This document shows, one piece after another, positions 1-64,000 of a DNA stretch of 64,000 bases. A program made the position numbers and the translations under genes. The stretch is from Bacteroidota bacterium (GTDB taxonomy: Bacteria > Bacteroidota > Bacteroidia > UKL13-3). The notes below the pieces were generated by a model. The model had not been told where the DNA came from and did no database searches. It was given only the letters and a program-made list of their open reading frames with translations. The DNA is taken from assembly GCA_051715425.1 (NCBI GenBank), contig JBPXJS010000041.1:336360-400359 (forward strand), given 5' to 3'. The number at the start of each line of letters is the position of its first letter. Position 1 is the stretch's first letter.

Positions 1-690
1 ATACTTGCCGGTATGAAGTATGCCACCGGAGATTGCAATGTGGTGATCACAGCAGACCTTCAGGATCCTCCGGAGCTTATGGTAAAAATGTATGAACATT
101 GGGTGCGGGGAATAAAACTTGTTATTGCTAACCGCACAGACCGGGAAGATCCTTTTTTTTCAAAATTATTTGCACTCCAATATCAGAAACTCATCAAGAA
201 ATATGCCCTTAAAAACCTGCCTGAAGGGGGATTTGATTATTGTCTTTTCGATAAACAACTGCGTACCCAGGTTGTGGAAATGAATGAAACCAATACCAAT
301 TCTCTCTACCTTCTCCTGTGGCTCAAATACGATTATGTTTCCATACCGTATACCAGAAAAAAAAGAAGTATCGGAAAATCTTCGTGGACTTTTCAAAAAA
401 AGCTCAAACTCTTTATCGATTCTTTTGTTTCCTTTTCTTACGCCCCTTTAAGATTAATAACTATTATTGGCCTGCTGCTTGGTCTGCTTTCATTTATATA
501 TGCCCTGTATGTTATTTTTGCCAGACTAAGCGGCCTCATTGAAGTTCAGGGATGGACCACCATGATGGTGGTCTTCCTTCTTGTTTCTTCTTTTCAAATG
601 ATGGCATTGGGTATTATGGGAGAATATCTTTGGCGAAATCTGGAATCATCCAGAAAAAGACAGGCTTTTATTGTTGATGAAGTGATATGA
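1..690 (+). CDS. Family 2 glycosyltransferase, C-terminal part (N-terminus lies upstream of the window). Dolichyl-phosphate / undecaprenyl-phosphate sugar transferase-like with C-terminal transmembrane helices.
   Basis: The in-frame ORF runs from base 1. A GT2 DxD-type motif ITADLQDPPE appears near the window start. The tail is hydrophobic (LLLGLLSFIYALYVIFA, MMVVFLLVSSF), as in ArnC/DPM1-type GT2 enzymes. Confidence 0.65.
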   Translation: MLAGMKYATGDCNVVITADLQDPPELMVKMYEHWVRGIKLVIANRTDREDPFFSKLFALQYQKLIKKYALKNLPEGGFDYCLFDKQLRTQVVEMNETNTNSLYLLLWLKYDYVSIPYTRKKRSIGKSSWTFQKKLKLFIDSFVSFSYAPLRLITIIGLLLGLLSFIYALYVIFARLSGLIEVQGWTTMMVVFLLVSSFQMMALGIMGEYLWRNLESSRKRQAFIVDEVI

Positions 691-1193
691 AGAGTGAGCA
701 AAAATGGTATGTTCTTTATACCAATCCAAGAGCCGAAAAAAAAGTTGCTCAGGAACTTATTAAACACCAATATGAGTACTATCTCCCTTTGTTAAAAACA
801 TTAAAACATTGGAGCGACCGGAAAAAATGGGTAGAAGAACCCCTGTTTAAGTCTTACATTTTTGTAAAAACAAACCTGGAATTACACTATTACCACCTGC
901 TCAATATGTATGGTGTAGTAAAATTTATCAGAATTGGCAGTGAAATAGCCACTATCCGTGAAGAACAACTATTGGATATTAAACTGGGCCTGGAACAAAC
1001 AACCGATATTGAGTTAAGTTCAGATAAAATAGTAAATGGTTCAAATGTTGAAATTATTGCCGGCCCTCTTAAAGGCAAAACCGGATTGGTACTGGAAAGA
1101 CGCGGGAATAAATATTTTTCCATTGAAATTGAACAATTAGGCACCTTTATGCTCATTGCAATACCATCTAACTACTTAAAAATCAATGAGTAG
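687..1193 (+). CDS. UpxY-family (NusG-paralog) transcription antiterminator.
   Basis: 168 aa. NGN-like N-terminus (WYVLYTNPRAEKKV) and a C-terminal KOW-like segment (VEIIAGPLKGKTGLV). Typical first gene of Bacteroidota polysaccharide loci. The ATGA start overlaps the upstream stop. Confidence 0.8.
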   Translation: MKSEQKWYVLYTNPRAEKKVAQELIKHQYEYYLPLLKTLKHWSDRKKWVEEPLFKSYIFVKTNLELHYYHLLNMYGVVKFIRIGSEIATIREEQLLDIKLGLEQTTDIELSSDKIVNGSNVEIIAGPLKGKTGLVLERRGNKYFSIEIEQLGTFMLIAIPSNYLKINE

Positions 1194-1305
1194 TAGCTAA
1201 AATGATCAGATCTGGGATACCGCTATAACAGATATTTAAATCCTACTGGTTTTACCCTTATATTTCGAATAATTTATTTGCAAAATTCATAGCGGAGAGC
1301 TATTA

Positions 1306-1326
1306 TTGAGTAATTTTTCTACTCAA
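1306..1326. promoter_or_regulatory. Perfect 7-bp inverted repeat TTGAGTA-N7-TACTCAA in the 171-bp gap upstream of the HTH regulator. Candidate operator or hairpin.
   Basis: Read directly: ttgagta atttttc tactcaa. It is preceded by a Bacteroidota-like TTTG ... TAttaTTG element (about 1280-1310). Confidence 0.3.
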
Positions 1327-1364
1327 TCTTTAACATAGTCATTTGTGACTCACGGGGCGAAGCT

Positions 1365-1928
1365 ATGTTACATCCAGAAATAACCCGGTATTCAGGCATG
1401 CTTGATACACTTATCACATCTAAAACAAGAATAAAGTTGCTGCTTAAGTTTTTCCTTAATGGGAAAACCTCTTCTTATCTGCGCAATCTGGAGAGTGAGT
1501 TTGGTGAAAGTTCGAATGCCATACGCCTGGAGTTGAATAAATTTGAAGAAGCTGGTTTATTGCATACCACACTCGAAGGAAACAAAAAATTATTTAAAGC
1601 CAATACGCAACATCCGTTGTTTAAGGATATACATAATATTTTATTAAAATATACCGGCCTTGATCAGATTCTTGAAAAAATTATTCATAAACTCGGTGAG
1701 GTAGATAAAGTATACCTTGTTGGGGAGTTGGCACATGGGTTAGACAGCCCCATTATTGACCTTATTTTGGTTGGCGATATAAACAAATCCTATCTGATGC
1801 AACTCACAGAAAAGGCAGAGAAAATTGTAAAAAAGAAAATCAGGTATATCATTTATACTGCAAAAGAGGTTTCCGGAAATGAAGCCTCTGTTTTACCTAA
1901 GCATCACTTAATCTTATGGACAAGATAA
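1365..1928 (+). CDS. Winged-helix (ArsR/MarR-like HTH) transcriptional regulator with a C-terminal nucleotidyltransferase-like region. It occupies the position usually held by UpxZ.
   Basis: HTH segment SSYLRNLESEFGESSNAIRLELNKFEEAGLL. The C-terminal VYLVGELAHGLDSPIIDLILVGD resembles a minimal nucleotidyltransferase fold. Confidence 0.45.
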   Translation: MLHPEITRYSGMLDTLITSKTRIKLLLKFFLNGKTSSYLRNLESEFGESSNAIRLELNKFEEAGLLHTTLEGNKKLFKANTQHPLFKDIHNILLKYTGLDQILEKIIHKLGEVDKVYLVGELAHGLDSPIIDLILVGDINKSYLMQLTEKAEKIVKKKIRYIIYTAKEVSGNEASVLPKHHLILWTR

Positions 1929-2938
1929 ATTCTCCATATACCATTGCTGAGATAGGTCAGGCACACGAGGGTAGTCTGGGTATACTTCATTCCTACATTG
2001 ATGCATTGGCTGAAACCGGTGTAAACGCGGTAAAATTCCAAACACATATTGCAGAAGCGGAGAGCAGTGAACATGAGCAATTCAGGGTAAAATTCAGTTA
2101 CGAGGATGCCACTCGTTTCGACTACTGGAAAAGAATGGAGTTTACCCCGGAACAGTGGGCCGGAATAAAACAACATTGTGAAGATAAACATCTCGAATTT
2201 ATTTCATCCCCCTTTTCAATTGCTGCAGTTGAACTTCTGGAGAAATTGAATGTAACCAAATATAAAATCGGTTCAGGTGAAGTTTCCAATCTGCTTATGC
2301 TTGGTGTAATTGCCAAAACCGGGAAAGATATCATGCTTTCATCAGGGATGAGTTCCTACACTGAGCTGGATGCAACAGTAAACTTTATCAAGCCATTTGG
2401 GAATAACCTCTCTGTTTTGCAATGCACCACTTCCTACCCTACTAAACCAGAGCAATGGGGGCTTCAAGTGATTAGCGAGTTAAAGCAAAGGTATCAGATT
2501 CCTGTTGGTTTCTCTGATCATTCAGGTGATATTTTTGCCTGCCTGGCAGCCACCACGCTTGGTGCCGAAATTTTGGAGTTTCATACCGTTTTTGATAAAC
2601 GAATGTTCGGCCCTGATACAAAATCGTCTCTCACTATTGACGAAATAAAAACCCTTGTTTCAGGAATCAAAGCCATTAGCAAATCCATTCACACAAAAAC
2701 CGATAAAAACAATACTGAACCATATACCGGATTAAAAGTGTTGTTTGAAAAGTCACTTGCTGTTAATAAACCTTTAAAGGCCGGACAAACAATTAACGCC
2801 AGTGATCTGGAGTCAAAAAAACCAAAAGGGCACGGAATACCTGCCAATAAATACCAAAGCGTGGTGGGGAAAAAACTAAAACATGATTTAAAACAATGGG
2901 ATTTTCTAACAGAAGCTGATATATCTGATGAACAATAA
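1916..2938 (+). CDS. NeuB-family nonulosonic acid synthase (N-acetylneuraminate or legionaminic acid synthase-like, copy 1) with a C-terminal SAF domain.
   Basis: IAEIGQAHEGSL, VKFQTH, KIGSGE and GFSDHSGD motifs of PEP-dependent NeuB/PseI/LegI aldolases. The C-terminal SAF-like region is KPLKAGQTINASDL. Confidence 0.8.
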   Translation: MDKINSPYTIAEIGQAHEGSLGILHSYIDALAETGVNAVKFQTHIAEAESSEHEQFRVKFSYEDATRFDYWKRMEFTPEQWAGIKQHCEDKHLEFISSPFSIAAVELLEKLNVTKYKIGSGEVSNLLMLGVIAKTGKDIMLSSGMSSYTELDATVNFIKPFGNNLSVLQCTTSYPTKPEQWGLQVISELKQRYQIPVGFSDHSGDIFACLAATTLGAEILEFHTVFDKRMFGPDTKSSLTIDEIKTLVSGIKAISKSIHTKTDKNNTEPYTGLKVLFEKSLAVNKPLKAGQTINASDLESKKPKGHGIPANKYQSVVGKKLKHDLKQWDFLTEADISDEQ

Positions 2939-4088
2939 AAGAAAAGTATGTGTGGTGGTTACAGCAAGGCCAAGCTATAGCCGTATAAAAACCGCATTAA
3001 AAGCTATTCAGGAACACCCGGAGCTTGAATTACAATTGGTAATTGCAGCCTCTGCCCTGCTTGATCGTTATGGCTCTGCGGTAAACTACATTGAACGTGA
3101 TGGTTTTGAGATAGCTGCAAAAGTTTTTAATGTACTCGAAGGGGAGAACCTTACCGCAGCTGCTAAAACAACAGGTATCGGCATACTTGAACTTTCCACG
3201 GTATTTGACAACCTTTCACCTGATATTGTTGTTACAGTAGCCGACCGTTTTGAAACAATGGCCACAGCTATCTCTGCATCTTATATGAATATCCCCCTTG
3301 CGCATGTGCAGGGAGGAGAGGTAACAGGTAATATTGATGAAAAAGTAAGGCACGCCATCACCAAACTTGCCGATCTGCATTTTGTAGCATCGCCACTTGC
3401 AAAAGAAAGAGTAATAAAAATGGGAGAAAACCCGGAAAAAGTATTTCTTACCGGATGCCCGTCAATTGATCTTGCCGAAGAAATTTTACAATCAGGTCAT
3501 ATGGATTTTAATCCATTTGAAAGATACGGGGGAGTGGGAAAAAATGTTGATCTGAAAAATGGATACCTGGTAGTGATGCAGCATCCCGTTACCACCGAGT
3601 ATGATCAGTCAAGAAAACACATCGAAGAAACCCTTGAAGCCATTTACCAGTTGCAACTGCCAACACTCTGGTTTTGGCCTAATGTAGATGCAGGGTCTGA
3701 TGGAACATCAAAAGGGATCAGAACATTCAGGGAGTTTCGCGATGCATCCAATATCCATTTTTTCAAGAATATGGAGCCCCATCATTTCCTTAAACTACTT
3801 AAAGGAAGCCATTGCCTCATCGGTAACTCAAGTGTGGGTATCCGGGAATGCGCTTACCTTGGCGTACCTGTGGTAAACATTGGAAGCAGGCAGGCTGGAA
3901 GAGAACGTGGGCATAATGTGATTGATACGGATTATGAAACCTCCCAGATTAAAGCGGCTATTGAAGAGCAGATAAAACACGGGCATTATAAGCCAGATAA
4001 AATTTACGGTGACGGAACCTCAGGTTTACAGATTGCAAAGCTTCTGGCATCTCAACCATTAACATTCGATAAAAAACTATATTATTGA
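2928..4088 (+). CDS. UDP-N-acetylglucosamine 2-epimerase, NeuC/LegG-like (probably the hydrolysing type).
   Basis: 386 aa. It follows the NeuB-like gene. Epimerase_2 motifs are VVTVADRFETMATAI, HVQGGEVTG, GNSSVGIRE. Confidence 0.8.
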   Translation: MNNKRKVCVVVTARPSYSRIKTALKAIQEHPELELQLVIAASALLDRYGSAVNYIERDGFEIAAKVFNVLEGENLTAAAKTTGIGILELSTVFDNLSPDIVVTVADRFETMATAISASYMNIPLAHVQGGEVTGNIDEKVRHAITKLADLHFVASPLAKERVIKMGENPEKVFLTGCPSIDLAEEILQSGHMDFNPFERYGGVGKNVDLKNGYLVVMQHPVTTEYDQSRKHIEETLEAIYQLQLPTLWFWPNVDAGSDGTSKGIRTFREFRDASNIHFFKNMEPHHFLKLLKGSHCLIGNSSVGIRECAYLGVPVVNIGSRQAGRERGHNVIDTDYETSQIKAAIEEQIKHGHYKPDKIYGDGTSGLQIAKLLASQPLTFDKKLYY

Positions 4089-4089
4089 T

Positions 4090-4836
4090 ATGCTGGAAGT
4101 TTCGGTTAAAGGATTAACATATCACAGGTTTCTGGCAAAAACAGTTGTACCGGAAGATACCCTCCCTCTTAAAAATAAATTCGATTACTCCTTTATCGTA
4201 GCATACGAACACTTTACCGATCCCGATTATCATTGCATAGATAAAAATGCCTGCGTTATTGATCTGAGTATGGGTGCTGAAGCTGCATTTGCAAATTTTA
4301 ATTCAACAAGCAGAAATGAGGTAAGACGCTCGGAAAAAATAAGTGAGCTTACTTTTACAACAGGATATGAAACATTCGGATTTGATACGTTTTTTGAATT
4401 TCACAAAAATTGTGAGCATGACCGTGACTGGTTTCCTGTTCCTCCAGATGAATTAAAAAACAGTCTTCTTTTTTCGGCTTCCTTCAATGGAATGTTGATA
4501 GCAGGAATGAGTTGTTACACACATGAAAATTTTATCCGTGTAGGACGAATTTTTTCAAATAAACGTTCAAAAAAATCCGAAGTACTTACCAATCTCGTAT
4601 ATGGATGTGCCTCCAAAAGGATTGTTTATGAAATCTGTAAATATGGTGCAGCTAACGGATTTTCCCAACTCGATCTTGGAGGGGTTGACCTTAATGATCC
4701 GGCAAAATCAGGCATTTCACAATTTAAGCTTTCCCTTGGATCAAAGGTTATACCGGTAAAACTGGCAAGGTGGTCAAACGATCATTTTAAAACAAATGAA
4801 CACGTAATCAGAGATAATGGATGGGATCTTACCTAA
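4090..4836 (+). CDS. FemAB-family-like (GNAT-fold) acyl or aminoacyl transferase, hypothetical.
   Basis: C-terminal GISQFKLSLGSK resembles the FemAB-family G-x-x-FK-x-x-FG end motif. No other recognisable domain. Confidence 0.35.
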   Translation: MLEVSVKGLTYHRFLAKTVVPEDTLPLKNKFDYSFIVAYEHFTDPDYHCIDKNACVIDLSMGAEAAFANFNSTSRNEVRRSEKISELTFTTGYETFGFDTFFEFHKNCEHDRDWFPVPPDELKNSLLFSASFNGMLIAGMSCYTHENFIRVGRIFSNKRSKKSEVLTNLVYGCASKRIVYEICKYGAANGFSQLDLGGVDLNDPAKSGISQFKLSLGSKVIPVKLARWSNDHFKTNEHVIRDNGWDLT

Positions 4837-4846
4837 TTCAAAAAAC

Positions 4847-5860
4847 ATGGTAAAAAAATTGTACCTGCTGGGTGGAGGAGATTTTGTGTGGGAATTGCTT
4901 ACTTGGGCCACCAATGAAGGAATTAAAACAACTGCCATTACAAACCAAGCCCAGGCCCAAAAACAAATTAGCGCAACAGGTTTGTCCTTTCAGGATAGCC
5001 TGAACCAGCAACATATTCCTGCAGTGTTTACAGATCATGCTGAAGAAATAAAACGGGATGATTCTTATACTGCAGAAGAGTGTCTTTACATTTCATACGG
5101 AGCTCCCTGGATTTTAACCAAAGACATACTGACAAATACTTTCCATGGACGCCTTCTGAATATACACGGAACCAGATTACCTAAAGACCGGGGAGGAAAC
5201 ATTTTTACCTGGCAGATTCTATCAGGTTTAAGAACAGGAATGTGCCTTATACATCAAATGACTGAGCAAATCGATCAGGGTCCGGTTATTGCTTGGGACG
5301 AATTCATTTATCCGGCATCCTGCAGAATCCCGGCCGACTACATTTCATACTACGAAAGCAGGAATTTATCATTCCTTAAAGAATTTATTAAGAAGGAAGA
5401 GTTCTCTCTGGCTCCTACATTTGCTCAACCGGAATATCTGTCTACCTACTGGCCCAGGGTACTGGCAAATGTGCACGGATGGATAAACTGGGAACTGGAA
5501 GCAACGGATACAGAAAAATTTATTTGCGCATTTGATAAGCCATATGGTGGAGCCAGGTGCCGCTGGAATAACCAGGTGGTGATTATAAGGGATACCTACA
5601 GTCAAACCTCAGATGGGAAAACGCATCCGTTTCAACATGGACTCGTTTACAGAAATAATGGGAAATGGCTAAATGTATGCACAAAAGGGGGTGAACTCCT
5701 TATTTGTGATATAAGGGACGAGAAAGGGAATGATTTGCTTTCAAAAATAAAACCTGGAGACAGGCTTTATACACTTCCAGAAGATATAATCTCAACCTTC
5801 CAGCGTGTGGTAAAACAAAAAGATGGGCTTGTTACAAAAAAAATTGATCATCACCGATGA
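4847..5860 (+). CDS. Formyltransferase-domain protein (Fmt/ArnA-N-like, long form with a C-terminal extension). Putative sugar N-formyltransferase.
   Basis: LLNIHGTRLPKDRGGNIFTWQILSG and IHQMTEQIDQGPVIAWDE match the HxSLLPxxRG / DxG core of formyl transferases. Start set at MVKKLYLLGGG (the track ORF starts at 4817). Confidence 0.6.
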   Translation: MVKKLYLLGGGDFVWELLTWATNEGIKTTAITNQAQAQKQISATGLSFQDSLNQQHIPAVFTDHAEEIKRDDSYTAEECLYISYGAPWILTKDILTNTFHGRLLNIHGTRLPKDRGGNIFTWQILSGLRTGMCLIHQMTEQIDQGPVIAWDEFIYPASCRIPADYISYYESRNLSFLKEFIKKEEFSLAPTFAQPEYLSTYWPRVLANVHGWINWELEATDTEKFICAFDKPYGGARCRWNNQVVIIRDTYSQTSDGKTHPFQHGLVYRNNGKWLNVCTKGGELLICDIRDEKGNDLLSKIKPGDRLYTLPEDIISTFQRVVKQKDGLVTKKIDHHR

Positions 5861-6786
5861 AACTATTGGCCGTTAATTTTCATTATTACCGCAACGATGT
5901 ATATCATTCAGGAATTTATCCGGTAAGTCATGCCGCATTTGCACACCAAATAGAGGTACTTTCAAAGCATTATACTTTTGTTAGCCAATCTGAAATTAAC
6001 TTATGGATTGCCAACGATCATTATCCGGAAGGGAATTATTGTGTAATTACTTTTGATGATGGGTTAAAGGAGCAAATGAATGCCTTTTCCTGGTTGAAAC
6101 AAAATGGCATTCCTGCTATATTTTATGTGGTAACCCAACCTCTGCTTGAAGAAAAAGTGTTGCCGGTAAATAAGCTTCATTACATACGAACCCGCCTCAC
6201 CGATTCTGAACTGATTTCACTTATTGAAAATGAATATCCTGAAAAAGTAAAACATATTGATACCCATGCCGCAGAACAACAATACAGGTACGATAATGAA
6301 GAAGGCAGAAAAATCAAGTACTTGTTGAACTTCGGATTGGAAGAACATGAAAAAACGCTTATTCTGAATCAGTGTTTTCAGAATCTGGTTGATGATGAGG
6401 GAACTTTTGCCAGACAATTATACATGAACAAAGAAGACCTTATTGAATTGGCTAAAGAAGACATGCTCGGAGCACATGGTCACCAACATTTGCCCCTTGC
6501 ACAGGTAAAATACGAAACTGCTCACCATGATATCTTAACTTCCATAACCCTTATAGAAAACATGACCAATTTACCTGTTACGTCTTTCGCATACCCATAT
6601 GGAAGCAAAGTGGCAGTTAATGAATCTTTGCTCTCTATTTTTTCCGAGACAAATGTAAAATTTGCATTTACGATGTGGAGAGGTATGAATATATCCACAT
6701 CAGAAATTAATCCGATGCTGCTAAAAAGAATTGACACGAATGATGCACCTGGAGGTAAAGACAACTCTGACGAGTTTTTACCTTAA
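5857..6786 (+). CDS. Polysaccharide deacetylase (NodB homology domain, CE4 family).
   Basis: VITFDDGLKEQ NodB motif 1. AHGHQH and FAYPYGS motifs follow downstream. Confidence 0.65.
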   Translation: MKLLAVNFHYYRNDVYHSGIYPVSHAAFAHQIEVLSKHYTFVSQSEINLWIANDHYPEGNYCVITFDDGLKEQMNAFSWLKQNGIPAIFYVVTQPLLEEKVLPVNKLHYIRTRLTDSELISLIENEYPEKVKHIDTHAAEQQYRYDNEEGRKIKYLLNFGLEEHEKTLILNQCFQNLVDDEGTFARQLYMNKEDLIELAKEDMLGAHGHQHLPLAQVKYETAHHDILTSITLIENMTNLPVTSFAYPYGSKVAVNESLLSIFSETNVKFAFTMWRGMNISTSEINPMLLKRIDTNDAPGGKDNSDEFLP

Positions 6787-6792
6787 TCAACC

Positions 6793-7728
6793 ATGAGAAT
6801 ACTTATTGCCGAGACAAAGGACTTTAGTCGCGAAACTGTTATACTGCTGAATAAAACATTCGAAGTGGATGTGAGGGATATTGAGTCTGAAGAGGTTCCT
6901 TTAGTACTTGATCAATATGATGTATTCTGGTTCAGGTTAAAATATAAACTTACCTCAGATATTATCCTTAACAGCAATAAATGTAAGTATATCATTTGTC
7001 CGGTTACCGGGCTTGACCATATAGATATCGAGGCCTGCAAAATAAAAGGAATCAACATTATCAGCCTTAAGGGAGAAACCGCATTTCTCCGGGAGGTGCG
7101 TGCTACTGCTGAGCATACCATTGGGTTAACACTTTCTCTGCTCAGGCAAATTCCGGCCGCTGTACGTTCCGTTCAAAATGGAATCTGGAACAGGGATTTG
7201 TTTAAAGGAAATGAGATTTATGGTAAAAAGGTAGGAATACTTGGTGTTGGCAGATTGGGCAAAATCACCGCATCGTACTTTAAGTGTTTTGGTGCAGAGG
7301 TCTACGGTTATGATATCAGCCCTGTTGATGCATCAACCTGTACCCCGGTTTCTTCGATGGATGAGTTATTTGCAAGTACAGACATTATAAGCATTCATGT
7401 GAATCTGAATGACGCTACTCACCATTTGGTGACGAAAAAACAACTGGCATTAATGAAGCCAGGTAGCTTTCTTATTAATACATCAAGGGGAAGTATTATT
7501 AAAAGTGAAGATCTGATCTGGGCACTGGAAGAGCAAAAACTGGCAGGTGCAGCCATTGATGTTATTGAAAACGAATTTAACCATAAAACCGATCTCCTTA
7601 CTCAATATGCCGCAGCGAACAAAAATCTGATCATCACCCCCCATATTGGTGGTAATACCTGGGAATCATTCGCGAAAACGGAGTTGTTTGTTGCAAACAA
7701 ACTACTTAAGCTTACAGATAACAATTAA
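6793..7728 (+). CDS. NAD-dependent D-isomer-specific 2-hydroxyacid dehydrogenase (glycerate / phosphoglycerate dehydrogenase-like).
   Basis: GILGVGRLGKITA Rossmann motif. NTSRGSIIKSEDLIWALEEQKLAGAAIDV and IITPHIGGNT are catalytic-domain motifs. Confidence 0.8.
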   Translation: MRILIAETKDFSRETVILLNKTFEVDVRDIESEEVPLVLDQYDVFWFRLKYKLTSDIILNSNKCKYIICPVTGLDHIDIEACKIKGINIISLKGETAFLREVRATAEHTIGLTLSLLRQIPAAVRSVQNGIWNRDLFKGNEIYGKKVGILGVGRLGKITASYFKCFGAEVYGYDISPVDASTCTPVSSMDELFASTDIISIHVNLNDATHHLVTKKQLALMKPGSFLINTSRGSIIKSEDLIWALEEQKLAGAAIDVIENEFNHKTDLLTQYAAANKNLIITPHIGGNTWESFAKTELFVANKLLKLTDNN

Positions 7729-7735
7729 TCCAATA

Positions 7736-8758
7736 ATGAAACTAGCGTTAATAGGACTTGGCCCTCATGGACTCCGTTTATTGGAGGCAGCAAAGAGAAT
7801 AAGTCAAATTACAACTGTTGCCGTCATTGACAGAGATGAGCAAAAATTAAACCTGCCTCAGGTAGCGGAAATTCCTCATAGGTTAAACGACCTCTCCTTG
7901 TTATGGACCAATCAAATTCAACCCGATATCTTGCTTATTGCAACAAATGGTCCGTCACACGCCCCCATTGCACTTGAAGCAATGGATCATGGGGTTAGCT
8001 ACTTGCTCATATCAAAACCTCTTGCCTGCACCACTGAAGACTGTATAAACCTGCTGGAGAAGTCTAAACAAAAAAATATTCGTATTGCTGTAGATCATGC
8101 CATAAGATATGATGATACATATAACTGGATTAAAAGTCAAATATCATCAGGTTCCTGGGGTGACATAAAAAGTATATATATACAGCGCCCTGGCATAGGA
8201 TTAGGTTGTCTTGGCGTTCACTCTATTGACATTGCCAATTTCTTAATGGAAGAACTTCCAGAAACGGTTACGGGATGGATAGATAAACCATACAATATTA
8301 ACCCCCGCGGTGCTGAATTTATAGACCCGGGAGGATTGGTAGTGCTAAACTACAGCAAAGAAAAACGCGCTGTTATTTCTCAAATTGAAACAGGATCAGG
8401 CCCTATGAGCGTGGAAATAATCTGTAATTATGCCAGAATTAAAGTTGACGAAAAATTTGGTCAACTTGAAGTTGTTTCCAGAGATAAAAATTATAAAGCC
8501 GGGCCTGGGAATCCGGTTCCATATATGAAAGAAATAAACCCGCATAACCAACCCGTTAAACATGATCTTATTCTTTTGATGGAAACTACAATACGGGATT
8601 TGTTAGAATCAGAAAATCCAAAAGCTGATACAGAAGCAGGACTAAACGCTGTTGCTATTCTTGCAGCAAGCTATCTTTCCCATCAGAATGGCAATACCCC
8701 TTACCCTTTTCCGCTTCATAAAGGCGAAGATCTTAAACTATTTTTACCCATTACCTGA
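7736..8758 (+). CDS. Gfo/Idh/MocA-family NAD(P) oxidoreductase.
   Basis: MKLALIGLGPHG N-terminal Rossmann. Start moved to an internal ATG just after the upstream stop (the track ORF starts at 7646). Confidence 0.65.
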   Translation: MKLALIGLGPHGLRLLEAAKRISQITTVAVIDRDEQKLNLPQVAEIPHRLNDLSLLWTNQIQPDILLIATNGPSHAPIALEAMDHGVSYLLISKPLACTTEDCINLLEKSKQKNIRIAVDHAIRYDDTYNWIKSQISSGSWGDIKSIYIQRPGIGLGCLGVHSIDIANFLMEELPETVTGWIDKPYNINPRGAEFIDPGGLVVLNYSKEKRAVISQIETGSGPMSVEIICNYARIKVDEKFGQLEVVSRDKNYKAGPGNPVPYMKEINPHNQPVKHDLILLMETTIRDLLESENPKADTEAGLNAVAILAASYLSHQNGNTPYPFPLHKGEDLKLFLPIT

Positions 8759-8760
8759 GA

Positions 8761-9723
8761 GTGAGACTGGCCCTTATTGGTTATGGAAATATTGCAAAAA
8801 AGCACATCGAGGTCTTTAAACACTTCGGGGTAAATATTATTGCCTCCTGCAACCGAAGCGAGGCTGGAAATGTTGCAGCTAAAGAGGAAGCGGGCATCAG
8901 GAAAACGTATACAAACTACATAGAAATGGCTGAAAAAGAAGCACCAGATGCCATTTTGGTTTGTGTAACTTTTGATAAAATATATGAGGTTACGAAAGCC
9001 CTGATACCTCTAAAAATTCCATTACTTATTGAAAAACCGGCCGGAACAAGTGTTGCAGAACTATTGGATCTGATAGCGCTCAAAAACAAGTATGAAACAA
9101 TCGTTCAGGTAGCCCTCAACAGACGACACTACTCCATATTTAATACCGCAATTAATGATATGGGAGGAATCCAGAATTTAACTTCTATGTCCATTGAATG
9201 GTCAGAAAATCCGATAAGAGCCATTGAAAAAAAGAATTATACTGAGTCAATGGCTGCTAAATTAATCTATGCGAATTCTATACACGGTTTGGACACTTTG
9301 CTCCATTTTCCAGGCGTTCCTGTAGAAGAACAAATAATAACAAAAAACTTTGATGGGAAATTTCGTTGTCAGATGCAATTGTCAGGATTAACCGGATCTG
9401 GAAAATTAATTCATTTTAACTCCTCATGGGACAATCCTGTTCCCTGGAGAATCGTAATGACATCAGCCGGTATCCGATATGTATTTGCACCGCTTGAAAC
9501 ATGTGTAAAATTGGACAGTAATGGGACAGAGACTATTTTAGAAGCCGACTCATTTGACAAACAATTTAAAGCAGGGTTTTATACCCAGGCCAAACATTTT
9601 ATGCAAATTATTTCTGAAAAACGGGTTCATCATGAACATGACCTTGATTCTTGCATTTCGGGAATGGTTATAGCAGAAAAATTCTATAAAAAACTTTTTC
9701 AAGACAAGTCTACCCAATTATAA
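8761..9723 (+). CDS. Gfo/Idh/MocA-family NAD(P) oxidoreductase (second copy).
   Basis: MRLALIGYGNIAKKHIEVF Rossmann. The LLIEKP motif is typical of this family. Confidence 0.7.
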   Translation: MRLALIGYGNIAKKHIEVFKHFGVNIIASCNRSEAGNVAAKEEAGIRKTYTNYIEMAEKEAPDAILVCVTFDKIYEVTKALIPLKIPLLIEKPAGTSVAELLDLIALKNKYETIVQVALNRRHYSIFNTAINDMGGIQNLTSMSIEWSENPIRAIEKKNYTESMAAKLIYANSIHGLDTLLHFPGVPVEEQIITKNFDGKFRCQMQLSGLTGSGKLIHFNSSWDNPVPWRIVMTSAGIRYVFAPLETCVKLDSNGTETILEADSFDKQFKAGFYTQAKHFMQIISEKRVHHEHDLDSCISGMVIAEKFYKKLFQDKSTQL

Positions 9724-9732
9724 TATTTAATT

Positions 9733-10428
9733 GTGAATATACTCGCCATTATACCAGCACGCGAAGGTTCCAAAAGAGTACCTAAAAAAAATTTCCGCCC
9801 TTTTGCAGAAAGTACCCTTACAGATATCGCTATTAAACAAGCCTTACAAAGCAAACTTATAAAAACAATTGCAGTAAGCTCAGATAGTAAGGAAGTGCTT
9901 GGTATAGCAAAGAAATATGAGCGAATAATTCCGATGGAGCGTCCGGTTGAATTATCAGATGATCATTCTCCCGCTATTGATTATGTGAGGCATACCTTAG
10001 CGGTACTGGAACAAAACCAGCAATTTGATATGGTTGTGATTCTGCAACCCAGTTCTCCGCTGCGAACAGCCGCTGATATTGATGCTACTATAGATATGCT
10101 GCTAAACCACAAGCATGCTGACTCAGCAGTTAGTGTAGTAAAGGTAAGCCACATGGTGCATCCGGTGAAATTAAAAACGATAAAAGACAATGAGCTCCTT
10201 CCTTTTATTGAAGATGAAAAAGGGCGATTTGCTTCCCAGGATTTACCTGATATTTATGTAAGGAACTGCGCTGTTTATGCAACCTGGCGAAAAGACCTTG
10301 AGACAAGACCTGATGTGATAGGAAAAAAAAGTATTGCCTACGTGATGCCTCCTGAAACATCGGTTGATATAAATGATATGATAGATTTTGAGTTTGCAGA
10401 ATACCTGTATAAAAAACAAATTTCTTGA
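9733..10428 (+). CDS. CMP-nonulosonic acid synthetase (acylneuraminate cytidylyltransferase family; NeuA/LegF/PseF-like).
   Basis: ILAIIPAREGSKRVPKKN and ILQPSSPLR motifs of CTP_transf_3. 231 aa. Confidence 0.8.
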   Translation: MNILAIIPAREGSKRVPKKNFRPFAESTLTDIAIKQALQSKLIKTIAVSSDSKEVLGIAKKYERIIPMERPVELSDDHSPAIDYVRHTLAVLEQNQQFDMVVILQPSSPLRTAADIDATIDMLLNHKHADSAVSVVKVSHMVHPVKLKTIKDNELLPFIEDEKGRFASQDLPDIYVRNCAVYATWRKDLETRPDVIGKKSIAYVMPPETSVDINDMIDFEFAEYLYKKQIS

Positions 10429-11870
10429 GCGTTTTAAAATCTTTAGGTAAGGATACTTTTAACTACGGTATTGGTAAAATAATGCCTCAGGTTATTGGAT
10501 TCCTTCTAATACCCGTTTATACCAGATTTCTTAATCCGTCTGATTATGGGATAGTTGAGATGACTGGTGTATTCAGTGCATTTGTAATGATATTTATGCG
10601 AATGGCACTACCCGGTTCAATTACCAGATTCTACTATAATTACAAAGAAGGTAAAGACCTCAAGGATTATGTTACATCCGTATTTTGGTTAATGAAAATA
10701 CTTGGCCTCACAGTAGCAGTTATCACCGGTATTATTGTCTATTTTTTTGCCGGCACACTTATACCGGGATTGCCATTCTGGCCATTTGTACTTATTGCTT
10801 TGGCAACTGCCTTTTTAACAACCAACTCAGAAATTCAGAAAAGACTACTGCAGGCCAGAAGGCAATCTGCCTATTCTGCCAAACTAAATATTGCTACTGC
10901 CGCATTGGGAATATTACTGGTATTGTTATTTGTTCCGGTATTAAAAATGGGAGCCCTCGGTTTTATTTTAGCAGGTTTGATTGCGGCAATTGTATTTTTT
11001 ATTCAGGCTCATTATTATCTCCGTTTCGATTTGCAGGGTTCATTTAAGCCTGCATTGTTAAAGCATTCCGTTAAATATGCCATTCATATTCTTCCTTCTC
11101 ATCTGATTACGCCTTTTTGTGCATTATTCTCCCGCTCACTTCTTTCTTCCGGTTACTCGCTGGAAGCCGTTGGTGTTTTTGCTATTGCCAACCGCTTTAT
11201 GAGTCCTCTCAATATTGTTTCAGGAGCCTTTAGCAATTCATATGTACCGGTTTATTTTGAAACCAGAGAAAGTAATAGTGAAGAAAATTTGCAGAAACTA
11301 ATTGCTGCAACCCAACGAATATGGGTTCTGGCTAACATGATGTTTCTGGCTATGGCAGTTGCCGGTCCTTTATTTATTGTATTGTTAACACCCGATAAAT
11401 ACCACAGCGGTGCCAACCTTATTCCTGTCTTAAGTTTAACCTTTCTTATCGGGGTTTTCTATGATATGTATACACAGGAACTTTATTACAGCAAACAAAC
11501 TCAGTGGGTTAGTATTATTGCCGTTATGCGATTCATTGCCAATATCAGTGTATTGTTGTTAACGGTAAATTCTTTGGGCATTTTTGCTATTCCGGTGAGC
11601 TTACTTGCAGAATCAATAGTTATCACTACAACTGCTTACTTTATATCAAGAAAACAATTCAGGCTAAAAAAAGATAATTCCTTCCTTACCGTGATAACTG
11701 CTGCCAGCATATCACTCGCATCCATACAAACAATTATGCTTTATTACTCCTTTCCCCTGCATATTCTCATACTGAGCGGGATTGTATTAATCATCATGTT
11801 TCTCGGATTTCTGCATTATAAAAAGTATTTTAACTTTAATACCCTACTAACCCGAATAAGAAAATCATAA
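10425..11870 (+). CDS. wzx: Wzx-type oligosaccharide flippase (polysaccharide biosynthesis protein, MOP superfamily).
   Basis: 481 aa with about 12-14 predicted TM helices. The N-terminus NYGIGKIMPQVIGFLLIPVYTRFL is typical of Wzx. Confidence 0.8.
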   Translation: MSVLKSLGKDTFNYGIGKIMPQVIGFLLIPVYTRFLNPSDYGIVEMTGVFSAFVMIFMRMALPGSITRFYYNYKEGKDLKDYVTSVFWLMKILGLTVAVITGIIVYFFAGTLIPGLPFWPFVLIALATAFLTTNSEIQKRLLQARRQSAYSAKLNIATAALGILLVLLFVPVLKMGALGFILAGLIAAIVFFIQAHYYLRFDLQGSFKPALLKHSVKYAIHILPSHLITPFCALFSRSLLSSGYSLEAVGVFAIANRFMSPLNIVSGAFSNSYVPVYFETRESNSEENLQKLIAATQRIWVLANMMFLAMAVAGPLFIVLLTPDKYHSGANLIPVLSLTFLIGVFYDMYTQELYYSKQTQWVSIIAVMRFIANISVLLLTVNSLGIFAIPVSLLAESIVITTTAYFISRKQFRLKKDNSFLTVITAASISLASIQTIMLYYSFPLHILILSGIVLIIMFLGFLHYKKYFNFNTLLTRIRKS

Positions 11871-11874
11871 CCAT

Positions 11875-12885
11875 ATGTTATCAAATAAGTCAATTTTAAT
11901 AACCGGAGGAACAGGTTCTTTAGGTAAAGAACTTACCAAAACAATTCTAAGCAAATGGCCCGATGTGAAAAAGCTTATCATTTACTCAAGAGATGAGCAA
12001 AAGCAATTCCAGATGGAACAGGAATTTCCGGTAAGCAAATACCCTGCAGTACGTTATTTCATAGGCGATGTAAGAGATCTTGAAAGACTTAAACGCGCCT
12101 TAACCGGTGTGGATTACGTTATACATGCTGCGGCAATGAAACACGTACATATTGCCGAGTATAATCCGGATGAATGTGTGAAAACGAATGTAGGAGGGGC
12201 GGAAAATTTGATAAAGGCCGCGCTTGAAACTAATGTTAAAAAGGTAGTGGCGTTATCTACGGATAAGGCATGTGCTCCAATTAACCTTTATGGTGCCACT
12301 AAACTAACTTCAGACAAACTTTTTATAGCAGCCAATAATATCAAAGGATTCAAGGATATCAAATTCTCTGTTGTTCGTTACGGCAACGTCATGGGTTCAA
12401 ACGGCTCTGTTATTCCCTTTTTTATTAACAAGAAAAAAGAAGGTGTGTTGCCAATTACAGATCCCAATATGACCCGTTTTAATATCTCCCTTGCAGGTGG
12501 TGTTGATATGGTGCTGCATGCTTTAGAACATGCATGGGGTGGAGAATTATATGTACCTAAAATTCCTTCCTATAAAATAATGGACGTGGCAGAAGCGATA
12601 GGCCCGGAATGTGAACACAGGGTTTCAGGTATAAGACCCGGAGAGAAAATCCATGAAGAAATGATAACAAGTTCTGATTCATTCACCACTTATGATTTGG
12701 GTAAGTACTATGTTATTCTTCCACAGGAGCCTATCTGGGATTTGCAGGAATTTATTAAACAGTTTAATGCCAAACATGTGCCCGAAGGATTTAATTACAC
12801 ATCGGGTGAAAACACAGAGTGGGAAACTGTTGAAAGCCTCCGAAAATTAATTAAAGAACACGTTGATCCAACTTTTGTTGTATAA
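11875..12885 (+). CDS. pseB: UDP-N-acetylglucosamine 4,6-dehydratase (inverting), PseB / FlaA1-like.
   Basis: ILITGGTGSLGKEL Rossmann. STDKACAPINLYGATKL is the catalytic Y-x3-K region. 336 aa. Lies upstream of the PseC-like gene. Confidence 0.85.
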   Translation: MLSNKSILITGGTGSLGKELTKTILSKWPDVKKLIIYSRDEQKQFQMEQEFPVSKYPAVRYFIGDVRDLERLKRALTGVDYVIHAAAMKHVHIAEYNPDECVKTNVGGAENLIKAALETNVKKVVALSTDKACAPINLYGATKLTSDKLFIAANNIKGFKDIKFSVVRYGNVMGSNGSVIPFFINKKKEGVLPITDPNMTRFNISLAGGVDMVLHALEHAWGGELYVPKIPSYKIMDVAEAIGPECEHRVSGIRPGEKIHEEMITSSDSFTTYDLGKYYVILPQEPIWDLQEFIKQFNAKHVPEGFNYTSGENTEWETVESLRKLIKEHVDPTFVV

Positions 12886-12889
12886 AATA

Positions 12890-14044
12890 ATGAAACCAAT
12901 ACCATACGGAAAACAATACATTAACGAAGACGATCTGAAGGCAGTTACTGAAACGCTTCAATCTGATTTTCTTACCCAGGGACCTGCAATTGCTGAGTTT
13001 GAAAGTGCCTTTGCAACTTACACCGGTGCAAAATATGCTGTTGCATTAAGTAATGGAACGGCAGCTCTTCACCTATGTGCAATGGCATTGGATGTAAATG
13101 AAAAGAGTAATGTAATTACAACCCCAATTACATTTGCTGCATCAGCTAACTGCGTGAGGTACTGCGGTGGCAACGTTTTTTTCGCAGATATTAATCCCAA
13201 TACCTACACCCTTGATATTACAAAAGTCGAAGAACTGATTCTATCAAAACCTAAAGGATTCTTTCAAGGGATAATCCCGGTTGACTTTGCCGGATATGCT
13301 GTGAACCTGGAAGCATTCAGAAATCTGGCTGATAAACACGGCTTATGGATTATTGAAGATGCATGCCACGCCCCAGGAGGGTATTTTACAGATTCATCAG
13401 GTACCGAACAATTCTGCGGAAACGGAACTTATGCCGATATGGCTATTTTCTCCTTTCACCCGGTTAAACATATTGCATGTGGCGAAGGAGGAATGATTAC
13501 TACCAACAACGAAGACCTTTACAAAAAGCTTCTGTTACTGAGAACACATGGCATAACAAAAGATCCCAACCTGTTACACGAAAATCATGGCGCATGGTAT
13601 TATGAAATGCAAACTCTGGGGTATAACTACAGATTAACTGATTTTCAAGCCGCTTTGGGAACTTCACAATTAAAACGGGCGGATCAGGGTCTATTGCGAA
13701 GAAGAGAAATCGCTCAAACATATTTTGATGCTTTTAAAGATTGTGATTTCATAAAAGGACAATCAGGTGCGGTTGAGGGGCATGCCTATCACCTGTATAT
13801 CATTGAAACAGATAGACGAAAAGAATTGTATGATTTCCTGAGAAGCAAGAATATTTTTTGTCAGGTTCATTATATCCCGGTGCACACGCTGCCATACTAC
13901 ACTGAACTTGGACATAAAAAAGGTGATTATTATAATGCCGAACACTATTATAGCCAGTGTTTAAGTTTACCTATGTTTCCAACATTAAGTCATGAAGAAC
14001 AGACATATGTGATTCATCAGATAAAAGACTTTTTCAGTAACTAA
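12890..14044 (+). CDS. pseC: DegT/DnrJ/EryC1-family PLP aminotransferase, PseC-like (UDP-4-amino-4,6-dideoxy-L-AltNAc transaminase).
   Basis: YGKQYINEDDLKAV and FSFHPVKHIACGEGGMITT (PLP lysine region). Start set at MKPIPYG just after the pseB stop (the track ORF starts at 12863). Confidence 0.8.
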   Translation: MKPIPYGKQYINEDDLKAVTETLQSDFLTQGPAIAEFESAFATYTGAKYAVALSNGTAALHLCAMALDVNEKSNVITTPITFAASANCVRYCGGNVFFADINPNTYTLDITKVEELILSKPKGFFQGIIPVDFAGYAVNLEAFRNLADKHGLWIIEDACHAPGGYFTDSSGTEQFCGNGTYADMAIFSFHPVKHIACGEGGMITTNNEDLYKKLLLLRTHGITKDPNLLHENHGAWYYEMQTLGYNYRLTDFQAALGTSQLKRADQGLLRRREIAQTYFDAFKDCDFIKGQSGAVEGHAYHLYIIETDRRKELYDFLRSKNIFCQVHYIPVHTLPYYTELGHKKGDYYNAEHYYSQCLSLPMFPTLSHEEQTYVIHQIKDFFSN

Positions 14045-14087
14045 TCTTTACCCTTAGTTAGTCATTTAACACAACCAAATTATTTCC

Positions 14088-14951
14088 ATGTCTCCATCAG
14101 TCATTCTTGGTACTGTACAATTCGGCCTTCCTTATGGAATAAATAACTCCAGCGGTCAGGTAAGGAATGAAGAAGCAATAAAAGTGCTTTTGCTTGCTGC
14201 TGAACATGGAATAACCACCCTTGATACTGCTGAAGTATATGGAAACGCCCAGAAAATTATTGGCGATTTTCATCAACATCATGCCCAGCGGTTTCTAATT
14301 AATACCAAGTTTAAGGGCACAGAAAACAACACATTACTTGCCGAGTGCAAAAAAAGCCTCGCGGAGTTAAACATTTCACGTATTGAAACTTATTTCTTTC
14401 ATAGCTACCAGGACTATACCAACAAACCTGGCTTACGCTCAGAGCTTAGCGCTCTAAAAGAGCAAGGGCTTATAAGAAAAACCGGTCTTTCCATATATAC
14501 CAACGAGGAATTTGATACTGCCATTAACGACTCATCTATTGATACCATACAACTCCCGTTTAATTTACTTGACAACTATAACAAACGCGGTGCTTTGCTC
14601 AATAAAGCTAAACAATCAGGAAAATGCATTCAGGTAAGATCCGTTTTTCTTCAAGGTTTATTTTTTAAGCCTACAAATGAACTACCAGACTTTTTAATGC
14701 CACTTAAACCCTGGCTCGAAAAACTAAACTCACTTGCCAAAGCATATCAAACCAGCATGGAAACCCTTTGTTTACAATATGCAGCTTCCCAAAACCTGAT
14801 AGATGAGATTATTATAGGCGTTGATTCCTCTGAGCACCTGATAAGAAATCTTGCTTCACTAAACGAAAGATGTAACGAACAATTATTGCAGGAAATCAAT
14901 AACATAAACGTAGAAGAAACTTCCTTACTTTATCCTTTTAACTGGAAATAA
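14088..14951 (+). CDS. Aldo/keto reductase family oxidoreductase.
   Basis: ILGTVQFGLPYG and TLDTAEVYGN are AKR N-terminal motifs. Confidence 0.7.
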   Translation: MSPSVILGTVQFGLPYGINNSSGQVRNEEAIKVLLLAAEHGITTLDTAEVYGNAQKIIGDFHQHHAQRFLINTKFKGTENNTLLAECKKSLAELNISRIETYFFHSYQDYTNKPGLRSELSALKEQGLIRKTGLSIYTNEEFDTAINDSSIDTIQLPFNLLDNYNKRGALLNKAKQSGKCIQVRSVFLQGLFFKPTNELPDFLMPLKPWLEKLNSLAKAYQTSMETLCLQYAASQNLIDEIIIGVDSSEHLIRNLASLNERCNEQLLQEINNINVEETSLLYPFNWK

Positions 14952-14953
14952 CT

Positions 14954-15934
14954 ATGACTACTAAAACATATATTATCGCTGAAATAGCACAGGGTTTTGA
15001 AGGAAATCCCTGGTTATGCAAAAAATTTATTGAACTGGCAAAAAAGTCAGGAGCGGATGCTGTAAAATTTCAAATCTTCAGAGCAAGTGAAGTATGTACA
15101 GAGGACTATGTATACAATGAACTCTTTAATTCACTTGAGATTGACCCAAAAATCTGGACAGAGCTTATCAGCTACAGTAAATCCATAGGAATCGACTTTA
15201 TTTCCGATGTGGTTGGGATAGAAACATATGACTGGATAAGCAAAACAGACATTACCTCTTATAAAATCCATTCCACAGATCTGAAAAATTATCCCCTGCT
15301 AAAACATATTGGCAACAGAAAACACCGCATCTATGTTGGAATAGGTGGAAGTACTGCTGAAGAAATAGCTAAGGCGATAACCTTACTTGGAGATAGTGAC
15401 CTTGTTCTCCTCACAGGTTTTCAGGCAGAACCCAACCTGCTGGTTGATGTGGAACTTGATAAAATAAAGCTGTTGCAAAAAATGTTCAATCTGCCGGTAG
15501 GTTATGCAGACCATATTGATGCAAATGAAGACCTCGCTGTTGTATTGCCTTCAATGGCGGTGCTGGCCGGAGCCTCAACAATTGAGAAACACCTTACCAT
15601 TGACAGAAACAACCTTCAGATTGAAGACTATATTTCGGCTCTCAACTCTGATGAATTTATACGAATGGTTAACCTGATCAGAAACGTTGAGCAGTTTCCT
15701 TCTCAACAGGAATATAAGTTAAGTGACAGGGAAATTGAATACAGAAAAAAATCAAAGCGTGTAATTCTGGCTGCTAAAGATATTCCCGCAGGTCACACCA
15801 TTGATGCAAGTGATATTACCTTGCTGAGAACGGGAACCCCGGCAGAAATTCTAGATATTGATGAGGTAGTTCATAAACAAACCAAACGAGCATTTAAAAA
15901 ACTGGAAGTAATAACCAAAACGGAATTGATATGA
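14954..15934 (+). CDS. Divergent NeuB-family (SpsE-like) PEP-dependent sugar synthase (copy 2).
   Basis: YIIAEIAQGFEGNP, AVKFQIF, YKIHSTD and GYADHID align to NeuB family motifs. The metal-binding region is divergent. 326 aa. Confidence 0.65.
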   Translation: MTTKTYIIAEIAQGFEGNPWLCKKFIELAKKSGADAVKFQIFRASEVCTEDYVYNELFNSLEIDPKIWTELISYSKSIGIDFISDVVGIETYDWISKTDITSYKIHSTDLKNYPLLKHIGNRKHRIYVGIGGSTAEEIAKAITLLGDSDLVLLTGFQAEPNLLVDVELDKIKLLQKMFNLPVGYADHIDANEDLAVVLPSMAVLAGASTIEKHLTIDRNNLQIEDYISALNSDEFIRMVNLIRNVEQFPSQQEYKLSDREIEYRKKSKRVILAAKDIPAGHTIDASDITLLRTGTPAEILDIDEVVHKQTKRAFKKLEVITKTELI

Positions 15935-16668
15935 AATTAATAGCAACACTTGCCTGTAGAAACAATTCTAAGCGTCTTTACGGCAAACCAATGCAATTGC
16001 TGCAAACAAGAACTGTACTCGAGTATATTGTAAAAGGAATTGAAGCCAATGGAGAAGTAGATGAAATTGTGCTTGCTATCAGTTCTAAAACAGGAAACGA
16101 AATTTTTATTGAGGAAGCCAACAGACTTGGGGTAAGATACGTGCTTGGAGATGACAAAGATGTTCTTAAACGTTTAATTGATGCCTGTGAACTCGGAGGA
16201 GGAGATACCATTTATAGGGTAACCACCGAATCACCATTCCCATATATTGAAGGGTTAAAAAAAGCCAAAACTTCTCACGAGGAGCAACATGCAGATTATA
16301 CCACGTATTCCAACCTGCCTGATGGAAGCAGCTTTGAAATAGTAAGCCTGCGTGCTTTAAAAGCTTCTCATGAGCAAGGAGAAGATCGTCACAGGAGTGA
16401 GTTATGTACCTTGTATATGAATGAAAATAAATCCCGGTTTAAGTTCAATATTCTTGAAACACCGGAGGCTCTTCAACGTGCGGATTATCGTTTAACAATT
16501 GATTTTCCTGAAGACCTGATTCTTTGCCGTAAAATCATACTGGGTCTTGGCGGTGATACAAACTATATCCCTTTCGAAAAGATTATTTCTTTTCTTGATG
16601 CTGACCCGGAACTAAGAAAAACCGTAGCCAACCTGACAGATGAATCTTACATAAAATTCTTTCACTAA
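15931..16668 (+). CDS. SpsF-like cytidylyltransferase (CMP-sugar synthetase family, PseF/SpsF subgroup).
   Basis: MKLIATLACRNNSKRLYGKPM N-terminal nucleotide-binding motif. Overlaps the upstream NeuB-family gene by 4 bp. Confidence 0.65.
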   Translation: MKLIATLACRNNSKRLYGKPMQLLQTRTVLEYIVKGIEANGEVDEIVLAISSKTGNEIFIEEANRLGVRYVLGDDKDVLKRLIDACELGGGDTIYRVTTESPFPYIEGLKKAKTSHEEQHADYTTYSNLPDGSSFEIVSLRALKASHEQGEDRHRSELCTLYMNENKSRFKFNILETPEALQRADYRLTIDFPEDLILCRKIILGLGGDTNYIPFEKIISFLDADPELRKTVANLTDESYIKFFH

Positions 16669-18017
16669 TGAGACAAATCAGCAATTTCAGTAAATCTGAA
16701 GAATACCGTAAAAAAATTCACGACCTGATTCCCGGTGGAGGTCATACCTATTCCAAGGGAGACGATCAGTTTCCACAATTATCTCCTGCTGCAATACAAT
16801 ATGGCAAAGGAGCCTATGTATGGGATATTGACGGCAACCAGTACCTTGACTGTTCCATGGGATTAACTTCGGTTAGTCTTGGCCATGCTTATCCTGAAGT
16901 AACTGAGCGCGTAAAAAAGGAACTTGATTTTGGTGTAAACTTTCAACGTCCCTCCTATCTTGAAATGGAAATGGCGGAAAAGTTTCTATCCCTGATTCCG
17001 CAACACGATATGATTAAGTTTGCGAAAAACGGATCTATAGTTACTACAGCAGCAGTGAAACTAGCAAGGGCCCATACAGGAAGAAAACTTGTTGCGTTCC
17101 CCGGAGATCATCCTTTCTATTCATACGATGATTGGTTTATTGGAAAAACGGCATGCAATAAAGGTGTACCTGAAGAAATATCAGCACTCTCTGTAACTTT
17201 TCAGGGATGCAACTTGCAATCACTGAAAGAATTGTTTGAAAAGTATCCGGATCAGATTGCCTGTGTAATAACAGAGCCTGAAAGAAACCAATGCTATTAC
17301 AACTGTGCCTGTGGCGGCCAACCCGGAGCTTTCCTCGAAAAAGCGATAAAACTTTGCCATGAGCATGGGGCTTTATTTATTATTGATGAAATGATCACAG
17401 GATTTAAAACTGCTCTGCCAGGTTCTTTGGTGAAATATAACCTGAAACCGGATATGGCAACATGGGGAAAAGGTATTGCCAATGGCTTTTCCTTTTGCGC
17501 ACTCACTGGAACAAAAGAGGTAATGGAATTGGGTGGCATTCGAAACAAAGGTCAGGAAAAGGTATTTCTTACTTCTACCACACATGGTGGAGAAACACAT
17601 GCTATTGCAGCGGGTATTGCCTCCATAGACGTATTTCAAAAAAACAATGTCATTGCCCACAATCATGAAATCGGTAACTACTTTCTTGCTAAATGCAATG
17701 AAGTTATACAACATCATGAACTGACCAAATATGTACATCTGATGAATTGTAACTGGATGCCTGTATTTATATTCCGAAATTCAAAAGAGGAAATATGTCA
17801 GGGCATGCGTACGCTGGTATTACAGGAAATGATTAAGCGGGGAATCCTGTTTCAGGGAGCCTTTGTTCCCTGCTATTCCCATACAAAAGAAGACGTTGAT
17901 TATTTTGCCGAAGCCCTCGATCAGAGCCTTGTTATTTTCAAGCAAGCCCTTCACAATGGATATGAATCATATCTTACTGGCGAACCTGCAAAAGCTGTTT
18001 TTAGAAAATTATTATAA
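16668..18017 (+). CDS. Class III PLP aminotransferase (glutamate-1-semialdehyde aminomutase-like).
   Basis: GGGHTYSKG, DIDGNQYLDCSMGLTSVSLGH, IIDEMITGFK and MATWGKGIANGFS (PLP Lys) are hallmarks of class III aminotransferases. Confidence 0.75.
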   Translation: MRQISNFSKSEEYRKKIHDLIPGGGHTYSKGDDQFPQLSPAAIQYGKGAYVWDIDGNQYLDCSMGLTSVSLGHAYPEVTERVKKELDFGVNFQRPSYLEMEMAEKFLSLIPQHDMIKFAKNGSIVTTAAVKLARAHTGRKLVAFPGDHPFYSYDDWFIGKTACNKGVPEEISALSVTFQGCNLQSLKELFEKYPDQIACVITEPERNQCYYNCACGGQPGAFLEKAIKLCHEHGALFIIDEMITGFKTALPGSLVKYNLKPDMATWGKGIANGFSFCALTGTKEVMELGGIRNKGQEKVFLTSTTHGGETHAIAAGIASIDVFQKNNVIAHNHEIGNYFLAKCNEVIQHHELTKYVHLMNCNWMPVFIFRNSKEEICQGMRTLVLQEMIKRGILFQGAFVPCYSHTKEDVDYFAEALDQSLVIFKQALHNGYESYLTGEPAKAVFRKLL

Positions 18018-18035
18018 CTACTAAATATAATTATC

Positions 18036-19238
18036 ATGAGCGAATTAAAAAGATGTAAAAAATGTCTCCTTCCTGAGACTCACGAAACGATCATTTTTGA
18101 TGATGACGGAATCTGCAGTGTTTGCAGACAAAATGAATTTAAAAAAGAAAAAATCGACTGGACTTCTAAAAAAGGAGAACTTGATGAACTTATTGCACAG
18201 TATAAAGGAACCGGTGACTACGACTGTATCGTTCCGTTTAGCGGTGGTAAGGACAGTACCTGGACCTTGTATTATCTGATGAAAGAATACAAACTAAAGC
18301 CACTTGTGGTGAGGTTTGACCATGGTTTTCTTCGTCCCAACCTGAATGAAAACACCATTAAGGTATTGAGAAACCTTGGGGCCGATTTCCATTCTTTTAC
18401 CCCAAACTGGAAAGTGGTACAAAGATTAATGTTGCAAAGTTTTCTTGAAAAAGGAGATTTTTGCTGGCATTGTCATACCGGTATTTATTCTTACCCTATG
18501 TGGGTAGCTATCCGATACAATATTCCTTTAATTTTCTGGGGCGAACCATCTTCAGAGTATACTTCATACTATAGTTATGATCAATCTGAAGAGGTTGATG
18601 AAAAAAGATTCAACAGGTATATAAACCTTGGTATTAATGCCCTGGATATGGCTGTAAGAATTGGCGGTGATATAGATGAGCGTGATTTTAAACCATACTC
18701 TTATCCTCCATTAAAGGAGCTGAGAAGAATTGGTTACAGATCAGTTTGTCTTGGTTCCTATATTCCATGGGATGTAAGAACACAATCTGAAATAATAAAC
18801 AAAGAACTTGGCTGGCAGGGCGACCGTGTTGAAAATGTACCGGCTGAATACAGCTATGAGAAAATTGAGTGCTATATGCAGGGTGTGCGCGATTATATCA
18901 AATACATTAAACGAGGATATACCAGACCAACTCACCTTGCTTCAATAGATATCCGCAATGACCGGATGGAGAGAAGCAAAGGCCTGGATCTGATCAATCA
19001 GTTTGAAGGTAAAAAACCACCAAGTTTGGAAATATTCCTTGAGTTGGTTGGTTTAACAGAAGATGAATTTTTTGAGATCGCGAAAAGTCATACCGTTTCT
19101 CCGTGGAAGCTTAATGTATTTGAGCAGGAAATAGGAGAAAAATTACCTGACTTCAGCAAATGGTCGAGAGAAGGACGTGCGCAAAGGGATAAGGCGATGG
19201 AACAAATCGAACATTGGAAAAAATCTTCCGGCTTATAA
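18036..19238 (+). CDS. N-acetyl sugar amidotransferase (PP-loop ATP pyrophosphatase; WbuX/WbpG/LegX-like).
   Basis: N-terminal Cys-rich CKKCLLPET...CSVC motif. PP-loop IVPFSGGKDST. Followed directly by HisH/HisF paralogs. Confidence 0.75.
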   Translation: MSELKRCKKCLLPETHETIIFDDDGICSVCRQNEFKKEKIDWTSKKGELDELIAQYKGTGDYDCIVPFSGGKDSTWTLYYLMKEYKLKPLVVRFDHGFLRPNLNENTIKVLRNLGADFHSFTPNWKVVQRLMLQSFLEKGDFCWHCHTGIYSYPMWVAIRYNIPLIFWGEPSSEYTSYYSYDQSEEVDEKRFNRYINLGINALDMAVRIGGDIDERDFKPYSYPPLKELRRIGYRSVCLGSYIPWDVRTQSEIINKELGWQGDRVENVPAEYSYEKIECYMQGVRDYIKYIKRGYTRPTHLASIDIRNDRMERSKGLDLINQFEGKKPPSLEIFLELVGLTEDEFFEIAKSHTVSPWKLNVFEQEIGEKLPDFSKWSREGRAQRDKAMEQIEHWKKSSGL

Positions 19239-19241
19239 AAT

Positions 19242-19859
19242 ATGATTGGTATCGTAGATTACGGAATGGGTAATCTTTTATCCGTGTACAGCGCATTCGA
19301 TTACCTCGGAGAGGATGTAAAAATATGTCATCATCCGGAGGAACTTCTATCAGTTGATAAGATTGTGATTCCGGGTGTTGGCGCATTTAAAGATTGTATT
19401 GAAAAACTAAACTCCAGTGGTTTTACAGAAGCATTACATGAAAACACAATAACCAAGGCAAAACCTACTATGGGCATTTGTCTCGGGATGCAGGTGATGG
19501 CCAAATCGAGTCTTGAGGGGGGGGAGTATGAAGGTCTTGGATGGTTTGATGCCAGCGTCATTCGCCTCCATCCGGGTGATAAGGATAAAAAGGTACCCAA
19601 TATCGGATGGAATGATATCACTTATAACTCTTCTGTACCTCTGTTTAAGGGGTTACCCCAAAAACCGGATTTTTATCTTGTACATTCTTATTATATGAAA
19701 TGCAACAATCCCGGTCTGGTGGTTGCTTCATATGAATACGGGCATCAGGTAACGGCTGCCGTATTAAAAGATAATATCTTTGCAACACAGTTTCATCCGG
19801 AAAAAAGCCAGGATTACGGATTAAGAATATTAGAAAATTTTATTGACTGGAACCCCTGA
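19242..19859 (+). CDS. HisH-like class I glutamine amidotransferase subunit (WbuY-like).
   Basis: MIGIVDYGMGNLLSV, IVIPGVGAF, GICLGMQ (catalytic Cys) and FHPEKS. Contains a G8 homopolymer at 19517-19524. Confidence 0.85.
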   Translation: MIGIVDYGMGNLLSVYSAFDYLGEDVKICHHPEELLSVDKIVIPGVGAFKDCIEKLNSSGFTEALHENTITKAKPTMGICLGMQVMAKSSLEGGEYEGLGWFDASVIRLHPGDKDKKVPNIGWNDITYNSSVPLFKGLPQKPDFYLVHSYYMKCNNPGLVVASYEYGHQVTAAVLKDNIFATQFHPEKSQDYGLRILENFIDWNP

Positions 19860-19861
19860 TC

Positions 19862-20647
19862 ATGTCAAAAGCCAGATTAATTCCTAAACTTCAGCTTCGC
19901 AGAAGCTCTCAGAATCCATCAAGAATGGTACTGGTGATTACAAAGCAATTTGATACCCCAATTGAAATTGCTGATCCTGTATCGCAAGCCAAAATTTTTC
20001 AGGCACAGGCTGCTGATGAATTAATCTTTATCAATATAGATAAGGAACAAAAGGATATCAATAAATTGGCTGAAATCATTCATAAAGTTTCTGAAGAAAT
20101 ATTTATGCCCATTACAGTGGGCGGAGGAGTTAGCACTGAAGAACATTTCAGGATTCTGCTTGCCAATGGTGCTGATAAAATATCTATTAATACCATTGCA
20201 GTAGAAGATCCTTCTTTCATTACCCGCACCTCAGAAAAATTTGGTGCTCAGTGCGTGGTAGTGAGTATTGACTACCGACAGGAAGCAGATGGAACTTATT
20301 CTGTTTATACAATGGGCGGACAGAAACAAACGAATTTGCATCCTGTTGAATGGGCCATGGAAGCCGAAAGGCTTGGTGCAGGCGAAATTTTATTGTCAAG
20401 CATCGATCATGATGGAATGAGAAACGGGCTAAACCTTGAAGTAACACGAATGGTGGCCGATAAACTTTCCATCCCATTAATCACCTCAGGTGGTTGCGGA
20501 CTTGCACAACATTTTTCCGAAGGATTTCTTAAAGGCAGAGCTGATGCAGTTGCTGCGGGTAACTTCTTTGCTCACAGAGACCAGAATCTGATGCAAACCC
20601 GATCACAAATAAAAAACGCAGGAATTAACATCCGGGTGCATACCTGA
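19862..20647 (+). CDS. HisF-like cyclase/synthase subunit (WbuZ-like).
   Basis: TVGGGVST, ISINT, VVVSIDYR and EILLSSIDHDGM are TIM-barrel HisF motifs. Confidence 0.85.
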   Translation: MSKARLIPKLQLRRSSQNPSRMVLVITKQFDTPIEIADPVSQAKIFQAQAADELIFINIDKEQKDINKLAEIIHKVSEEIFMPITVGGGVSTEEHFRILLANGADKISINTIAVEDPSFITRTSEKFGAQCVVVSIDYRQEADGTYSVYTMGGQKQTNLHPVEWAMEAERLGAGEILLSSIDHDGMRNGLNLEVTRMVADKLSIPLITSGGCGLAQHFSEGFLKGRADAVAAGNFFAHRDQNLMQTRSQIKNAGINIRVHT

Positions 20648-20654
20648 TTACGCA

Positions 20655-21668
20655 TTGAAAAAAATAATACTAAGAGCAGACGGAAATTCTGCAATAGGTT
20701 TGGGTCATGTATATAGGCTGCTTTCCATTGCCAATATAGCCGGAAAAGACTTTGATGTTTGTTTTGTAATAAACAATCCGGAACCTTTTCTTCTTGACCT
20801 GTTAAACATGCATGTGAATAAGGTTATTTCCCTAAATGAAACACATGATTATTCATCACCTTCTATAAAGGATAAAGAAACAGAAATAGCATTTGATATG
20901 GATGGTATTTTAACCGGTGAAGAGATTGTAGTAACAGATGGATACTGGTTTGGAAAACAATATCAGCAGGCTGTAAAAGCAACAGGATGCAAATTGGTTT
21001 GTATAGATGATTTTGCTACCAACCATTTTTACGCAGATGTTGTGATCAATCATGCACCTGGAATACAACCATCACTCTACTCATCAGAACCTTATACAAA
21101 ATTTTGTCTGGGTTTGGATTATGCCATGTTGAGAAATGAATTTTATAGCACGTTTGCTCCGGTTGAAAAACGAGAAAAAGTACTCCTTATCTCAATGGGT
21201 GGAAGCGATGAATTCAAGCTCACTGGAAAATTTCTGCCTTCTATCATCAACAAGGGCGAATTTAAAGCCATTCATATTCTTATCTCTCCCTTATTTGATA
21301 AAGAACACCTGAACCAGATTAATCATTATGTATCCAATCCCAGTCTGAATATAAGATTACATAGCAATCTTACTGCAAAAGATCTTGTACATGTTATGGA
21401 TTCCTGCGCACATGCATTTGTTTCGGCAAGCACTGTTTTATTTGAGGCTTACAGCAGAGGGTTGATTTGTATAACAGGTTATTATACCGGCAACCAACAG
21501 AATATTTACAATGGATTTACCTCTCAAAAACTTGCACATGGTTTGGGTGATCTGAAAACGTTGGAACAAATTTCTTTTCATCATTTAAATGATAGCACAT
21601 TAATCCCTTTGCTTCAACCAATGAAGTCAGATAAAAATCTAAAAAATATTTTCCTTTCTCTATGTTAA
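20655..21668 (+). CDS. pseG: PseG-like UDP-2,4-diacetamido-2,4,6-trideoxy-L-altropyranose hydrolase.
   Basis: N-terminus KKIILRADGNSAIGLGHVYRLLSIA matches the PseG family start. About 337 aa, GT-B-like. Confidence 0.7.
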   Translation: MKKIILRADGNSAIGLGHVYRLLSIANIAGKDFDVCFVINNPEPFLLDLLNMHVNKVISLNETHDYSSPSIKDKETEIAFDMDGILTGEEIVVTDGYWFGKQYQQAVKATGCKLVCIDDFATNHFYADVVINHAPGIQPSLYSSEPYTKFCLGLDYAMLRNEFYSTFAPVEKREKVLLISMGGSDEFKLTGKFLPSIINKGEFKAIHILISPLFDKEHLNQINHYVSNPSLNIRLHSNLTAKDLVHVMDSCAHAFVSASTVLFEAYSRGLICITGYYTGNQQNIYNGFTSQKLAHGLGDLKTLEQISFHHLNDSTLIPLLQPMKSDKNLKNIFLSLC

Positions 21669-22291
21669 TTCAGATATTATGTGATAATCCTTCCTCATGG
21701 ATTATTCCTTATGCAAAAGAACTGGTAAATGAACTGACCTTGTCAGGAAATATTATCCGGCTTATTCATCATAAGGATGAGGTAGTTTCCGGAGATATTC
21801 TCATTATGCTTTCGTGCGAGCACTTATTCAGGAATCTTTCACTTAACAAGTATAATCTGGTTGTGCATGAGAGTGATCTCCCTAAAGGTAAAGGATGGTC
21901 GCCACTAACCTGGCAGGTGCTTGAGGGTAAGGATAAAATTCCGGTAACCCTTATCGAAGCAACGGAAGGAGTTGATGCCGGGCCAATATATGATCAGATA
22001 ACTATTAACCTGAACGGTACTGAGCTTGTTGATGAACTCAGACAGGCACAGGGAGAAGCGACAAAAGAACTGATCAGAAAATTTGTTAAAAATCACCCCA
22101 ACAATACAGCCACACCTCAACAAGGTGAGGAAAGTTTTTATCCAAGAAGAAAACCTGAAGATGGAAAACTTGATATCCATGTCCCTTTAAAAGATCAATT
22201 TAATCTGCTCCGTGTTTCCGATAATGAGCGATACCCTGCATGGTTCGAAATAGATGGTGTTACTTACCAGTTAAAGATCTACAAAAAATAA
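21662..22291 (+). CDS. Formyltransferase-domain protein (short form), putative sugar N-formyltransferase.
   Basis: VVHESDLPKGKGWSPLTWQVLEG and LIEATEGVDAGPIYDQ. Confidence 0.65.
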   Translation: MLIQILCDNPSSWIIPYAKELVNELTLSGNIIRLIHHKDEVVSGDILIMLSCEHLFRNLSLNKYNLVVHESDLPKGKGWSPLTWQVLEGKDKIPVTLIEATEGVDAGPIYDQITINLNGTELVDELRQAQGEATKELIRKFVKNHPNNTATPQQGEESFYPRRKPEDGKLDIHVPLKDQFNLLRVSDNERYPAWFEIDGVTYQLKIYKK

Positions 22292-22319
22292 CGTTTATCA
22301 AATACGTTCTAAACTAACA

Positions 22320-23318
22320 ATGAAAATTATTAATACTTTCAGGCACGCTGATATAGAAATTCAACACGTTCTTATTGACCTTGGTTCAACAACTGAAATG
22401 AATCAATATATGTTGTTGTTTGAGAAATGTTTTGGGAAAAGAGCCAATATTACCGAAGAAACTTTCACGTGGTTTAACCTTGATCAGCCCGGAGCCGAGA
22501 ATTACAACTTTGGATTTATTGATTGCAACAATAACAGCCTGATAGCTGCATACGGACTGTTGCCAATCGATGCTGCGCTTCATGGGAAAAAGGCAAAAGC
22601 TGTTTTATGCACCAATGTAATGACAGACCCCGACTATGCAGGCAAAGGTTTGTTTGTAAAAATAGGTGAAGAATCCATCAGGCATTGTGGAGAACAAGGT
22701 ATTTCTGTTTGCCTTGGCATCCCAAATGAAAATGCCATAAAAGGACATATGAAAGTAGGCTGGACACCGTTTGAAGATATTTCCTACTATGAGATGCTCA
22801 AAACTGATATGTCGGTCTTCCCTGCTGACAGCAGAATTCAGATCAGTGAATCAGACAGTTTCAACGAACGTGATTATATATTTGATGATCTGTTTAATAA
22901 CGACAGCGATTTTCGTTTAACAAGAACCAGCACCTGGCTTAACTGGCGATGCTCAAAGCCTCACAGTACTTACAGAAAGTTTAAGGTTAATGAAAATGGT
23001 TTTGTTGGTTACTTTATTATAAAGGAGTTTTTTGATGCAAAAGAGGCTGTAAAAAAAACACATATTGTTGACCTGGCCTTTAAAAACGAACAGGTTCTGG
23101 AAGCAATTCTAAAATATGCTGTAAATATTGCGGTGCTCAATCAATCAGATATTCTGAACTTATGGGCATTTGATAGTGATGAGCTGATGGCCCGGTCGCT
23201 AATAAACTGTAACTACAAAAAATCGTCTTCAAAAAATTATGTCATTCTTTACCCTATAGGTATTGAAAAACCGATAAAAAAAATAAGATTATCTTTATTT
23301 GACAACGATGTATTCTAA
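22320..23318 (+). CDS. GNAT / FemAB-like acyltransferase, hypothetical (paralog of 42295-43224).
   Basis: TDPDYAGKGLFVKIGEESIRHCGEQGISVCLGIPNENAIKGHMKVGWTP aligns with the paralog segment THPDHRGKGLFVDLAKK...GFEKLGWTF. Confidence 0.4.
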   Translation: MKIINTFRHADIEIQHVLIDLGSTTEMNQYMLLFEKCFGKRANITEETFTWFNLDQPGAENYNFGFIDCNNNSLIAAYGLLPIDAALHGKKAKAVLCTNVMTDPDYAGKGLFVKIGEESIRHCGEQGISVCLGIPNENAIKGHMKVGWTPFEDISYYEMLKTDMSVFPADSRIQISESDSFNERDYIFDDLFNNDSDFRLTRTSTWLNWRCSKPHSTYRKFKVNENGFVGYFIIKEFFDAKEAVKKTHIVDLAFKNEQVLEAILKYAVNIAVLNQSDILNLWAFDSDELMARSLINCNYKKSSSKNYVILYPIGIEKPIKKIRLSLFDNDVF

Positions 23319-23324
23319 GTAATT

Positions 23325-24383
23325 ATGAACAACACATTTGATATTGGTAAATTTAAGGTAGGCGATGGTCAGCCTGTATTTATTATTGCCGAGCTTTCCT
23401 GTAATCACCAGCAGGATTTTGAACTGGCAAGAAAATCCGTTCTGGCTATGAAAGAATGTGGCGTTGATGCCGTGAAGCTTCAAACAGCCAAACCGTCATC
23501 CATTACCATAAAAGCAGATACTGAGTATTTTAAAATAAAGGGAGGTACCTTATGGGACAATAAAACCCTTTACGATCTTTATTCTGAAGTGTATACCCCA
23601 TGGGAATGGCATAAACCCCTTCAGGAGTTGAGTGAAAGTCTGGGTATGACATTCTTCTCTTCTCCCTTTGATCATGAAGCTGTTGATTTTTTAGAACAAC
23701 ATCAGGTTCCTGCATACAAAATTGCATCCTTTGAAATTACGGATATCCCACTTATTAAATATACAGCCGGTAAGGGCAAACCGATTATTATTTCTACCGG
23801 CATTGCAAATGAAGAAGATATAAAAGATGCCGTTGAAGCCTGTCATTCTGTTGGAAACTATCAGATAGCCTTATTAAAATGTACTTCGGCCTACCCAACT
23901 CCACTTGAGGAAGTAAATCTGAATGTAATACCCGAATTGAAAAGAAAATTTAATACAATTATTGGACTTTCAGATCATACACTTGGTAGTCTGGTTCCAA
24001 CCGGGGCCGTAGCACTTGGAGCACGCATTATAGAGAAACATTTTATTTTAGACAGAAAGCTGGGTGGGCCAGATGCCGCCTTTTCTATGGAACCACATGA
24101 ATTTAAGGCGATGATTGATACCGTAAGGGATCTTGAAAAAGCAATGGGCAAAAGTGAAATTATCATTTCCGAAAAAGTTGAAAAAAACAGACAATTTGCA
24201 CGCTCGCTTTTCATCGTAGAAGATGTAAAAAAGGGCGACTTGCTTACACCTGAAAACGTGAGATCAATACGACCAGGATATGGCATAAGACCTAAACATC
24301 TTGAAAATATACTTGGAAAAAGAGTAACCAGAGATATAGAAAAAGGAACCCCATTGGATTTTAATATGATTGACGCATCATGA
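23325..24383 (+). CDS. pseI: Pseudaminic acid synthase PseI (NeuB family, copy 3).
   Basis: Close full-length resemblance to characterised PseI: FIIAELSCNH, VKLQT, FSSPFD, AYKIASFE, LLKCTSAYPTP, GLSDHTLG and a C-terminal SAF domain. Confidence 0.9.
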   Translation: MNNTFDIGKFKVGDGQPVFIIAELSCNHQQDFELARKSVLAMKECGVDAVKLQTAKPSSITIKADTEYFKIKGGTLWDNKTLYDLYSEVYTPWEWHKPLQELSESLGMTFFSSPFDHEAVDFLEQHQVPAYKIASFEITDIPLIKYTAGKGKPIIISTGIANEEDIKDAVEACHSVGNYQIALLKCTSAYPTPLEEVNLNVIPELKRKFNTIIGLSDHTLGSLVPTGAVALGARIIEKHFILDRKLGGPDAAFSMEPHEFKAMIDTVRDLEKAMGKSEIIISEKVEKNRQFARSLFIVEDVKKGDLLTPENVRSIRPGYGIRPKHLENILGKRVTRDIEKGTPLDFNMIDAS

Positions 24384-25093
24384 TGAAAGAACTCTTCCGC
24401 AACAAAAAAATAATGATGGTGGTGGCTCATCCTGACGATGAACTGCTTGGACCAGGAGCTACCATGAACAGGCTAATCAGTGAATTGGGCGTTAAGGCCC
24501 ATGTAGTTATACTTGGGGAAGGCATCACCTCACGCTCAGATACCCGAGATCCCGCACTTTGGGAAAAGGAGCTTGCTATACACCGCAACAATATCATGTC
24601 GGCCCAAAAGGCCATTGGATATCAAAGCGTACAAATTTATGATTTGCCCGATAACAGATTTGACAGTGTAGCATTGCTTGACATTATTAAAGTAGTGGAA
24701 AAGGAAAAAAAAGCCTTTAACCCGGATATTATTTTTACCCACCATGGCGGAGATGTGAATATTGATCATCAAAGAACTTTTGAAGCAGTGATAACTGCCT
24801 GCCGTCCGATGGAACATGAACAAGTTAAAACCATTATCACTTTTGAAACCCCATCCGGTACGGAGTGGAGAGCATCAACAGATCCAAGACACTTTATACC
24901 AAATCTGTATATGGGGGTAACAAAAGAAAACGTAGAGGCCAAAATAAAAGGGATGGAAAGTTATGAATTTGAAAAACGACCTTTCCCTCATCCACGCTCA
25001 CCTGAAGCACTAATGATTCAGGCCCAGAGATGGGGTGTAGCAGCCGGACTGCATTACGCTGAAGCATTCTGTATTGTAAGAAGTATATCCTAA
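24380..25093 (+). CDS. LmbE-like (PIG-L family) N-acetyl-sugar deacetylase.
   Basis: MMVVAHPDDELLGPGATM and IFTHHGGDVNIDHQ are PIG-L/LmbE zinc-site motifs. Confidence 0.75.
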   Translation: MMKELFRNKKIMMVVAHPDDELLGPGATMNRLISELGVKAHVVILGEGITSRSDTRDPALWEKELAIHRNNIMSAQKAIGYQSVQIYDLPDNRFDSVALLDIIKVVEKEKKAFNPDIIFTHHGGDVNIDHQRTFEAVITACRPMEHEQVKTIITFETPSGTEWRASTDPRHFIPNLYMGVTKENVEAKIKGMESYEFEKRPFPHPRSPEALMIQAQRWGVAAGLHYAEAFCIVRSIS

Positions 25094-25103
25094 TTCTAAA
25101 CCC

Positions 25104-25631
25104 ATGAATACAAAAGAATTAAACAAACCCATTTATCTCGAAATTCTTACTGATGCAAATTTTTCTAAGAATTACGTGAACTGGATGAATGATTATGAAA
25201 TCACAAAATACCTGGAAAGCAGGTGGAGAGGTCAAACCATTGACAGTATTAAAGAATACCTCAAATACATGAATGAGAGCCCAAACAATTTTATGTTCGG
25301 CATTTTCCTGTCATCAAACAACCAACATATTGGCAATATTAAAATAGGTAGTATTGACTGGATACACAGAAACGGTGATGTAGGCCTGTTGATTGGCGAA
25401 CGATCCACCTGGGGTAAGGGTTATGCTACTGAAGCCATCAAACAAATTACCCATATAGCTTTCAAAAATCTAAACCTGAACAAACTGCTTGCAGGTATTT
25501 ATGTTGGCAATGAAGGTTCTTACAAAGCATTTATAAAAGCAGGATGGGAGGATGTAGGTCTTCTCAAAAAACATCGCTTCTCTGAGGGGAAATTTGTTGA
25601 CGAATACCTGGTTGAGGTTATTACCAATTAA
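25104..25631 (+). CDS. GNAT-family N-acetyltransferase (RimL-like). Candidate PseH.
   Basis: 175 aa. Acetyl-CoA-binding region ERSTWGKGYATEAIKQI. Located inside the pse gene block. Confidence 0.55.
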   Translation: MNTKELNKPIYLEILTDANFSKNYVNWMNDYEITKYLESRWRGQTIDSIKEYLKYMNESPNNFMFGIFLSSNNQHIGNIKIGSIDWIHRNGDVGLLIGERSTWGKGYATEAIKQITHIAFKNLNLNKLLAGIYVGNEGSYKAFIKAGWEDVGLLKKHRFSEGKFVDEYLVEVITN

Positions 25632-25644
25632 TTCAGGAAATACC

Positions 25645-26676
25645 ATGATCATTGCAAAACCAGATAATATCTTTTTCTTCACCGGCCCTGCGGTATGGAT
25701 ACCCGAAGCCATCAACTATGCATCTGCCAATGGTATTCAGTGCTATGTTTTTGCCGTTACAAGGCATCTGGAGGAAATTGTAGACAGGGAAAACAATATT
25801 ACTTTTAAAGATGTATTGGAAAAGAATCAGATAGCTTATTTCCATTGTGATGATATCAATACGTCTGCCGATTTTAAAAGACTTGCTACTAAAAACAGCA
25901 TTGGTATAGGCTTAGGGGAAGCGTATACTTTTACAACAGAAACGCTTGCACTGGTTGACCGGAAAATCTTTGATATGATGATTATCCGTATGCCAAAATA
26001 CAGAGGCGGTGCTCATTTTACCTGGCAAATTCTGCAACAAAACAGAATTGGAGCATGGTACCTTCAACTGGTTAATGAAGAAATGATTCCAGGTGGTTAC
26101 GATCACGCTGAAATTATAAAAACACACGAATATATTTTGCCTCAATGGGCTCGCACACCAGCCGACTATTTTAAAGTAGCTGATGTAGAAGGACTCAATC
26201 TTTTTAAGGGGTTTCTTAATGATATTGCATCAGGAAAAGATTTTCATCTGACATGGTTACAGGAGAATTTTTCATTATACCTGCCACGCCTGTATACGTT
26301 AAAACATGCCTTTATTGACTGGAGTTGGAGCGGAGAAGAAATAGAACGTTTTATATGTGCCTTTGATGATCCTTATGTTGGCGCCAGCACCTTTTGCAAT
26401 GGTACCAGGGTATTGATAAAAAAAGCCCAGTTTGAACGTGGAGAGGGGGCTTTCCATCCGTTTATTAATGGTATCATTTACCGTATTTTTAACGGAAAAA
26501 TATTTGTGGCAGTAAATAACGGAAGCATCATTATAGAAACAATTCAAACGGAAAGCGGAGAATCATACCTTCCGGAACTGAAACCAGGATACCGGTTATT
26601 TACTCCGCAGAGCAAAATAGAAGAGGCCATGATGTTTAATGCCGAATTTGATTCAAAAGGAATAAAAAATAAGTAA
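25645..26676 (+). CDS. Formyltransferase-domain protein (long form with a C-terminal extension).
   Basis: MIIRMPKYRGGAHFTWQILQ. The C-terminal region is paralogous to that of 4847-5860 (W...ER.ICAFD.PY.GA....N). Start set at MIIAKPD after the upstream stop (the track ORF starts at 25594). Confidence 0.6.
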   Translation: MIIAKPDNIFFFTGPAVWIPEAINYASANGIQCYVFAVTRHLEEIVDRENNITFKDVLEKNQIAYFHCDDINTSADFKRLATKNSIGIGLGEAYTFTTETLALVDRKIFDMMIIRMPKYRGGAHFTWQILQQNRIGAWYLQLVNEEMIPGGYDHAEIIKTHEYILPQWARTPADYFKVADVEGLNLFKGFLNDIASGKDFHLTWLQENFSLYLPRLYTLKHAFIDWSWSGEEIERFICAFDDPYVGASTFCNGTRVLIKKAQFERGEGAFHPFINGIIYRIFNGKIFVAVNNGSIIIETIQTESGESYLPELKPGYRLFTPQSKIEEAMMFNAEFDSKGIKNK

Positions 26677-27962
26677 TGATATTTGACAGACAAAACAGTT
26701 GTAACAGAATGATGCGTTTTATAGAGGAAGTTTATCCTTTGCAGCGCATGATTAATTCTGAAGGACTTGACAGTGCTTTTGAGATCGTAAAACGAGAAAT
26801 TCCGGAAACCATTATACATGAATACCCTGCCGGAATGGAATGTGGAGACTGGATAGTACCTAAAGGATGGAAAGTAAAAGAAGCTTACCTGAAAAACAAA
26901 GCAGGTGATATTATTGCAGATTTTGCAGAACATCCGCTTTTTGTTGCCGCATACAGTGAACCGGTGAGCGGTTGGTTCACAAAATCTGAAATAGCCCGCC
27001 ATGTGCGTTGCCACCCAACCAAACCGGGAGCTTATTTTTTGGAGCATCGCAATGCCTACAATTATAAATTAACAGACTGGGGCATTACGCTTCCTAAAAA
27101 CACATGGGATAACCTGCCCGATGCAGAGTACCATGTTCATATTGATATAGAATGGAGCAACCGGAGTATGAAGGTTGCAGAAGTATTTGTTCAGGGTCAG
27201 TCAGATAAAATCATTTCTATTAGTGCGCATATTGACGAAATATGTAATGACAACCTGAGCGGATGCGCTGCCGGAATGGAAATGATCCGCTATATTCAGC
27301 AATTACCTTCTCCTAAATATTCCTATCAGTTGCTTTTGATACCGGAAACGATAGGTACCTTTTTTTATGTTTTTAATAACCTGCAGAGGGTAAAGAAAAC
27401 AATAGGCATGTATAACCTTGAAACTGTTGGCTCAGGTGAAAGTTGGGTATTAAAAAAAGCCCTTACACCAAACAGTTTAATTGAACAGGCTCTCCATTCA
27501 GCGCTTGTTAACACCGGTTTCCCTTATAAACATATTGATTTTTTTGAAGGATATGGGAATGATGAACGTGTGTACGAATGGCCTACGCTTAAAATTCCGG
27601 GTGTAGCACTTCAGCGTTATCCTTTTTACGAATACCATTCCGGAGATGATACCCCGGAGAATATTGATCAGGAGCATTTGTTTAATGCTGTTCAAATCTC
27701 GTGTAACCTCGTAGATGTTTTAGAAACCGATTATATTCCTGAATATACTCAGGTTATTCCACCATGGCTTACACGACACGATCTGTATTATGACAGCAGG
27801 GATAATACAGCCAACTTTCATAAGTTCAACAATCTCCTACTTTTTAATATTGATGGAACCAAATCCCTTTCGGAACTTTGCGGGATAGCCGGTATAAGAT
27901 TTACCGAGGCCTATGAATATCTGGAAAAATTTGTTGCCAAAGGTTTTATTATAAAAAAATAA
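26676..27962 (+). CDS. DUF4910 / aminopeptidase-like (M28 fold) protein with a C-terminal winged helix. Resembles the Campylobacter Cj1295 family implicated in non-acetyl acylation of pseudaminic acid.
   Basis: 428 aa. HIDIEWSN, SAHIDEICNDNLSGCAAGME and YEYHSGDDTPE are M28-like metal-site segments. Confidence 0.5.
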   Translation: MIFDRQNSCNRMMRFIEEVYPLQRMINSEGLDSAFEIVKREIPETIIHEYPAGMECGDWIVPKGWKVKEAYLKNKAGDIIADFAEHPLFVAAYSEPVSGWFTKSEIARHVRCHPTKPGAYFLEHRNAYNYKLTDWGITLPKNTWDNLPDAEYHVHIDIEWSNRSMKVAEVFVQGQSDKIISISAHIDEICNDNLSGCAAGMEMIRYIQQLPSPKYSYQLLLIPETIGTFFYVFNNLQRVKKTIGMYNLETVGSGESWVLKKALTPNSLIEQALHSALVNTGFPYKHIDFFEGYGNDERVYEWPTLKIPGVALQRYPFYEYHSGDDTPENIDQEHLFNAVQISCNLVDVLETDYIPEYTQVIPPWLTRHDLYYDSRDNTANFHKFNNLLLFNIDGTKSLSELCGIAGIRFTEAYEYLEKFVAKGFIIKK

Positions 27963-27975
27963 TTTTCATTGTTTT

Positions 27976-29436
27976 ATGCTTTTTAACTCATTCGAGTTTC
28001 TGCTCTTCTTTCCTCTTGTTACCCTGATTTACTTTTTGATCCCGCATCGTTTCAGGTGGTTTCATCTGTTGCTTGCGAGTTGTGTTTTTTATGCGGCCTT
28101 TATTCCGGCCTATATCCTTATTCTGTTTTTTACCATCATCATAGACTATGTGGCTGGTATCCTCATTGAAAAAACGGAAGGCCCAAAACGAAAATGGTAT
28201 CTTACCATGAGCATCATTGCCAATGTGGGTGTTCTTGCCATATTCAAATATTACAACTTCTTTATAGGGAACATCAACGATTTGTTGTTGCTTATTGGTA
28301 TTCATAGTAATCCACTCCCCTATCTTGGTATTATTCTGCCCATTGGTCTTTCCTTTCATACATTTCAGGCGATGAGTTATACCATTGAAGTGTATCGTAA
28401 AAATCAGCCGGCAGAAAAACATTTTGGCATTTATTCTCTTTATGTAATGTTCTATCCACAACTTGTTGCCGGACCTATTGAGAGGCCACAGAATGTGATT
28501 CATCAGTTCCACGAGGAGAAAAAATTCGATTACAGCCTTGCGGTCAAGGGAATGCGACTTATGCTTATCGGGATGTTTAAAAAAGTGGTTATTGCCGACA
28601 GGCTTGCCCTGTTTACCAGTCCTGTATTTAACGACCCCGACCAGTATTCTTCCGTTGTACTTTTTATTGGTGCTGTATTTTTTGCCTTTCAGATTTTCTG
28701 TGATTTTTCCGGGTACTCTGATATTGCTTTGGGATCAGCTCAGGTAATGGGAATAACCCTCATGAAAAACTTTGATAAGCCGTATCATTCTCAATCCATA
28801 TCAGAATTCTGGAGCCGCTGGCATATTTCTCTTAGCACATGGTTCAGGGATTATTTATATATTACTCTCGGTGGAAACAGGGTGTCGGTTCCAAGATGGT
28901 ACTTTAACCTGTTTTTTGTTTTTCTGGTTAGCGGTTTCTGGCACGGTGCCAACTGGACTTTTATCATATGGGGTATGTTACACGGATTCTACCTGATATT
29001 TGCATTAGCAACCTCCGGATTTAGAAAGTCGCTGGCTGCTGCAGTAAAACTGGATAAATTGCCCCGCATTCAATCCGTTTTAAATATACTTATCACATTT
29101 GTACTTGTAACCCTGGCCTGGATCTTTTTCAGGGCCAATACCGTAAAAGAAGCAATGTTCATCATCACTTCTGTGCTCCATATTCCGCTTGATATTTTAT
29201 CAGGATCTGCTAACCTGTTAAGCAAATTTCCTGTTACTGCCAATACCTTTCTCATCTCAGTAGCCATGATTATTCTCCTTGAAACATATCACACCTTACA
29301 TTCTAATGCAAAAATGATATCCCTGTTTTCAAAACCTAAATCTTACTTACGTTGGTCAGCATATTACATGCTTATAATAGGTTTGGTTTTTTTAGGAGTA
29401 TGGGGAGAACAACAATTTATTTATTTCCAGTTTTAA
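27976..29436 (+). CDS. MBOAT-family membrane-bound O-acyltransferase (AlgI/DltB-like).
   Basis: 486 aa, multi-TM. Conserved region FWSRWHISLSTWFRDYLYI with the catalytic His. Confidence 0.85.
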   Translation: MLFNSFEFLLFFPLVTLIYFLIPHRFRWFHLLLASCVFYAAFIPAYILILFFTIIIDYVAGILIEKTEGPKRKWYLTMSIIANVGVLAIFKYYNFFIGNINDLLLLIGIHSNPLPYLGIILPIGLSFHTFQAMSYTIEVYRKNQPAEKHFGIYSLYVMFYPQLVAGPIERPQNVIHQFHEEKKFDYSLAVKGMRLMLIGMFKKVVIADRLALFTSPVFNDPDQYSSVVLFIGAVFFAFQIFCDFSGYSDIALGSAQVMGITLMKNFDKPYHSQSISEFWSRWHISLSTWFRDYLYITLGGNRVSVPRWYFNLFFVFLVSGFWHGANWTFIIWGMLHGFYLIFALATSGFRKSLAAAVKLDKLPRIQSVLNILITFVLVTLAWIFFRANTVKEAMFIITSVLHIPLDILSGSANLLSKFPVTANTFLISVAMIILLETYHTLHSNAKMISLFSKPKSYLRWSAYYMLIIGLVFLGVWGEQQFIYFQF

Positions 29437-29437
29437 T

Positions 29438-30565
29438 ATGATTCGGTTTTTCAAGCGACTTTTCCTTTTTTCGGTTCCAATTATTGTTTTTTTCAGCGTT
29501 CCTCTGTTTGTTCTTTTTCCCTCAGGTGAACTTACCTCCAATACCACCATGCTTGAGGAGCATATAGAGAACAAACAATCCCTTATCGGCTTGGCATATA
29601 GTAATCCGGTAACTTTTCTTAAACTTCATGCGGCAAAACAGAAAACACCTGAAATTCTTGCTTTGGGTACCTCGAGAATAATGCAGGTACGAGACTTTTT
29701 CTTTAAAAATTCTTCATCATTCTACAATGCAGGTGGAGGAATTTTCAGAATAAATTACCTGCGCTATTTTACTTCAGAAGTAATTAAGTCAGCGAAACCA
29801 CGTATGATCATCGTTTGCCTTGATCAGAATTTTTTTAACCCTAACTGGGATAACCTGAGCAAAACGAAATTTGACGATGAATACAAGGATGAATACAACG
29901 CGTTGTCTTATATTTTTAATAATGCAACCACCTGCTGGCATGATGCTTTTGAGGGAAAAGTTCCTGCGGATTATTGTTTAAATCTAAAACCCGGACAAAT
30001 TGGTTTAACTGCCGCAGTAAAGAAAAATGGGTTCCGGAGTGACGGAAGTTATTATTCAGGACAGATAAAAAGTCATCCGGAAGAAGATCAGGATTATCAG
30101 TTCAAAAACACCCTTGATAGAATTGCTAAAGCAACCAAACGATTCGAATATGCCCAACAAATTAACAGCAGAGCAGTAAATGAGCTGGACTCTTTCCTTA
30201 CTTTTTGCAAAGTCAACAATATTCATGTAGTAAGTTTTCTCCCTCCTTATGCAAATAAAATATTATCAGTTATGCGTTCAAAAGGTAACGACTATGCGTA
30301 TCTGGATAAGATCATGCCCGCTTTAAAACCGGTATTTGAAAAACACAGGTTAAACGTATTTGATTTTACAGATCTTTCCACCATTCAGGCAGGAGATGAA
30401 GAAGTGCTTGACGGATTCCACGGATCTGAAAAAATATACCTGAGGATGATGATTCAAATGGCGAATAAAGATAGTATACTGGCAAAATCTTGTGATGTAC
30501 CTGCACTTCAGCATTTGCTCAACCAATCCTATTCCCACCAATTTATACATAACGAAACTTACTAA
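29438..30565 (+). CDS. Putative MBOAT partner protein (AlgJ/DltD-like, N-terminal signal anchor, SGNH-like).
   Basis: Starts immediately after the MBOAT gene. N-terminal TM helix. ALGTSRIMQ motif. The call is by position and architecture only. Confidence 0.35.
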   Translation: MIRFFKRLFLFSVPIIVFFSVPLFVLFPSGELTSNTTMLEEHIENKQSLIGLAYSNPVTFLKLHAAKQKTPEILALGTSRIMQVRDFFFKNSSSFYNAGGGIFRINYLRYFTSEVIKSAKPRMIIVCLDQNFFNPNWDNLSKTKFDDEYKDEYNALSYIFNNATTCWHDAFEGKVPADYCLNLKPGQIGLTAAVKKNGFRSDGSYYSGQIKSHPEEDQDYQFKNTLDRIAKATKRFEYAQQINSRAVNELDSFLTFCKVNNIHVVSFLPPYANKILSVMRSKGNDYAYLDKIMPALKPVFEKHRLNVFDFTDLSTIQAGDEEVLDGFHGSEKIYLRMMIQMANKDSILAKSCDVPALQHLLNQSYSHQFIHNETY

Positions 30566-30567
30566 CT

Positions 30568-32157
30568 GTGAACGCCCTTTTCCTGAAATTCGCAAAAGAC
30601 CCAAGCAAAAGAATTGTAAAACGTATTATAGAAGATTTACATATCAATCATGTGCATGTTATTTCTACAAGCACGGGGCATTTTAGTGAATCTGAACAAA
30701 AAACATTTACAAAGGGTACCAAATTTACCCAACTCTCTGCAGAGGAGCATTATTTTGGTGTTTATGAACATGTAAACTGGAATGAACTGGAGCCAGTTGA
30801 CAAAAGCCTGCTTGATAAGTTTGAAAAACATTACTTCAACCTGTTTGCCGTTTTTGATAAAGACTATCTGCCTTACAATTTTGAAGACCAATACTCTTAT
30901 CCTAAACATATTATTGAGCCTATACTTAAACATCAGTTTAATAAGTATGCGGTAAACAGGATATACAGCTATGATCATTTTGACAAGATCAGAATGATGC
31001 ACCGACATATCAGATTCTGGTATAACTATATCAAACGTGAAAAGATTGAAGCTGCCTTTTTTACCCTATGCCCGCACTTTCCTTTTGAGTATATTATTTA
31101 CGCGCTTTGTAAGGAAATGAATATTCCTACGGCCATGTCGTATTTTTCCAGCCCTCCAGGTTACTCACTGGTATTTAAAGATATTGATGATCCTTATGCA
31201 TATACTCATAAGAAATTTCTTGAACTATCCGCAGATGTAAACCTTCAAACTTCTATTAAACTAAATGATGACTTTGAGGCTGAATGGAATGCAAAAACCA
31301 GAGATATGGAAAAGCCCTGGTATTTTGATACAAAACTAATGGCAAAATTCGATCAGGAGGGTAGATTTAAACATGAAGAAAATTCAAGGGTAAATGAGTG
31401 GAAGAGGCAACGTCCAATTTCTTTTAAAGAGAAAATTTGGAGTAAAGTGAAACGCAGATTTGATATAGATTATATCTATTTCAAAATGAAATTTGGAAAA
31501 GTTCCATACTGGAAAAAGTTATACAATTATTATCAGTCTATAACTGAAACACCAGACTTTAATAAGCCCTACATCTATCTGCCGCTTGCCTACCAGCCTG
31601 AATTATCAACCATGCCGCTGGGAGGTTACTATTTCTATCAAACTACCCTGATTGATATGATTTCCCATTATTTACCGGAAGGTTGGTTTATTTATGTAAA
31701 GGAGCATATTATGCCAAGCAAGAGAATGAGGAGCGTTCAATTCTATCAGGATTTGAAAAACAATCCGAAGGTAAAACTCATCAGCAAGGATGTAGATTCC
31801 ATGAAACTTGCCGAACACGCAAAGGCTGTCGCCACCATTACAGGAACACCAGGCTGGGAAGGACTTTTCCGGGGCAAACCATGTCTGCTCTTCGGACATA
31901 TCTTTTACGAATACGCCCCGGGAGTTTTCAGAATCAGAACAAATGAAGATTGCCGGATGGCTATCAAGAAAATCGAAGAAGGCTTTACTACATCAACTGA
32001 TGACTTAATGATATTTATGAAAGCATTACAACTAACCAATATCAGAGCCGCTATGGAGCATGCCACACTCGATTTTAAAGGATACGATCTGGATGAAAAT
32101 GCTGAGATTTTCGGTAAAGAATATGTTCGGGTAATTAAAGAGCAATTAAAATCATAA
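30568..32157 (+). CDS. Capsule_synth-family (KpsS/KpsC-like, GT107-type) glycosyltransferase candidate.
   Basis: YIYLPLAYQPELSTMPLGG ... FIYVKEHIMPS resembles the KpsS core LQVYNDSQ ... YLVIKHHPMD. Confidence 0.45.
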   Translation: MNALFLKFAKDPSKRIVKRIIEDLHINHVHVISTSTGHFSESEQKTFTKGTKFTQLSAEEHYFGVYEHVNWNELEPVDKSLLDKFEKHYFNLFAVFDKDYLPYNFEDQYSYPKHIIEPILKHQFNKYAVNRIYSYDHFDKIRMMHRHIRFWYNYIKREKIEAAFFTLCPHFPFEYIIYALCKEMNIPTAMSYFSSPPGYSLVFKDIDDPYAYTHKKFLELSADVNLQTSIKLNDDFEAEWNAKTRDMEKPWYFDTKLMAKFDQEGRFKHEENSRVNEWKRQRPISFKEKIWSKVKRRFDIDYIYFKMKFGKVPYWKKLYNYYQSITETPDFNKPYIYLPLAYQPELSTMPLGGYYFYQTTLIDMISHYLPEGWFIYVKEHIMPSKRMRSVQFYQDLKNNPKVKLISKDVDSMKLAEHAKAVATITGTPGWEGLFRGKPCLLFGHIFYEYAPGVFRIRTNEDCRMAIKKIEEGFTTSTDDLMIFMKALQLTNIRAAMEHATLDFKGYDLDENAEIFGKEYVRVIKEQLKS

Positions 32158-32161
32158 GAGG

Positions 32162-33355
32162 ATGAAAAAATATAGTGATATATCCGTTGGCGACTCAGCC
32201 GAAATAAAGCACACCATAACCGATCATGATATACGCAAGTTTGTTGACCTGACAGGTGATGACAACAAACTTCATATTGATTCCGGTTTTGCAGCCAACA
32301 CCTCATTTAAAAAGCCTGTTGCACACGGTATGCTGGGTGCCTCTTTCATCTCCACTATTATAGGCACAAAATTACCTGGCGATGGTGCATTATGGTTTTC
32401 GCAAAGTTTAGAATTTTTGATGCCTGTAAGGGTTGGCGATACATTAACCATTACTGCAGAAGTAACAGGGAAAAATGACAGAAATAACAGTATAGAGTTA
32501 AGAACCGATATATATAATCAGAACAAACAAAAAGTAACCTCCGGCACCGCTAAGGTAAAAATAGTAGAACAGGAACTGCCTTCTGAAAAAAATCAGGAAG
32601 AATTAAGCTCAGGCATTAAAAACATACTTATAATTGGCGCATCCGGAGGCATCGGACAAGCCATCAGTAAAAAACTTAGTCAGGAGGGTTATAACCTGAT
32701 TCTCCACTATAACAACAACCCGGGCAAGGTGGAACAAATTGCAGCTACAAAAGTTAACGACAATCAAAAAATTGCCTGTGTTAAGGCTGATTTAAGTATA
32801 GACAGCGAGCTTGACGGGTTAATCTCCAAAGCAGAAAGAACACTTGGTTCTGTTGATGGTATCATTAATGCGGCAACTGTAAATGTTTCAAACATTAAAT
32901 TTGAGAAAACAGACTGGAACGACCTGAACAGGCATCTTCAGATAAACATTAAAGCCAATTACGAATTGTTGAAAAGGCTGGTTCCTTCTATGAAACAGCG
33001 GAAACAAGGGAAGATCATTTTTATAACCACCCAATATACAGAGAGCACTCCTCCTGCAGAGCTTATTCATTATGTAACAGCAAAATCCGCCCTAAATGGT
33101 TTTGCCAAATCTATGGCTGTAGAGCTGGGTCCTCACAATATCCAGGTTAATCTTGTTTCTCCGGGTATGACTGAAACTGAACTGATTGCTGATGTTCCTG
33201 AAAAAGCCAGACTCGTAGCCGCAGGTAAAACCCCGCTGCGAAGACTTGCTACTCCTCTGGATATAGCAAATGTGGTATCCTTTTTATTTTCCGAAAACAG
33301 CAATTATATAACAGGTGAAACCATTCGTGTGAATGGCGGACAAACCATGATATAA
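32162..33355 (+). CDS. Fusion of a MaoC-like (hot-dog fold) dehydratase and a short-chain dehydrogenase/reductase (FabG-like).
   Basis: N-terminus FVDLTGDDNKLHID and VAHGML (MaoC). C-terminus ILIIGASGGIGQAI and YVTAKSALNG (SDR Y-x3-K). Confidence 0.75.
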   Translation: MKKYSDISVGDSAEIKHTITDHDIRKFVDLTGDDNKLHIDSGFAANTSFKKPVAHGMLGASFISTIIGTKLPGDGALWFSQSLEFLMPVRVGDTLTITAEVTGKNDRNNSIELRTDIYNQNKQKVTSGTAKVKIVEQELPSEKNQEELSSGIKNILIIGASGGIGQAISKKLSQEGYNLILHYNNNPGKVEQIAATKVNDNQKIACVKADLSIDSELDGLISKAERTLGSVDGIINAATVNVSNIKFEKTDWNDLNRHLQINIKANYELLKRLVPSMKQRKQGKIIFITTQYTESTPPAELIHYVTAKSALNGFAKSMAVELGPHNIQVNLVSPGMTETELIADVPEKARLVAAGKTPLRRLATPLDIANVVSFLFSENSNYITGETIRVNGGQTMI

Positions 33356-35109
33356 TGGAATTGATAAAATACACAGACCTCTTAAAAGAAAACAAAATCC
33401 TGAAAGACAAACTTGCAGGAAAACCTCAGGTAAAAATTCACCTGTTGAATAATGTTACAGTGAATATCCTGAAAAATGTACTTGAATACAGGTTACGTTT
33501 GTCCGGCAACAATGTTGAAATGGTGATGCATGATTATGACACCATTATCCCGGACAGTATGCAACTTCAGGATGAGAATACTCCCAGAATCATATTTTGG
33601 GATATTTGCAATTATTTACCCGGTATTTATTACAAAAGCAATCTGTGGTCAAATAAGGAACTCGATGACTTTATCTCTAAAGTAAGAAATGATATTGATT
33701 TGGTGTTTCAATCTCTTTCCAAAGCAAGCATTGCATTTGTTAATACCTTTAGTGCATCGCCCTTTGCCCTGCATGCAGTAAAACAGACACCATTGCAGGT
33801 GGCCGCTGAGGTATTGAATAAATACCTCATTGACAGAAAACCGGAAAATGTTCATCTGGTTGATATGTCGGTCATTTATCAGGAAATATCTGTGAGCATA
33901 GCGACAGATCTGAGAATGTTTAATAACAGCAAAACGTTACACAGTTATCCGTTTTTCTATGCGTATGTTAACCGCATCATGCCCGTGCTGTCATCAGTAA
34001 CCGGGAAAGCCAAAAAGGCATTGATATTTGATTGTGATAATTCCTTATGGCACGGGATTATCGGTGAAGACGGGAAAGAAGGAATTAAAATGTCTGCAGA
34101 AGACAGCAAAGGCATTTTTTTTCATCAGGTTCAACGTATTGCTGTGGAGTTAAGTAAACAAGGAATCATTATTGGCTTAAACAGTAAAAACAACCCGGAA
34201 GATGTGGAGGATATCCTTCAATCGCATCCGGATATGTTCTTAAGAGATGAGCATATTGTAATAAAAAAAGTAAACTGGATCGATAAAGCATCAAATCTTA
34301 AGCAGATAGCCAAAGACCTGAATATTGGTATTGACAGTCTTGTTTTTATAGATGATTCTGATTTTGAAATCAATTTAGTAAGAGAACAACTGCCCGAGGT
34401 TTCCACATTTCAGGTTCCCAAGGCCCTGCATGATTACCCAAAGATGATGAAAGAAATTTCCAACCTCTTTTATAATCACTCACAAACAGGTGAAGATCTG
34501 GAAAGGGTGAACATGTATAAACAAGAACAGGCACGGGAACAACAAAAAGAAACATTCGGTAATATTGATGAGTACCTTCATTCACTTGGCATAAAAATAA
34601 AAATATATAAAGACGATGTATCATTGGTTGCCAGAACCGCACAAATGACACAAAAGACCAATCAGTTTAATCTCACCACCAAACGATACACTGAAAACGA
34701 TATTCAGCATTTTATCACATCTGCATCACATCATGTGTATGTATTTGAGGTTAGTGATAAATTTGGGTCGTATGGAATAACCGGCATGTGCATTACAAAT
34801 GCTGAAAACAATAACGTTTTGATTGATTCCTTTTTGATGAGCTGCCGGGTATTGGGAAGAAAAATAGAATCAAGTTTTCTTTCATACATCATTGATGATT
34901 TGGTAAAAGAAGGAGTTAAGTCTATGCTCTCCTCATATATCAAAACTGCAAAAAATGCTCAGGTTGAAATGTTTTTTGAAAACAATGGGTTCAGCCTCAC
35001 TGAATCATCAGAGGGTGCTAAGAACTATACCCTCAACACAATAGATTGGAAAAACCACACTCCTGATTTTATCACTATTGAAAACGCTGATAACATTAAA
35101 ACTGCATAA
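33355..35109 (+). CDS. FkbH-like HAD-superfamily subfamily IIIC phosphatase/acyltransferase with a C-terminal GNAT-like domain.
   Basis: KALIFDCDNSLWHGIIGEDG is the hallmark FkbH/HAD-IIIC motif I. Further HAD motifs VFIDDS and GLNSKNN. The C-terminal ~150 aa is GNAT-like. Confidence 0.75.
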   Translation: MELIKYTDLLKENKILKDKLAGKPQVKIHLLNNVTVNILKNVLEYRLRLSGNNVEMVMHDYDTIIPDSMQLQDENTPRIIFWDICNYLPGIYYKSNLWSNKELDDFISKVRNDIDLVFQSLSKASIAFVNTFSASPFALHAVKQTPLQVAAEVLNKYLIDRKPENVHLVDMSVIYQEISVSIATDLRMFNNSKTLHSYPFFYAYVNRIMPVLSSVTGKAKKALIFDCDNSLWHGIIGEDGKEGIKMSAEDSKGIFFHQVQRIAVELSKQGIIIGLNSKNNPEDVEDILQSHPDMFLRDEHIVIKKVNWIDKASNLKQIAKDLNIGIDSLVFIDDSDFEINLVREQLPEVSTFQVPKALHDYPKMMKEISNLFYNHSQTGEDLERVNMYKQEQAREQQKETFGNIDEYLHSLGIKIKIYKDDVSLVARTAQMTQKTNQFNLTTKRYTENDIQHFITSASHHVYVFEVSDKFGSYGITGMCITNAENNNVLIDSFLMSCRVLGRKIESSFLSYIIDDLVKEGVKSMLSSYIKTAKNAQVEMFFENNGFSLTESSEGAKNYTLNTIDWKNHTPDFITIENADNIKTA

Positions 35110-35111
35110 AA

Positions 35112-36524
35112 TTGAATAATTCCCGGGATTACTTATCGTACTTACTTCGTATAGAAAAACTTATTTCCGATAAACACCGGCATATTTTCAGCGCACTGTT
35201 TATACAATTCTATCTCTATCTAACAGGAAGTGTACATTCGAAGAAAACCCCAAAAAGAAATATCACCTTTTACCTAGCCAAGTTTTTGAGATTTATCCAA
35301 CTCACATTGTTAAATCTTAAATCAGCAAACGCGGATATAGTGGTATGGATAGCAGACAAATCGCATATTAACGAGGTTTCTGCTGTTTGTGTGAACCTAA
35401 TGGGCAATGGAAAAAAAGTATTAATTGTTTCAGCAAAAAATGATTTGCTCAAAAATCCTGCACTTCAACCCTTTCAAAGGTTATTCATTCCAATTCCTTT
35501 CACCAAACCAATGCCAGAATCAGAAGTTGATGAATTTGTTAAGGCATTTACAAGTGCTGAAGTATTGACCGGTGAGCTAAAGCTGAATGAGACCGAAATG
35601 AACCTTTTTAAACAATGCCTGACAGACTGGGGAAATAATACAAAAAGGCTAGGTGAAATTTTAAATCAACTCCTCAAAAGGATCAAGCCGGAAGCTGCCA
35701 TAATTGGTTATGATATCCCACCTGATGGAAGAACCTTTACCCTGGTATGTAAAGAAAATAATATTAAAACATTTATGATCCAGCATGGTTCAGTTGCTGT
35801 TAAAAATGGCATATTCAGCGGACATAAAGTTGACCATTACATGGTTTATGGAGAACTCACAAAATCTATTTTAAAAGATGTAAATTGTGAATCAGAAATA
35901 TATGTAGCCGGCCCGCCCTATTTAGACCATATAAAGACAAAGAAAAAAGCCGATATCCGGCAACAAACCAGCAGAAAAAAAAGAATTCTAGTAGCCTTTT
36001 CAGGACCGGGGCATTTTACCACATTGGAACATCACCAATTATCTATCAAGGTTCTGATTACTTTAGTTAAGCAAATGCCTGATACAGAATTCTTCCTTAA
36101 ACTTCACCCCAAAGACAGTTTAACATACTATACCGATCTGTTATCTTATTCTAATGTTTTTGATAAACTCCCAAACAACAATAGCACTGATATTTTCGAT
36201 TGGCTTGCCCATAGTGACCTTTTGATTACAGGAGCTTCTACTGTGTGCCAGGAGGCAATGATTATAAATATTCCGGCCATTTGCCTCGACCTCTTAAACC
36301 ACTACTCCAGCGTGGAGTTTATAAAAGATAAAGCGGTGTATTACAATACCTCTGAAACTCAATTAAGCGATACCATTAATAACCTATTTAATGGTATTGA
36401 GGATTTACAAATAAAACAAAATGCCATAGGGCATGTGGAACATTTTTTTGGCAGGCTTGATGGAAAAGCGTCAACCCGTTGTGCCGACTATATACTCAAA
36501 CAATTAGACAGAAATGGAAAATAA
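35112..36524 (+). CDS. TagF/KpsS-like GT-B fold transferase (Glyphos_transf / Capsule_synth superfamily), hypothetical.
   Basis: FMIQHGS, FFLKLHPKD (conserved K-x-HP) and LLITGAST. Confidence 0.35.
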   Translation: MNNSRDYLSYLLRIEKLISDKHRHIFSALFIQFYLYLTGSVHSKKTPKRNITFYLAKFLRFIQLTLLNLKSANADIVVWIADKSHINEVSAVCVNLMGNGKKVLIVSAKNDLLKNPALQPFQRLFIPIPFTKPMPESEVDEFVKAFTSAEVLTGELKLNETEMNLFKQCLTDWGNNTKRLGEILNQLLKRIKPEAAIIGYDIPPDGRTFTLVCKENNIKTFMIQHGSVAVKNGIFSGHKVDHYMVYGELTKSILKDVNCESEIYVAGPPYLDHIKTKKKADIRQQTSRKKRILVAFSGPGHFTTLEHHQLSIKVLITLVKQMPDTEFFLKLHPKDSLTYYTDLLSYSNVFDKLPNNNSTDIFDWLAHSDLLITGASTVCQEAMIINIPAICLDLLNHYSSVEFIKDKAVYYNTSETQLSDTINNLFNGIEDLQIKQNAIGHVEHFFGRLDGKASTRCADYILKQLDRNGK

Positions 36525-36741
36525 AGTAAAGGAAATAATGGCTGCTGTTTTCGAAACAGAGCCATCATTAATTAATGAAAACAGCAGTCCCGATAATATC
36601 GAGAACTGGGATTCTATCAGACATATGAATCTGATTGTTGCCCTTGAGGAGGAATTCGGAATCCAGTTTAATGATGACCAGATTGCCGACATGACCAACT
36701 TTAAGCTGGTAATTGCTACCCTAAAAGAATTTAGTTTATAG
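36514..36741 (+). CDS. Acyl carrier protein (phosphopantetheine attachment site).
   Basis: 75 aa, acidic. WDSIRHMNLIVALEEEFGIQF has the Ser (DSI) attachment motif and helix II. Confidence 0.75.
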   Translation: MENKVKEIMAAVFETEPSLINENSSPDNIENWDSIRHMNLIVALEEEFGIQFNDDQIADMTNFKLVIATLKEFSL

Positions 36742-36745
36742 GTTT

Positions 36746-37309
36746 ATGCTTAAAGCAATTGGCTACTTCCATGCGATTCTTAATTATGCTTATAAATATT
36801 ATTTGCAGATTAAGCACTACCCAAAATTAAAGATAGAGGGTCGCCCCTTGATTGGAAAAAGGGTTCGGTTTATTCTGGCAACAGGTTCCAAAACCACTAT
36901 TGGAAAAGGGGTAATGATTTCTGATGATGTGATTATCCAGGCATGGGCTGGAGCACAAATAACTATTGGAAAGAAATGCTTCTTTAACAGAACAGTATCG
37001 CTTATTGTTCATGAGAAACTGGAAATAGGCAACGAAGTAATGCTTGGAGAAAATGTGAAAGTTTATGACAATGAACATGTGATAAACGGGAATAAGGTGG
37101 AGCGAAAATTGTTTAATACGGCTCCTGTTGTTATCCGTGATAATTGCTGGATTGCCAACAGTGCGGTTGTATTGAAAGGAACAACCATGGGGCCAAATAC
37201 ACTAGTTGCAGCATTAACAATGGCCTCCGGCAATCTGGAAGCCAACGCCATGTATATGGGTGTACCATGCAGAAAATTAAAAAAACTGGAAACGGAGGAA
37301 TCAAAATAA
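36746..37309 (+). CDS. Left-handed beta-helix (hexapeptide repeat) acetyltransferase (WbbJ/PglD/LegH-like).
   Basis: Repeating [LIV]-G-x4 hexapeptides: IGKGVMISDDVII, IGNEVMLGENVKV, IRDNCWIANSAVV. Confidence 0.75.
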   Translation: MLKAIGYFHAILNYAYKYYLQIKHYPKLKIEGRPLIGKRVRFILATGSKTTIGKGVMISDDVIIQAWAGAQITIGKKCFFNRTVSLIVHEKLEIGNEVMLGENVKVYDNEHVINGNKVERKLFNTAPVVIRDNCWIANSAVVLKGTTMGPNTLVAALTMASGNLEANAMYMGVPCRKLKKLETEESK

Positions 37310-39163
37310 ATGTGTGGAATTGCCGGTATAATCGGAAATAACGCTTCAGAAAAAAGCATTGATGAGATGCTTAAGGCTACCAGGCACAGGGGGCCGGATG
37401 ATTATGGCATAGCCTCCTTTGAAGGCGCTGCTATCGGCATGAACCGCCTGGCCATCATTGATCTTTCTGCACTTGCTCATCAGCCCATGCTAAGCAAGGA
37501 TGGAAGATATGCCATTGTATATAACGGAGAAATATATAACTACCTGGAAATTAGAAAAGAACTCGAAAAACAAGGTGAGTTCTTTTTATCCAACTCTGAT
37601 ACCGAGGTTCTTTTAAGGGCTTTCCTTGTTTACGGTAAGGCTTGCCTTTCAAAAATACGGGGCATGTTTGCCTTTGTGATCTGGGATAAAGAAACACAAA
37701 CAGCTTTTGGAGCCAGAGATCACCTCGGCATAAAACCATTTATTTATAGTGTAAGGGATAATAACCTGATTTTTTGTTCAGAATTAAAAGGTTTTCTTGC
37801 CCTAAACAGCTACAACTGGATTCCCGATGACTACTCCGTGTCAGAGTATCTGATGCGTGGATACATTACAGCTCCATCCACCATACTCAAGGATATTTAC
37901 TCCTTGCTTCCGGGAAACTGTTTTGAGTTCAAAAATGGGGAATTAACTATTTCGACATACTGGGACTTAAAAGAAAACGAGCTACCGGCTCTGCCTGAGA
38001 AAGAAATGCTAAGCACCATCAAACAACATGTACTTGATGCGGTTAAAGAACAACAGGTTTCTGATGTTCCGTTGGGAGTATTTCTTAGCGGTGGGCTCGA
38101 TTCTTCCATAGTAGTGTCTGCCATGAGAGAATCCGGTATAAAAAAGATAAAAACGTTCTCCATAGGTTTGCAAAATGATTCAACTGAGCTTGATGAATCA
38201 TCTGATGCCCGCATTACTTCAGCCTTCTTTCAAACGGATCATTATGAGTTTATGCTAACGGGTGAAGAAATAACATCAAAATTTCATCATTATTATAAAA
38301 TGCTGGATCAGCCATCCGTTGATGGTTTAAACACCTATCTGGTAAGCGAAATGGCGAGAAAGGAGGTTACTGTGGCATTGTCAGGATTAGGAGGAGATGA
38401 GTTATTTGGAGGATATAGCTGGCAAACCAAACCATACCTTACATCGGCTTATAAAAAAACTGCGGCAAACATACTAAACCCAATAAAAAACTTTCTTCCA
38501 GGCTCACTTTCAAATAAAGTTAAAAGTACCTTACTGATGAATGATATGCATGATTATTACAAAAACCTGCATACAACTTTTTCAGAAAATGAGTGGGACA
38601 CCGTGCCCAATTCACCCATTAAAAAAGAATCTATTTTAGATAAAGTACTTTCTGCATACCAGCTTAAAGTGGCAGATAAAATGAGGCAGATTACGTATTA
38701 TGACATGAAAGTTTTTATGGCTTCGCGGTTATTAAGAGATAATGATGCGGTAGCAATGGGGCATTCCCTTGAAGTACGTTTTCCATTTATTGATTACCGG
38801 CTGTGTGAGTTTGCATGGAATATTAAAACAGAACAGAAAAGAAACGGATTTTCTGCCGACCCGGGATATGGAAATGGAACAAAAAAACTGCTCTATGAAG
38901 CGTTCAGGAATCAGCTCCCTCCTGATATTGCAAAGAGAACAAAGAAAGGATTTAAATTGCCTTATCAACTTTGGTTTAAAACTACACTGAAGAATGAAGT
39001 AGATCTAATCTGGACAAGCCCGTACCTGAGCAAATATATCAGGAAAGAAAAACTTGTTGAGATAAAACAAGGTTGGGAAAACGGGAAGGTGAACTGGGTA
39101 ATTATTCTTCAACTATTAACCCTTGACGGATGGTTCCGTCATGTTTATGAGCGCACCCCTTAA
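37310..39163 (+). CDS. Asparagine synthetase B-family glutamine-dependent amidotransferase (PseA/WbpS-like).
   Basis: MCGIAGI N-terminal nucleophile Cys. PP-loop FLSGGLDSS. 617 aa. Confidence 0.85.
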   Translation: MCGIAGIIGNNASEKSIDEMLKATRHRGPDDYGIASFEGAAIGMNRLAIIDLSALAHQPMLSKDGRYAIVYNGEIYNYLEIRKELEKQGEFFLSNSDTEVLLRAFLVYGKACLSKIRGMFAFVIWDKETQTAFGARDHLGIKPFIYSVRDNNLIFCSELKGFLALNSYNWIPDDYSVSEYLMRGYITAPSTILKDIYSLLPGNCFEFKNGELTISTYWDLKENELPALPEKEMLSTIKQHVLDAVKEQQVSDVPLGVFLSGGLDSSIVVSAMRESGIKKIKTFSIGLQNDSTELDESSDARITSAFFQTDHYEFMLTGEEITSKFHHYYKMLDQPSVDGLNTYLVSEMARKEVTVALSGLGGDELFGGYSWQTKPYLTSAYKKTAANILNPIKNFLPGSLSNKVKSTLLMNDMHDYYKNLHTTFSENEWDTVPNSPIKKESILDKVLSAYQLKVADKMRQITYYDMKVFMASRLLRDNDAVAMGHSLEVRFPFIDYRLCEFAWNIKTEQKRNGFSADPGYGNGTKKLLYEAFRNQLPPDIAKRTKKGFKLPYQLWFKTTLKNEVDLIWTSPYLSKYIRKEKLVEIKQGWENGKVNWVIILQLLTLDGWFRHVYERTP

Positions 39164-40349
39164 TATCGTATACATTCATCAGGATGGTCATATAACCGGA
39201 TCTGCTATCAGCTTAAAAAATCTGATCAGCGGATTTTTACCGGGTCAGGTAAATCCAACACTAATCATTCCAACTGAAGGGCCTTTGAGAGCTTTTATGG
39301 AAGAAGCGGGCATTCAGGTGATTTGTGCTCCCTTTCAATCATTTTGGACCTTTCCTGGTCCGAGGTGGTTTTCGAGAAATAATTTTAAGATGTACAAGGC
39401 TCTGATACCCGACAAGAAACTTTTGAAGTTGATAAGGGATCTTAAACCGGATATTATTCATATTAATGATAAAGCTGCAATGGCTGCCGGTATTTCCCTC
39501 AGAAAGTCTGGTATTCCTATTATACAACACCTGAGAAGCAACTTTCATAAAACTAAATTCAGGTTTAATAAATGGTTATCTGTATGGCTTACTAAAAGAT
39601 ATGCTGATTTATTCATCGCTATTTCAGAAGATGAAACGGATGGTTTTGATCGTGTATCCAACCTTCATATCATTTACAATACCATACATCCCTCCCTCTC
39701 TGCAAAAGCTCTTGCCAATAAGAAAAATATCCGTGAAGAGTTTAATATCCGTTCAGAAGATGTGGTTGTTTGTTATGTGGGCCTTTACAACGAATTAAAA
39801 GGTGCATGGGATTATATAGATACATGTGGTCGATTAAAGAAAAAACTGCCCCACAAAAAATTCCATTTCTTTTTCATTGGTCCCATTCCCTCACCGGATG
39901 TTAAACTAAATGAACATGGCACCCTTATCAACCCATACGATAAGGCAAAAAAACTTGCTGATGAAGCAGGAATAAGAGAAGAGATGATATTCACCGGATA
40001 CAGAAAAGATGCCCTGAGCCTGATTGCTGCTTCTGATCTGCTGTTGATTATGAATAAGCAGGGCGTGCTGGGCCGTCAACCCTTTGAAGCCATGTCGGTA
40101 GGTGTTCCTGTAATTGCAGTTGCAGGGCAAAGCAGCAAAACCAATATAGTTCGTTCAGGGGTAAATGGTATTCTTCTTAAAGAATATTCACCGGGGCTTA
40201 TTGCAGAAGAAGCTGCCCGTATGCTCTCTGACCGGAACTATTGCCATCAACTTGGCAATGCAGGCAAAGAAATAGCTGACACTGAATTTAACCCACTGAT
40301 TAACTCACAGAAGGTAATCAAACTTTACCACAGCCTCATAAAAAATTGA
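39147..40349 (+). CDS. GT4-family (GT-B) glycosyltransferase.
   Basis: The C-terminal GQPFEAMSVGVPVIAV matches the GT4 E-x7-E region. Start is uncertain (39123, 39141 or 39147) and overlaps the asnB-like stop. Confidence 0.7.
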   Translation: MSAPLNIVYIHQDGHITGSAISLKNLISGFLPGQVNPTLIIPTEGPLRAFMEEAGIQVICAPFQSFWTFPGPRWFSRNNFKMYKALIPDKKLLKLIRDLKPDIIHINDKAAMAAGISLRKSGIPIIQHLRSNFHKTKFRFNKWLSVWLTKRYADLFIAISEDETDGFDRVSNLHIIYNTIHPSLSAKALANKKNIREEFNIRSEDVVVCYVGLYNELKGAWDYIDTCGRLKKKLPHKKFHFFFIGPIPSPDVKLNEHGTLINPYDKAKKLADEAGIREEMIFTGYRKDALSLIAASDLLLIMNKQGVLGRQPFEAMSVGVPVIAVAGQSSKTNIVRSGVNGILLKEYSPGLIAEEAARMLSDRNYCHQLGNAGKEIADTEFNPLINSQKVIKLYHSLIKN

Positions 40350-41209
40350 AACCCGCCAACCCGTCTTTACAAATTGAAGGTCGCTCAGGATGTGAGCTCA
40401 AAATCATACAGCGTGATGGTGGTATATTTGTACGCAAATATTCCAGTAATGAATTGTATAACGAAAGGCTTGTTAAACAACAAGAGAAACAGGCCTCATT
40501 CAATGACCCAACATTAGTGCAATTCGGTTTTTCAACCCCCCAGGTCTTTCAAACCGGCAACGAGGGCAACCTGTTTTGGTTTGAGATGAATTATGTTGGT
40601 GGTGAAAAGTATTCCAACTACCTTCAAAGAATAAATAAACCGGAAATCGACCAACTGATTAACCGTTTTATTAAATACTTTGAGTTTCAGTTTGCCAAAG
40701 CGGAAACGATTGATGTACCCGTATTAATCATTCAGGATAAAATAAAATCCCTTGAAACTGCGGTAAATAATAACGCTGAAATAAATGCGGTACTGAGAGA
40801 AAAGCTCCTGTCTTATTTGCAAAAAAATATTCCTTCACATACAATCGGTATAGGGCAATGTCATGGAGACCTTACTCTCTCCAATATGCTTTTTCTCAAC
40901 AACGGACATATCGTTACCTTTGATCTTCTTGATTCCTTTATTGAATCACCTGTTATTGATTTTGTGAAACTCAGACAGGATACCCGATACGGCTGGTCCA
41001 TTTTTATTGAGGATATTGACACCAATACAAGGCTTAAGCAGGTATTACGTTACCTGGATAATGCGCTGGTTGAATATGCTCAAAGCAAATCCGATCTTAT
41101 TCACTGGGAGCATTATCTTACGGTGTTTAACTTTGCCAGAATATTGCCTTACGCAAAAGACCTCAGGGATTTACATTTTATAGAAAACAAATTGAATAAC
41201 TTAATATAA
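40346..41209 (+). CDS. Aminoglycoside-phosphotransferase-fold kinase (choline/ethanolamine kinase or anomeric sugar kinase, LicA/NahK/AmgK-like).
   Basis: Catalytic loop GQCHGDLTLSNMLF (H-G-D-x4-N), followed by the IVTFDLLDS metal-binding Asp. Confidence 0.7.
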   Translation: MKPANPSLQIEGRSGCELKIIQRDGGIFVRKYSSNELYNERLVKQQEKQASFNDPTLVQFGFSTPQVFQTGNEGNLFWFEMNYVGGEKYSNYLQRINKPEIDQLINRFIKYFEFQFAKAETIDVPVLIIQDKIKSLETAVNNNAEINAVLREKLLSYLQKNIPSHTIGIGQCHGDLTLSNMLFLNNGHIVTFDLLDSFIESPVIDFVKLRQDTRYGWSIFIEDIDTNTRLKQVLRYLDNALVEYAQSKSDLIHWEHYLTVFNFARILPYAKDLRDLHFIENKLNNLI

Positions 41210-41210
41210 T

Positions 41211-42287
41211 ATGATACTTATTGTACCTATGGCTGGCCGATCGAGCCGCTTTCCAAATATGAAACCCAAGTGGATGCTAACACACCCCAGCGGGCGTTTT
41301 ATGGTAATTGAAGCTATTAACGGGCTGAACCTTTCAGACTTTAGCAAAATTGTTTTTGTTTGCCTGAAAGAGCATGAAGAATTACACGGATTTACCAAAG
41401 GGTTCAGGGAAGAGCTTGAATCTTTAGGAATAAATGATAAAAGCGAAATATTATACCTTGAAACTACGACAAGACACCAATCTGAAACCGTGGCCAAGGC
41501 GATTGAACACTACCATATAACGGGTCCAGTGTTTGTTAAAGATTCGGATAATTATTTCACAGTTAGGTATACTGGAAATAATACCGTTTGTTTTTACGAC
41601 CTTAATTCATCGGGGTTAATAAAGCCTAAAAACAAAAGTTACATTTCATTTGATGAACATGGTTATATCAACAATATTGTAGAAAAGCAGGTAATCAGTT
41701 CGAGTTTCTGCGTTGGAGGTTATGGATTTGCCTCAGCAGGTGAGTTTATTTCCTATATGAATAAGATTGACAATGAAGGAGAGGTATACCTTAGCAATGT
41801 GATCTTTGAAATGATTCTTGACGGTAAGAAATTCAGCAGTACCATAGTAGATCATTACAAGGATTGGGGAACCCTTGAAGATTGGGATCGGTTCAAGCGT
41901 TCGTATGCCACCTTGTTTTTGGATATTGACGGCACTTTGGTGAAAAACTCCTCAGCTCATTTTCCTCCTTATATTGGGAATACACCAGCCCTGACCGAGA
42001 ATATAGAGATCATTAAAAAGCTGTATGAGAGCGGTAAATTTCAGGTGATACTTACTACATCACGTCCGGAGAAATACAGAAAGGAAACCGTAAACCAAAT
42101 GGAAAAAGAAGGCATTCCTTTCAACCACCTCATCATGGGGCTTTATCACGCTAAGAGAATTATTATAAATGATTACAGCAAATCAAATCCGTACAAAAGC
42201 TGTGACGCCATCAACCTGAAAAGGGATGCACAGGATCTTAAAGAGATATTAAGGGAATCATTGGGAATTGATTACGAAGAAATTTAA
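41211..42287 (+). CDS. Fusion of an N-terminal sugar-phosphate / phospho-alcohol nucleotidyltransferase (LicC/MurU-like) and a C-terminal HAD-family phosphatase.
   Basis: N-terminus ILIVPMAGRSSRF (G-x-G-x-R NT motif). C-terminus LFLDIDGTLVKNS (HAD DxDxT) and ILTTSRPE. Confidence 0.65.
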   Translation: MILIVPMAGRSSRFPNMKPKWMLTHPSGRFMVIEAINGLNLSDFSKIVFVCLKEHEELHGFTKGFREELESLGINDKSEILYLETTTRHQSETVAKAIEHYHITGPVFVKDSDNYFTVRYTGNNTVCFYDLNSSGLIKPKNKSYISFDEHGYINNIVEKQVISSSFCVGGYGFASAGEFISYMNKIDNEGEVYLSNVIFEMILDGKKFSSTIVDHYKDWGTLEDWDRFKRSYATLFLDIDGTLVKNSSAHFPPYIGNTPALTENIEIIKKLYESGKFQVILTTSRPEKYRKETVNQMEKEGIPFNHLIMGLYHAKRIIINDYSKSNPYKSCDAINLKRDAQDLKEILRESLGIDYEEI

Positions 42288-42294
42288 CTACAAT

Positions 42295-43224
42295 ATGAAT
42301 TACACTACACAAAAATTGGTTCCAGGTAAACTCAATGATTTACACTGGCTTCACAAAAAATCCTTTAACTCAAAATATGATTTCACCTACTTTAAGGATA
42401 AATACAATACACAAGCTTACCACGAAGACTTAATCGGCTTCTTTAGCTATGCTGATGAAACACCTGCCGCATATTATGGCATTTTTCCGATAGCGCTTAT
42501 GTATAACGGCACCAAGGTAATTGCCTCCCAATCTGGTGACACCATGACCCATCCTGATCACAGAGGTAAAGGTCTATTTGTTGACTTAGCAAAGAAAACA
42601 TACCAATTTGCCGGGGAATCAGGTATCAAGTTTGTGTTAGGCTTTACAAACACAAAATCACACCGGGGTTTTGAAAAACTTGGATGGACCTTCACAGGGA
42701 AATGGAAAGTGTTTACTATTGAAAATAAGCTGCCTGATACCTCTATTGTATTTAGAAAATTTCCTTTCTTAAAAAGAATATTCACAAATTGGTTAAAAAA
42801 GTACGTTGTAAAATTTGATCAAATAAAATGGGAATCGTTCATACCAGAAGGAGTTAAAGGTTATGTATTAAAAGACAGTGATTTTTTTGAATATAAAAAA
42901 TACAGTAATGCGCAATTAGTAAGTATCGATGGCTTTCATTTATATCTAAATATAAATCCATACCTGTTGCTTGGTGATGTTTCATATTTTCCTTATGATA
43001 AAATGCCTGCTTTTTTAGCTGTACTGCAAAAAATCGCAAAAAAATCTCTTGTAAAAAAAGTAAGCATAAGTATTTCTGAGAACCACTGGTTAACTGATTA
43101 CTTTAACAAGTCAGGCTTTACGCCTCAGGAATCTTCCAGTACAATTGGTTATTATAATTTTAGTACAGATCACTTTGACTTTAAATCCATCATGCACATT
43201 CAAGGTGATGCTGATTATTTTTAA
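42295..43224 (+). CDS. GNAT / FemAB-like acyltransferase (paralog of 22320-23318).
   Basis: See the paralog alignment for 22320-23318. Start set at MNYTTQ after the upstream stop (the track ORF starts at 42268). Confidence 0.4.
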   Translation: MNYTTQKLVPGKLNDLHWLHKKSFNSKYDFTYFKDKYNTQAYHEDLIGFFSYADETPAAYYGIFPIALMYNGTKVIASQSGDTMTHPDHRGKGLFVDLAKKTYQFAGESGIKFVLGFTNTKSHRGFEKLGWTFTGKWKVFTIENKLPDTSIVFRKFPFLKRIFTNWLKKYVVKFDQIKWESFIPEGVKGYVLKDSDFFEYKKYSNAQLVSIDGFHLYLNINPYLLLGDVSYFPYDKMPAFLAVLQKIAKKSLVKKVSISISENHWLTDYFNKSGFTPQESSSTIGYYNFSTDHFDFKSIMHIQGDADYF

Positions 43225-43227
43225 TCT

Positions 43228-44688
43228 ATGAATATCATTATAGAGTCTACGGTACTGGAAAAGTGGCAACATTCATTGCTTTCTCATCTTCATGAGCATT
43301 CCTCTGATGAAATCAGAATATTCTCATTAGGATTAAAAAATAAATCATCAGGCGGATTAATAAACCTTATTACATTCTTTGAAAATCGCATCAGAAAAAT
43401 TAATAACCTGTCATATAAAGCAACTCCACTTCAAAATGTTGAGGTTTTAAGCATAAGTGACTTAAAATCCTCCTTAGCGGGAAATTCTATAATCAATCTG
43501 ACTGAAACAGACATTTGTGCTTCAGGAGTTATTCCAAAGGATATTTCTGTTTCCGAAATATATTACGCAACAGAAAGCAGTCAATTTACGCGTAGTCCTT
43601 ATGTGATATTTACAAATTCAGACACATTATATATTAAAGCAGTAACCAAATTAAATGGGGAAATAATTCATTCTGCTACGACAAGAACCAGCAATAACCA
43701 GTATTTTACGAGCAAATCTCTTAGTGACCTGAAATGGAACTCTCTAGAACTTTTAAAGCTTTTACTTAAAACTAAAGACCAGGGTAAACAGGCAGAATCG
43801 ATAAAAGTCAATTCCTGGAAACCTCTGATGATTTTGTTTCCAGCAATGCAGAAAACTTTGAATTTGTTTATATCAAAATTTTTCACCTCCAAAAACACCA
43901 AATGGACAATTGCATTAAAGAATAAAAATACAAATATCACTAGCACCCTTATTCCTGAAAAAGATTACTTTCTGGCAGATCCTTTCATAGTTGAGGAAGA
44001 TTCACAATTACACCTTTTTGTTGAGCATTTTTCCTATCCATTAAATAAGGGGTTGCTTTCTTACATTAATATTGAAAACAATTCCATATCCGAACCCGTA
44101 TTAATTCTGGAAGAGCCTTTTCACCTCTCCTACCCTCACGTATTTTTTCATGAAGGCTGTTATTACATGATTCCTGAAACCCGTCAAAGCAATTCTGTAA
44201 GGCTATATAAATGTATTGAATTTCCCTTAAAATGGTCTTTTTTGAAAACCATTATTGATCATACTCAACTTTCAGATGTTACACTTTTTAAACACGACAG
44301 TATTTACTGGATGTTTGCCAATACATGCGTAGAAAACACCAATAACAGTATAGAAAAGCTACACCTTTTTTATACAGACGATCCAATTAATAGTGAGTGG
44401 CAATCTCACCCATTAAATCCTATTGTGAGTGATGTGTGTAGTTCCAGACCCGCAGGTAATCTCTTTGTAAAAGAGGGTAAAATTTACCGTCCCTCACAGG
44501 ATTCGGGTAAAACATATGGGTATGCGGTAAACATTAATGAAATAGTTTGCCTTTCTAAAAACAATTACGAAGAAAGACTTATTCGTAAGATAAGTCCTGA
44601 TGATGTTTCGTTAAATGCACTTGCCACGCATACTTATAATCAAACAGCCTCCTATGAGGTATTCGATATCATAACAAAATTAAAATGA
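43228..44688 (+). CDS. Hypothetical protein. The C-terminal half looks like a beta-propeller or GH-like sandwich domain.
   Basis: 486 aa. No confident motif. The C-terminal segment FLADPFIVEED...YYMIPETRQ...IYWMFAN recurs in glycan-locus proteins of unknown function. Confidence 0.3.
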   Translation: MNIIIESTVLEKWQHSLLSHLHEHSSDEIRIFSLGLKNKSSGGLINLITFFENRIRKINNLSYKATPLQNVEVLSISDLKSSLAGNSIINLTETDICASGVIPKDISVSEIYYATESSQFTRSPYVIFTNSDTLYIKAVTKLNGEIIHSATTRTSNNQYFTSKSLSDLKWNSLELLKLLLKTKDQGKQAESIKVNSWKPLMILFPAMQKTLNLFISKFFTSKNTKWTIALKNKNTNITSTLIPEKDYFLADPFIVEEDSQLHLFVEHFSYPLNKGLLSYINIENNSISEPVLILEEPFHLSYPHVFFHEGCYYMIPETRQSNSVRLYKCIEFPLKWSFLKTIIDHTQLSDVTLFKHDSIYWMFANTCVENTNNSIEKLHLFYTDDPINSEWQSHPLNPIVSDVCSSRPAGNLFVKEGKIYRPSQDSGKTYGYAVNINEIVCLSKNNYEERLIRKISPDDVSLNALATHTYNQTASYEVFDIITKLK

Positions 44689-45734
44689 ATTCACCTTTCT
44701 TTTCCATTTGCATCCCAAACTTCAACTATGGGAATTACCTCCATGAAACGATAGACAGCGTTCTTAGCCAGGATTTTAATGATTTTGAAATTTGTATTGC
44801 TGATAATAAAAGTACTGATAACTCCTGGGAAGTCATTACTGAATACACGAATAAACATAACAACATCAAAGCAATACAGAACACTCAAAATCTTGGATTT
44901 GCTGGTAATTTAGACGCGGTAAGCAAAATCTCAACCGGGAAATGGATGATTATGCTGTCTTCTGATGATTTAATGGAACCAGGGGCATTAAGCCTTTATT
45001 ATAAATGTATCACCAAAGATAATAATACCTTTAATGTATACAATTCAAGTGTAACTCAGTTTAACAATGACAAACCAGAGGAGCAAAAACATATAGGATA
45101 TAGGAAGCCTATCTGGAATAACACCGATAAATCTGAACATTGGACTACCATATTGGGATGCGAAACATATACCAAAAGCTGCAACAAATTACTCCATCTT
45201 GGATTGAAGACATCTAAGAGCCCTTTTAATTTTGTGTCCTTATGCTATTCACGGGAAATTTATAATCTTGTTTCAGGATATGGATCCACTCGCATGATTA
45301 ATCCTGATAAGTGGTTTCACTTTCGCTTGTGTTCGGTTGCCAATGAGGCAATATATATGGATCAGGTTTGTTTTAAATACCGTTGGCATAACAATAACCA
45401 AACAGCACAACAAACGCAGTCGGGAGCGTTGAAGTTTTGGATTGACGAATACAGAACAAGTTTTGAAGTTGACAAAGACTTGCTTCAAAAAATAGGGTTA
45501 AATCAACTGGATGTAAAAAAAGCGTATATCGAAAATGTAATATTGCCTTATATGCTCAGGCATCTTAGATTAAAAGAAAGGAAAATGTCCTGGCGGATTC
45601 TATATTTAGGACTTGCTACTTATCCTGAAATTTGCTTTAGAGATTTTAGATTTTATTTCCTGTTTATTTTATTAACTCTCGGACCACTTGGGAGTTTGAT
45701 TTCAAAACTTTACACCTCCTCCCCTAATAAATGA
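44685..45734 (+). CDS. GT2-family glycosyltransferase.
   Basis: FSICIPNFNYGNYLHETIDSVLSQ and MLSSDD (DxD). Confidence 0.8.
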   Translation: MNSPFFSICIPNFNYGNYLHETIDSVLSQDFNDFEICIADNKSTDNSWEVITEYTNKHNNIKAIQNTQNLGFAGNLDAVSKISTGKWMIMLSSDDLMEPGALSLYYKCITKDNNTFNVYNSSVTQFNNDKPEEQKHIGYRKPIWNNTDKSEHWTTILGCETYTKSCNKLLHLGLKTSKSPFNFVSLCYSREIYNLVSGYGSTRMINPDKWFHFRLCSVANEAIYMDQVCFKYRWHNNNQTAQQTQSGALKFWIDEYRTSFEVDKDLLQKIGLNQLDVKKAYIENVILPYMLRHLRLKERKMSWRILYLGLATYPEICFRDFRFYFLFILLTLGPLGSLISKLYTSSPNK

Positions 45735-45819
45735 AAAAGGCAGACATGGTTTTGCTCAAATGATAAAAAGTTAACAAACCGCATACCCATTTTTACTTAA
45801 AACCAGACTTTCCCATAGT

Positions 45820-47091
45820 ATGAAATCGTTAACGCAACAATTAAAAGTAAAGGACAGGCTATTATCTGCTTACACCATAGCCGTTGTTTTTCCTGTGATT
45901 TATATTGGCACAAACTTTTCGTTGGTAATGTTCATTTTTTTATGGCAGTACATACATAATATCACTAAGGTTTCATTTAGCAGTGTTAGGCTGGAATCCA
46001 AACTGCTTATGGCTTTTGGTGTTGGTGTTGTTATCTCCATTTTTGATATATGGACCCTTGAACAAGGTACAGGTAGGATAACTAAAGCGTTTGCCGTAGT
46101 ACCTAATTACCTCTATTGGGCACTAACTATTGTTTTGTTTGTTACTAACTACAGGCTTATTAATTTCTCAGTTATTTATAAGAGTGTAACAATTTCAATA
46201 GTATGTGTAATTGCCTATTATTATGTACCGTTCTTTAAACCTCTGGAAGCTACGTTTCTTTTCAGGGGACTACCAGATAATATCTTTGCGTTTATATTAA
46301 TTGGTTTTACCCCTATTACACTCTCCTATATTAAAAATAAGTTTGGCATATTTGCCTTTTTCATTTCAGGGATTTCTCTCATGTTGTTTGCCTTTCTTGG
46401 CGGATCAAGATCGGGATCATTGCTTGTTTCCTTAAATTTTGCCATTCTCACCATATTTTACTTAAGAAACAGCCTGCTTATTTATTTCTCGTTTGCCATT
46501 GGTGCTATTCTTTTCCTTTCCTATCTAAGCTTTGAGGATGATATTAAACAAATGGTTAAGGCACTTAACCCGAGAACCTATGACCTTCTTTATGAAGAAA
46601 ACACCCTTGAACTGGATCATTCCTATTTAACGAGAGTAGCTATCCGGGAGAAAGGGCTCTCCTTATTTGAGAAAAGCCCCATCACAGGAGTTGGAATAAA
46701 TAATTTTGGCTCTCTTGAAGGAGAAATATCTTACAACTTCGTTGGAGGTGATATTGTGGCCAGGGATGATGAGCATATCCAACATGCAAGTGCTCACAAC
46801 TCCTACATTTCTATTCTTACTGAAACCGGCTTATTGGGTAGTATTCCATTGGCTATATTTATTCTTTACTCTTTAAGCAGATGTCTCAGAATGGGATTAA
46901 AAGGAGATGAGCAATCCTTTGTGCTTGCTATTGGACTGATAGGTATGCTTATCCATTTTAATTTTATTTCCGCCATTCTGAATATTTATACATGGTTCTA
47001 TTTTGGACTGGTAGCAGCCAACAATCAGCGTTTTAACCAAAAAAATGAAACTAGGAATACATTATCACATACCGCTGCTTCAGGCAGATGA
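45820..47091 (+). CDS. wzy: Wzy-type O-antigen/capsule repeat-unit polymerase (O-antigen ligase family).
   Basis: 423 aa, about 10-12 TM helices. Wzy_C-like motif SAHNSYISILTETGLLG in a periplasmic loop. Confidence 0.7.
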   Translation: MKSLTQQLKVKDRLLSAYTIAVVFPVIYIGTNFSLVMFIFLWQYIHNITKVSFSSVRLESKLLMAFGVGVVISIFDIWTLEQGTGRITKAFAVVPNYLYWALTIVLFVTNYRLINFSVIYKSVTISIVCVIAYYYVPFFKPLEATFLFRGLPDNIFAFILIGFTPITLSYIKNKFGIFAFFISGISLMLFAFLGGSRSGSLLVSLNFAILTIFYLRNSLLIYFSFAIGAILFLSYLSFEDDIKQMVKALNPRTYDLLYEENTLELDHSYLTRVAIREKGLSLFEKSPITGVGINNFGSLEGEISYNFVGGDIVARDDEHIQHASAHNSYISILTETGLLGSIPLAIFILYSLSRCLRMGLKGDEQSFVLAIGLIGMLIHFNFISAILNIYTWFYFGLVAANNQRFNQKNETRNTLSHTAASGR

Positions 47092-48244
47092 AAACCAATA
47101 CTTCACAGTAGGCTTTTTTGGTGTATTTCTGGACAGCCTTGCCAATGAGGTTGATGAACTTGTTTGTTTTCTTCATACTCCACTGCAAGGAGAAAAAGAA
47201 ACAATGGACTATCGTTTAAAAGCCAAAAATATAACATTTGTTGATTTAGGTCCACACGATGCATTATATTACAGACTTTTGCGATCAGTTGCTATAAAAC
47301 GAAAATGTGCACCCCAACTTAAAAATGTTGATGCACTATTAATAAGAACCCCTACCCCATTGGTTCAAACAATGGCCGGTGCTATTGAAAAGAGTAAGGT
47401 AACACTGTTACTGGTTGGTGACTATGAAGAAGGAAGTAAAACACTGGGCTTTGGGACATTGAAAAATTTTGTTCTGAGAAAATGGGGGCAATTTTATAAC
47501 AGACAACTTGAAAAGTTGATTTCCCGGGTAAACGTTCTGGCCAACAGCAATCACCTTCAGCAAAAATTCAGCTTATTTAATCCCCAAATAAGGGTTATTA
47601 CCACAACCACACTTTCAGAACAATCTTTTTATAAAAAAGAAACAACCTGCACAAACCCTGAAATTAAACTTCTTTATACCGGAAGAATTGATACCGGGAA
47701 AGGGATACTTGAAATGGCAGAATCGGTTGCCATATTGCGAAAAAAAGGCTACAATGTTTCACTTTCACTTGCCGGGTGGGATGATGACCGTGGTTTAAAA
47801 TCAACGCGAATGCTTGAGGAATTGGCAGCTAAGCTCGGTATCACCCCATATATCCATTTTCTGGGTAGAAAACAGATTGGAGAAGAGTTGAATGCTGTAT
47901 ACCGTGAGGCTGATATTTATCTGATGTGTTCTCAGGTTATCGAAGGTTTCCCCCGCACTATCTGGGAGGCAATGGCCAACTCTCTTCCTGTTATCGCCAC
48001 AAAAGTAGGTTCCATGCCACATTTTCTTTCTGATAAAGAAACAGCCTTGTTAATAGATCCTATGAAGGTTGACCAGCTGGTTGAAGCAATAGAACAATTG
48101 ATAGTCAATCCGGTCTTAAGAGCAAATTTAATCACCGGAGGATATCAACTTGCTAAACAAAATACATTGGAAAGTCAGGCTAAAAAAATGATTGAAGCAA
48201 TTACAAATCCCATCATCCTAAATGCTGCTAAACATTCTTCATAA
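47045..48244 (+). CDS. GT4-family glycosyltransferase (paralog of 52671-53834).
   Basis: EGFPRTIWEAMANSLPVIATKVGS. The N-terminus MKLGIHYHIP matches the paralog MKLAFYYHIP. Confidence 0.75.
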   Translation: MKLGIHYHIPLLQADENQYFTVGFFGVFLDSLANEVDELVCFLHTPLQGEKETMDYRLKAKNITFVDLGPHDALYYRLLRSVAIKRKCAPQLKNVDALLIRTPTPLVQTMAGAIEKSKVTLLLVGDYEEGSKTLGFGTLKNFVLRKWGQFYNRQLEKLISRVNVLANSNHLQQKFSLFNPQIRVITTTTLSEQSFYKKETTCTNPEIKLLYTGRIDTGKGILEMAESVAILRKKGYNVSLSLAGWDDDRGLKSTRMLEELAAKLGITPYIHFLGRKQIGEELNAVYREADIYLMCSQVIEGFPRTIWEAMANSLPVIATKVGSMPHFLSDKETALLIDPMKVDQLVEAIEQLIVNPVLRANLITGGYQLAKQNTLESQAKKMIEAITNPIILNAAKHSS

Positions 48245-49037
48245 AACAGGTTTTTTTAACCTTTGCCGGTCAGTTTATAAAAATAAAAGAAGCATTTCTA
48301 TTCTTCTGCATGGAACCTATGGGAAAACCTTCCGTGATATTCCTCATAAGTTGCATTTTGGAATGCATACGGATGACCTTGAAAAAATGATTTTATGGTT
48401 AAAGAAGGAGAATATTCCCTTAATATCAACCACTGAATTACTTGCCGGTAAACCAGGTCTCAATATCAGTCTTGATGATGGGTATGCAAATAACTATGAA
48501 TATGGACTTAAGGTTTTTGAAAAAATGGAATCCCCATTTACCATTTTTGTTACTACCAGACATATCATTGAAAATGACCGCTGTGATATTCTTGACTACT
48601 TTACAGAAATAATACAAGAACAAAAAATAGCTGTTTCTGACGAAGCGGGCTATGAACTTTTCTGGGGTTTAACTCCGGATCAGGTTAAAAAACTGAGTGT
48701 GCATCCCTTAGCTGAATTGGGCTGCCATACACATAACCACCCGCATCTGAATCTGTGTTCAGAAAATGATATAAATAATGAAATTAGTTTATCTTCTGAC
48801 ATATTGAAAAATTTAACAGGTGAACAGCCAAAAACTTTTTCATATCCCTTTGGAGATTATGACCAGCGGACAATCAACAGTGTTATTAAAAAGGGATTTA
48901 TTGCTGCCTTTGCGGTAAAACCATCACTCAGGAACAATACACTCTTTGAACTGCCAAGAATAGGTATATACAATAACTCACCCGCTTACTTGTCTGCAAA
49001 ACTCAATTTCATATATCACTCTATCAGATGCGCATAA
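48222..49037 (+). CDS. Polysaccharide deacetylase (NodB/CE4 family).
   Basis: ISLDDGYANN (NodB motif 1). GCHTHNHPHL and FSYPFGD motifs. Confidence 0.65.
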   Translation: MLLNILHKTGFFNLCRSVYKNKRSISILLHGTYGKTFRDIPHKLHFGMHTDDLEKMILWLKKENIPLISTTELLAGKPGLNISLDDGYANNYEYGLKVFEKMESPFTIFVTTRHIIENDRCDILDYFTEIIQEQKIAVSDEAGYELFWGLTPDQVKKLSVHPLAELGCHTHNHPHLNLCSENDINNEISLSSDILKNLTGEQPKTFSYPFGDYDQRTINSVIKKGFIAAFAVKPSLRNNTLFELPRIGIYNNSPAYLSAKLNFIYHSIRCA

Positions 49038-49825
49038 CCATCTATACTTCACTTCAAACTGACTGGCTGGCATTGCACCAGATCAACTCCATTAAAAAAG
49101 AGTTTGAAAACGTAACAGTAGTTGCAGTGAACCGCTCTGAAAAAGAGTTTCTACAGGAACGGATTCAGACACAAAAAAAATTAATAAAAAAAAGGGGACT
49201 CATTTGGTTCATTAAGAAAAGAGTCGATAATTATTTTCTGCGCCCATGCTCTTCTGATTGGAACAGGCATCTTGAGGAACAAAAACAGATACAAAAAGCA
49301 CTACTTAAGACAGAGGAAATACCTTATGACCACATTGTTTCATCTGTTAATGGGAAAAACAGCGCACAAACAATATTGGATACAGAACCTGACCTCTTAA
49401 TTCAGGCAGGCGCAGGAATACTGAAATCTAATATTTTTAATATACCAGCCATTTGCACGCTAAATGTGCATGGTGCTATAGCTCCCCGTTTAAGAGGAGG
49501 AAGCTCCATTTTCTGGTCTTACTATTTTGGACGACCAGACTGGCTTGGGGTAACAGTGCATCAAATTGATAAAGGAATTGATACCGGTGCGGTTTATAAA
49601 AGGCAGACATTATCTTATACACCAGGAATTCACCCGGCTGGTAAGTTGGTAGAATCTGCTATTACCGGAACAGATTTGTTATGTTCTGTAATTGGTCAAA
49701 TTCAGAAAAGAGATATTATTGCACAAAAAATAGAAGAAGAAAGTACATACCTTGGGTTTTACAACTCAAAACAATACAATAGCTTAAAAAACAATAACTG
49801 GTACCCGATTAAAACAACTAAATAA
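49028..49825 (+). CDS. Formyltransferase-domain protein (short form).
   Basis: NVHGAIAPRLRGGSSIFWS and VTVHQIDKGIDTGAVY. Confidence 0.65.
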   Translation: MRITIYTSLQTDWLALHQINSIKKEFENVTVVAVNRSEKEFLQERIQTQKKLIKKRGLIWFIKKRVDNYFLRPCSSDWNRHLEEQKQIQKALLKTEEIPYDHIVSSVNGKNSAQTILDTEPDLLIQAGAGILKSNIFNIPAICTLNVHGAIAPRLRGGSSIFWSYYFGRPDWLGVTVHQIDKGIDTGAVYKRQTLSYTPGIHPAGKLVESAITGTDLLCSVIGQIQKRDIIAQKIEEESTYLGFYNSKQYNSLKNNNWYPIKTTK

Positions 49826-51636
49826 TGTCAATCATCTTAGGAATTAACTTTAGTCACGACTGTTCCGTATCCCTGCTGAAAAACGGAAAAGTTCTGGCAT
49901 CCATTGAGGAAGAAAAAACTAGTCGTATCAAACAGGATTTCGGCTGGCCCAAAACAGCAGTAGAAAGATTGCTTAAAGAGCATCATATTAAACCAGAAGA
50001 GGTAAACACCATTGCGTTTGGCAGTAAGTTCTTTTTAAGCATCAGCAAGAACGAAGTAAAATACCGTTTTAATAAAACGCAGTTAAACAGAAATGGCGAA
50101 ATATTAAACCGCATTACTTCTTTTCTGGGTTTTACCGATTCAAATTTTACTGATAAAAATACAGACACATTTGAAGAGGAGTTGAAAAAAGAAGGATTTA
50201 TTCATGCGAAAGTTCAATTTTTTAACCATCACCTTGCTCATGCTGCAAGTGCGTGGTATGCCGCTCCATTTGAGTGCGATCTCGTATTTACTGCAGATGG
50301 TCATGGCGATGGGGAATCAATCACATTTTATGAACCTGATTCCGTAGAAGGATTAAAACTGCTGCAATCATTTGGTCACGAAGTTTCTGTAGGTCAATTC
50401 TACAGCGGAATTACCAAACTGCTTGGTTTCAGACCCACAAGGCATGAAGGAAAGATTACAGGATTAGCCGCTTATGGTAAGCCCGGTGAATTACTGGAAA
50501 AGTTCAGGGGAGCATTTCATTTCGAAAATGGAATACTCACCCGGTTTCCTTTTAATGAATCTGAAACATTGTGGAAACAATATAATCTTGATAGTAACCT
50601 TGATCTGAAAACGAAAGTTAACTTTCAGTCTGAATCAGCTGTTGGTCAGCAATACGCTAAAAATGCATGGATACTTGATGCATGGCTGAAAGAAGTAACA
50701 GCAGGATACAGCAAAGAAGATATAGCATATGCCTGTCAGAAAGTAACAGAAGAAGTAATGGTGCAATTGATGGATTATGCCATTCACAAATTTAAAGGTG
50801 GCAAAAAAATCAAACTTGGTCTTGCAGGCGGGGTATTTGCTAATGTAAGGGTCAATCAGCTCCTGTTCGAACACCCTTTGGTAGAAAATGTTTTTGTTCA
50901 ACCCGCAATGGGAGATTCGGGTTTATCTATTGGGGCTGTTTATCTGGCCGATATTGAGGATCATAAAAATAAGCTTACAAACCAATATCGTTTTACTCAT
51001 ACTTATCTTGGACCAGACTATACCAATGATCTGGAAACCTTTTTAAACAACATTGATAAAGATAAATACATTGTAGAAGATATGGGAAATGAAGCACCTA
51101 AAAGGGTTGCCAAATTAATGCAGGATAATACCATAGTAGGCTTTTGGCACGGCAGTATGGAATGGGGCCCCCGTGCCCTTGGAAAACGTTCTATGATCCT
51201 CAATACGTTTGTTAGAAGCGTGAACGACACCCTCAATCAACGATTAAACCGTACTGAATTTATGCCATTTGCTCCTTCAGTTATTGATTATATGGTAAAA
51301 ACATATATGCCTAAATATGAGGAAAAGGATATTGCTGCCGATTACATGACAATAACCTACGATGTTGATCCTAAATATCACGACCAGTTGCAGGCCGTGG
51401 TTCATGTAGACGGAACAGCCCGACCACAAGTGGTAAAAAAAGAAACCAATCCCTATTATTATGCTATAATAGATGAGTTTTATAAACTGACCGGATGCGG
51501 GGCGATTGTAAATACAAGTTTCAATGTTCATGAAGAGCCCATTGTATCATCTCCTGAATCAGCCTTCAGGGCTCTTGTTGATCATCGGATTGATGCGCTT
51601 GTTCTTGACCAATTTCTCATCGTACATAAAAAATGA
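49825..51636 (+). CDS. NodU/CmcH-family carbamoyltransferase (Kae1/HypF-like fold), O-carbamoyltransferase.
   Basis: 603 aa. MSIILGINFSHDCSVSLL N-terminus. NHHLAHAASAWY (H-x-H-x-H metal site). C-terminal GCGAIVNTSFNVHEEPIV is the NodU carbamoyl-AMP domain. Confidence 0.8.
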   Translation: MSIILGINFSHDCSVSLLKNGKVLASIEEEKTSRIKQDFGWPKTAVERLLKEHHIKPEEVNTIAFGSKFFLSISKNEVKYRFNKTQLNRNGEILNRITSFLGFTDSNFTDKNTDTFEEELKKEGFIHAKVQFFNHHLAHAASAWYAAPFECDLVFTADGHGDGESITFYEPDSVEGLKLLQSFGHEVSVGQFYSGITKLLGFRPTRHEGKITGLAAYGKPGELLEKFRGAFHFENGILTRFPFNESETLWKQYNLDSNLDLKTKVNFQSESAVGQQYAKNAWILDAWLKEVTAGYSKEDIAYACQKVTEEVMVQLMDYAIHKFKGGKKIKLGLAGGVFANVRVNQLLFEHPLVENVFVQPAMGDSGLSIGAVYLADIEDHKNKLTNQYRFTHTYLGPDYTNDLETFLNNIDKDKYIVEDMGNEAPKRVAKLMQDNTIVGFWHGSMEWGPRALGKRSMILNTFVRSVNDTLNQRLNRTEFMPFAPSVIDYMVKTYMPKYEEKDIAADYMTITYDVDPKYHDQLQAVVHVDGTARPQVVKKETNPYYYAIIDEFYKLTGCGAIVNTSFNVHEEPIVSSPESAFRALVDHRIDALVLDQFLIVHKK

Positions 51637-52661
51637 CATCTCAGGTACTGTTTATCGGTACTTTCATTTCTTCAACATCAGGAAGTAAAGGCCCCTCGGA
51701 AAGTATTTCAGAAAAGCTGAGTGAAATGGGGCATTTGGTGGGCACTGTTTCCGGAAAAAAAAGCCCGATAGTGCGCTTTCTGGACACCACTTTTCACATT
51801 ATAAACAGGTCATACAGCATAGCCTTTGTTGATGTTTACAGCAGCAGAACTTTGTACCTCACCTATTTTTACACCTTATTGCTTCGATTAAAAGGGATTC
51901 CTTATATTTCCATTCTCCACGGTGGTGCCCTTGAAGAAAAGTATGATACCATACACAACTTCTTAAACCCTTTATTGCTAAGAAGCAAGCATATTATCAC
52001 ACCTTCAGTTTTCCTTCAATCTTTTTTTACAAAAAAGGGCTTTGAAGTGCAACATTTACCAAATCCGCTAAATCAAGATTTGTTTCCTTATAAAGAACGA
52101 TCCGGTATTCCTTCAATGAATGTGAAGCTGCTTTGGGTTAGGGCATTTAGTGAAATTTACCAGCCAGAACTTGCTATTTATACTTTGCTTCATTTGCGAC
52201 AGCGGGGGTACAAGGCAAGCCTCACGATGGTTGGGCCCGATAAAGGCAAATTAAAAGAATGCCAGTTTCTGGCAGAAAAAAACCAGCTTTTACCTTTTAT
52301 TTCTTTTACCGGCCCGGTGGATAATTCCAAACTTTATACATATTACCATACACACGATATCCTACTTAACACAACAAAGTATGAAAGTTTCGGAATGGCT
52401 GTGGCAGAAGCCGCCTCTTGTGGATTACCAGTTGTAAGTAATGCTGTTGGAGAGATTAAAGCTGCATGGAAACATGAGCATGACATTATTCTGGCTAATG
52501 AAAACGATTTCGCTGATAAAGTTTCGTTATTGATTGAAAACAGCAAGCTATATACTAAAATCTCTCAGGAAGCTTACCATCATGCAAAGCTATTCTACCG
52601 GGATAATATAATACCCCAATGGTTGAAGCTTATTCATACCATAAGCAAAAAAACTGCTTAG
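51633..52661 (+). CDS. GT4-family glycosyltransferase.
   Basis: ESFGMAVAEAASCGLPVVSNAVGE (E-x7-E). Confidence 0.7.
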   Translation: MTSQVLFIGTFISSTSGSKGPSESISEKLSEMGHLVGTVSGKKSPIVRFLDTTFHIINRSYSIAFVDVYSSRTLYLTYFYTLLLRLKGIPYISILHGGALEEKYDTIHNFLNPLLLRSKHIITPSVFLQSFFTKKGFEVQHLPNPLNQDLFPYKERSGIPSMNVKLLWVRAFSEIYQPELAIYTLLHLRQRGYKASLTMVGPDKGKLKECQFLAEKNQLLPFISFTGPVDNSKLYTYYHTHDILLNTTKYESFGMAVAEAASCGLPVVSNAVGEIKAAWKHEHDIILANENDFADKVSLLIENSKLYTKISQEAYHHAKLFYRDNIIPQWLKLIHTISKKTA

Positions 52662-52670
52662 CCTTTTATA

Positions 52671-53834
52671 TTGAAGTTAGCCTTTTACTACCACATACCA
52701 GCATCACTTAAACCGGATGGAATATATTTCCCATCCTATTTCGGTGTATTTATTGATGCATTGGCAAATGAATGCAGCGGTTTGGTTCTACTGGTTCATG
52801 AGGCTACTCCCTTTGAAAGTGGATCAAATGACTACAGGCTAAAATCAACTCATATTACCCTGATTAATCTGGGCATAACAACACCAGCCTGGCACCGTGC
52901 TTTGTTTCACAGGAATATCATGAAAAAGGCTAAGCAAACATTAAGCACTTGCGATTCCATGATAGTAAGATGCCCTTGCGCATTGGCTCCGTTTATGCAT
53001 CATTATATGCCTGCGGAAAAAATCTGGTTTATGGCCGTAGGTGATTACCGGGAAGCAGCTAAACACTGGAAAACGCCAACTTTAAGGGATAATGCCATTA
53101 AAGTTTATCTCCTCATTAATGATTACCTGTTTAGAAAAAGGCTGCCATACAGTAACCTGCTTGTTAACTCAAAGCTATTGTTTGACAAGTACAGCAAACT
53201 TGCAAAAAAAATTGACCAGATAAGCACCACAACCCTTTCCTCTTCTGATTTCTATGATAGAACAGATACCTGCACCCGACATGAAACAACATTGTTGTAT
53301 ACCGGCAGAATTGACCGGGCAAAAGGGCTGTTTGAACTGGTAGAGGCTGTTTCTATACTTAGAAATGATGGGATGCCGGTAAGACTGAATATTGCCGGCT
53401 GGGAATTGAAAGAGGGAAATGAAACCGAGAAGGAACTCAGATTATTTGCTTCAACATGCGGTGTAGCTAACCATATCCATTTTCTTGGTAAACTAAGTTC
53501 CGGAACCGAACTTAATCAGGCATACCGTGGGGCAGATATTTATGTTATCCCCTCCTATCACGAAGGATTTCCAAGAACCATCTGGGAAGCGTTTGCCAAT
53601 AGTTTACCCGTTATCACCACTTCTGTTGGAGGTATTCCTGATGTACTCACTCATCTTAAACATGCTTACCTTATTCCCCCGCGTGATACCCGGGCAATAG
53701 TAACTGCAGTTAAATATGTTACCGGCAATCAAGCGTGTCGTAAACTTTTAATAAAAGAAGGAAAATTACTTGCAGCACAAAATACCCTTGAGATTCAAAC
53801 CAACAAACTGGTTCAATGTATTTCAAACCCTTAG
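52671..53834 (+). CDS. GT4-family glycosyltransferase (paralog of 47045-48244).
   Basis: EGFPRTIWEAFANSLPVITTSVGG. Confidence 0.75.
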   Translation: MKLAFYYHIPASLKPDGIYFPSYFGVFIDALANECSGLVLLVHEATPFESGSNDYRLKSTHITLINLGITTPAWHRALFHRNIMKKAKQTLSTCDSMIVRCPCALAPFMHHYMPAEKIWFMAVGDYREAAKHWKTPTLRDNAIKVYLLINDYLFRKRLPYSNLLVNSKLLFDKYSKLAKKIDQISTTTLSSSDFYDRTDTCTRHETTLLYTGRIDRAKGLFELVEAVSILRNDGMPVRLNIAGWELKEGNETEKELRLFASTCGVANHIHFLGKLSSGTELNQAYRGADIYVIPSYHEGFPRTIWEAFANSLPVITTSVGGIPDVLTHLKHAYLIPPRDTRAIVTAVKYVTGNQACRKLLIKEGKLLAAQNTLEIQTNKLVQCISNP

Positions 53835-53903
53835 TACAATTTAAAGGAACATCTCTCTAAATCATCACAATATCCGTAAGAAATCATTTGGATTTCTATA
53901 TTT

Positions 53904-55022
53904 ATGAACACCATTTCAATGTCGCACAAAAACAAAATAAACTTTAATACCGATAAAAAAATATTATACCTGCTTCCTACCCCATCAATGAAAGGAGGAA
54001 TGACAGCAATAACACAAATGTGGTACGATGTAGGACTATTTGAATCCGGCAAAACAAAACATTTTGATACCAACTTTTTCTGGGGACGTAACGTTTTTGT
54101 GAGGTTAATGGAATCGTTTGTCCTGAAAATAAAATTCATATATGTACTTCTGCAATTTAAGCCTTACGCCATCTATGTAATCGCATCACCTTATTGGGGA
54201 TTTTACGATAAAATTTGCTATTGTGCCATTGCCAGGGTTTTCTCCGTTAAATCTATTTTTAATAACGTAAGTGCGCGTTTTATTACGTTTCACGAATCCA
54301 CTTTTTTTAACAGAGCGCTTTCAAAATGGTGTATAAAAATTCCAGATGCCCTTGTGGTTGGTTCGCCTTATTGGTACAATTACTTTAATAAACATTTCCC
54401 AAATGCAAAGGTGGTTGAAATTCCCAATCCGGTAACCTCAAATGAATTCATTAGTCGTCCCAAAACAGCGGAAAAATCAAATGGCAAAATCAAAGTAGTT
54501 ACAGCATCCCGGATTACCAAAGAAAAGGGGATATTTGAATTGATACAGGTGGTAAAAATGGTATGTGCTAAAAGTGACCGGTTTGAATTCACCATTATGG
54601 GTGAAGGCCCTGAACTGGATAATATGAGAAAAGAATTGGCCGAGTATGTCTCTTCCGGTTATGTAAAGATTAAAGGCTTTATTATAGGAGAAGAAAAAAT
54701 TAAAACAATCACAGATGCCGATATTTATCTGCTGCTTACACATTTTGACCTGATGCCCATCTCCATACTTGAAGCAATGTCTGCAGGCCTTCCTGTCTTT
54801 ACAACTAAAGTTGGCGGGGTTGATGATATGATTCAAGAAAATGAAACAGGGCATCTTTTTTCTGTAAAAGAAATTAACGAAGTGGCAGATAAACTCCTGT
54901 CTTACCAGTGCAAAAGAGAAAAGCTAATTGAAATGGGGCTGAAAGGACGAAAAAAAGTTCTTGAAAAATATGATATTGAAGTAATCGCTAACCAGCATAT
55001 TCATCTTGTAAATAGCATTTAA
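53904..55022 (+). CDS. GT4-family glycosyltransferase.
   Basis: LMPISILEAMSAGLPVFTTKVGG. Confidence 0.75.
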   Translation: MNTISMSHKNKINFNTDKKILYLLPTPSMKGGMTAITQMWYDVGLFESGKTKHFDTNFFWGRNVFVRLMESFVLKIKFIYVLLQFKPYAIYVIASPYWGFYDKICYCAIARVFSVKSIFNNVSARFITFHESTFFNRALSKWCIKIPDALVVGSPYWYNYFNKHFPNAKVVEIPNPVTSNEFISRPKTAEKSNGKIKVVTASRITKEKGIFELIQVVKMVCAKSDRFEFTIMGEGPELDNMRKELAEYVSSGYVKIKGFIIGEEKIKTITDADIYLLLTHFDLMPISILEAMSAGLPVFTTKVGGVDDMIQENETGHLFSVKEINEVADKLLSYQCKREKLIEMGLKGRKKVLEKYDIEVIANQHIHLVNSI

Positions 55023-55024
55023 CA

Positions 55025-56425
55025 ATGGCCTTAACAGATATTATATATAAATACCTTCCTGTTAGTCTTCAGAATTATGCCATTTCCCTGTATGGCTACA
55101 AGTGGCAGAAAAGACGTTTTGGAGGTATATTCGAAAAGGAACTGACAGGCTTTAAAACGCGGGAAAAATACACCCCTGAGCAATGGGAAGCGTATCAGAA
55201 TACAGAACTCAGAAAAATATTGACCCACGCTTTTTCCCATGTACCATTTTACAGGAAAAAATTCACCGATTCGGGCTTTACCCTGCATGACCTTGTAAAC
55301 TTTACCTTATCAGACTTAAGTCATTTGCCCTATCTGGAGAAAGATGAGTTAAGAACATTTGGAACCACAGATCTGATTGCATCAACAAAGGAACCCGGAG
55401 GAGACTTTTTTGCCAGCAGCGGAAGTACCGGAACGCCCACACAAATTCTTATTTCTCCACGGATGCATCAGGCATGGAGCGCGGGATTTGAAGCACGCAT
55501 CAGGCACTGGGCAGGAGTAAACAGGAAAACCCCTCGCGGAACTATTGGTGGCAGAAGAATTATAAAAGACGGAGACGCAAAAGGGCCATTCTACAGATAT
55601 AATCTGGTTGAAAAGCAGGTCTATTTTTCAGCATACCATATTTCCCCAAAAACAGTAGCCAACTATGTAGACGGTATGTTTAAACATCGGATCGAATACA
55701 TGACAGGTTATGCCATGAGCAACTATTTTCTTGCACGTTTTATTGAAGAGGCAGGAATCAAAGCTCCACAACTCAAGGCCGTTATTACCTCGAGTGAAAA
55801 ATTAACTCCCGAAATGAGGGAAACTTTCCGAAGGGTGTATGGCTGCCCTACCTTTGACTCCTATAGCGGTGTTGAAGACTGCGGCATGATAACCGAATGT
55901 GAATCCGGAAGTTTGCATATAAGTCCGGATCTGGGAATAATAGAAATTCTAAATGAACAGGGAAAACCTGTAAATCCTGGTGAAGAAGGTGAAGCAGTTT
56001 GCACAGGTACACTTAATTATGACCAACCTTTAATACGCTACAGAATAGGTGATATGCTTCGGCTAAGCAAGAATCAGAATTGCCCATGTGGCAGGCAAAT
56101 GCCGGTAATTGATGAAATAATAGGTAGAATTGAAGATACCGTGGTGGGTAAGGATGGGCGCGAGATGGTGCGGTTTCATGGCATATTTATCAACATTCCT
56201 GAGATTATTGAAGCTCAGTTGATTCAACATACATTAGAGATGTTTGAAATAAAATTGGTAACATCGCAGCAGCTTAACCCGGATCAATTAAGCCTTATCC
56301 AAAGCCGCATGGAAAGCCAGCTGGGTAAGATTAACCTTGAAATTAATGAAGTAGAGAGCATACCCAGAAACCAAAACGGAAAATTTAAAGCCGTTATCTC
56401 TAAAGTAAAAAGAAATACCATATGA
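55025..56425 (+). CDS. Phenylacetate-CoA ligase / CapK-family adenylate-forming enzyme.
   Basis: FASSGSTGTPTQ (adenylation P-loop-like core) and YLEKDELR. 466 aa. Confidence 0.7.
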   Translation: MALTDIIYKYLPVSLQNYAISLYGYKWQKRRFGGIFEKELTGFKTREKYTPEQWEAYQNTELRKILTHAFSHVPFYRKKFTDSGFTLHDLVNFTLSDLSHLPYLEKDELRTFGTTDLIASTKEPGGDFFASSGSTGTPTQILISPRMHQAWSAGFEARIRHWAGVNRKTPRGTIGGRRIIKDGDAKGPFYRYNLVEKQVYFSAYHISPKTVANYVDGMFKHRIEYMTGYAMSNYFLARFIEEAGIKAPQLKAVITSSEKLTPEMRETFRRVYGCPTFDSYSGVEDCGMITECESGSLHISPDLGIIEILNEQGKPVNPGEEGEAVCTGTLNYDQPLIRYRIGDMLRLSKNQNCPCGRQMPVIDEIIGRIEDTVVGKDGREMVRFHGIFINIPEIIEAQLIQHTLEMFEIKLVTSQQLNPDQLSLIQSRMESQLGKINLEINEVESIPRNQNGKFKAVISKVKRNTI

Positions 56426-57630
56426 ATACACTCAAACTAATAAAGAATCACACAGGAAAACTTGTTCCCCTTGCGCTTAGCACATTAAATCCGGCTAATT
56501 TTACGGTGCTTGTAAAAAATGCCTTTAGTCTATTATCAAGCCAGCAATGGGAAAACTACATTCTCAAAAACAACAAAAAACACACAGAACTGGCAAAGAA
56601 GTCACTCAACTGGCTAAAACATTCTCAGGATGTTATTGGATCAGGAGGCGTGGGCTGTTATGAATTTTACAGGTGGACCAAAGGTTATCCTGAAGTAACC
56701 GGATACATTATACCAACCTTTTGGGATGCATACCATTTATTTGGTGACGAAGAATATAAACAAAGAGCCATTAGAATGGCTGATTGGGAATTGGGTTTAC
56801 AAAAACCGGAAGGCGGATGGGAAGGCTTTTATGAAGGTGACGGCCAACCTCCCGTAGTTTTTAATTCCGGTCAGGTGCTGAGGGGACTTATCAGAACATA
56901 CAAAGAAACCAACGAACAAAAATACCTTGATGCGGCCATTAAAGGAGCTGATTGGATAGTTGGAACTCAGGATGCAGACGGTAGCTGGACCAGCACCAAC
57001 TTTAAACAAATGAAACGGGTGTACGATACTTACGTTACTGCACCCATTGCAGAATTGTATCAGATTACCAAAAACGAAAAGTATAAAGAAAGCTGCATCA
57101 GAAACTGCGATTTTGTATTGAAACACCAACATGCCAATGGCTGGTTTGAGCTTTGTGATAATACGTTGCTGAACAATGAAGCTCCTGTTACCCATACCTT
57201 ATCGTATACCACAGATGGATTAATTGAAACCGGACAACGGCTAGGAATTGATAAATATATTCAGGCCGGTAAACTTGCAGCAGAAGCTATGATGCATAAA
57301 GCTGAAATTTTACCGGTAATGCCAGCACGACTTGATAAGGACTGGAAAAAAAGAGCCAATTATGTTTGTAATACAGGTAACGCACAATTAGGTATTATCC
57401 TCATGAGACTGTATGAAATAACAGGAGAAGCCCGCTACATGAACACTGCTCTAAAACTGGCCGATTTCCTTGCCTATATCCAGCAACTGAATAGTGTGGG
57501 AGCACACCGCACCGGAGGAATAACAGGATCTTATCCGATATGGGGAATGTATTGCCCGCTGAAATACCCATCGTGGGCAAGTAAATATTATACCGATCTT
57601 TTATTCTATATCCATAAGCATGCTAAATAA
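56422..57630 (+). CDS. Alpha/alpha-toroid repeat protein with terpenoid-cyclase / prenyltransferase-like QW repeats. Function unknown.
   Basis: Repeats LQKPEGGWEG, TQDADGSWTS and HQHANGWFEL spaced about 45-55 aa apart. Confidence 0.4.
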   Translation: MNTLKLIKNHTGKLVPLALSTLNPANFTVLVKNAFSLLSSQQWENYILKNNKKHTELAKKSLNWLKHSQDVIGSGGVGCYEFYRWTKGYPEVTGYIIPTFWDAYHLFGDEEYKQRAIRMADWELGLQKPEGGWEGFYEGDGQPPVVFNSGQVLRGLIRTYKETNEQKYLDAAIKGADWIVGTQDADGSWTSTNFKQMKRVYDTYVTAPIAELYQITKNEKYKESCIRNCDFVLKHQHANGWFELCDNTLLNNEAPVTHTLSYTTDGLIETGQRLGIDKYIQAGKLAAEAMMHKAEILPVMPARLDKDWKKRANYVCNTGNAQLGIILMRLYEITGEARYMNTALKLADFLAYIQQLNSVGAHRTGGITGSYPIWGMYCPLKYPSWASKYYTDLLFYIHKHAK

Positions 57631-58372
57631 AGACACGCTTTCAGAGCAAATCGCATTTATCTCCATTAATCCTTCGGGTAAATTTGTAAAATCGGCTCAG
57701 CTGGGATTTGACAAGGTTGGTTTGCGGCCTAAGTTTATGATTTATGTAAACCCCGGAGGGAGGATAAAAAAAGAATTTAAAAAATATCGCCTTGGCATAT
57801 TCACTCAGTTTTTACTTCCAAAATTCAAACAACACTTTGGCAATAAACAAAGCTTTTCCAACGAGGTCATAAACATTCCCATTCCGGTTATCCATAAAGT
57901 AAGTTCATTAAACAGTGACGAAACAGTAAAGTTTATTACCGACAACAAGATTAAATACCTGGTGAATTGTGGTGCCGGAATTTTCAGAAAAAAAATCACT
58001 TCCATTCAAGGCATTCAAATCATTAATGCCCATGCCGGGAAACTTCCTCACTACAGAAATATGAATGTGGTGGAATGGGCACTGCTGAATGGAGAACCTG
58101 TTATCGGAACCATTCATCTGATTGATAGCGGAATTGATACCGGACCAATTCTTTATGAAGAAGAATTAAAGATTAGTGGTGCTGATCACCTGATACCTGC
58201 AAGGGAAATGGCTTTTGATCAGGTCATACAACTGGCAGGTAAAACCGTGCTTGCACTTGCCGAAGAAACATTAAACATCAAACCACAGCCTAAAGAGGGT
58301 AAAAAATGGTATACCATGCATCCCTTCTTTAAGGAAAAACTGAACAGAAAACTGGCCTCTGCGGGCAGGTAA
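57620..58372 (+). CDS. Formyltransferase-domain protein (short form).
   Basis: INAHAGKLPHYRNMNVVEWALLNG and IHLIDSGIDTGPILYEE. Confidence 0.65.
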   Translation: MLNKDTLSEQIAFISINPSGKFVKSAQLGFDKVGLRPKFMIYVNPGGRIKKEFKKYRLGIFTQFLLPKFKQHFGNKQSFSNEVINIPIPVIHKVSSLNSDETVKFITDNKIKYLVNCGAGIFRKKITSIQGIQIINAHAGKLPHYRNMNVVEWALLNGEPVIGTIHLIDSGIDTGPILYEEELKISGADHLIPAREMAFDQVIQLAGKTVLALAEETLNIKPQPKEGKKWYTMHPFFKEKLNRKLASAGR

Positions 58373-58396
58373 AATTATTCTGTCCAACTCTTTTTC

Positions 58397-59617
58397 ATGA
58401 AAATTCTTATCCTCACCCAATACTTTCCTCCTGAAACAGGTGCACCACAAAACCGGTTGCATTCACTTGCCAGTTATTTAAGTGAATTTGGCGCAGAGGT
58501 GAGCATCCTTACGGCCATGCCCAACTATCCCAAAATGGAAATATATGAGGGGTATACAGGTAAATTCTTTAAAAAGGAAACCGATGGACCGCTTACCGTT
58601 TACAGAAGCTGGATATATGTAAAAAAGAGCAAGGGGGTTTTGGCCCGGCTTCTTAATTATTTTTCTTTTGTATTCTCTTCTCTTTTTATTGGACTTTTCA
58701 GGGTACCACGACATGATCTGATCATATGTGAATCCCCTCCCCTTTTTCTGGGAATCACAGCCCTACTTCTTAAATGGATAAAAAGCAGTAAACTTGATTT
58801 TAATGTATCCGACTTATGGCCTGAAAGTGCCGAAAAGCTGGGTATCGTAAACAATAAGATCATGCTTGGACTTTCATATAAACTGGAATCCTTTATTTAT
58901 AAAAATGCCAACCTGGTGAGCGGACAAACCCAAGGTATCATTACCAGCATCAATCAACGATTCCCAAAAGTAAATACCCACCTCTTCCGAAACGGAATTG
59001 ATACCAAACAATTCTCTACAGAAGGAAACAGATCAGGGTTCAGAAACAAATATGGGATGTTGGAATCCGATTTTGTTATTGCATACGCAGGCATAATAGG
59101 ACATGCTCAGGGGTTGGAGGTAATTATACATGCAGCAAAAGAACTGAGTGCATATCCTCAGATAAAATTTTTGATTGTAGGTGACGGCCCTGAGAAACCG
59201 AAACTAATTGAGCTTACGGCACAACTGGGTCTTACCCATATTATTTTCGTTAACAATGTTCCAAGAAGTGAAATGCCTGATGTGGTAGCAGCATGCGATT
59301 GTTATGTAACTCCCCTCAGGAAAAATGATTTGTTCCTGGGAGCAATCCCTTCCAAAATTTTTGAACCACTTAGTTTTGGTAAGCCTGTGCTTTTGGGTGT
59401 GGATGGGGAAGCAAAGGAGTTATTTGTTGACACCGGACATTGTGCCCTACACTTTGAGCCGGAAAATGCATCACATCTGGCACAGCAGGCGTTAAAACTG
59501 TTTAATAACAAAACGCTCTTGCATGAGTTAGGGGCAAACGGAAGGCTTTATGTAAGAAATAATTTCGACAGACAGGTACTCGCAAAATCTTTATGGCAGA
59601 AACTACAAACTATATAA
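58397..59617 (+). CDS. GT4-family glycosyltransferase, WbuB-like.
   Basis: MKILILTQYFPPETGAPQNR is the WbuB-type N-terminus. Confidence 0.8.
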   Translation: MKILILTQYFPPETGAPQNRLHSLASYLSEFGAEVSILTAMPNYPKMEIYEGYTGKFFKKETDGPLTVYRSWIYVKKSKGVLARLLNYFSFVFSSLFIGLFRVPRHDLIICESPPLFLGITALLLKWIKSSKLDFNVSDLWPESAEKLGIVNNKIMLGLSYKLESFIYKNANLVSGQTQGIITSINQRFPKVNTHLFRNGIDTKQFSTEGNRSGFRNKYGMLESDFVIAYAGIIGHAQGLEVIIHAAKELSAYPQIKFLIVGDGPEKPKLIELTAQLGLTHIIFVNNVPRSEMPDVVAACDCYVTPLRKNDLFLGAIPSKIFEPLSFGKPVLLGVDGEAKELFVDTGHCALHFEPENASHLAQQALKLFNNKTLLHELGANGRLYVRNNFDRQVLAKSLWQKLQTI

Positions 59618-60264
59618 TAAAAGATGCAAAGGCGGATGATTTGAAAACAATTGCCCGTTGCCACAAAGCCGCTTTCCCCGATTCTTTAACAAGTCTGTTG
59701 GGTATTGGATTTATTGCCGACATGCTAAAATGGTACCTGAGCGGTTCAAATAAGTTTTTATACTGGATAGAAGAGAACGGAAAGTGTATTGGCTACTGCG
59801 GAGGATATCTGATGGATGGGCGCGATGCATACGGGGCAAGTTCAGGCATGACCCAATTTGGTTTTAACAGCGCGCTTCGCGCCATGATTTTCAGGCCATG
59901 GTTGTTTTTTCACCCGGAAATATTAGCCAAATACAAATTTATCTGGACCAATATAAAACGAAGGCTGATCAAACAACCAGCAACGGTTAAACAGGAGAAT
60001 ACAAAAAGCACCTCATCAAAATCCGGCAATCAATTACAGGCAGGGCTGGTAGTAATTGGGGTTTCTCCTGAACTTCATAAAAAAGGTTTAGGAACCTTGC
60101 TGCAACAGGAGTTTGAAAGACGTGCCTTAAACATGGGAGCAACTGTTTTATCCCTTTCTGTAAGAAAAGTGAACAACAAAGCCATCTCCTCCTACCAGCG
60201 AAATGGCTGGAATATCACTGACGAAAACGGCCCGTCTCATATTATGACCAAACGCATCAATTAG
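59593..60264 (+). CDS. GNAT-family N-acetyltransferase.
   Basis: VVIGVSPELHKKGLGTLLQQEFERRA (acetyl-CoA pocket Q/R-x-x-G-x-G/A). Confidence 0.55.
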   Translation: MAETTNYIIKDAKADDLKTIARCHKAAFPDSLTSLLGIGFIADMLKWYLSGSNKFLYWIEENGKCIGYCGGYLMDGRDAYGASSGMTQFGFNSALRAMIFRPWLFFHPEILAKYKFIWTNIKRRLIKQPATVKQENTKSTSSKSGNQLQAGLVVIGVSPELHKKGLGTLLQQEFERRALNMGATVLSLSVRKVNNKAISSYQRNGWNITDENGPSHIMTKRIN

Positions 60265-60289
60265 TGCAAAGTGTTTAGTGCAAAGTGCT
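60262..60289. repeat. Tandem 14-bp direct repeat (TAGTGCAAAGTGTT / TAGTGCAAAGTGCT) overlapping the stop codon of the upstream gene.
   Basis: Read directly from the sequence. Confidence 0.6.
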
Positions 60290-60353
60290 CGGTTAGCATG
60301 TAAATAATAAGCTTGAGTTTGTTCGTTCAAAGTTGGCCATTTAACGCATTCGC

Positions 60354-60409
60354 ACATTAACACTTCGACACCTCAACACCTCAACACATTAACACCTCAA
60401 CGCATCTAC
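60354..60409. repeat. Seven tandem 8-bp units ACMTYRAC (ACATTAAC ACTTCGAC ACCTCAAC ACCTCAAC ACATTAAC ACCTCAAC GCATCTAC) in a 184-bp intergenic region.
   Basis: Read directly. The 8-bp period is less than one helical turn. It is not CRISPR-like: no spacers, and the units are too short. Confidence 0.6.
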
Positions 60410-60448
60410 CAACTGGCCGGTGTTTTCAACTAACCAGGAATAAAAATA

Positions 60449-61201
60449 TTGATCTACTTCACCCACGATATAGACTGGCTTTCTCCTTCTCATCCGTATT
60501 CCATTATCAAGTCTTTAACTCATGCAGATAAATGGATAGGATTAGGGCAAATATCAGATAAAAATCTTTTTCTTAGGGAGATTGAAGCGTTGCTTTCAAC
60601 TGATATCACACTCCAGATAAATCCGGTATGGTTAATAGGTGCGCCAAAATCAGGAAGTTTTACACGTTACGGGTTACGTTACCATATTGGTGATACAAAT
60701 TACATGAAATGCTTATCCCTTCTTTTGGAGGCAGGTGTAGAAACGGGGCTTCATAGTATCAACTCGGAATCTTTTACTGAACAGGTAACCACATTGAGTT
60801 CCCTGCTGCAAAAACCAGTAAAATATCACAGAAGTCACTTTCTGAAATTTAGCACAAAAGAACTTACAGAGAATCTCATTAAGCACCACGTGAAGGTTGA
60901 TTTCAGTTTTGGTCACGCCAGAAATATTGCACTTCCGGGGTTACCTGTTTCTTCGGATCATGGTATTCGCTTTATTCCCACCGTCCTCTTCGACAATATA
61001 TTTTTCTTTGAACAACCTGCTGTTATTTTTAATATGCTCAGAAAGGTTCTTGCAGAATCAGCAAAACTAAAGCAGGATATTTCCATTCTCTTCCATCCGG
61101 AAAATTTCGTTTTAAAGCCCGCCCTGCACCAACATTATGCTGAAGTGATTCGCATTTGTAAAAATGAAGGTGATATCTTTAACCCTAAAGTTGAGGCATA
61201 A
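60449..61201 (+). CDS. Hypothetical protein (possible deacetylase or TIM-barrel-like fold).
   Basis: 250 aa. No confident motif. Coding potential is supported by length and codon usage consistent with its neighbours. Confidence 0.3.
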   Translation: MIYFTHDIDWLSPSHPYSIIKSLTHADKWIGLGQISDKNLFLREIEALLSTDITLQINPVWLIGAPKSGSFTRYGLRYHIGDTNYMKCLSLLLEAGVETGLHSINSESFTEQVTTLSSLLQKPVKYHRSHFLKFSTKELTENLIKHHVKVDFSFGHARNIALPGLPVSSDHGIRFIPTVLFDNIFFFEQPAVIFNMLRKVLAESAKLKQDISILFHPENFVLKPALHQHYAEVIRICKNEGDIFNPKVEA

Positions 61202-61387
61202 CCGGATTTCACCGCACCCCTAACTTTTATTTGCAGCCTTTCCCATTAGCTAAGGGCATCTCTTTTGGCTTTCTTTTAATGACTGTTGTTCTGCAGTCGC
61301 ATCCCCACCATCTTATTTATTTAGCGATTTTCATCTGAAAATCCTTATTTCGCAGGTATTGTTTATACTTAATACTTAAAGATACCT

Positions 61388-62599
61388 ATGCTGCCATTTT
61401 CTCCTCCGCACATCGACCAAAAAATTATTGATGAAGTAATCGATACCCTAAAATCCGGTTGGATTACTACAGGCCCAAAAACAAAAAAGTTCGAAAAAGA
61501 GCTTACTGCATATGCAGGAAACAAAGCCACCCTTTGCTTAAATTCAGCCACAGCCGGGTTAGAAATTATGCTGCGCTGGTTTGGTGTTCAGGAGGGGGAT
61601 GAGGTGATTTTGCCGGCATATACATACAGTGCAACAGCTAATGTGATTGTGCATTGCGGAGCCAAGCCTGTTTTTGTCGATATCGGAGATGACTTTAATA
61701 TTTCTGTGAATCAGATAGCCCAGGCAGTTACAGAGCGTACAAAAGTAATCATGCCGGTTGATTTCGGTGGTTATCCTTGTGATTACAATGGTATCAACGC
61801 ATTGGTAAATAAGCCTGAGATAAAAAGCCTGTTTAAACCAGCAACAAAAGAACAGGAACAATTGGGGAGAATAATGGTACTTTCAGATGCTGCGCATTCC
61901 ATAGGAGGATTTTACAACAGTAAACGTACCGGTTCATTAACAGATGTATCTGTTTTTTCTTTTCATGCCGTAAAAAACCTTACCACTGCAGAAGGCGGAG
62001 CCATTGCCCTCAATCTGCCACCTCCATTTGATAATGAAGAAATATACAAATACCTGTGTATAAAAACGCTTCATGGCCAGAACAAAGATGCCCTGGCCAA
62101 AAGTATACCTGGTAACTGGCGCTACGATATTATTGAAGCCGGTTATAAGATGAATATGACAGATATTATGGCCTCTATAGGCCTGGTTGAACTGGAGCGG
62201 TACGACAGGGAAATCCTTCCGGAAAGGAAGCAGATTTTTGAACAGTATACAGAAACATTTAAGCAATATAGCTGGGCTATCATTCCTGAGTATGCCAATG
62301 ATGTAGCCATATCATCCTACCACCTGTACCCGCTAAGAATTAAAGGGGCAACTGAGAAACAAAGGGATGCAGTTATTGCTAAGATATTTGAAAAGCAGGT
62401 TTCGGTTAATGTTCATTTTATACCCGTTCCTATGATGAGTTTTTATGTGAACAGGGGTTATGATATAACCAACTACCCTAAAACCTATAATATGTATTGT
62501 AATGAGATTTCTTTACCTGTTTATGTTGGATTAACACCTGATAAGGTAAAACAGGTAACTGATGCTGTAATTCAATCCATTCAGGAAGTAATGGGATAA
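61388..62599 (+). CDS. DegT/DnrJ/EryC1-family PLP aminotransferase, PglE/WbpE-like (UDP-4-keto-sugar aminotransferase).
   Basis: FSPPHIDQKIIDEV and FSFHAVKNLTTAEGGAI (PLP Lys). Confidence 0.8.
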   Translation: MLPFSPPHIDQKIIDEVIDTLKSGWITTGPKTKKFEKELTAYAGNKATLCLNSATAGLEIMLRWFGVQEGDEVILPAYTYSATANVIVHCGAKPVFVDIGDDFNISVNQIAQAVTERTKVIMPVDFGGYPCDYNGINALVNKPEIKSLFKPATKEQEQLGRIMVLSDAAHSIGGFYNSKRTGSLTDVSVFSFHAVKNLTTAEGGAIALNLPPPFDNEEIYKYLCIKTLHGQNKDALAKSIPGNWRYDIIEAGYKMNMTDIMASIGLVELERYDREILPERKQIFEQYTETFKQYSWAIIPEYANDVAISSYHLYPLRIKGATEKQRDAVIAKIFEKQVSVNVHFIPVPMMSFYVNRGYDITNYPKTYNMYCNEISLPVYVGLTPDKVKQVTDAVIQSIQEVMG

Positions 62600-62644
62600 G
62601 GATGTTTTGAAAGATGATGGCAGGATTGTAAACTTGCAATCACT

Positions 62645-63232
62645 TTGAAACGCCTTTTTGATATTCTATTCAGCCTCATTGGCATACTACTCCTTTCACC
62701 GGTTTTTCTGTTGTTATGGCTGCTTATTAGAATGGAATCCAAAGGGCCTGCCGTTTTTACCCAAATGCGCGTTGGACTTAACAACAGCAACTTTACCCTT
62801 TATAAGTTCCGCAGCATGTATTCAGATGCCGAAAAAAGGGGACAACTTACGGTAGGCATGCGTGACCCAAGGATTACCAAAGTTGGTTATTACCTGAGAC
62901 GGTTTAAACTCGATGAATTACCCCAATTATTTAATGTACTTAATGGCAGTATGAGTTTTGTAGGGCCCAGGCCCGAAGTAAGGCGCTATGTGGATTATTA
63001 CACGCATGAACAATTAAAAGTGCTTTCCGTAAGGCCGGGAATTACAGATTTTGCATCCCTGAAATATTATAAGGAAAATGAATTACTGGGTAAAGCCAGC
63101 GACCCTGAAAAGGAGTACATTCAGGTAATTATGCCTGAAAAACTGGCTCTTAACCTGGAGTATATTAAGAAAAACTCTTTACTGAAAGATATCGTAATTA
63201 TAGTACAAACCATTATCAAAATAATAACCTGA
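62645..63232 (+). CDS. Small (PglC/WecA-unrelated monotopic) phosphoglycosyl transferase of the bacterial sugar transferase family. It initiates the repeat unit on undecaprenyl phosphate.
   Basis: MKRLFDILFSLIGILLLSP, YKFRSM and DELPQLFNVLNGSMSFVGPRP are PglC-family motifs. 195 aa. Confidence 0.85.
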   Translation: MKRLFDILFSLIGILLLSPVFLLLWLLIRMESKGPAVFTQMRVGLNNSNFTLYKFRSMYSDAEKRGQLTVGMRDPRITKVGYYLRRFKLDELPQLFNVLNGSMSFVGPRPEVRRYVDYYTHEQLKVLSVRPGITDFASLKYYKENELLGKASDPEKEYIQVIMPEKLALNLEYIKKNSLLKDIVIIVQTIIKIIT

Positions 63233-63292
63233 TAATAAATAGTTTGGATTTGTATATAATAGTTTCTTTATATTCGTAAAGTTAAAGATAAA

Positions 63293-64000
63293 ATGAGCTT
63301 ACTCTACTCCTTATTCCCCAAAACCGGCAATGCACCGCGGTGGCTGATCTTCTCAATTGACATATTTATTTGTGTTTTCTCTTTTATTTCAGCAACACTC
63401 CTTCGGTTTAATTTCTTTATTGAGGATGCTTTTAACCCGGAATATTTCTATACTTTACCCCTTGTTCTGGCTATCAGAATCCTGTTTATCCTTTATTTCC
63501 GGATTTATGCAGGCATTATTCGCCATACCAGCGTGCAGGATGCCATCCGGGTGTTTTATACCATTACTTTCAGCACCATTGTTATCAGTATCATCAATAT
63601 TATTTACACCAAAATTAACCTGGATACCAAGGCACTTATTCCTGTATCTATTATTATTATTGATTATATAGGTACCACCTTGCTAATGAATTCTTTCAGG
63701 GTTGCGGCCAAGGTGATGTATATGCAGATTAACCGGCCCGATGAATCCAATATTACCAATTTTGCTGTTTTTGGTGCCGGAGAGGCCGGTATTATTGCCA
63801 AAAGAAAACTGGAACAAAATGGCAGCCGGGATATTAAGGTGGTAGCCTTTTTTGATGATGACCAGAAGAAATACAAAAATTATGTTGATGGTGTAACCAT
63901 TTACCATGGCGGAAGAGACCTGGAAACCGTCATTAAAAAACTCAATATAAAAGAAGTGGTTATTTCGCCTCAGGATATTTCTAAATCAAGAAAGCAGGAA
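63293..64000 (+). CDS. N-terminal part of a PglF/CapD/WbpM-like membrane-anchored UDP-GlcNAc 4,6-dehydratase (open to the window end, and absent from the ORF track because there is no in-window stop).
   Basis: ATG at 63293. 236 codons with no stop. Four N-terminal TM helices, then FAVFGAGEAGIIAKRK Rossmann and VAFFDDD. Confidence 0.7.
   Translation, partial: MSLLYSLFPKTGNAPRWLIFSIDIFICVFSFISATLLRFNFFIEDAFNPEYFYTLPLVLAIRILFILYFRIYAGIIRHTSVQDAIRVFYTITFSTIVISIINIIYTKINLDTKALIPVSIIIIDYIGTTLLMNSFRVAAKVMYMQINRPDESNITNFAVFGAGEAGIIAKRKLEQNGSRDIKVVAFFDDDQKKYKNYVDGVTIYHGGRDLETVIKKLNIKEVVISPQDISKSRKQE

Follow-up and report, generated by a model that had tools for sequence, protein, structure and literature searches.

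A WbuXYZ-type gene trio within a pseudaminic acid gene block of a Bacteroidota polysaccharide locus

Described systems and the trio in the window

Two described gene trios closely resemble the one dealt with here. WbuX/WbuY/WbuZ of Escherichia coli O145 (L-FucNAm) match it in their three gene types and in gene order and also lie in a saccharide locus, and AglX/AglY/AglZ of Methanococcus maripaludis are the same trio in an archaeal setting, acting in the N-glycan on a hexuronic acid substrate; with AglXYZ genetically lost, as cited in PMC5420450, a ManNAc-derived sugar no longer has its acetamidino group. Nonulosonic acid counterparts in Campylobacter and Legionella are also pertinent. Campylobacter PseA (Cj1316c) and PtmG (Cj1324), which act on pseudaminic acid (Pse) and legionaminic acid (Leg), belong to the same N-acetyl sugar amidotransferase (NASAT) family, but their genes are not known to have adjacent HisH/HisF partners, PseA being a stand-alone NASAT. 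The two have been named CMP-Pse5Ac7Am and CMP-Leg5Am7Ac acetamidino-synthases (PMC13317340, PMC3766260). Legionella O-antigens are homopolymers of a 5-acetamidino nonulosonic acid, and Legionella ORF28, a PtmG homologue, is said to turn CMP-Leg5Ac7Ac into CMP-Leg5Am7Ac (PMC3766260). In Legionella pneumophila Sg6/Sg12 the LPS locus has genes for CapD, DegT, an aldo-keto reductase, an ‘LPS biosynthesis protein’, HisH2 and HisF4, with an acetyltransferase, a cytidylyltransferase, a GSA-aminomutase and PseG in the same block (PMC3694923). The literature that could be searched yielded no biochemical assay for a WbuXYZ trio.

The DNA analyzed here (the window) is a 64-kb stretch carrying a Bacteroidota-type polysaccharide locus. 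Its trio consists of ORF1, a NASAT of the WbuX/PseA/WbpG family (18036..19238, + strand, 400 aa), ORF2, a HisH-type class-I glutaminase that is the WbuY equivalent (19242..19859, + strand, 205 aa), and ORF3, a HisF-like (beta/alpha)8 barrel of WbuZ type (19862..20647, + strand, 261 aa). The three are co-directional with spacings of 3 bases (ORF1/ORF2) and 2 bases (ORF2/ORF3); 18 bases separate the end of the upstream gene from ORF1, and 7 bases lie between ORF3 and the next gene. The original prediction had placed a PP-loop amidotransferase with HisH- and HisF-like subunits at 18036-20647, and the ORF list gives three + strand ORFs at exactly these positions, with the family assignment borne out by HMM, motif, structure and comparative genomics; the HMM matches are strong, full length and far beyond chance. 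The trio is another example of a known three-gene system and no new kind of system.

As in the window, a Legionella NASAT is accompanied by HisH/HisF paralogues, there in an O-antigen locus for nonulosonic acid, and the Sg6/Sg12 block shares with the window CapD, DegT, aldo-keto reductase, cytidylyltransferase, GSA-aminomutase-like and PseG genes. However, descriptions of the Legionella sugars make them legionaminic-type, and it is Pse equivalog models that the window genes pass. The context also differs from that of E. coli O145, being one of pseudaminic acid and not FucNAc; comparison of the trio DNA with all complete E. coli genomes, seeking O145 wbuXYZ, gave no match.

The three proteins

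ORF1 scores 342.9 bits (E 2.5e-102) against the NCBIfam WbuX model TIGR03573, the cutoff of which is 203.2, with its residues 5-349 aligning to profile positions 2-343 of 344. A Pfam search with ORF1 gave no match, and no PseA-specific model was among the NCBIfam or Pfam matches. Its PP-loop, S69-G-G-K-D-S74, conforms to SGGxDS, and its tetracysteine motif, C7xxC10...G25xC27xxC30, to the zinc-binding pattern CxxC...[GN]xCxxC (the SGGxDS motif definition and NASAT family features being from PMC10607449). In 81/81 orthologues both motifs are invariant (S, G71, D and S of the PP-loop and all four Cys), except for G70F in 10. The sequence matches that of LpNASAT (PDB 8WEX) with E 3.5e-28, which is also the top structural match (TM 0.71-0.75, E about 1e-19) of an AF2 model of ORF1 with mean pLDDT 78.6; the structural matches that follow are the PP-loop enzymes AsnB, GMP synthetase, LarE, TtuA and NMN synthetase. 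The modeled fold is that of a NASAT, a Rossmann-like PP-loop core in a basin-shaped protein. There are differences from LpNASAT, which has 468 aa: identity in the structure-based alignment is only 22%, and its N-terminal extension and ~15-residue insert between the CxxC pairs are both absent from ORF1. ORF1 is very probably a PP-loop ATP pyrophosphatase, the member of the trio predicted to do the chemistry.

ORF2 is far above the cutoff of the NCBIfam HisH model TIGR01855 (227.2 bits; cutoff 105.4), has a Pfam GATase match and matches the sequences of PDB HisH structures with E about 1e-33. The Cys-His-Glu triad C80/H185/E187 is intact and, within the orthologue set, invariant in 73-74 of 74. 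The NCBIfam/Pfam libraries searched have no separate WbuY model, and it is the context that shows this glutaminase to serve the amidotransferase and not histidine synthesis; it is the presumed source of ammonia for the trio.

The position of ORF3 is less straightforward. It has a Pfam His_biosynth match and resembles Thermotoga maritima HisF with E 1e-53, yet it is a divergent subgroup member in that each of the HisF-like models scores it under the curated cutoff: 272.6 bits against a cutoff of 299.7 for its best NCBIfam match, TIGR03572 WbuZ, 242.2 against 294.55 for hisF, and 211.6 against 310 for NF038364 AglZ/HisF2. Its closest representatives (P0121, P0124, P0178 and P0212) behave in the same way, with WbuZ best but under cutoff. 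The suggested comparison with the WbuX and WbuZ families thus came out well for ORF1, which passes its model, and only in part for ORF3, for which WbuZ scores highest without the threshold being reached. As expected of a WbuZ, the gene adjoins those for a HisH homologue and a NASAT, and the locus is a saccharide one.

In HisF, D11 is the general acid and D130 the general base (PMC11350729). With numbering by a T. maritima HisF reference (it agrees with PDB alignments from residue 22 on and with the residue numbers of PMC11350729), Asp11 is Gln in ORF3 and is absent from all 69 orthologues, position 11 being Gln (62) or Leu (8) across 70/70 sequences. Among 50%-identity representatives, those with Asp at this position pass the hisF model, and for those with Leu or Gln the best-scoring model is WbuZ. 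By contrast with the lost acid, R5, E46, K99, E167, D98 and D130 are invariant in 70/70 HisF-like sequences, as are the Gly-rich loops and G81/G82, G202/G203, D176 and G177. The first four residues would correspond to the HisF ammonia gate, and the Gly-rich loops are at the positions of the HisF phosphate-binding sites. HisF D98 contacts HisH (PMC8115485). A further departure is in loop1, which has 17-18 residues across the ORF3 subgroup against 10 in HisF (that of ORF3 is 7 longer than in T. maritima HisF); the subgroup's loop1, 7-8 residues longer, is also a point of difference from the E. coli O145 trio and the TIGR03573/TIGR03572 families. ORF3 is presumed to be an ammonia conduit and glutaminase partner, and not a cyclase.

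The Pse block and related loci

The view that the trio lies inside a Pse block proved correct, with flanking PseB, PseC, PseG and PseI all above equivalog cutoffs. On the upstream side, and all on the + strand, are a PseF-like CMP-nonulosonate synthetase (9733..10428; TIGR03584, 138 bits, short of its cutoff, 205.7), PseB (11875-12885; TIGR03589, 506 bits vs cutoff 408), PseC (12863 or 12890 to 14044; TIGR03588, 467 bits vs cutoff 424), an aldo-keto reductase (14088-14951), an extra NeuB-like gene (14954-15934), an SpsF-like cytidylyltransferase (15931-16668) and a class-III aminotransferase, PRK06209 (16668-18017). Downstream, again on the + strand, follow PseG (20655-21668; 164 bits vs cutoff 154), a formyltransferase-like gene (21662-22291), a GNAT (22320-23318), PseI (23325-24383; 481 bits vs cutoff 340), a PIG-L deacetylase (24380-25093) and a PseH-like GNAT (25104-25631). 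Three NeuB-family synthases are encoded in the window as a whole, of which the one at 1916-2938 is accompanied by a NeuC-like epimerase; numerous further amino-sugar enzymes are present, as are two GFO/WbpB-like oxidoreductases and a second DegT. A NusG/UpxY-like gene is at the start of the locus. A promoter/terminator scan of 11000-27000 gave counts no higher than in shuffled sequence, with a sigma-70 model that is probably wrong for Bacteroidota.

Comparison was with 80 related genome loci from many phyla, trio order being scored in 72 and flanks in 50 full-flank loci, with Pse orthologues in the flanks counted at >= 40% identity and absence judged within 10 kb. The WbuX clade has 67-84% identity across Bacteroidota, Verrucomicrobiota, Planctomycetota, Ignavibacteria, Nitrospirota, Cyanobacteria, Desulfobacterota and Proteobacteria, the nearest loci being in Bacteroidia metagenome-assembled genomes (84% identity). 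Cultured bacteria in which the module occurs include Aquirufa beregesia (L018), Aquirufa ecclesiirivi (L020) and Rhodocytophaga aerolata (L034). The original prediction spoke of a known three-gene signature, and the order WbuX, HisH, HisF is indeed contiguous in 66/72 loci. The partner genes are not always co-located, since five loci (L050, L051, L056, L058 and L067) have a WbuX orthologue without hisH/hisF downstream.

Association with Pse genes is frequent. In the full-flank loci, PseI is near the trio in 42/50, PseB beside it in 35/50 and PseC in 36/50; all three are present in 33/50 and at least one in 44/50, leaving 6/50 with no Pse gene within 10 kb. A PseH-like GNAT is nearby in 39/50. 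The aldo-keto reductase, SpsF-like cytidylyltransferase and class-III aminotransferase are likewise conserved beside the trio, with the aminotransferase in 44/50 and the aldo-keto reductase in 36/50. Cytidylyltransferase and aminotransferase occur as a fusion in L005, L031 and L070, and a cytidylyltransferase-reductase fusion has been reported in a Vibrio; because of these fusions, the reductase, cytidylyltransferase and aminotransferase may be a functional unit. Orthologues of the other synthases are scarce, those of the NeuB gene at 1916-2938 and of NeuC being in only 2 loci and those of the NeuB-like gene at 14954-15934 in 2/50.

Proposed chemistry, alternatives and meaning

The trio is most probably (a probability of about 0.72) a glutamine-dependent acetamidino-forming system of WbuXYZ/AglXYZ type, whose substrate would most likely be a Pse-type nonulosonic acid. 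In the scheme envisaged, the HisH-like glutaminase would hydrolyze glutamine, and the ammonia would travel through the HisF-like barrel, whose putative gate and HisH interface are kept though the cyclase acid Asp11 is lost, to arrive at the PP-loop enzyme. There the carbonyl oxygen of the sugar N-acetyl group would be activated with ATP, yielding AMP and PPi, a reaction of the kind known from GMP synthetase and NAD synthetase, and ammonia would displace the activated oxygen to give sugar-NH-C(=NH)CH3. The Pse-type substrate would come from the surrounding PseB/C/H/G/I genes, the nitrogen modified being N5 or N7, and action is probably at the free or CMP-activated stage, by analogy with literature proposals for PseA and PtmG. 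The product would enter the Wzx/Wzy polysaccharide encoded by the locus. An acetamidino-nonulosonic acid had been suggested at the outset, and the co-location of the WbuX clade with PseB/PseC/PseI in most related loci, together with the Legionella cases in the literature, favors it; CMP-Pse5Am7Gra occurs in the nucleotide-sugar pool of another member of the Bacteroidota, Tannerella forsythia (PMC5420450). The mass spectrometric sign offered with that suggestion, a +41.03 Da shift relative to acetyl, was mis-stated: going from acetamido to acetamidino, with NH in place of O, shifts the mass by -0.984 Da, +41.03 Da being the acetimidoyl increment on a free amine, as against +42.01 for acetyl.

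That the trio puts the acetamidino group on another N-acetyl sugar is unlikely, candidates being a hexosamine or diamino-uronic acid (as in the L-FucNAm of E. coli O145 or the ManNAc3NAmA of P. aeruginosa O5 and Methanococcus) or what one of the other two NeuB-like synthases makes, a nonulosonic acid. Characterized relatives act on hexosamine derivatives (PMC10607449), the window has two further NeuB-family genes with the NeuC-like epimerase, oxidoreductases and second DegT noted above, and a minority of full-flank loci lack nearby Pse genes. However, the WbuX clade travels with PseB/PseC/PseI and not with the other synthases, and no FnlABC or WbpADEI set is above cutoff within the window. Distinctly unlikely, though compatible with the main explanation, is a HisF-like protein that is more than a passive conduit, joining in catalysis or activating the glutaminase in a substrate-gated way, with the extended loop1 as a lid or docking element; it might bind the nucleotide-sugar, since both Gly-rich loops and Asp130 are kept. 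The invariance of these positions, with D176 and the long loop1, is in line with this, as is the behavior of HisF, whose loop1 shuts on the ligand, the binding of which activates HisH (PMC11350729, PMC8115485), but the conserved positions may merely reflect barrel stability and in five loci the NASAT stands without HisH/HisF neighbors.

It is very improbable that the AsnB-like amidotransferase of the window (37310-39163) makes the acetamidino group, with the trio doing something else. Carboxylates are the groups that AsnB-type enzymes amidate, and the uronamide in the glycan of T. forsythia would explain the AsnB gene of that organism. An AsnB (Tanf_01265) has been suggested for the 5-Am group of T. 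forsythia Pse5Am7Gra (PMC6120980) and the window does have such a gene, but matches to it are in only 7/80 loci at 28-32% identity, and the NASAT family is genetically linked to acetamidino formation in several organisms (PMC10607449). That the HisH/HisF pair is a housekeeping imidazole glycerol phosphate synthase, in a polysaccharide locus by chance, is effectively refuted by Asp11 loss, score and context, and its dismissal in the original prediction stands. The resemblance is real, given the ORF2 score above the HisH equivalog cutoff, the closeness of ORF3 to T. maritima HisF and the retention of the glutaminase triad, Asp98, the putative four-residue gate, the barrel and Asp130; unlike that enzyme, however, the pair has lost the catalytic Asp11, has a remodeled loop1, falls short of the hisF model with ORF3, is tied to the PP-loop enzyme in most loci and has no his operon around it (among ~60 window ORFs scanned, none besides the trio is a his gene, as had been claimed).

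Returning to the acetamidino-forming system, a tentative extension is that the trio is part of a conserved cross-phylum cassette of PseB, PseC, GNAT, aldo-keto reductase, SpsF-like cytidylyltransferase, PRK06209 class-III aminotransferase, WbuX, HisH, HisF, PseG and PseI. Its amidino-nonulosonic acid might be unlike plain Pse5Am7Ac/Pse5Ac7Am, e.g. in carrying one more amino group or in having a changed stereochemistry, and in Legionella pneumophila Sg6/12, which has the cassette too, it may be the O-antigen sugar; this is possible, with the odds against it. A literature search found no paper linking pseudaminic acid, GSA-aminomutase and amidotransferase.

The locus adds no new principle; the very conserved WbuX clade is a regular part of a Pse module that is widespread. 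What is less ordinary is that the trio has an aldo-keto reductase, an SpsF-like cytidylyltransferase and a class-III aminotransferase as conserved partners. Of practical use is a sequence marker, Asp11 to Gln/Leu together with a long loop1, that separates ORF3-type paralogues from true HisF and would prevent their misannotation as histidine biosynthesis genes. An acetamidino group places a positive charge on an otherwise acidic nonulosonic acid, and such groups serve as key epitopes in recognition by antibodies and by the receptor-binding proteins of phages, examples being Campylobacter flagella and Legionella O-antigen.

Protein families of the trio

The genes of a putative acetamidino-sugar trio within a Pse block, as had been predicted originally, are borne out by three plus-strand ORFs and their NCBIfam matches at window positions 18036-20647. 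ORF1 (18036-19238, 400 aa) matches TIGR03573, 'N-acetyl sugar amidotransferase' (NASAT), at 342.9 bits (cutoff 203.2); ORF2 (19242-19859, 205 aa) matches TIGR01855, HisH, at 227.2 bits (cutoff 105.4); and ORF3 (19862-20647, 261 aa) matches three HisF-like models, each below its cutoff, namely WbuZ (272.6, cutoff 299.7), hisF (242.2, cutoff 294.55) and AglZ/HisF2 (211.6, cutoff 310). Three bases separate ORF1 from ORF2 and two separate ORF2 from ORF3, with 18 from the end of the preceding aminotransferase gene to ORF1 and 7 from ORF3 to the start of PseG. Pfam matches in the trio are GATase and His_biosynth, the Pfam scan finding no model for ORF1.

ORF1 has the PP-loop (S69-GGKDS-74) and zinc-binding cysteine motif (C7xxC10...G25xC27xxC30) that are the two defining features of the NASAT family (PMC10607449). 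Its sole close solved relative is the Legionella pneumophila member, LpNASAT (PDB 8WEX, E 3.5e-28), which is also the top Foldseek match (E 1e-19, TM 0.71-0.75) of its AlphaFold2 model (mean pLDDT 78.6), followed by other PP-loop ATP pyrophosphatases: AsnB, GMP synthetase, LarE, TtuA and NMN synthetase. An N-terminal extension and a ~15-residue insert between the Cys pairs, both specific to LpNASAT, are absent from ORF1. Since each sequence and fold feature of the family is present, ORF1 is, on sequence and modelled structure, a NASAT. A protein search yields 5988 relatives, the best at 74-84% identity. All 81 orthologues share the four cysteines and the PP-loop residues, save for G70F in 10. 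In those ten the loop reads SFGKDS instead of SGGKDS, and such a replacement of its first glycine is unusual. ORF2 carries the HisH triad C80/H185/E187, invariant in the orthologue alignment, and is identified as a HisH-family glutaminase with the predicted role of WbuY.

ORF3 aligns to T. maritima HisF from its residue 29 (HisF residue 22) through the end (E 1e-53), with loop1 longer by 7 residues and a first strand of R5-L-I-P-K-L-Q11-L versus R5-I-I-A-C-L-D11-V. (Residues 1-21 of the HisF reference are consistent with the numbering of K19, G20, T21, N22, F23 and E24 in PMC11350729.) The HisF cyclase reaction uses D11 as general acid and D130 as general base (PMC11350729); since D11 is Q11 in ORF3, ORF3, on this alignment, cannot be a normal cyclase. 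Among 70 sequences in the orthologue alignment position 11 is Gln in 62, Leu in 8 and Asp in none. What is presumably the ammonia gate of HisF (R5, E46, K99, E167) is kept in ORF3. Also kept are D130, the Gly-rich loops and D98, which in HisF contacts HisH (PMC8115485). A full-library search with ORF3, comparing position 11 and loop1 among 50%-identity representatives, finds that those with Asp, whose loop1 is 10 residues long, score above the hisF cutoff (363 and 381 bits), and that those with Leu, Gln, Ile or Thr have WbuZ as best-scoring model. In the subgroup of ORF3 itself loop1 mostly runs to 16-18 residues, and the scores lie below the WbuZ cutoff. Because of the failed equivalog cutoff and this long-loop1 subgroup, ORF3 is termed WbuZ-like, probably working as WbuZ does, and membership of WbuZ is not claimed.

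Conserved neighbours in relatives

When each species is represented by one genome, a scan gives 80 loci with a WbuX orthologue at 67-84% identity to ORF1, in Bacteroidota, Verrucomicrobiota, Planctomycetota, Ignavibacteria/Kapaibacteria, Nitrospirota, Cyanobacteria, Desulfobacterota and Proteobacteria, the nearest being a Bacteroidia metagenome-assembled genome. When these are compared by tblastn with the proteins of the window, WbuX, HisH and HisF are contiguous in 66 of the 72 loci with enough downstream sequence. In L050, L051, L056, L058 and L067 (Kapaibacterium, Ignavibacteria), tblastn detects no hisH or hisF downstream of the WbuX orthologue, and thus the glutaminase and barrel pair is sometimes not beside WbuX. 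This fits the idea, linked to the TIGR03572 family, that WbuY and WbuZ may not be needed where ammonium is plentiful. One locus, L064, has besides the orthologue a distantly related WbuX paralogue (33% identity) at ~18012, some 7 kb downstream, a pairing that recalls Campylobacter PseA/PtmG.

Fifty loci extend 8 kb or more in each direction. At 40% identity or more, PseI is found in 42 of these, PseC in 36 and PseB in 35; 33 loci have all three, and 44 have one or more. An aldo-keto reductase (36/50), an SpsF-like cytidylyltransferase (31/50) and a class-III aminotransferase (44/50) are nearly as faithful neighbours as the Pse genes, and a PseH-like GNAT is present in 39. In the window that GNAT, a formyltransferase-C-like protein and a DUF4910/M28 aminopeptidase-like protein (25104-27962) form a set recurring near the trio in L002, L003, L005, L014, L018, L031, L041, L070, L075 and L077. 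The last of the three is in 11 of the 50 loci, and a 'putative aminopeptidase' is also among the Legionella Sg12 locus genes (PMC3694923).

Organization of the 64-kb locus

One polysaccharide locus of ~60 co-directional genes, unusually large for its type, takes up the entire window. A NusG/UpxY-like gene (687-1193) comes first, then NeuB and a NeuC-like epimerase (1916-4088). The stretch from there to a PseF-like gene (9733) and Wzx (10425) holds formyltransferase-like genes, deacetylases, a 2-hydroxyacid dehydrogenase and two GFO-type oxidoreductases. PseB, PseC, the aldo-keto reductase, a second NeuB-like gene, the SpsF-like cytidylyltransferase and a PRK06209 aminotransferase lead up to the trio, and PseG, a formyltransferase-like gene, a GNAT, PseI, a PIG-L deacetylase and the PseH-like GNAT come after it. 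Further on are another formyltransferase-like gene, the DUF4910/M28 protein, an MBOAT, an AsnB-like glutamine amidotransferase (37310-39163), glycosyltransferases, Wzy (45820), a carbamoyltransferase, DegT and, near the end, an initiating transferase (62645-63232). Apart from the HisH/HisF-like pair of the trio, no histidine biosynthesis gene is found in the 64 kb.

With three NeuB-family synthase genes, the locus may yield more than one nonulosonic acid. That at 1916-2938 is paired with the epimerase, that at 14954-15934 is below both NeuB and PseI cutoffs and is common to L002 and L079 only, and that at 23325-24383 is a bona fide PseI. The five formyltransferase-like genes (4817-5860, 21662-22291, 25594-26676, 49028-49825, 57620-58372) are accompanied by two polysaccharide deacetylases, the PIG-L deacetylase, a MaoC-SDR fusion and the carbamoyltransferase, a gene content that points to extensive changes in the N-acyl groups of the sugars.

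Predicted amidination and its sugar

The trio is of the known WbuXYZ/AglXYZ type, and its best-supported reading is the scheme long proposed for WbuXYZ. The glutaminase would produce ammonia, the HisF-like barrel would convey it and activate the glutaminase, and the PP-loop enzyme would adenylate a sugar N-acetyl group at its amide oxygen, where ammonia would displace AMP to give the amidine. The mass criterion offered originally, +41.03 Da relative to acetyl, is wrong: replacing amide O by NH gives -0.984 Da, and +41.03 Da is the increment of acetimidoyl on a free amine. The Campylobacter residues have masses of 316 Da and 315 Da. Cleavage of ATP to AMP plus PPi is an inference in the LpNASAT structure paper as well (PMC10607449).

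A Pse-type sugar is the most likely substrate, because of the genomic association with Pse genes, the Legionella trio loci and the gene block of L. pneumophila Sg6/12, which, as in the window, includes a reductase, a cytidylyltransferase, a GSA-aminomutase-like gene and PseG (PMC3694923). The Pse context is already exemplified by Campylobacter PseA and the Legionella loci. Trio-bearing Legionella loci make 5-acetamidino nonulosonic acid O-antigens, and their NASAT, ORF28, is a PtmG homologue described as converting CMP-Leg5Ac7Ac to CMP-Leg5Am7Ac (PMC3766260). In Tannerella forsythia, also of the Bacteroidota, fully modified CMP-Pse5Am7Gra is in the nucleotide-sugar pool (PMC5420450), and therefore amidination there precedes transfer. 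Its acetamidino step has been speculatively assigned to an AsnB homologue (PMC6120980); the AsnB-like protein of the window is more likely a uronamide-forming enzyme. The formyltransferase-like proteins and PIG-L deacetylase could remodel either N-acyl group.

Also pertinent are the cytidylyltransferase and aminotransferase genes directly upstream of WbuX, separate and overlapping in the window (15931-18017) and fused as proteins of 674-695 aa in L005 (7904-9991, with an aminotransferase half scoring 540 bits on PRK06209), L031 (4927-6951) and L070 (7949-9991). In a Vibrio Pse cluster the cytidylyltransferase is instead fused to an aldo-keto reductase, and the sugar of that cluster has MS/MS behaviour unlike Pse5Ac7Ac (PMC7371886). 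Reductase, cytidylyltransferase and aminotransferase look like a single functional unit, and with it the product of the cassette may differ from plain acetamidino-Pse.

Follow-up and report, generated by a model that had tools for sequence, protein, structure and literature searches.

The window analysed here, a stretch of 64,000 nucleotides from a Bacteroidota bacterium, carries a pseudaminic acid (Pse) locus in which family searches identified PseB, PseC, PseG, PseI (480.8 bits), a PIG-L/LmbE deacetylase, a GNAT, an FkbH protein and an ACP-like ORF. The original prediction had placed our target gene in just this company (pseI, LmbE, a GNAT and an FkbH/ACP cassette), and every one of these genes was found. 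The target ORF begins with an ATG and encodes a protein of 428 residues, and the strand opposite is full of stop codons (Table 1). No poly-G tract was seen in the gene and no signal peptide-like N-terminus in its product. FkbH and ACP lie 5–9 kb downstream on the same strand, within one uninterrupted gene array. A homologue of the PF02522 AAC(3)-like N-acyltransferases was found nowhere in the window.

Table 1 Features of the target gene and its surroundings, in window coordinates
Feature	Coordinates	Strand	Basis
WbuX-type N-acetyl-sugar amidotransferase, HisH-like and HisF-like genes (acetamidino-forming set)	18036..20647	+	WbuX 342.9 bits; GATase, His_biosynth
PIG-L/LmbE deacetylase (local context, not a conserved partner)	24380..25093	+	Pfam PIG-L 1.7e-20
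Small GNAT (Acetyltransf_3, distant PseH-like; third member of the conserved block)	25104..25631	+	Pfam; NCBIfam
Fmt-like partner gene, 343 aa	25645..26676	+	Formyl_trans_C only; AF2/Foldseek; motif conservation
Target gene, DUF4910/DUF2172/M28-fold protein, 428 aa, 'HIDE' branch (branch B)	26676..27962	+	ORF, Pfam, 3K9T, AF2
DUF2172 insert domain within the M28-like core, residues 65-157	26868..27146	+	Pfam PF09940
M28-like catalytic core with conserved site	27192..27704	+	Peptidase_M28 match, 2EK8 alignment, 115-sequence conservation
Codon H185	27228	+	
Codon D187	27234	+	
Codon E188	27237	+	
Codon D192	27249	+	
Codons P223-E224	27342-27347	+	
Codon E249	27420	+	
Codon E297	27564	+	
Codons Y320-H321	27633-27638	+	
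C-terminal three-helix and strand domain, winged-helix-like, HTH_47 equivalent	27807..27956	+	AF2 secondary structure, 3K9T alignment
Window-specific downstream block: DltB-like MBOAT, unknown 375 aa, Capsule_synth-like, MaoC+SDR, FkbH, NulO-transferase-like, ACP, hexapeptide acyltransferase	27976..37309	+	Family searches
FkbH	33355-35109	+	280 bits (cut-off 146.65)
NulO-transferase-like gene, between FkbH and ACP	35112-36524	+	
ACP	36514-36741	+	

The target protein matches Pfam DUF4910 (1.5e-44, 152.1 bits; cut-off 26.6), DUF2172 (1.2e-18, 67.6 bits; cut-off 27) and, over residues 173–343, Peptidase_M28 (4e-8, 33.7 bits; cut-off 21.3), while an NCBIfam search assigned it to no family. Its only solved relative is CA_C2195 of Clostridium acetobutylicum (PDB 3K9T), detected at 2e-44 by sequence and at 5.8e-68 by profile over approximately residues 5–417; this protein carries Pfam DUF4910, DUF2172 and HTH_47, and its structure and genomic context were analysed by Das et al. 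2014 (PMC4000134). The AF2 model of the target (pLDDT 95.4, pTM 0.92) retrieved 3K9T first in Foldseek (E = 1.3e-40, TM 0.85, 432 columns), with true M28 aminopeptidases next in the ranking, and its DUF2172 domain is the counterpart of the α+β insert described in 3K9T (PMC4000134). Profile scan and structure prediction thus agree on the DUF4910, aminopeptidase-like core that had been proposed, and support assignment of the target to the DUF4910/DUF2172/wHTH family (CA_C2195-like; PIRSF015244) with an M28-like fold, encoded within a pseudaminic acid locus.

The M28 co-catalytic zinc aminopeptidases 2EK8, BSAP (6HC6) and PaAP (8ACK) share the core fold of the target (TM 0.5–0.6, E ~1e-15). In a column-by-column profile alignment the five metal ligands of 2EK8 match H185, D192, E224, E249 and H321 of the target, and the aspartate of the HxD motif matches D187. 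All five ligand positions and the HxD aspartate are therefore kept in the alignment, which describes a putative metal site and goes further than the 'probable metal ligands' noted originally. Among 115 homologues D187, D192, E224, E249 and H321 are invariant, and at position 185 the residue is His in 102 sequences and Gln in the remaining 13 (11%). Strict conservation extends to the polar residues around the site (H124, D187, E188, N247, E249, N295 and Q313), and C190, K260 and D325 are further conserved residues of the core. However, the general-base Glu of the M28 'EE' motif is replaced by a proline, P223, which is invariant among the homologues; the same replacement occurs in all DUF4910 branches. 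The target thus has the ligand set of a competent M28 peptidase and lacks the pairing of HxD Asp with general-base Glu. M28-fold proteins without this Glu are usually not hydrolases (PMC4000134). That E188 or E297 could act as a substitute base is conjecture. The target differs from the aminopeptidases also in a shorter loop between the HxD motif and the bridging Asp, in the added DUF2172 insert and C-terminal wHTH, and in its sugar-related gene context.

Directly upstream, between the GNAT and the target, lies a gene that was missing from the original prediction, and its stop codon overlaps the ATG of the target (TAATG). Formyl_trans_C is the sole Pfam domain detected in its product, whose AF2 model (pLDDT 93.6) displays a complete two-domain Fmt/ArnA fold with a Foldseek TM of ~0.7 to Fmt/ArnA. 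When it is aligned by profile with Fmt (3TQQ) and ArnA, the protein has Asp110 in the place of the catalytic Asn and Met112 in that of the catalytic His, with the Asp of the triad kept, and this Asp110/Met112 motif is invariant both in 24 homologues and in a set of 77 sequences. The invariance of the two substitutions excludes the protein as a canonical formyl-THF transferase, and on the same grounds we rejected it as the canonical enzyme that might formylate a freed amine. Across most related loci the DUF4910 and Fmt-like genes overlap or are separated by no more than ~25 nt, in both gene orders, and two Fmt-like genes that were picked independently were each directly followed by a DUF4910 gene. 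The small GNAT finds its best NCBIfam match in PseH, at 39.7 bits and hence under the 93.1 cut-off. A plain PseH was considered for this gene; such an assignment would leave the module with no named 're-acylase'. In one locus (L012) the Fmt-like protein and the GNAT form a single fusion protein, and in two others (L032 and L033) a second GNAT stands beside NeuB in addition to that of the module.

The target had been described as Cj1295-like. The sequence of Cj1295, which we reconstructed by scanning poly-G tract lengths, is 27.9% identical to the target, and 3K9T is 28.6% identical to it, whereas Cj1295 and 3K9T share 42%. These two proteins belong to a branch, A, that is distinct from the branch of the target, B: identity between A and B averages 27.7% and reaches at most 32.1%, compared with a minimum of 38.4% within A. 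Branch A has no counterparts of D187 and E249 and shows a single-Zn site motif, Y-x-C-H-P-S-(M/L)-C-N-D, with Thr/Ser at the second-metal position, which is not found in the target; the target reads A-H-I-D-E-I-C-N-D and N-L-E-T-V-G, and its E188 is an extra, invariant residue relative to 3K9T. Identity, site motifs and the lack of an adjacent PF02522 gene all place the target outside branch A. The likeness to Cj1295 consequently holds at the level of the Pfam family, and the subtype differs (CHPSM/VxxCxG in Cj1295, HIDE/NLETVG in the target).

Within this division CA_C2195 and Cj1295 still share features with the target. CA_C2195 has the same three-domain architecture and fold, lies in a nonulosonic-acid locus and shares the C-N-D, P-E, D-E-R, Y-H and D325 motifs, the last three of which are common to all DUF4910 branches; it has likewise lost the general-base Glu. 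In contrast to the target it binds one Zn, has Ser for the HxD Asp and Thr for the second-metal carboxylate, and is accompanied by FkbH, ACP and PF02522 proteins rather than by Fmt-like, GNAT and WbuX/HisH/HisF proteins. Cj1295 of Campylobacter jejuni NCTC 11168 belongs to the same Pfam and PIRSF family, adjoins pseB/pseC-type genes and, as is plausible for the target, is implicated in non-acetyl N-acylation of Pse. The published link to a glyceroyl-type modification that the original prediction cited exists: formation of Pse5(di-O-methylglyceroyl)7Ac depends on Cj1295 (Hitchen et al. 2010), and the authors of that study proposed deacetylation at C5 (PMC3068675). Unlike the target, Cj1295 carries the CHPSMANNE and VLSCLG motifs, is phase-variable through its poly-G tract and is surrounded by a PF02522 N-acyltransferase, an ACP, a methyltransferase, an HAD/FkbH-like protein and FabH, with no Fmt-like gene. 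Papers on Shewanella, Clostridium and periodontal bacteria cite Cj1295 and contain no functional data on it, and we found no assayed member of any DUF4910 branch in the searchable literature. The 'glyceroyl' annotation of Cj1295 should therefore not be passed to every DUF4910 gene.

In the C-terminal region AF2 places helices at residues 378–390, 398–405 and 409–421 and a strand at 425–427, and the 3K9T alignment extends through this region, in agreement with the winged helix that had been predicted. Of the Pfam domains expected with it, DUF4910 and DUF2172 were recovered, but HTH_47 (PF16221), which matches branch A, gave no match in the target at E ≤ 1; a precomputed PF16221 match is present in 11 of the 120 branch B homologues listed.

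We compared the partners of the target type across 29 loci with a window-type DUF4910 gene and seven branch A loci. The contigs were scanned with motif patterns specific to the branch of the window, so that the 29 loci represent this branch and not the whole family, and the seven branch A loci are the top matches to one query, 3K9T, a small and biased sample. Partners were surveyed by strict tblastn and then by phmmer with several queries per family, with the same conclusion; the stricter tblastn alone could miss short or divergent ACP and PIG-L proteins. The Fmt-like gene is present in 25 of the 29 loci, directly adjacent in most, and the GNAT and the WbuX/HisH/HisF set in 22 each, often as a contiguous run of WbuX-HisH-HisF-DUF4910-Fmt-like-GNAT; among the loci of this branch that are clearly biosynthetic, WbuX/HisH/HisF are missing from none. 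Aquirufa nivalisilvae (L016) is one carrier of the gene. By comparison FkbH and MBOAT occur in 0/29, ACP and PIG-L in 1/29 each and PF02522 in 2/29. None of the genes of the downstream block accompanies a branch B DUF4910 elsewhere, beyond sporadic MaoC and Hexapep matches. The closest relatives (L005–L007, 73–80% identity) have the order PseI-GNAT-Fmt-like-DUF4910, without PIG-L or the downstream FkbH block. PIG-L was thus rejected as an obligate partner. The branch A loci lack the Fmt-like gene altogether (25/29 against 0/7, Fisher p = 6e-5), and six of the seven have an AAC(3)-like N-acyltransferase (PF02522), usually with an ACP; natural fusions occur too. These data show that the DUF4910 family splits into a degenerate-site branch that travels with ACP and AAC(3)-like acyltransferases, and full-site branches that travel with an altered Fmt-fold protein. 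The constant partner of the target type is this Fmt-like protein and not the nearby FkbH and acyl-carrier genes.

The DUF4910/Fmt-like pair of Chloroflexota has no GNAT, Pse genes or any acyltransferase beside it and lies in catabolic-looking loci among transporters, an esterase, a sulfatase and dehydrogenase/enolase enzymes. The statement that the family is known only from glycan loci was therefore too strong.

How might such a protein act? The reading we favour, at somewhat short of an even chance, is that the target is a metal-dependent N-deacylase and forms, together with the coupled Fmt-like protein, part of a module for N-acyl editing that does not depend on LmbE or FkbH/ACP. It would be a cytoplasmic, amidohydrolase-type enzyme of M28 aminopeptidase fold, working as a unit with the Fmt-like protein and, in biosynthetic loci, also with the adjacent small GNAT. 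The group edited would be an N-acyl group carried by pseudaminic acid or by one of its sugar-nucleotide precursors. The DUF4910 subunit may take off the resident N-acyl group, most plausibly the C5 N-acetyl that comes from GlcNAc and would otherwise be unchangeable, and the GNAT may then re-acylate the freed amine; the other N-acetyl could be converted to acetamidino by the co-occurring WbuX/HisH/HisF proteins. Since its fold is intact but its catalytic Asn and His are lost, the Fmt-like protein would supply substrate or cofactor binding rather than formyl transfer. The fold, the ligand set and its conservation, the gene coupling, the partner counts and the separation from Cj1295 and CA_C2195 are observations, whereas we infer that the chemistry is hydrolytic, what the substrate is, at which nitrogen it is edited and that the target and the Fmt-like protein form a physical complex; that the target helps to place a non-acetyl N-acyl group on Pse is plausible. 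The sister branch, with its fused or adjacent N-acyltransferases (PF02522 or PF13302), shows the pattern expected of a deacylase/re-acylase pair, and in the Chloroflexota loci, with neither GNAT nor Pse genes and a catabolic-looking setting, a hydrolytic role would be the only one to make sense. PIG-L/LmbE sugar de-N-acetylases such as BshB and MshB offer a parallel to this proposed role, metal-dependent removal of an N-acetyl group before re-acylation, although their fold is unrelated and it is through them that free amino sugars are conventionally made. Several observations weigh against an N-deacylase: the general base has become the invariant P223 and H185 is Gln in some homologues, the window already has a conventional PIG-L deacetylase, and the WbuX/HisH/HisF link may mean an amidine substrate or mere co-inheritance of a locus type.

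It seems rather improbable that the target is no hydrolase at all: it may be a direct transacylase whose metal site, in the manner of glutaminyl cyclase, would serve for aminolysis of an ester or amide, or an inert scaffold or substrate-presenting subunit, with the Fmt-like protein a second pseudoenzyme. The loss of the general base in every branch fits this, as does the lack of canonical catalytic residues in both proteins; Das et al. favour transacylation, and contacts with other proteins could be made through the wHTH domain (PMC4000134). In C. jejuni the neighbouring N-acetyltransferase Cj1296/7 was out of frame, yet glyceroyl-Pse was produced whenever Cj1295 was ON, which makes Cj1295 itself a possible transferase. 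Against this, the strictly kept binuclear ligand set and its polar surroundings point to real catalysis, and neither a transacylase nor a scaffold has an obvious role in the Chloroflexota loci, which carry no acyltransferase.

According to the original prediction, LmbE deacetylates and the target takes part with the FkbH/ACP cassette in an acyl exchange; in this scheme the DUF4910 protein, like Cj1295, would help to install a glyceroyl-type acyl group. We regard it as unlikely, since the partnership is not conserved: the survey counts for PIG-L, FkbH and ACP and the gene order of the closest relatives all speak against it. The proximity and co-orientation of FkbH and ACP, the NulO-transferase-like gene between them, the FkbH-like and ACP genes of the Cj1295 and CA_C2195 loci, and the glyceroyl-Pse of Tannerella forsythia, also a member of the Bacteroidota (PMC5378307), are all in its favour. 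However, the target has low identity to Cj1295 and a different active site, and the window lacks the PF02522 N-acyltransferase that goes with DUF4910 and ACP in branch A. The block moreover has candidate transferases of its own, the DltB-like MBOAT and the hexapeptide acyltransferase, and PIG-L has a candidate partner in a Formyl_trans_N gene.

An alternative substrate for the DUF4910/Fmt-like pair is the acetamidino group made by WbuX/HisH/HisF, which the pair would hydrolyse or remodel, for acyl exchange by way of an activated amidine in biosynthesis and for breakdown of scavenged acetamidino sugars in Chloroflexota. Binuclear metallohydrolases are well suited to C–N cleavage of amidino and guanidino groups, and the association with WbuX/HisH/HisF, often contiguous with the module, and the occurrence of the pair in catabolic-looking loci are as this would predict. 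We nevertheless hold it to be quite unlikely: the argument is one of association, which co-inheritance of a locus type explains equally well, and WbuX-type systems function in E. coli O145 and P. aeruginosa O5, where no DUF4910 protein is known to take part. A bolder variant, in our estimate a long shot, is that full-site DUF4910 proteins (the branch of the window together with that of L032 and L033) are obligate two-subunit enzymes with a repurposed formyltransferase-fold protein and remove N-acyl or N-acetimidoyl substituents of nonulosonic acids. This would open an 'amide to amidine to free amine' route for swapping the N-acyl group at C5 of pseudaminic acid, which is otherwise fixed, and would equip marine Chloroflexota with a deacylase for the catabolism of sialic-acid-like sugars scavenged from bacteria. 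Finally, that the target is a genuine aminopeptidase with a protein or peptide as its substrate is highly improbable, for although the M28 fold, the above-threshold Peptidase_M28 match and the identity of the structurally closest enzymes suggest one, the catalytic Glu is gone, the N-terminus is not signal peptide-like and the gene always lies among sugar-modifying genes, never beside a candidate protein substrate (loci surveyed here; PMC4000134).

The diversification of N-acyl groups on pseudaminic and legionaminic acids, which shape antigenicity, phage recognition and surface charge, is largely unsolved; for T. forsythia, for example, it is stated outright that the genes behind the Am and Gra groups of its Pse are not known (PMC5378307). 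The DUF4910 family has been represented by a crystal structure from 2009 and by a knockout phenotype from 2010. The branch split, the translationally coupled Fmt-like pair and the catabolic-looking loci sharpen the experiments that can be directed at DUF4910 activity.

As for the PIG-L gene of the window, a Formyl_trans_N-type gene at 21662 is a candidate for its more natural partner. The lone PIG-L gene among the 29 loci adjoins Formyl_trans_N (L033), and a similar PIG-L/formyltransferase pairing has been reported in the SugarBase preprint.

The original prediction placed a 428-residue protein at 26676..27962, and these boundaries are exact. The ORF starts with ATG and lies on the + strand; the antisense strand of the same interval is riddled with stop codons. 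A Pfam scan bore out the DUF4910/M28 fold proposed for this target, with matches to DUF4910 (1.5e-44), DUF2172 (1.2e-18) and Peptidase_M28 (4e-8) that all exceed the curated cut-offs; NCBIfam holds no model for the protein. The sole solved relative is CA_C2195 (3K9T), which matches over nearly the full length at 2e-44 in a sequence search and 5.8e-68 in a profile search. An AF2 model of the target, built on an alignment of 115 homologues (pLDDT 95.4, pTM 0.92), superposes on 3K9T with a TM of 0.85 over 432 columns, and is matched at lower ranks by the M28 aminopeptidases 2EK8, PaAP and BSAP and then by GCPII and the transferrin receptor. Three helices and one strand are modelled at residues 378-427, which supports on structural grounds the C-terminal winged helix that had been predicted, although the Pfam HTH_47 model (PF16221) gave no match to the target at E <= 1. 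PF16221 was scored by 11 of the 120 target homologues listed.

The description of the target as Cj1295-like held only at the level of the Pfam family. The Cj1295 sequence was taken from a C. jejuni metagenome contig located via the primer printed in Hitchen et al.; a G11 tract puts the gene in its phase-OFF state on this contig, and the reading frame was reconstructed before comparison. Reconstructed Cj1295 is 42% identical to 3K9T and 28% to the target, while the target and 3K9T share 28.6%. In a joint alignment of 115 target homologues (branch B) with 117 homologues of 3K9T plus Cj1295 (branch A), identity between the branches averaged 27.7% (maximum 32.1%), against a mean of 46.9% within branch B and a minimum of 38.4% within branch A. 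Together with active-site motifs that differ systematically, this places the target, as judged by sequence, outside the Cj1295/CA_C2195 type. Branch A is much the larger, with at least 8000 clusters against the 134 retrieved for branch B. Three C. jejuni contigs derived from metagenomes (L034, L035 at 7681-8992, and L036) carry Cj1295 with a frameshift at a G10-G11 homopolymer, which is consistent with the published phase variation, though an assembly error there is possible.

Alignment of the branch-B profile to 2EK8 showed all five M28 ligand positions to be occupied, as anticipated for the probable metal ligands: H185 is the first His ligand, D192 the bridging Asp, E224 the Glu ligand, E249 the Asp ligand (NLETVG in the target, QLDMVG in 2EK8) and H321 the last His, with D187 as the Asp of the HxD motif. 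The sole M28 loss is the general-base Glu, which is replaced by P223. Residues D187, E188, C190, D192, P223, E224, E249, K260, E297, Y320, H321 and D325 are invariant in the 115 sequences. At position 185, 102 sequences have His and 13 have Gln, and the latter may form a sub-group that acts in another way. Branch A shares the C-N-D, P-E, D-E-R and Y-H motifs and D325, but reads Y-x-C-H-P-S-M-C-N-D at the first site and carries Thr or Ser at the E249 position, in agreement with the single Zn in 3K9T. That Zn is bound by H189, D195 and H324, and the M28 catalytic Asp and Glu are lost (to Ser191 and Pro225) (Das et al., PMC4000134). By alignment, branch B thus retains a complete co-catalytic ligand set that is absent from 3K9T and Cj1295.

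The window carries one long + strand glycan locus, and the gene context originally described was accurate, with PseI, LmbE, GNAT, FkbH and ACP all present. The gene directly upstream of the target was passed over: it encodes a formyltransferase-fold (Fmt-like) protein (25645-26676), and its TAA stop overlaps the ATG of the target (TAATG).

Genes of the glycan locus in the window
Feature	Start	End	Strand	Score
PseF-like	9733		+	
Flippase-like	10425		+	
PseB	11875		+	506 bits
PseC	12863		+	467 bits
AKR, NeuB-like, cytidylyltransferase, GSA-aminomutase-like set	14088	18017	+	
WbuX amidotransferase	18036		+	
HisH	19242		+	
HisF	19862		+	
PseG	20655		+	
Short Formyl_trans_N-type protein, 209 aa	21662	22291	+	
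GNAT, 332 aa	22320		+	
PseI	23325		+	481 bits
PIG-L/LmbE	24380	25093	+	
GNAT, 175 aa	25104		+	
Fmt-like protein, 343 aa	25645		+	
Target DUF4910 gene	26676	27962	+	
DltB-like MBOAT	27976		+	
Poorly annotated ORF	29438		+	
Poorly annotated ORF	30568		+	
MaoC+SDR fusion	32162		+	
FkbH	33355		+	280 bits
Weak similarity to T. forsythia BFO_1060 NulO (nonulosonic acid)-transferase family	35112		+	
ACP	36514		+	
Hexapeptide acyltransferase	36746		+	
AsnB	37310		+	
Glycosyltransferases	from 39123		+	

A genome scan yielded 24 branch-B loci (Bacteroidota, Desulfobacterota, Chloroflexota, Alpha- and Gammaproteobacteria, Lentisphaerae and one archaeon), to which three were added via a Dehalococcoidia protein and two via the Fmt-like protein. 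These 29 target-type loci were compared with seven branch-A loci by sensitive phmmer. The Fmt-like gene was found in 25/29 target-type and 0/7 branch-A loci, and small GNAT, WbuX and HisF genes each in 22/29 (branch A 0/7, 1/7 and 0/7, respectively), whereas a PF02522 N-acyltransferase was present in 2/29 and 6/7. With near-duplicate loci collapsed, Fisher tests gave p values of 6e-5 (Fmt-like), 1.4e-4 (PF02522) and 4e-4 (ACP). In most loci the Fmt-like gene lies immediately beside the DUF4910 gene, with an overlap or a gap of at most about 25 nt, and either gene may come first; this points to selection for closeness and not to inherited synteny. WbuX-HisH-HisF-DUF4910-Fmt-like-GNAT is a recurrent gene order, and in a Desulfobacteraceae MAG (L012, 8377-9972) the Fmt-like protein and small GNAT are fused in a single 531-aa ORF. 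The cultivable Aquirufa nivalisilvae 59G-WUEMPEL (L016) also has the module. The closest relatives of the target (73-80% identity) show the order PseI-GNAT-Fmt-like-DUF4910, with no PIG-L and nothing of the block downstream of the target in the window. A third DUF4910 branch, in related loci L032 (9077-10390) and L033 (9035-10339), has the motifs NAHDCHAGQANDD, APEHLG and FLEMLG and is ~31% identical to the target and ~27% to 3K9T. The Glu of the second metal is retained (FLEMLG), and the gene sits immediately downstream of an Fmt-like gene; the pairing thus tracks full-site forms. In a further locus, L022, the DUF4910 protein (about 10001-11266) has His185 replaced by Gln ('SQFDE'), and no Fmt-like, GNAT or HisF gene lies within 10 kb. 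Branch A instead shows the order ACP-PF02522-DUF4910, accompanied by FkbH in C. acetobutylicum and by a methyltransferase, a HAD/FkbH-like protein and FabH in C. jejuni; four metagenomic or genomic loci have this order too, and the branch has natural DUF4910+PF02522 and DUF4910+GNAT fusions. No PF02522 homologue was found across the window.

In the Fmt-like protein, Formyl_trans_C is the sole Pfam score, and the AF2 model (pLDDT 93.6) has a complete two-domain Fmt/ArnA fold (TM about 0.7). Profile alignment to Fmt (3TQQ) and ArnA places the invariant D110 and M112 at the catalytic Asn and His positions and shows the catalytic Asp to be kept. These replacements rule out a canonical N10-formyl-THF transferase. 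Of the 321 clusters retrieved for this family, most carry the NCBI name 'hypothetical'.

N5 of pseudaminic acid (Pse) comes from the acetamido group of GlcNAc and can therefore be changed only after deacylation, while N7 is installed by a PseH-type enzyme. The data establish the fold, ligand retention, conservation, gene coupling and partner statistics, and we infer the chemistry, the substrate and the formation of a complex: the best-supported reading, which we hold tentatively, is that the target is a metal-dependent N-deacylase subunit. It would work with the Fmt-like protein to edit an N-acyl group of Pse, with the GNAT joining them in biosynthetic loci. The missing general base is the main objection to this reading; E188 or E297 would be conjectural replacements for it. 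On C. jejuni flagellin, Pse5(2,3-di-O-methylglyceroyl)7Ac depends on Cj1295, which was hypothesised to cleave the C5 acetamido group (Hitchen et al., PMC3068675); for CA_C2195, which has a glycan-locus context, transacylation or amidase chemistry was suggested (Das et al., PMC4000134). The background originally given on Cj1295 and glyceroyl-Pse agrees with these papers and was thus already published. The N-acetyltransferase gene Cj1296/7, beside Cj1295, is out of frame in both flagellin-mobility variants of NCTC 11168, and glyceroyl-Pse is nevertheless present whenever Cj1295 is in frame (PMC3068675, Table 1), so the adjoining acyltransferase may not be needed for the modification.

In five Chloroflexota loci (L002-L004, L014 and L015) the DUF4910/Fmt-like pair is a stand-alone two-gene unit, neighboured by lactonase-like, Zn-dehydrogenase, enolase-superfamily, esterase, MFS or ABC transporter and sulfatase genes. 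PBEM01, CAZBHC01 and JALPVQ01 are Chloroflexota carriers. This contradicts the statement that the family is known only from glycan loci. The surroundings look catabolic and may represent a cluster for modified sugar acids, a setting that only a hydrolytic (deacylating) activity fits.

The DUF4910 family is already known, as are its fold and its link to glycans, and such a gene in a Pse locus will not surprise a specialist. We found no biochemical characterisation under any family name in the openly searchable (non-subscription) literature. Four points are new relative to that literature: a separate branch keeps the full set of M28 ligands; it is paired almost obligately with a translationally coupled protein of Fmt fold whose catalytic residues are altered; it is linked to acetamidino genes; and it occurs in catabolic-looking loci. 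The subfamily split gives a clear and testable way into a family whose function has eluded assignment for fifteen years.

The original prediction had the target act with LmbE and FkbH/ACP to deacetylate and re-acylate Pse. Such a route is possible for this particular locus, but that it runs via the target gene is unlikely: the comparative data give it no support, with PIG-L in 1/29 target-type loci (branch A 0/7), FkbH in 0/29 (2/7), ACP in 1/29 (5/7) and MBOAT in 0/29 (0/7). The short Formyl_trans_N-type gene is a more natural partner for PIG-L, an arrangement also seen in L033, and FkbH and ACP adjoin their own candidate transferases. The short protein keeps the catalytic His and Asp, with Val for Asn ('LVVHESDLP'), and both L033 (beside PIG-L) and L037 have a similar gene between a PseG-like and a NeuB gene. 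The SugarBase preprint linked a deacetylase/formyltransferase pair, inferred for Ca. Kuenenia, to free-amine and N-formyl CMP-NulOs; by analogy, the short protein and PIG-L could be such a deacetylate-and-formylate pair.

The block at 27976-37309, from the MBOAT to the hexapeptide acyltransferase, is absent from all 29 related loci. It resembles the carrier-protein-dependent acylation of Dlt, with FkbH loading in place of DltA. By analogy with T. forsythia, for which the genes of Pse modification were described as unknown (PMC5378307), the entire locus may well produce an acetamidino- and glyceroyl-type Pse; this would be a property of the locus and no evidence for the role of the target gene. 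Further upstream, four genes encode an aldo/keto reductase, a NeuB-like synthase whose score falls short of the NeuB as well as the PseI cut-off, a CTP_transf_3 cytidylyltransferase and a GSA-aminomutase-like aminotransferase; they may constitute a second, uncharacterised ulosonic-acid or side-chain pathway. Four-gene sets of this type recur upstream of WbuX/HisH/HisF in many related loci, with the cytidylyltransferase and aminotransferase fused in L032.

Follow-up and report, generated by a model that had tools for sequence, protein, structure and literature searches.

The protein encoded at positions 30568–32157 (+ strand) of the 64,000-nucleotide stretch of Bacteroidota DNA analyzed here, which is referred to as the window, is a member of the Capsule_synth superfamily with a GT-B fold. 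It is predicted to be a glycosyltransferase that uses a CMP-pseudaminic acid derivative. At a probability of roughly 70%, it is a soluble or peripheral enzyme that uses a CMP-nonulosonate, most likely that of decorated pseudaminic acid (Pse), to glycosylate the lipid-linked repeat unit of a Bacteroidota capsule made by the Wzx/Wzy pathway.

Immune recognition, phage attachment and colonisation are all shaped by nonulosonic acids, among them pseudaminic and legionaminic (Leg) acid. To our knowledge, their attachment to glycans is the least known enzymatic step. The general concept that PF05159 proteins adjoining nonulosonate modules are nonulosonate transferases was put forward in 2015 (PMC4487303), and PMC12887879, citing Walklett et al. 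2024, names KpsS1 as a retaining Pse transferase and the founder of GT118. As the concept is in the literature the gain is incremental, and the earlier prediction and the 2024 demonstration lower the novelty of the assignment made here. Outside flagellin glycosylation, the literature covered here gives KpsS1 as the sole biochemically characterised case, along with two Tannerella enzymes shown genetically. To this, the window adds a specific candidate from a Bacteroidota capsule locus, and with it a wide sister family of KpsS1 that has so far gone without annotation and could be tested with existing CMP-Pse reagents.

The initial annotation of the window had proposed the gene as a candidate nonulosonate transferase. 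The core of that proposal holds, as homology and a conserved gene neighbourhood point to a Capsule_synth-type GT-B enzyme that probably uses a CMP-nonulosonate. Its family labels (GT107, and TagF for a second gene) and its view that either gene could be the transferase are revised below.

The target protein and its superfamily

The target reading frame starts with a GTG codon at 30568, two bases past the upstream stop codon, and its 529-residue product is identical to a 529-residue protein called on a public contig. The core motifs named in the initial annotation are all present: LPLAYQPELS at residues 338–347, GG at 352–353 and YVKEHIMPS at 376–384. The key residues discussed below are H170, Q343-P344-E345, K378-E379-H380, R388 and E431.

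Membership in the PF05159 (Capsule_synth) superfamily is clear and the resemblance to KpsC/KpsS is beyond chance. The profile search, which had been proposed with the initial annotation, gives 31.9 bits (E 1.2e-7) against a gathering cut-off of 20 bits, with the match confined to residues 370–463 in the C-terminal half. PF05159 is also matched by 47 of 50 target-family members, and when the PDB is searched with the family profile, KpsC is recovered at E 1.5e-13 and WbbB (GT99) at E 1.3e-3. A chance Pfam match was considered and rejected. Consistent with the sequence searches, the AlphaFold2 model (pLDDT 87.9, pTM 0.88) has a GT-B fold, for which Foldseek returns WbbB as the best match followed by KpsC; an insertion specific to the clade, at residues 101–133, is modeled with low confidence. 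NCBIfam holds no model for the target clade and the relatives that carry a source name are all labelled hypothetical protein.

Relationship to the Kdo transferases

GT99, GT107 and GT140 are families of retaining beta-Kdo transferases. KpsC/KpsS (GT107) and WbbB (GT99) share with the target the GT-B fold, an HP-type CMP-binding motif, a GxEA motif and a carboxylate at the position of the nucleophile, and they are its best PDB matches by both sequence and structure. The similarity to KpsC is, however, limited to approximately 90 residues of the C-terminal, CMP-binding Rossmann domain, with whole-module similarity to GT107 absent, and the Foldseek TM-scores, normalised by the length of the KpsC chain, are 0.38–0.47. 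The label GT107-type that the gene was first given is therefore imprecise, since it is KpsS1 (GT118) and a KpsS1 homologue from the Escherichia coli O165 O-antigen cluster that align with both domains of the target.

The sequence around the presumptive nucleophile also differs. In KpsC, the nucleophile motif QxxxD is QVESD (PMC12887879), and its Asp aligns with E345 of the target. The aligned motif is A341-Y-Q-P-E345 in the target and HxQPE in the family consensus, so that Asp has given way to Glu, and Gln to Ala or His. The His of the HP motif is retained as H380; the Pro, which is present in 87% of the 141 best representatives of the family, is not found in the target.

Pfam family membership and the best PDB matches, by sequence (KpsC) and by structure (WbbB, KpsC), would suit a beta-Kdo transferase that, like KpsS/KpsC, builds a Kdo linker or adds Kdo to the polymer. 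This role was considered and rejected as very improbable, given the partial similarity to KpsC, the altered QxxxD motif and the nonulosonate context. Here, the known Kdo enzymes are encoded with Kdo and ABC-transporter capsule genes, whereas the target lies in a Wzx/Wzy-type locus, and among the window ORFs scanned there was no match to group 2/3 capsule functions, that is, to KpsM/T/E/D-type ABC export or to Kdo-synthesis families. In addition, relatives of the target co-localise with Pse or Leg genes. It has been argued that Kdo-like retaining enzymes are better suited to Pse, with its axial C5 substituent, than to sialic-acid-like sugars (PMC12887879).

Relationship to KpsS1

KpsS1 of Acinetobacter baumannii (KL2-type loci), which transfers Pse5Ac7Ac, was recovered as an ORF at positions 11122–12564 of locus L089, where it is preceded by six ORFs of the size expected for the Pse pathway and one the size of wzx. 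The ORF has Y131-E132, the motif cited for KpsS1 in PMC12887879. Both KpsS1 (480 residues) and the target match PF05159, are of comparable length and are homologous over both Rossmann domains. The alignment of the target-family profile with KpsS1 using hhalign has a probability of 99.8% (E 2.8e-28, 318 columns, both domains), and that with the O165 homologue extends over 367 columns (E 3.9e-26). Less of the protein is covered by single-sequence and one-sided searches: in a tblastn comparison with the KpsS1 region, the target aligns over residues 335–463 only (35.7% identity, E 3e-14), and a KpsS1-like profile scores 98 bits (E 2.5e-32) on residues 304–496. The two genes are also placed alike: both belong to Wzx/Wzy loci, and both come shortly after the genes for Pse biosynthesis.

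In spite of this homology, identity is approximately 22% and the cross-profile scores separate two clades. With the profile of its own family the target reaches 485 bits, against the 98 bits above. Similarly, the KpsS1-like profile gives 477–705 bits for its own members and 47–184 bits for those of the target clade, while the target-clade profile gives 196–560 bits for its own members and 104–211 bits for KpsS1-like sequences. By these scores, the target clade is placed as the sister of the KpsS1-like clade, beside GT118 and outside the KpsS1-like clade itself. That the target transfers a nonulosonate is a prediction, for which homology and the conserved gene neighbourhood give good support.

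Residues at the putative active site are in part common to both clades and in part divergent. E345, K378, H380, E431 and G443 (target numbering) are invariant across the two, and the shared motifs are PLHx[Q/H]PE, K-[E/D]-H and TxT..E, together with G443; where KpsS1 has H-P-E and K-D-H, the target has Q343-P344-E345 and K378-E379-H380. In contrast, the Glu of the YE motif, which is 100% conserved in 61 KpsS1-like sequences, is replaced in the target clade by Ala, Ser, Pro or similar residues (T166 in the target). A few residues downstream of this position, the target clade has an invariant P169-H170.

Another PF05159 group with a predicted role of this kind is the Gtr59 family, which comprises proteins from A. 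baumannii KL12/KL63, E. coli O108 (orf10) and Bacteroides fragilis CL05T00C42 (EIY96989) and was predicted to transfer Aci, 8eLeg or Pse (PMC4487303). Like the target, Gtr59 proteins match PF05159 and neighbour nonulosonate modules, including one Pse module in Bacteroides (PMC4487303); as the comparison is by description only, the target clade and Gtr59 may be one family or two. To reach O108 orf10, the NeuB1/NeuC DNA of the window was searched against E. coli genomes, with no match. A 342-residue hypothetical protein next to Pse genes in E. coli O136 was rejected as a comparator, since its hhalign probability was 0.7% and it did not match PF05159.

The capsule locus and its nonulosonate modules

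The capsule locus is encoded on one strand, from an UpxY-family antiterminator (687–1193, +), which marks the start of a Bacteroidota-type capsule locus, to a phosphoglycosyltransferase (62645–63232), and it includes Wzx and Wzy. That this is a nonulosonic-acid locus, as initially annotated, is borne out by three NeuB paralogues, two CTP_transf_3 cytidylyltransferases and PseB, PseC, PseG and PseI genes that all score above the NCBIfam cut-offs. Also in agreement with that reading, no sialyltransferase-type Pfam family was matched among the ORFs scanned.

The Pse pathway of the window is complete: PseB, PseC, PseG and PseI are all encoded upstream of the target, on its strand. PseB (11875–12885) and PseC (12863–14044), which carry out the first two steps, score 506 and 467 bits, above their equivalog cut-offs. 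They are followed on the + strand by a cytidylyltransferase (15931–16668), which is the candidate CMP-Pse synthetase, and, directly after it, by a class-III aminotransferase (16668–18017). In the related locus L086, homologues of these two are fused. Next are a WbuX-type N-acetyl sugar amidotransferase and a HisH/HisF-like pair (18036–20647, +), presumed to act in synthesis of the acetimidoyl (Am) group, then the UDP-sugar hydrolase PseG (20655–21668, +; 163.7 bits, cut-off 153.55) and the pseudaminic acid synthase PseI (23325–24383, +; 480.8 bits, cut-off 340), which is 6.2 kb upstream of the target. A second nonulosonate module is formed by NeuB1 (1916–2938) and the hydrolysing 2-epimerase NeuC (2928–4088), both on the + strand, with its own cytidylyltransferase (9733–10428) followed by Wzx (10425–11870).

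Downstream of the target, a MaoC-dehydratase/SDR fusion (32162–33355, +) and an FkbH-like HAD-IIIC protein (33355–35109, +) separate it from the second GT-B gene, after which come an acyl carrier protein (36514–36741, +) and a hexapeptide acyltransferase (36746–37309, +). These four genes are a probable cassette for N-acyl (glyceroyl or hydroxyacyl) decoration.

The window makes at least two, and perhaps three, nonulosonates. It follows that the assignment of a donor to the target rests on gene order and a few related loci. In this regard, L086 is informative: there, PseI, a formyltransferase gene and a PIG-L gene come directly before the target homologue, and the same arrangement is present in the window. 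The nearest relatives with informative context (L086 and L025) both lie in Pse modules.

The second GT-B protein and the choice of donor

The second GT-B gene (35112–36524, +) encodes 470 residues with the HP motif KLHPKD. It was initially described as being of the TagF/KpsS type. The gene and its GT-B fold are present, but the TagF assignment was rejected: the proposed PF04464 (Glyphos_transf) search gives 17.8 bits, below the gathering score of 22.1, and the top Foldseek matches of this generic GT-B fold are UDP-GlcNAc 2-epimerases, not TagF. Its sole Pfam match above threshold is Epimerase_2 (31.2 versus 30.6). Homology links its C-terminal domain with the C-terminal domain of the target family, and Gly occupies the position of the catalytic Glu.

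A parallel is found in Tannerella forsythia, from the same phylum, where Tanf_01245, TFUB4_00887 and BFO_1060 are genetically shown transferases of Pse and Leg derivatives to O-glycans. The second GT-B protein shares with them an HP motif and a position adjoining nonulosonate genes, and its C-terminal ~160 residues match the BFO_1060_trans model (NCBIfam NF046086). This match covers model positions 201–364 only and, at 66.8 bits, is far below the cut-off of 200; in the N-terminal domain there is no relationship at the sequence level. All 25 of the 25 relatives of the second protein match the same model, each below the cut-off. The target ORF does not match it.

Instead of either protein being the transferase, as first suggested, both are candidates and probably both act, on different sugars, judging from L088, L086 and the context of their relatives. 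L088 contains a relative of the second GT-B protein along with NeuB1, NeuC, a cytidylyltransferase and Wzx, and was seen to have no target-family or Pse genes. The second protein is thus the candidate transferase for the NeuB1/NeuC-derived sugar, and it is predicted to act with inversion. On the best reading, the locus has two nonulosonate transferases for two sugars, with the target handling the Pse derivative. The presence of two CMP-binding GT-B enzymes and two nonulosonate modules in one locus further suggests that donor specificity may be predictable from neighbourhood.

The reverse arrangement, in which the target uses another nonulosonate (a Leg- or Neu-type product of NeuB1/NeuC, or the sugar made through the third NeuB paralogue) and the Pse derivative falls to the second protein or another enzyme, is unlikely. 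It would be compatible with the three NeuB genes and two cytidylyltransferases, with the Pse-derivative transferase among the Tannerella enzymes that resemble the second protein, and with the target family itself. Part of this family (L031, L036, L042, L046 and L077) forms a subclade that sits with NeuC, or Leg-type, modules, so the family is not specific for Pse, and a 33% relative in L004 has weak PseB/PseC matches and looks Leg-like. Arguing the other way are the position of the target gene, which closes the Pse block here and in L086, the Pse association of its nearest informative relatives, the L088 pairing and the use of CMP-Pse by KpsS1, which is, in the literature covered, the sole proven enzyme homologous over both domains.

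Proposed mechanism

Given the homology of the target to KpsS1 (GT118) and to the retaining beta-Kdo transferases, a double-displacement mechanism is likely. The donor would be decorated Pse made by the products of the PseB/C/G/I genes just upstream. CMP would be bound by the C-terminal Rossmann domain, with contacts from H380, the HP-motif His of K-E-H, and from E431. E345 of the Q-P-E motif, aligned with the nucleophilic Asp of QxxxD, is proposed to attack C2 and expel CMP, leaving a covalent sugar–enzyme adduct. This adduct would be resolved by an acceptor hydroxyl, activated by a base in the N-terminal domain, for net retention. Adducts of this kind have been looked for by intact-mass MS in WbbB D232C and KpsC D160C. 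In KpsS1, the base is proposed to be E132 of the YE motif (PMC12887879), a role that is itself a proposal. In the target clade, this Glu is missing and the invariant H170 is proposed to take its place. As a result, the clade may differ from KpsS1 in the second half-reaction, or even in the stereochemical outcome. The assignment of E345 as nucleophile and H170 as base provides a mutational hypothesis for the family.

Among the 141 best representatives, conservation is 100% for E345, Q343 and K378 and 99% for H170. Three positions set the target and its 52% relative, which is encoded in GCA_943372105.1, apart from the family: A341 is found where the family has His or Gln (the carboxylate-binding position of QxxxD), H-I-M-P replaces H-P-x-Q, and Y357 occurs where Asp, Asn or Glu is usual. 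These departures adjoin catalytic residues and count against transfer of Pse to the repeat unit.

The same substitutions would fit a protein that binds a CMP-nonulosonate and acts elsewhere, in modification or hydrolysis of the CMP-sugar, in nonulosonate polymerisation or in protein glycosylation. So would the location of the target among tailoring genes (MBOAT, FkbH, ACP, MaoC-SDR and AsnB), the existence of hydrolysing epimerases with a GT-B fold, and the many relatives in CPR bacteria and archaea. We consider such a role improbable, as the residues aligned with the nucleophile of retaining transferases and with the CMP-binding residues are invariant, the homologue KpsS1 is a bona fide transferase to a sugar acceptor, and a PseG hydrolase and NeuC are already encoded in the window. 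Transfer of the Pse derivative to the lipid-linked repeat unit is accordingly preferred, with the capsule repeat unit as the probable acceptor.

Distribution of the target family

Related loci were identified with a 10-sequence alignment, and gene context was counted in 60 genome loci of at least 12 kb. A NeuB homologue is present within 10 kb of the target-family gene in 44 of the 60, in many phyla, and some nonulosonate gene is nearby in 49. The median distance is 2.7 kb. In the other 11 of these longer loci, nonulosonate genes were sought within 10 kb and none was seen. The relatives span many phyla and include CPR bacteria and a haloarchaeon.

A wider, tentative proposal is that the target clade is a large, unnamed glycosyltransferase family apart from GT118, which would use H170 instead of the YE Glu in the second half-reaction of a double displacement like that of the Kdo transferases. 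It would extend across Bacteroidota, Proteobacteria, Cyanobacteria, Planctomycetota, CPR/Patescibacteria and haloarchaea, and its subclades may be specialised for Pse or Leg. If this is true, the clade would represent a new family in CAZy, and uncultured lineages would rely mainly on it to place nonulosonic acids on their surfaces. A word-index homologue search had returned 137 matches, and the resulting impression of a rare family was rejected as an artefact of sensitivity, since an exhaustive search (E <= 1e-30) found 5,895 clusters at 50% identity, with the KpsS1-like clade among them.

The target protein and its likeness to beta-Kdo transferases

The ORF at 30568–32157 (+) is real: its GTG start codon lies 2 bases past the upstream stop codon, and its 529-aa product, which is also called in a public contig, contains the motifs quoted in the initial annotation. 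The proposal made there, that this protein is a candidate nonulosonate transferase, is sound in its central interpretation. PF05159 (Capsule_synth) matches the target with 31.9 bits (cut-off 20), over aa 370–463 only, and is matched by 47 of 50 relatives; NCBIfam models gave no match to the target. Against the PDB, a profile of the target family retrieved KpsC (E 1.5e-13) and WbbB of GT99 (E 1.3e-3), with the stretch bounded by the HP and GxEA motifs covered in both alignments. The AlphaFold2 model of the target, built with 50 relatives as input, is confident (pLDDT 87.9, pTM 0.88) and comprises two Rossmann-like domains with a long helical insertion between them. When this model was compared to the PDB with Foldseek, WbbB was the best match, followed by KpsC and then by generic GT-B proteins. 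These profile and structural matches show that the likeness to beta-Kdo transferases exceeds chance and lies mainly in the CMP-binding half.

In the window protein and its 52% relative, the H or Q of the family is replaced by A341, its H-P-x-Q by H-I-M-P, and its D, N or E by Y357. Both also carry a low-confidence insertion at aa 101–133. Among the 141 best family representatives, conservation reaches 100% at E345, Q343 and K378. In 13% of these sequences, Asn takes the place of H380, the histidine of the HP motif; this is either an alignment artefact or the mark of a subgroup with altered CMP binding.

The capsule locus

The target is part of a single, UpxY-led capsule locus of approximately 62 kb (window 1–63232, G+C near 0.38), which is encoded entirely on the plus strand. 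It starts with a UpxY-family antiterminator (687–1193, above the NCBIfam cut-off), ends with a phosphoglycosyltransferase (62645–63232) and includes Wzx (10425–11870), Wzy (45820–47091) and more than eight glycosyltransferases, GT4 and GT2 genes being numerous. There are three NeuB paralogues (1916–2938, 14954–15934 and 23325–24383) and two CTP_transf_3 cytidylyltransferases. PseB, PseC, PseG and PseI each exceed their equivalog cut-off, and a WbuX amidotransferase with HisH/HisF-like partners sits among these pseudaminic acid (Pse) genes. Both the antiterminator family and the G+C content are indicative of Bacteroidota. A separate module at the window start consists of NeuB1 and the hydrolysing 2-epimerase NeuC. 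The third NeuB (14954–15934) is below the cut-off for the NeuB and PseI models alike and is without an obvious pathway or transferase of its own. No scanned window ORF matched a sialyltransferase-type family.

A gap of 6 kb separates PseI from the target downstream. This gap, and the stretch just past the target, are filled with tailoring genes: PIG-L deacetylase, GNAT, formyltransferase-like, DUF4910 aminopeptidase-like, MBOAT, MaoC-SDR fusion, FkbH, acyl carrier protein and hexapeptide acyltransferase. The genes directly upstream of the target (26676–30565) encode a DUF4910/M28 aminopeptidase-like protein, a DltB-like MBOAT and a 375-aa product that matched no family. In the O-antigen cluster of Legionella pneumophila serogroup 6/12, NeuB is flanked by a “putative aminopeptidase” and a “capsule polysaccharide biosynthesis protein” (PMC3694923).

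The cassette at 32162–37309, around the second GT-B gene, encodes the MaoC-SDR fusion, an FkbH-like protein, a 75-aa acyl carrier protein (36514–36741) and the hexapeptide acyltransferase. As FkbH enzymes load a glyceryl unit on a carrier protein, this cassette could decorate the nonulosonate with an N-glyceroyl (Gra) or a hydroxyacyl group. For the Pse5Am7Gra of Tannerella, the genetic basis of Gra has been described as unknown (PMC5378307).

Family size and genomic context

A word-index search found only 137 relatives; few of these have a source name, and those that do are all called “hypothetical protein”. Exhaustive searching gave 5,895 clusters at 50% identity (E <= 1e-30), a count that takes in the relatives of Acinetobacter KpsS1. 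Context was sampled at 78 loci, one genome per species, which span Bacteroidota, Proteobacteria, Cyanobacteria, Chlorobium, Planctomycetota, Myxococcales, Firmicutes, many CPR/Patescibacteria and Halorubrum. Sixty loci comprise 12 kb of sequence or more; of these, 44 have a NeuB homologue within 10 kb and 49 have some nonulosonate gene. The distance has a median of 2.7 kb, with NeuB mostly on the same strand as the family gene. By a rough estimate, which was not computed, a random gene would be equally close to NeuB approximately 1% of the time.

In a context-labelled neighbour-joining tree, the window protein groups with those of loci L002, L004, L085, L086 and L025, of which two (L086 and L025) are clearly of the Pse type. 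Immediately before the family gene, L086 has PseI, a formyltransferase and a PIG-L gene, an arrangement also seen in the window. A further subclade goes with NeuC-type modules, which are legionaminic acid (Leg)-like. As both Pse-type and NeuC-type loci occur, this is a predicted nonulosonate-transferase family that is not strictly Pse-specific.

L086 also encodes a 697-aa fusion of a cytidylyltransferase and a class-III aminotransferase (1951–4050), which are adjacent, separate genes in the window (15931–18017). The aminotransferase matches an NCBIfam glutamate-1-semialdehyde aminomutase-like model, and the arrangement may reflect amino-group chemistry that acts on the CMP-sugar or on a precursor of it.

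In Halorubrum ejinorense (L062) and many Patescibacteria (for example L012, L033, L038 and L045), family genes adjoin NeuB, PseB or PseC homologues. These loci imply nonulosonate-decorated surfaces, made via the target family, in lineages without a known acceptor.

Relation to KpsS1 and proposed mechanism

Kenyon et al. (2015) proposed that PF05159 proteins adjoining nonulosonate modules are likely nonulosonate transferases, with Gtr59, KpsS1, KpsS2 and one protein each from E. coli O165 and Bacteroides fragilis as examples (PMC4487303). A later paper, citing Walklett et al. (2024), describes A. baumannii KpsS1 as a retaining Pse5Ac7Ac transferase and the founder of GT118, and Glu132 of its YE motif as the proposed base (PMC12887879). 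The target is thus of limited surprise, given that the concept is not new and that biochemical characterisation exists for one homologue. What is new here is a large, unannotated variant family in which, judging from alignments, the position of the catalytic base appears to have changed.

KpsS1 was retrieved because PLSDB files a K-locus-bearing A. baumannii chromosome as a plasmid (NZ_CP077849.1, here L089; NZ_CP104448.1 is a second such record, the two being 3.66 and 4.09 Mb). Its gene (L089:11122–12564) is preceded by six ORFs of Pse-pathway size and one of wzx size, and the product carries Y131-E132, exactly as cited. The O165 protein (L083:18452–19885), encoded after pseBCFGI with wzx on one side and wzy on the other, is 36% identical to KpsS1. 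Both align with the target-family profile across both domains (KpsS1: 99.8%, E 2.8e-28, 318 columns; O165: E 3.9e-26, 367 columns). When 60 target-clade and 61 KpsS1-like sequences were aligned together, P-L-H-x-[Q/H]-P-E, K-[E/D]-H, E431 and G443 proved invariant in both clades. In KpsC, the Asp of QVESD aligns with E345 of the target.

The two clades are nevertheless distinct, with own-profile scores far above cross-profile scores in both directions. The YE glutamate is invariant in the KpsS1-like clade and absent from the target clade, which instead has an invariant P169-H170 four residues past that position, where KpsS1-like proteins have Ser-Asn. The initial label “GT107-type” should accordingly be revised, the target family being a sister clade of KpsS1 (GT118). 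From the alignments, we infer that E345 would be the nucleophile, that H380 and E431 would bind CMP and that H170 would serve as the base, with transfer proceeding with retention.

The second GT-B protein and a proposed division of labour

The second ORF (35112–36524, +; 470 aa) had been described as of the TagF/KpsS type; it does not reach the Glyphos_transf threshold and barely passes that of Epimerase_2. Its model is confident and, being closest to UDP-GlcNAc 2-epimerases, points to a generic GT-B fold. The search yielded no more than 25 relatives, and in all 25 the C-terminal domain matches the models BFO_1060_trans and TIGR04396 with scores below cut-off. Tannerella forsythia Tanf_01245, TFUB4_00887 and BFO_1060 form a different GT-B family, for which transfer of a Pse or Leg derivative was shown genetically (PMC5420450). 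The HP motif of the second ORF reads KLHPKD, and the C-terminal domains of its family and the target family are homologous (hhalign 96.7%, E 3.4e-10), with an invariant Gly at the position of target E345.

In locus L088, which has neither Pse genes nor a target-family gene, a relative of the second ORF comes after NeuB1, NeuC, a cytidylyltransferase, a 2-hydroxyacid dehydrogenase and Wzx. In L085 and L086, such relatives occur together with the target family. This distribution suggests a division of labour with one nonulosonate each: the target would transfer the Pse derivative by a Kdo-transferase-like retaining mechanism and the second GT-B would act on the NeuB1/NeuC-derived sugar, probably as an inverting enzyme. 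Such a split is in line with the published view that retaining enzymes of the Kdo-like kind suit sugars whose C5 substituent is axial, Pse among them (PMC12887879). Support for the second enzyme's role is thin, resting on a handful of loci. Both ORFs stand as candidates for the missing transferase, as initially proposed, with “both” probably closer than “either”; the testable two-enzyme, two-sugar assignment is new here. L085 has two second-GT-B paralogues (4574–6001 and 9899–11323) beside its target-family gene, giving three CMP-type GT-B genes in that cluster.

A Pse cluster with no PF05159 gene

The E. coli O136 cluster (NZ_CP013662.1; L084:14634–19583) contains Pse genes and no PF05159 gene. 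It encodes a 342-aa hypothetical protein, with wzx and wzy on either side, which is unrelated to the target family and stands out as the candidate for another type of Pse transferase. The “pseI” of this record is annotated as a 2.6-kb gene, apparently fused with pseG/H.
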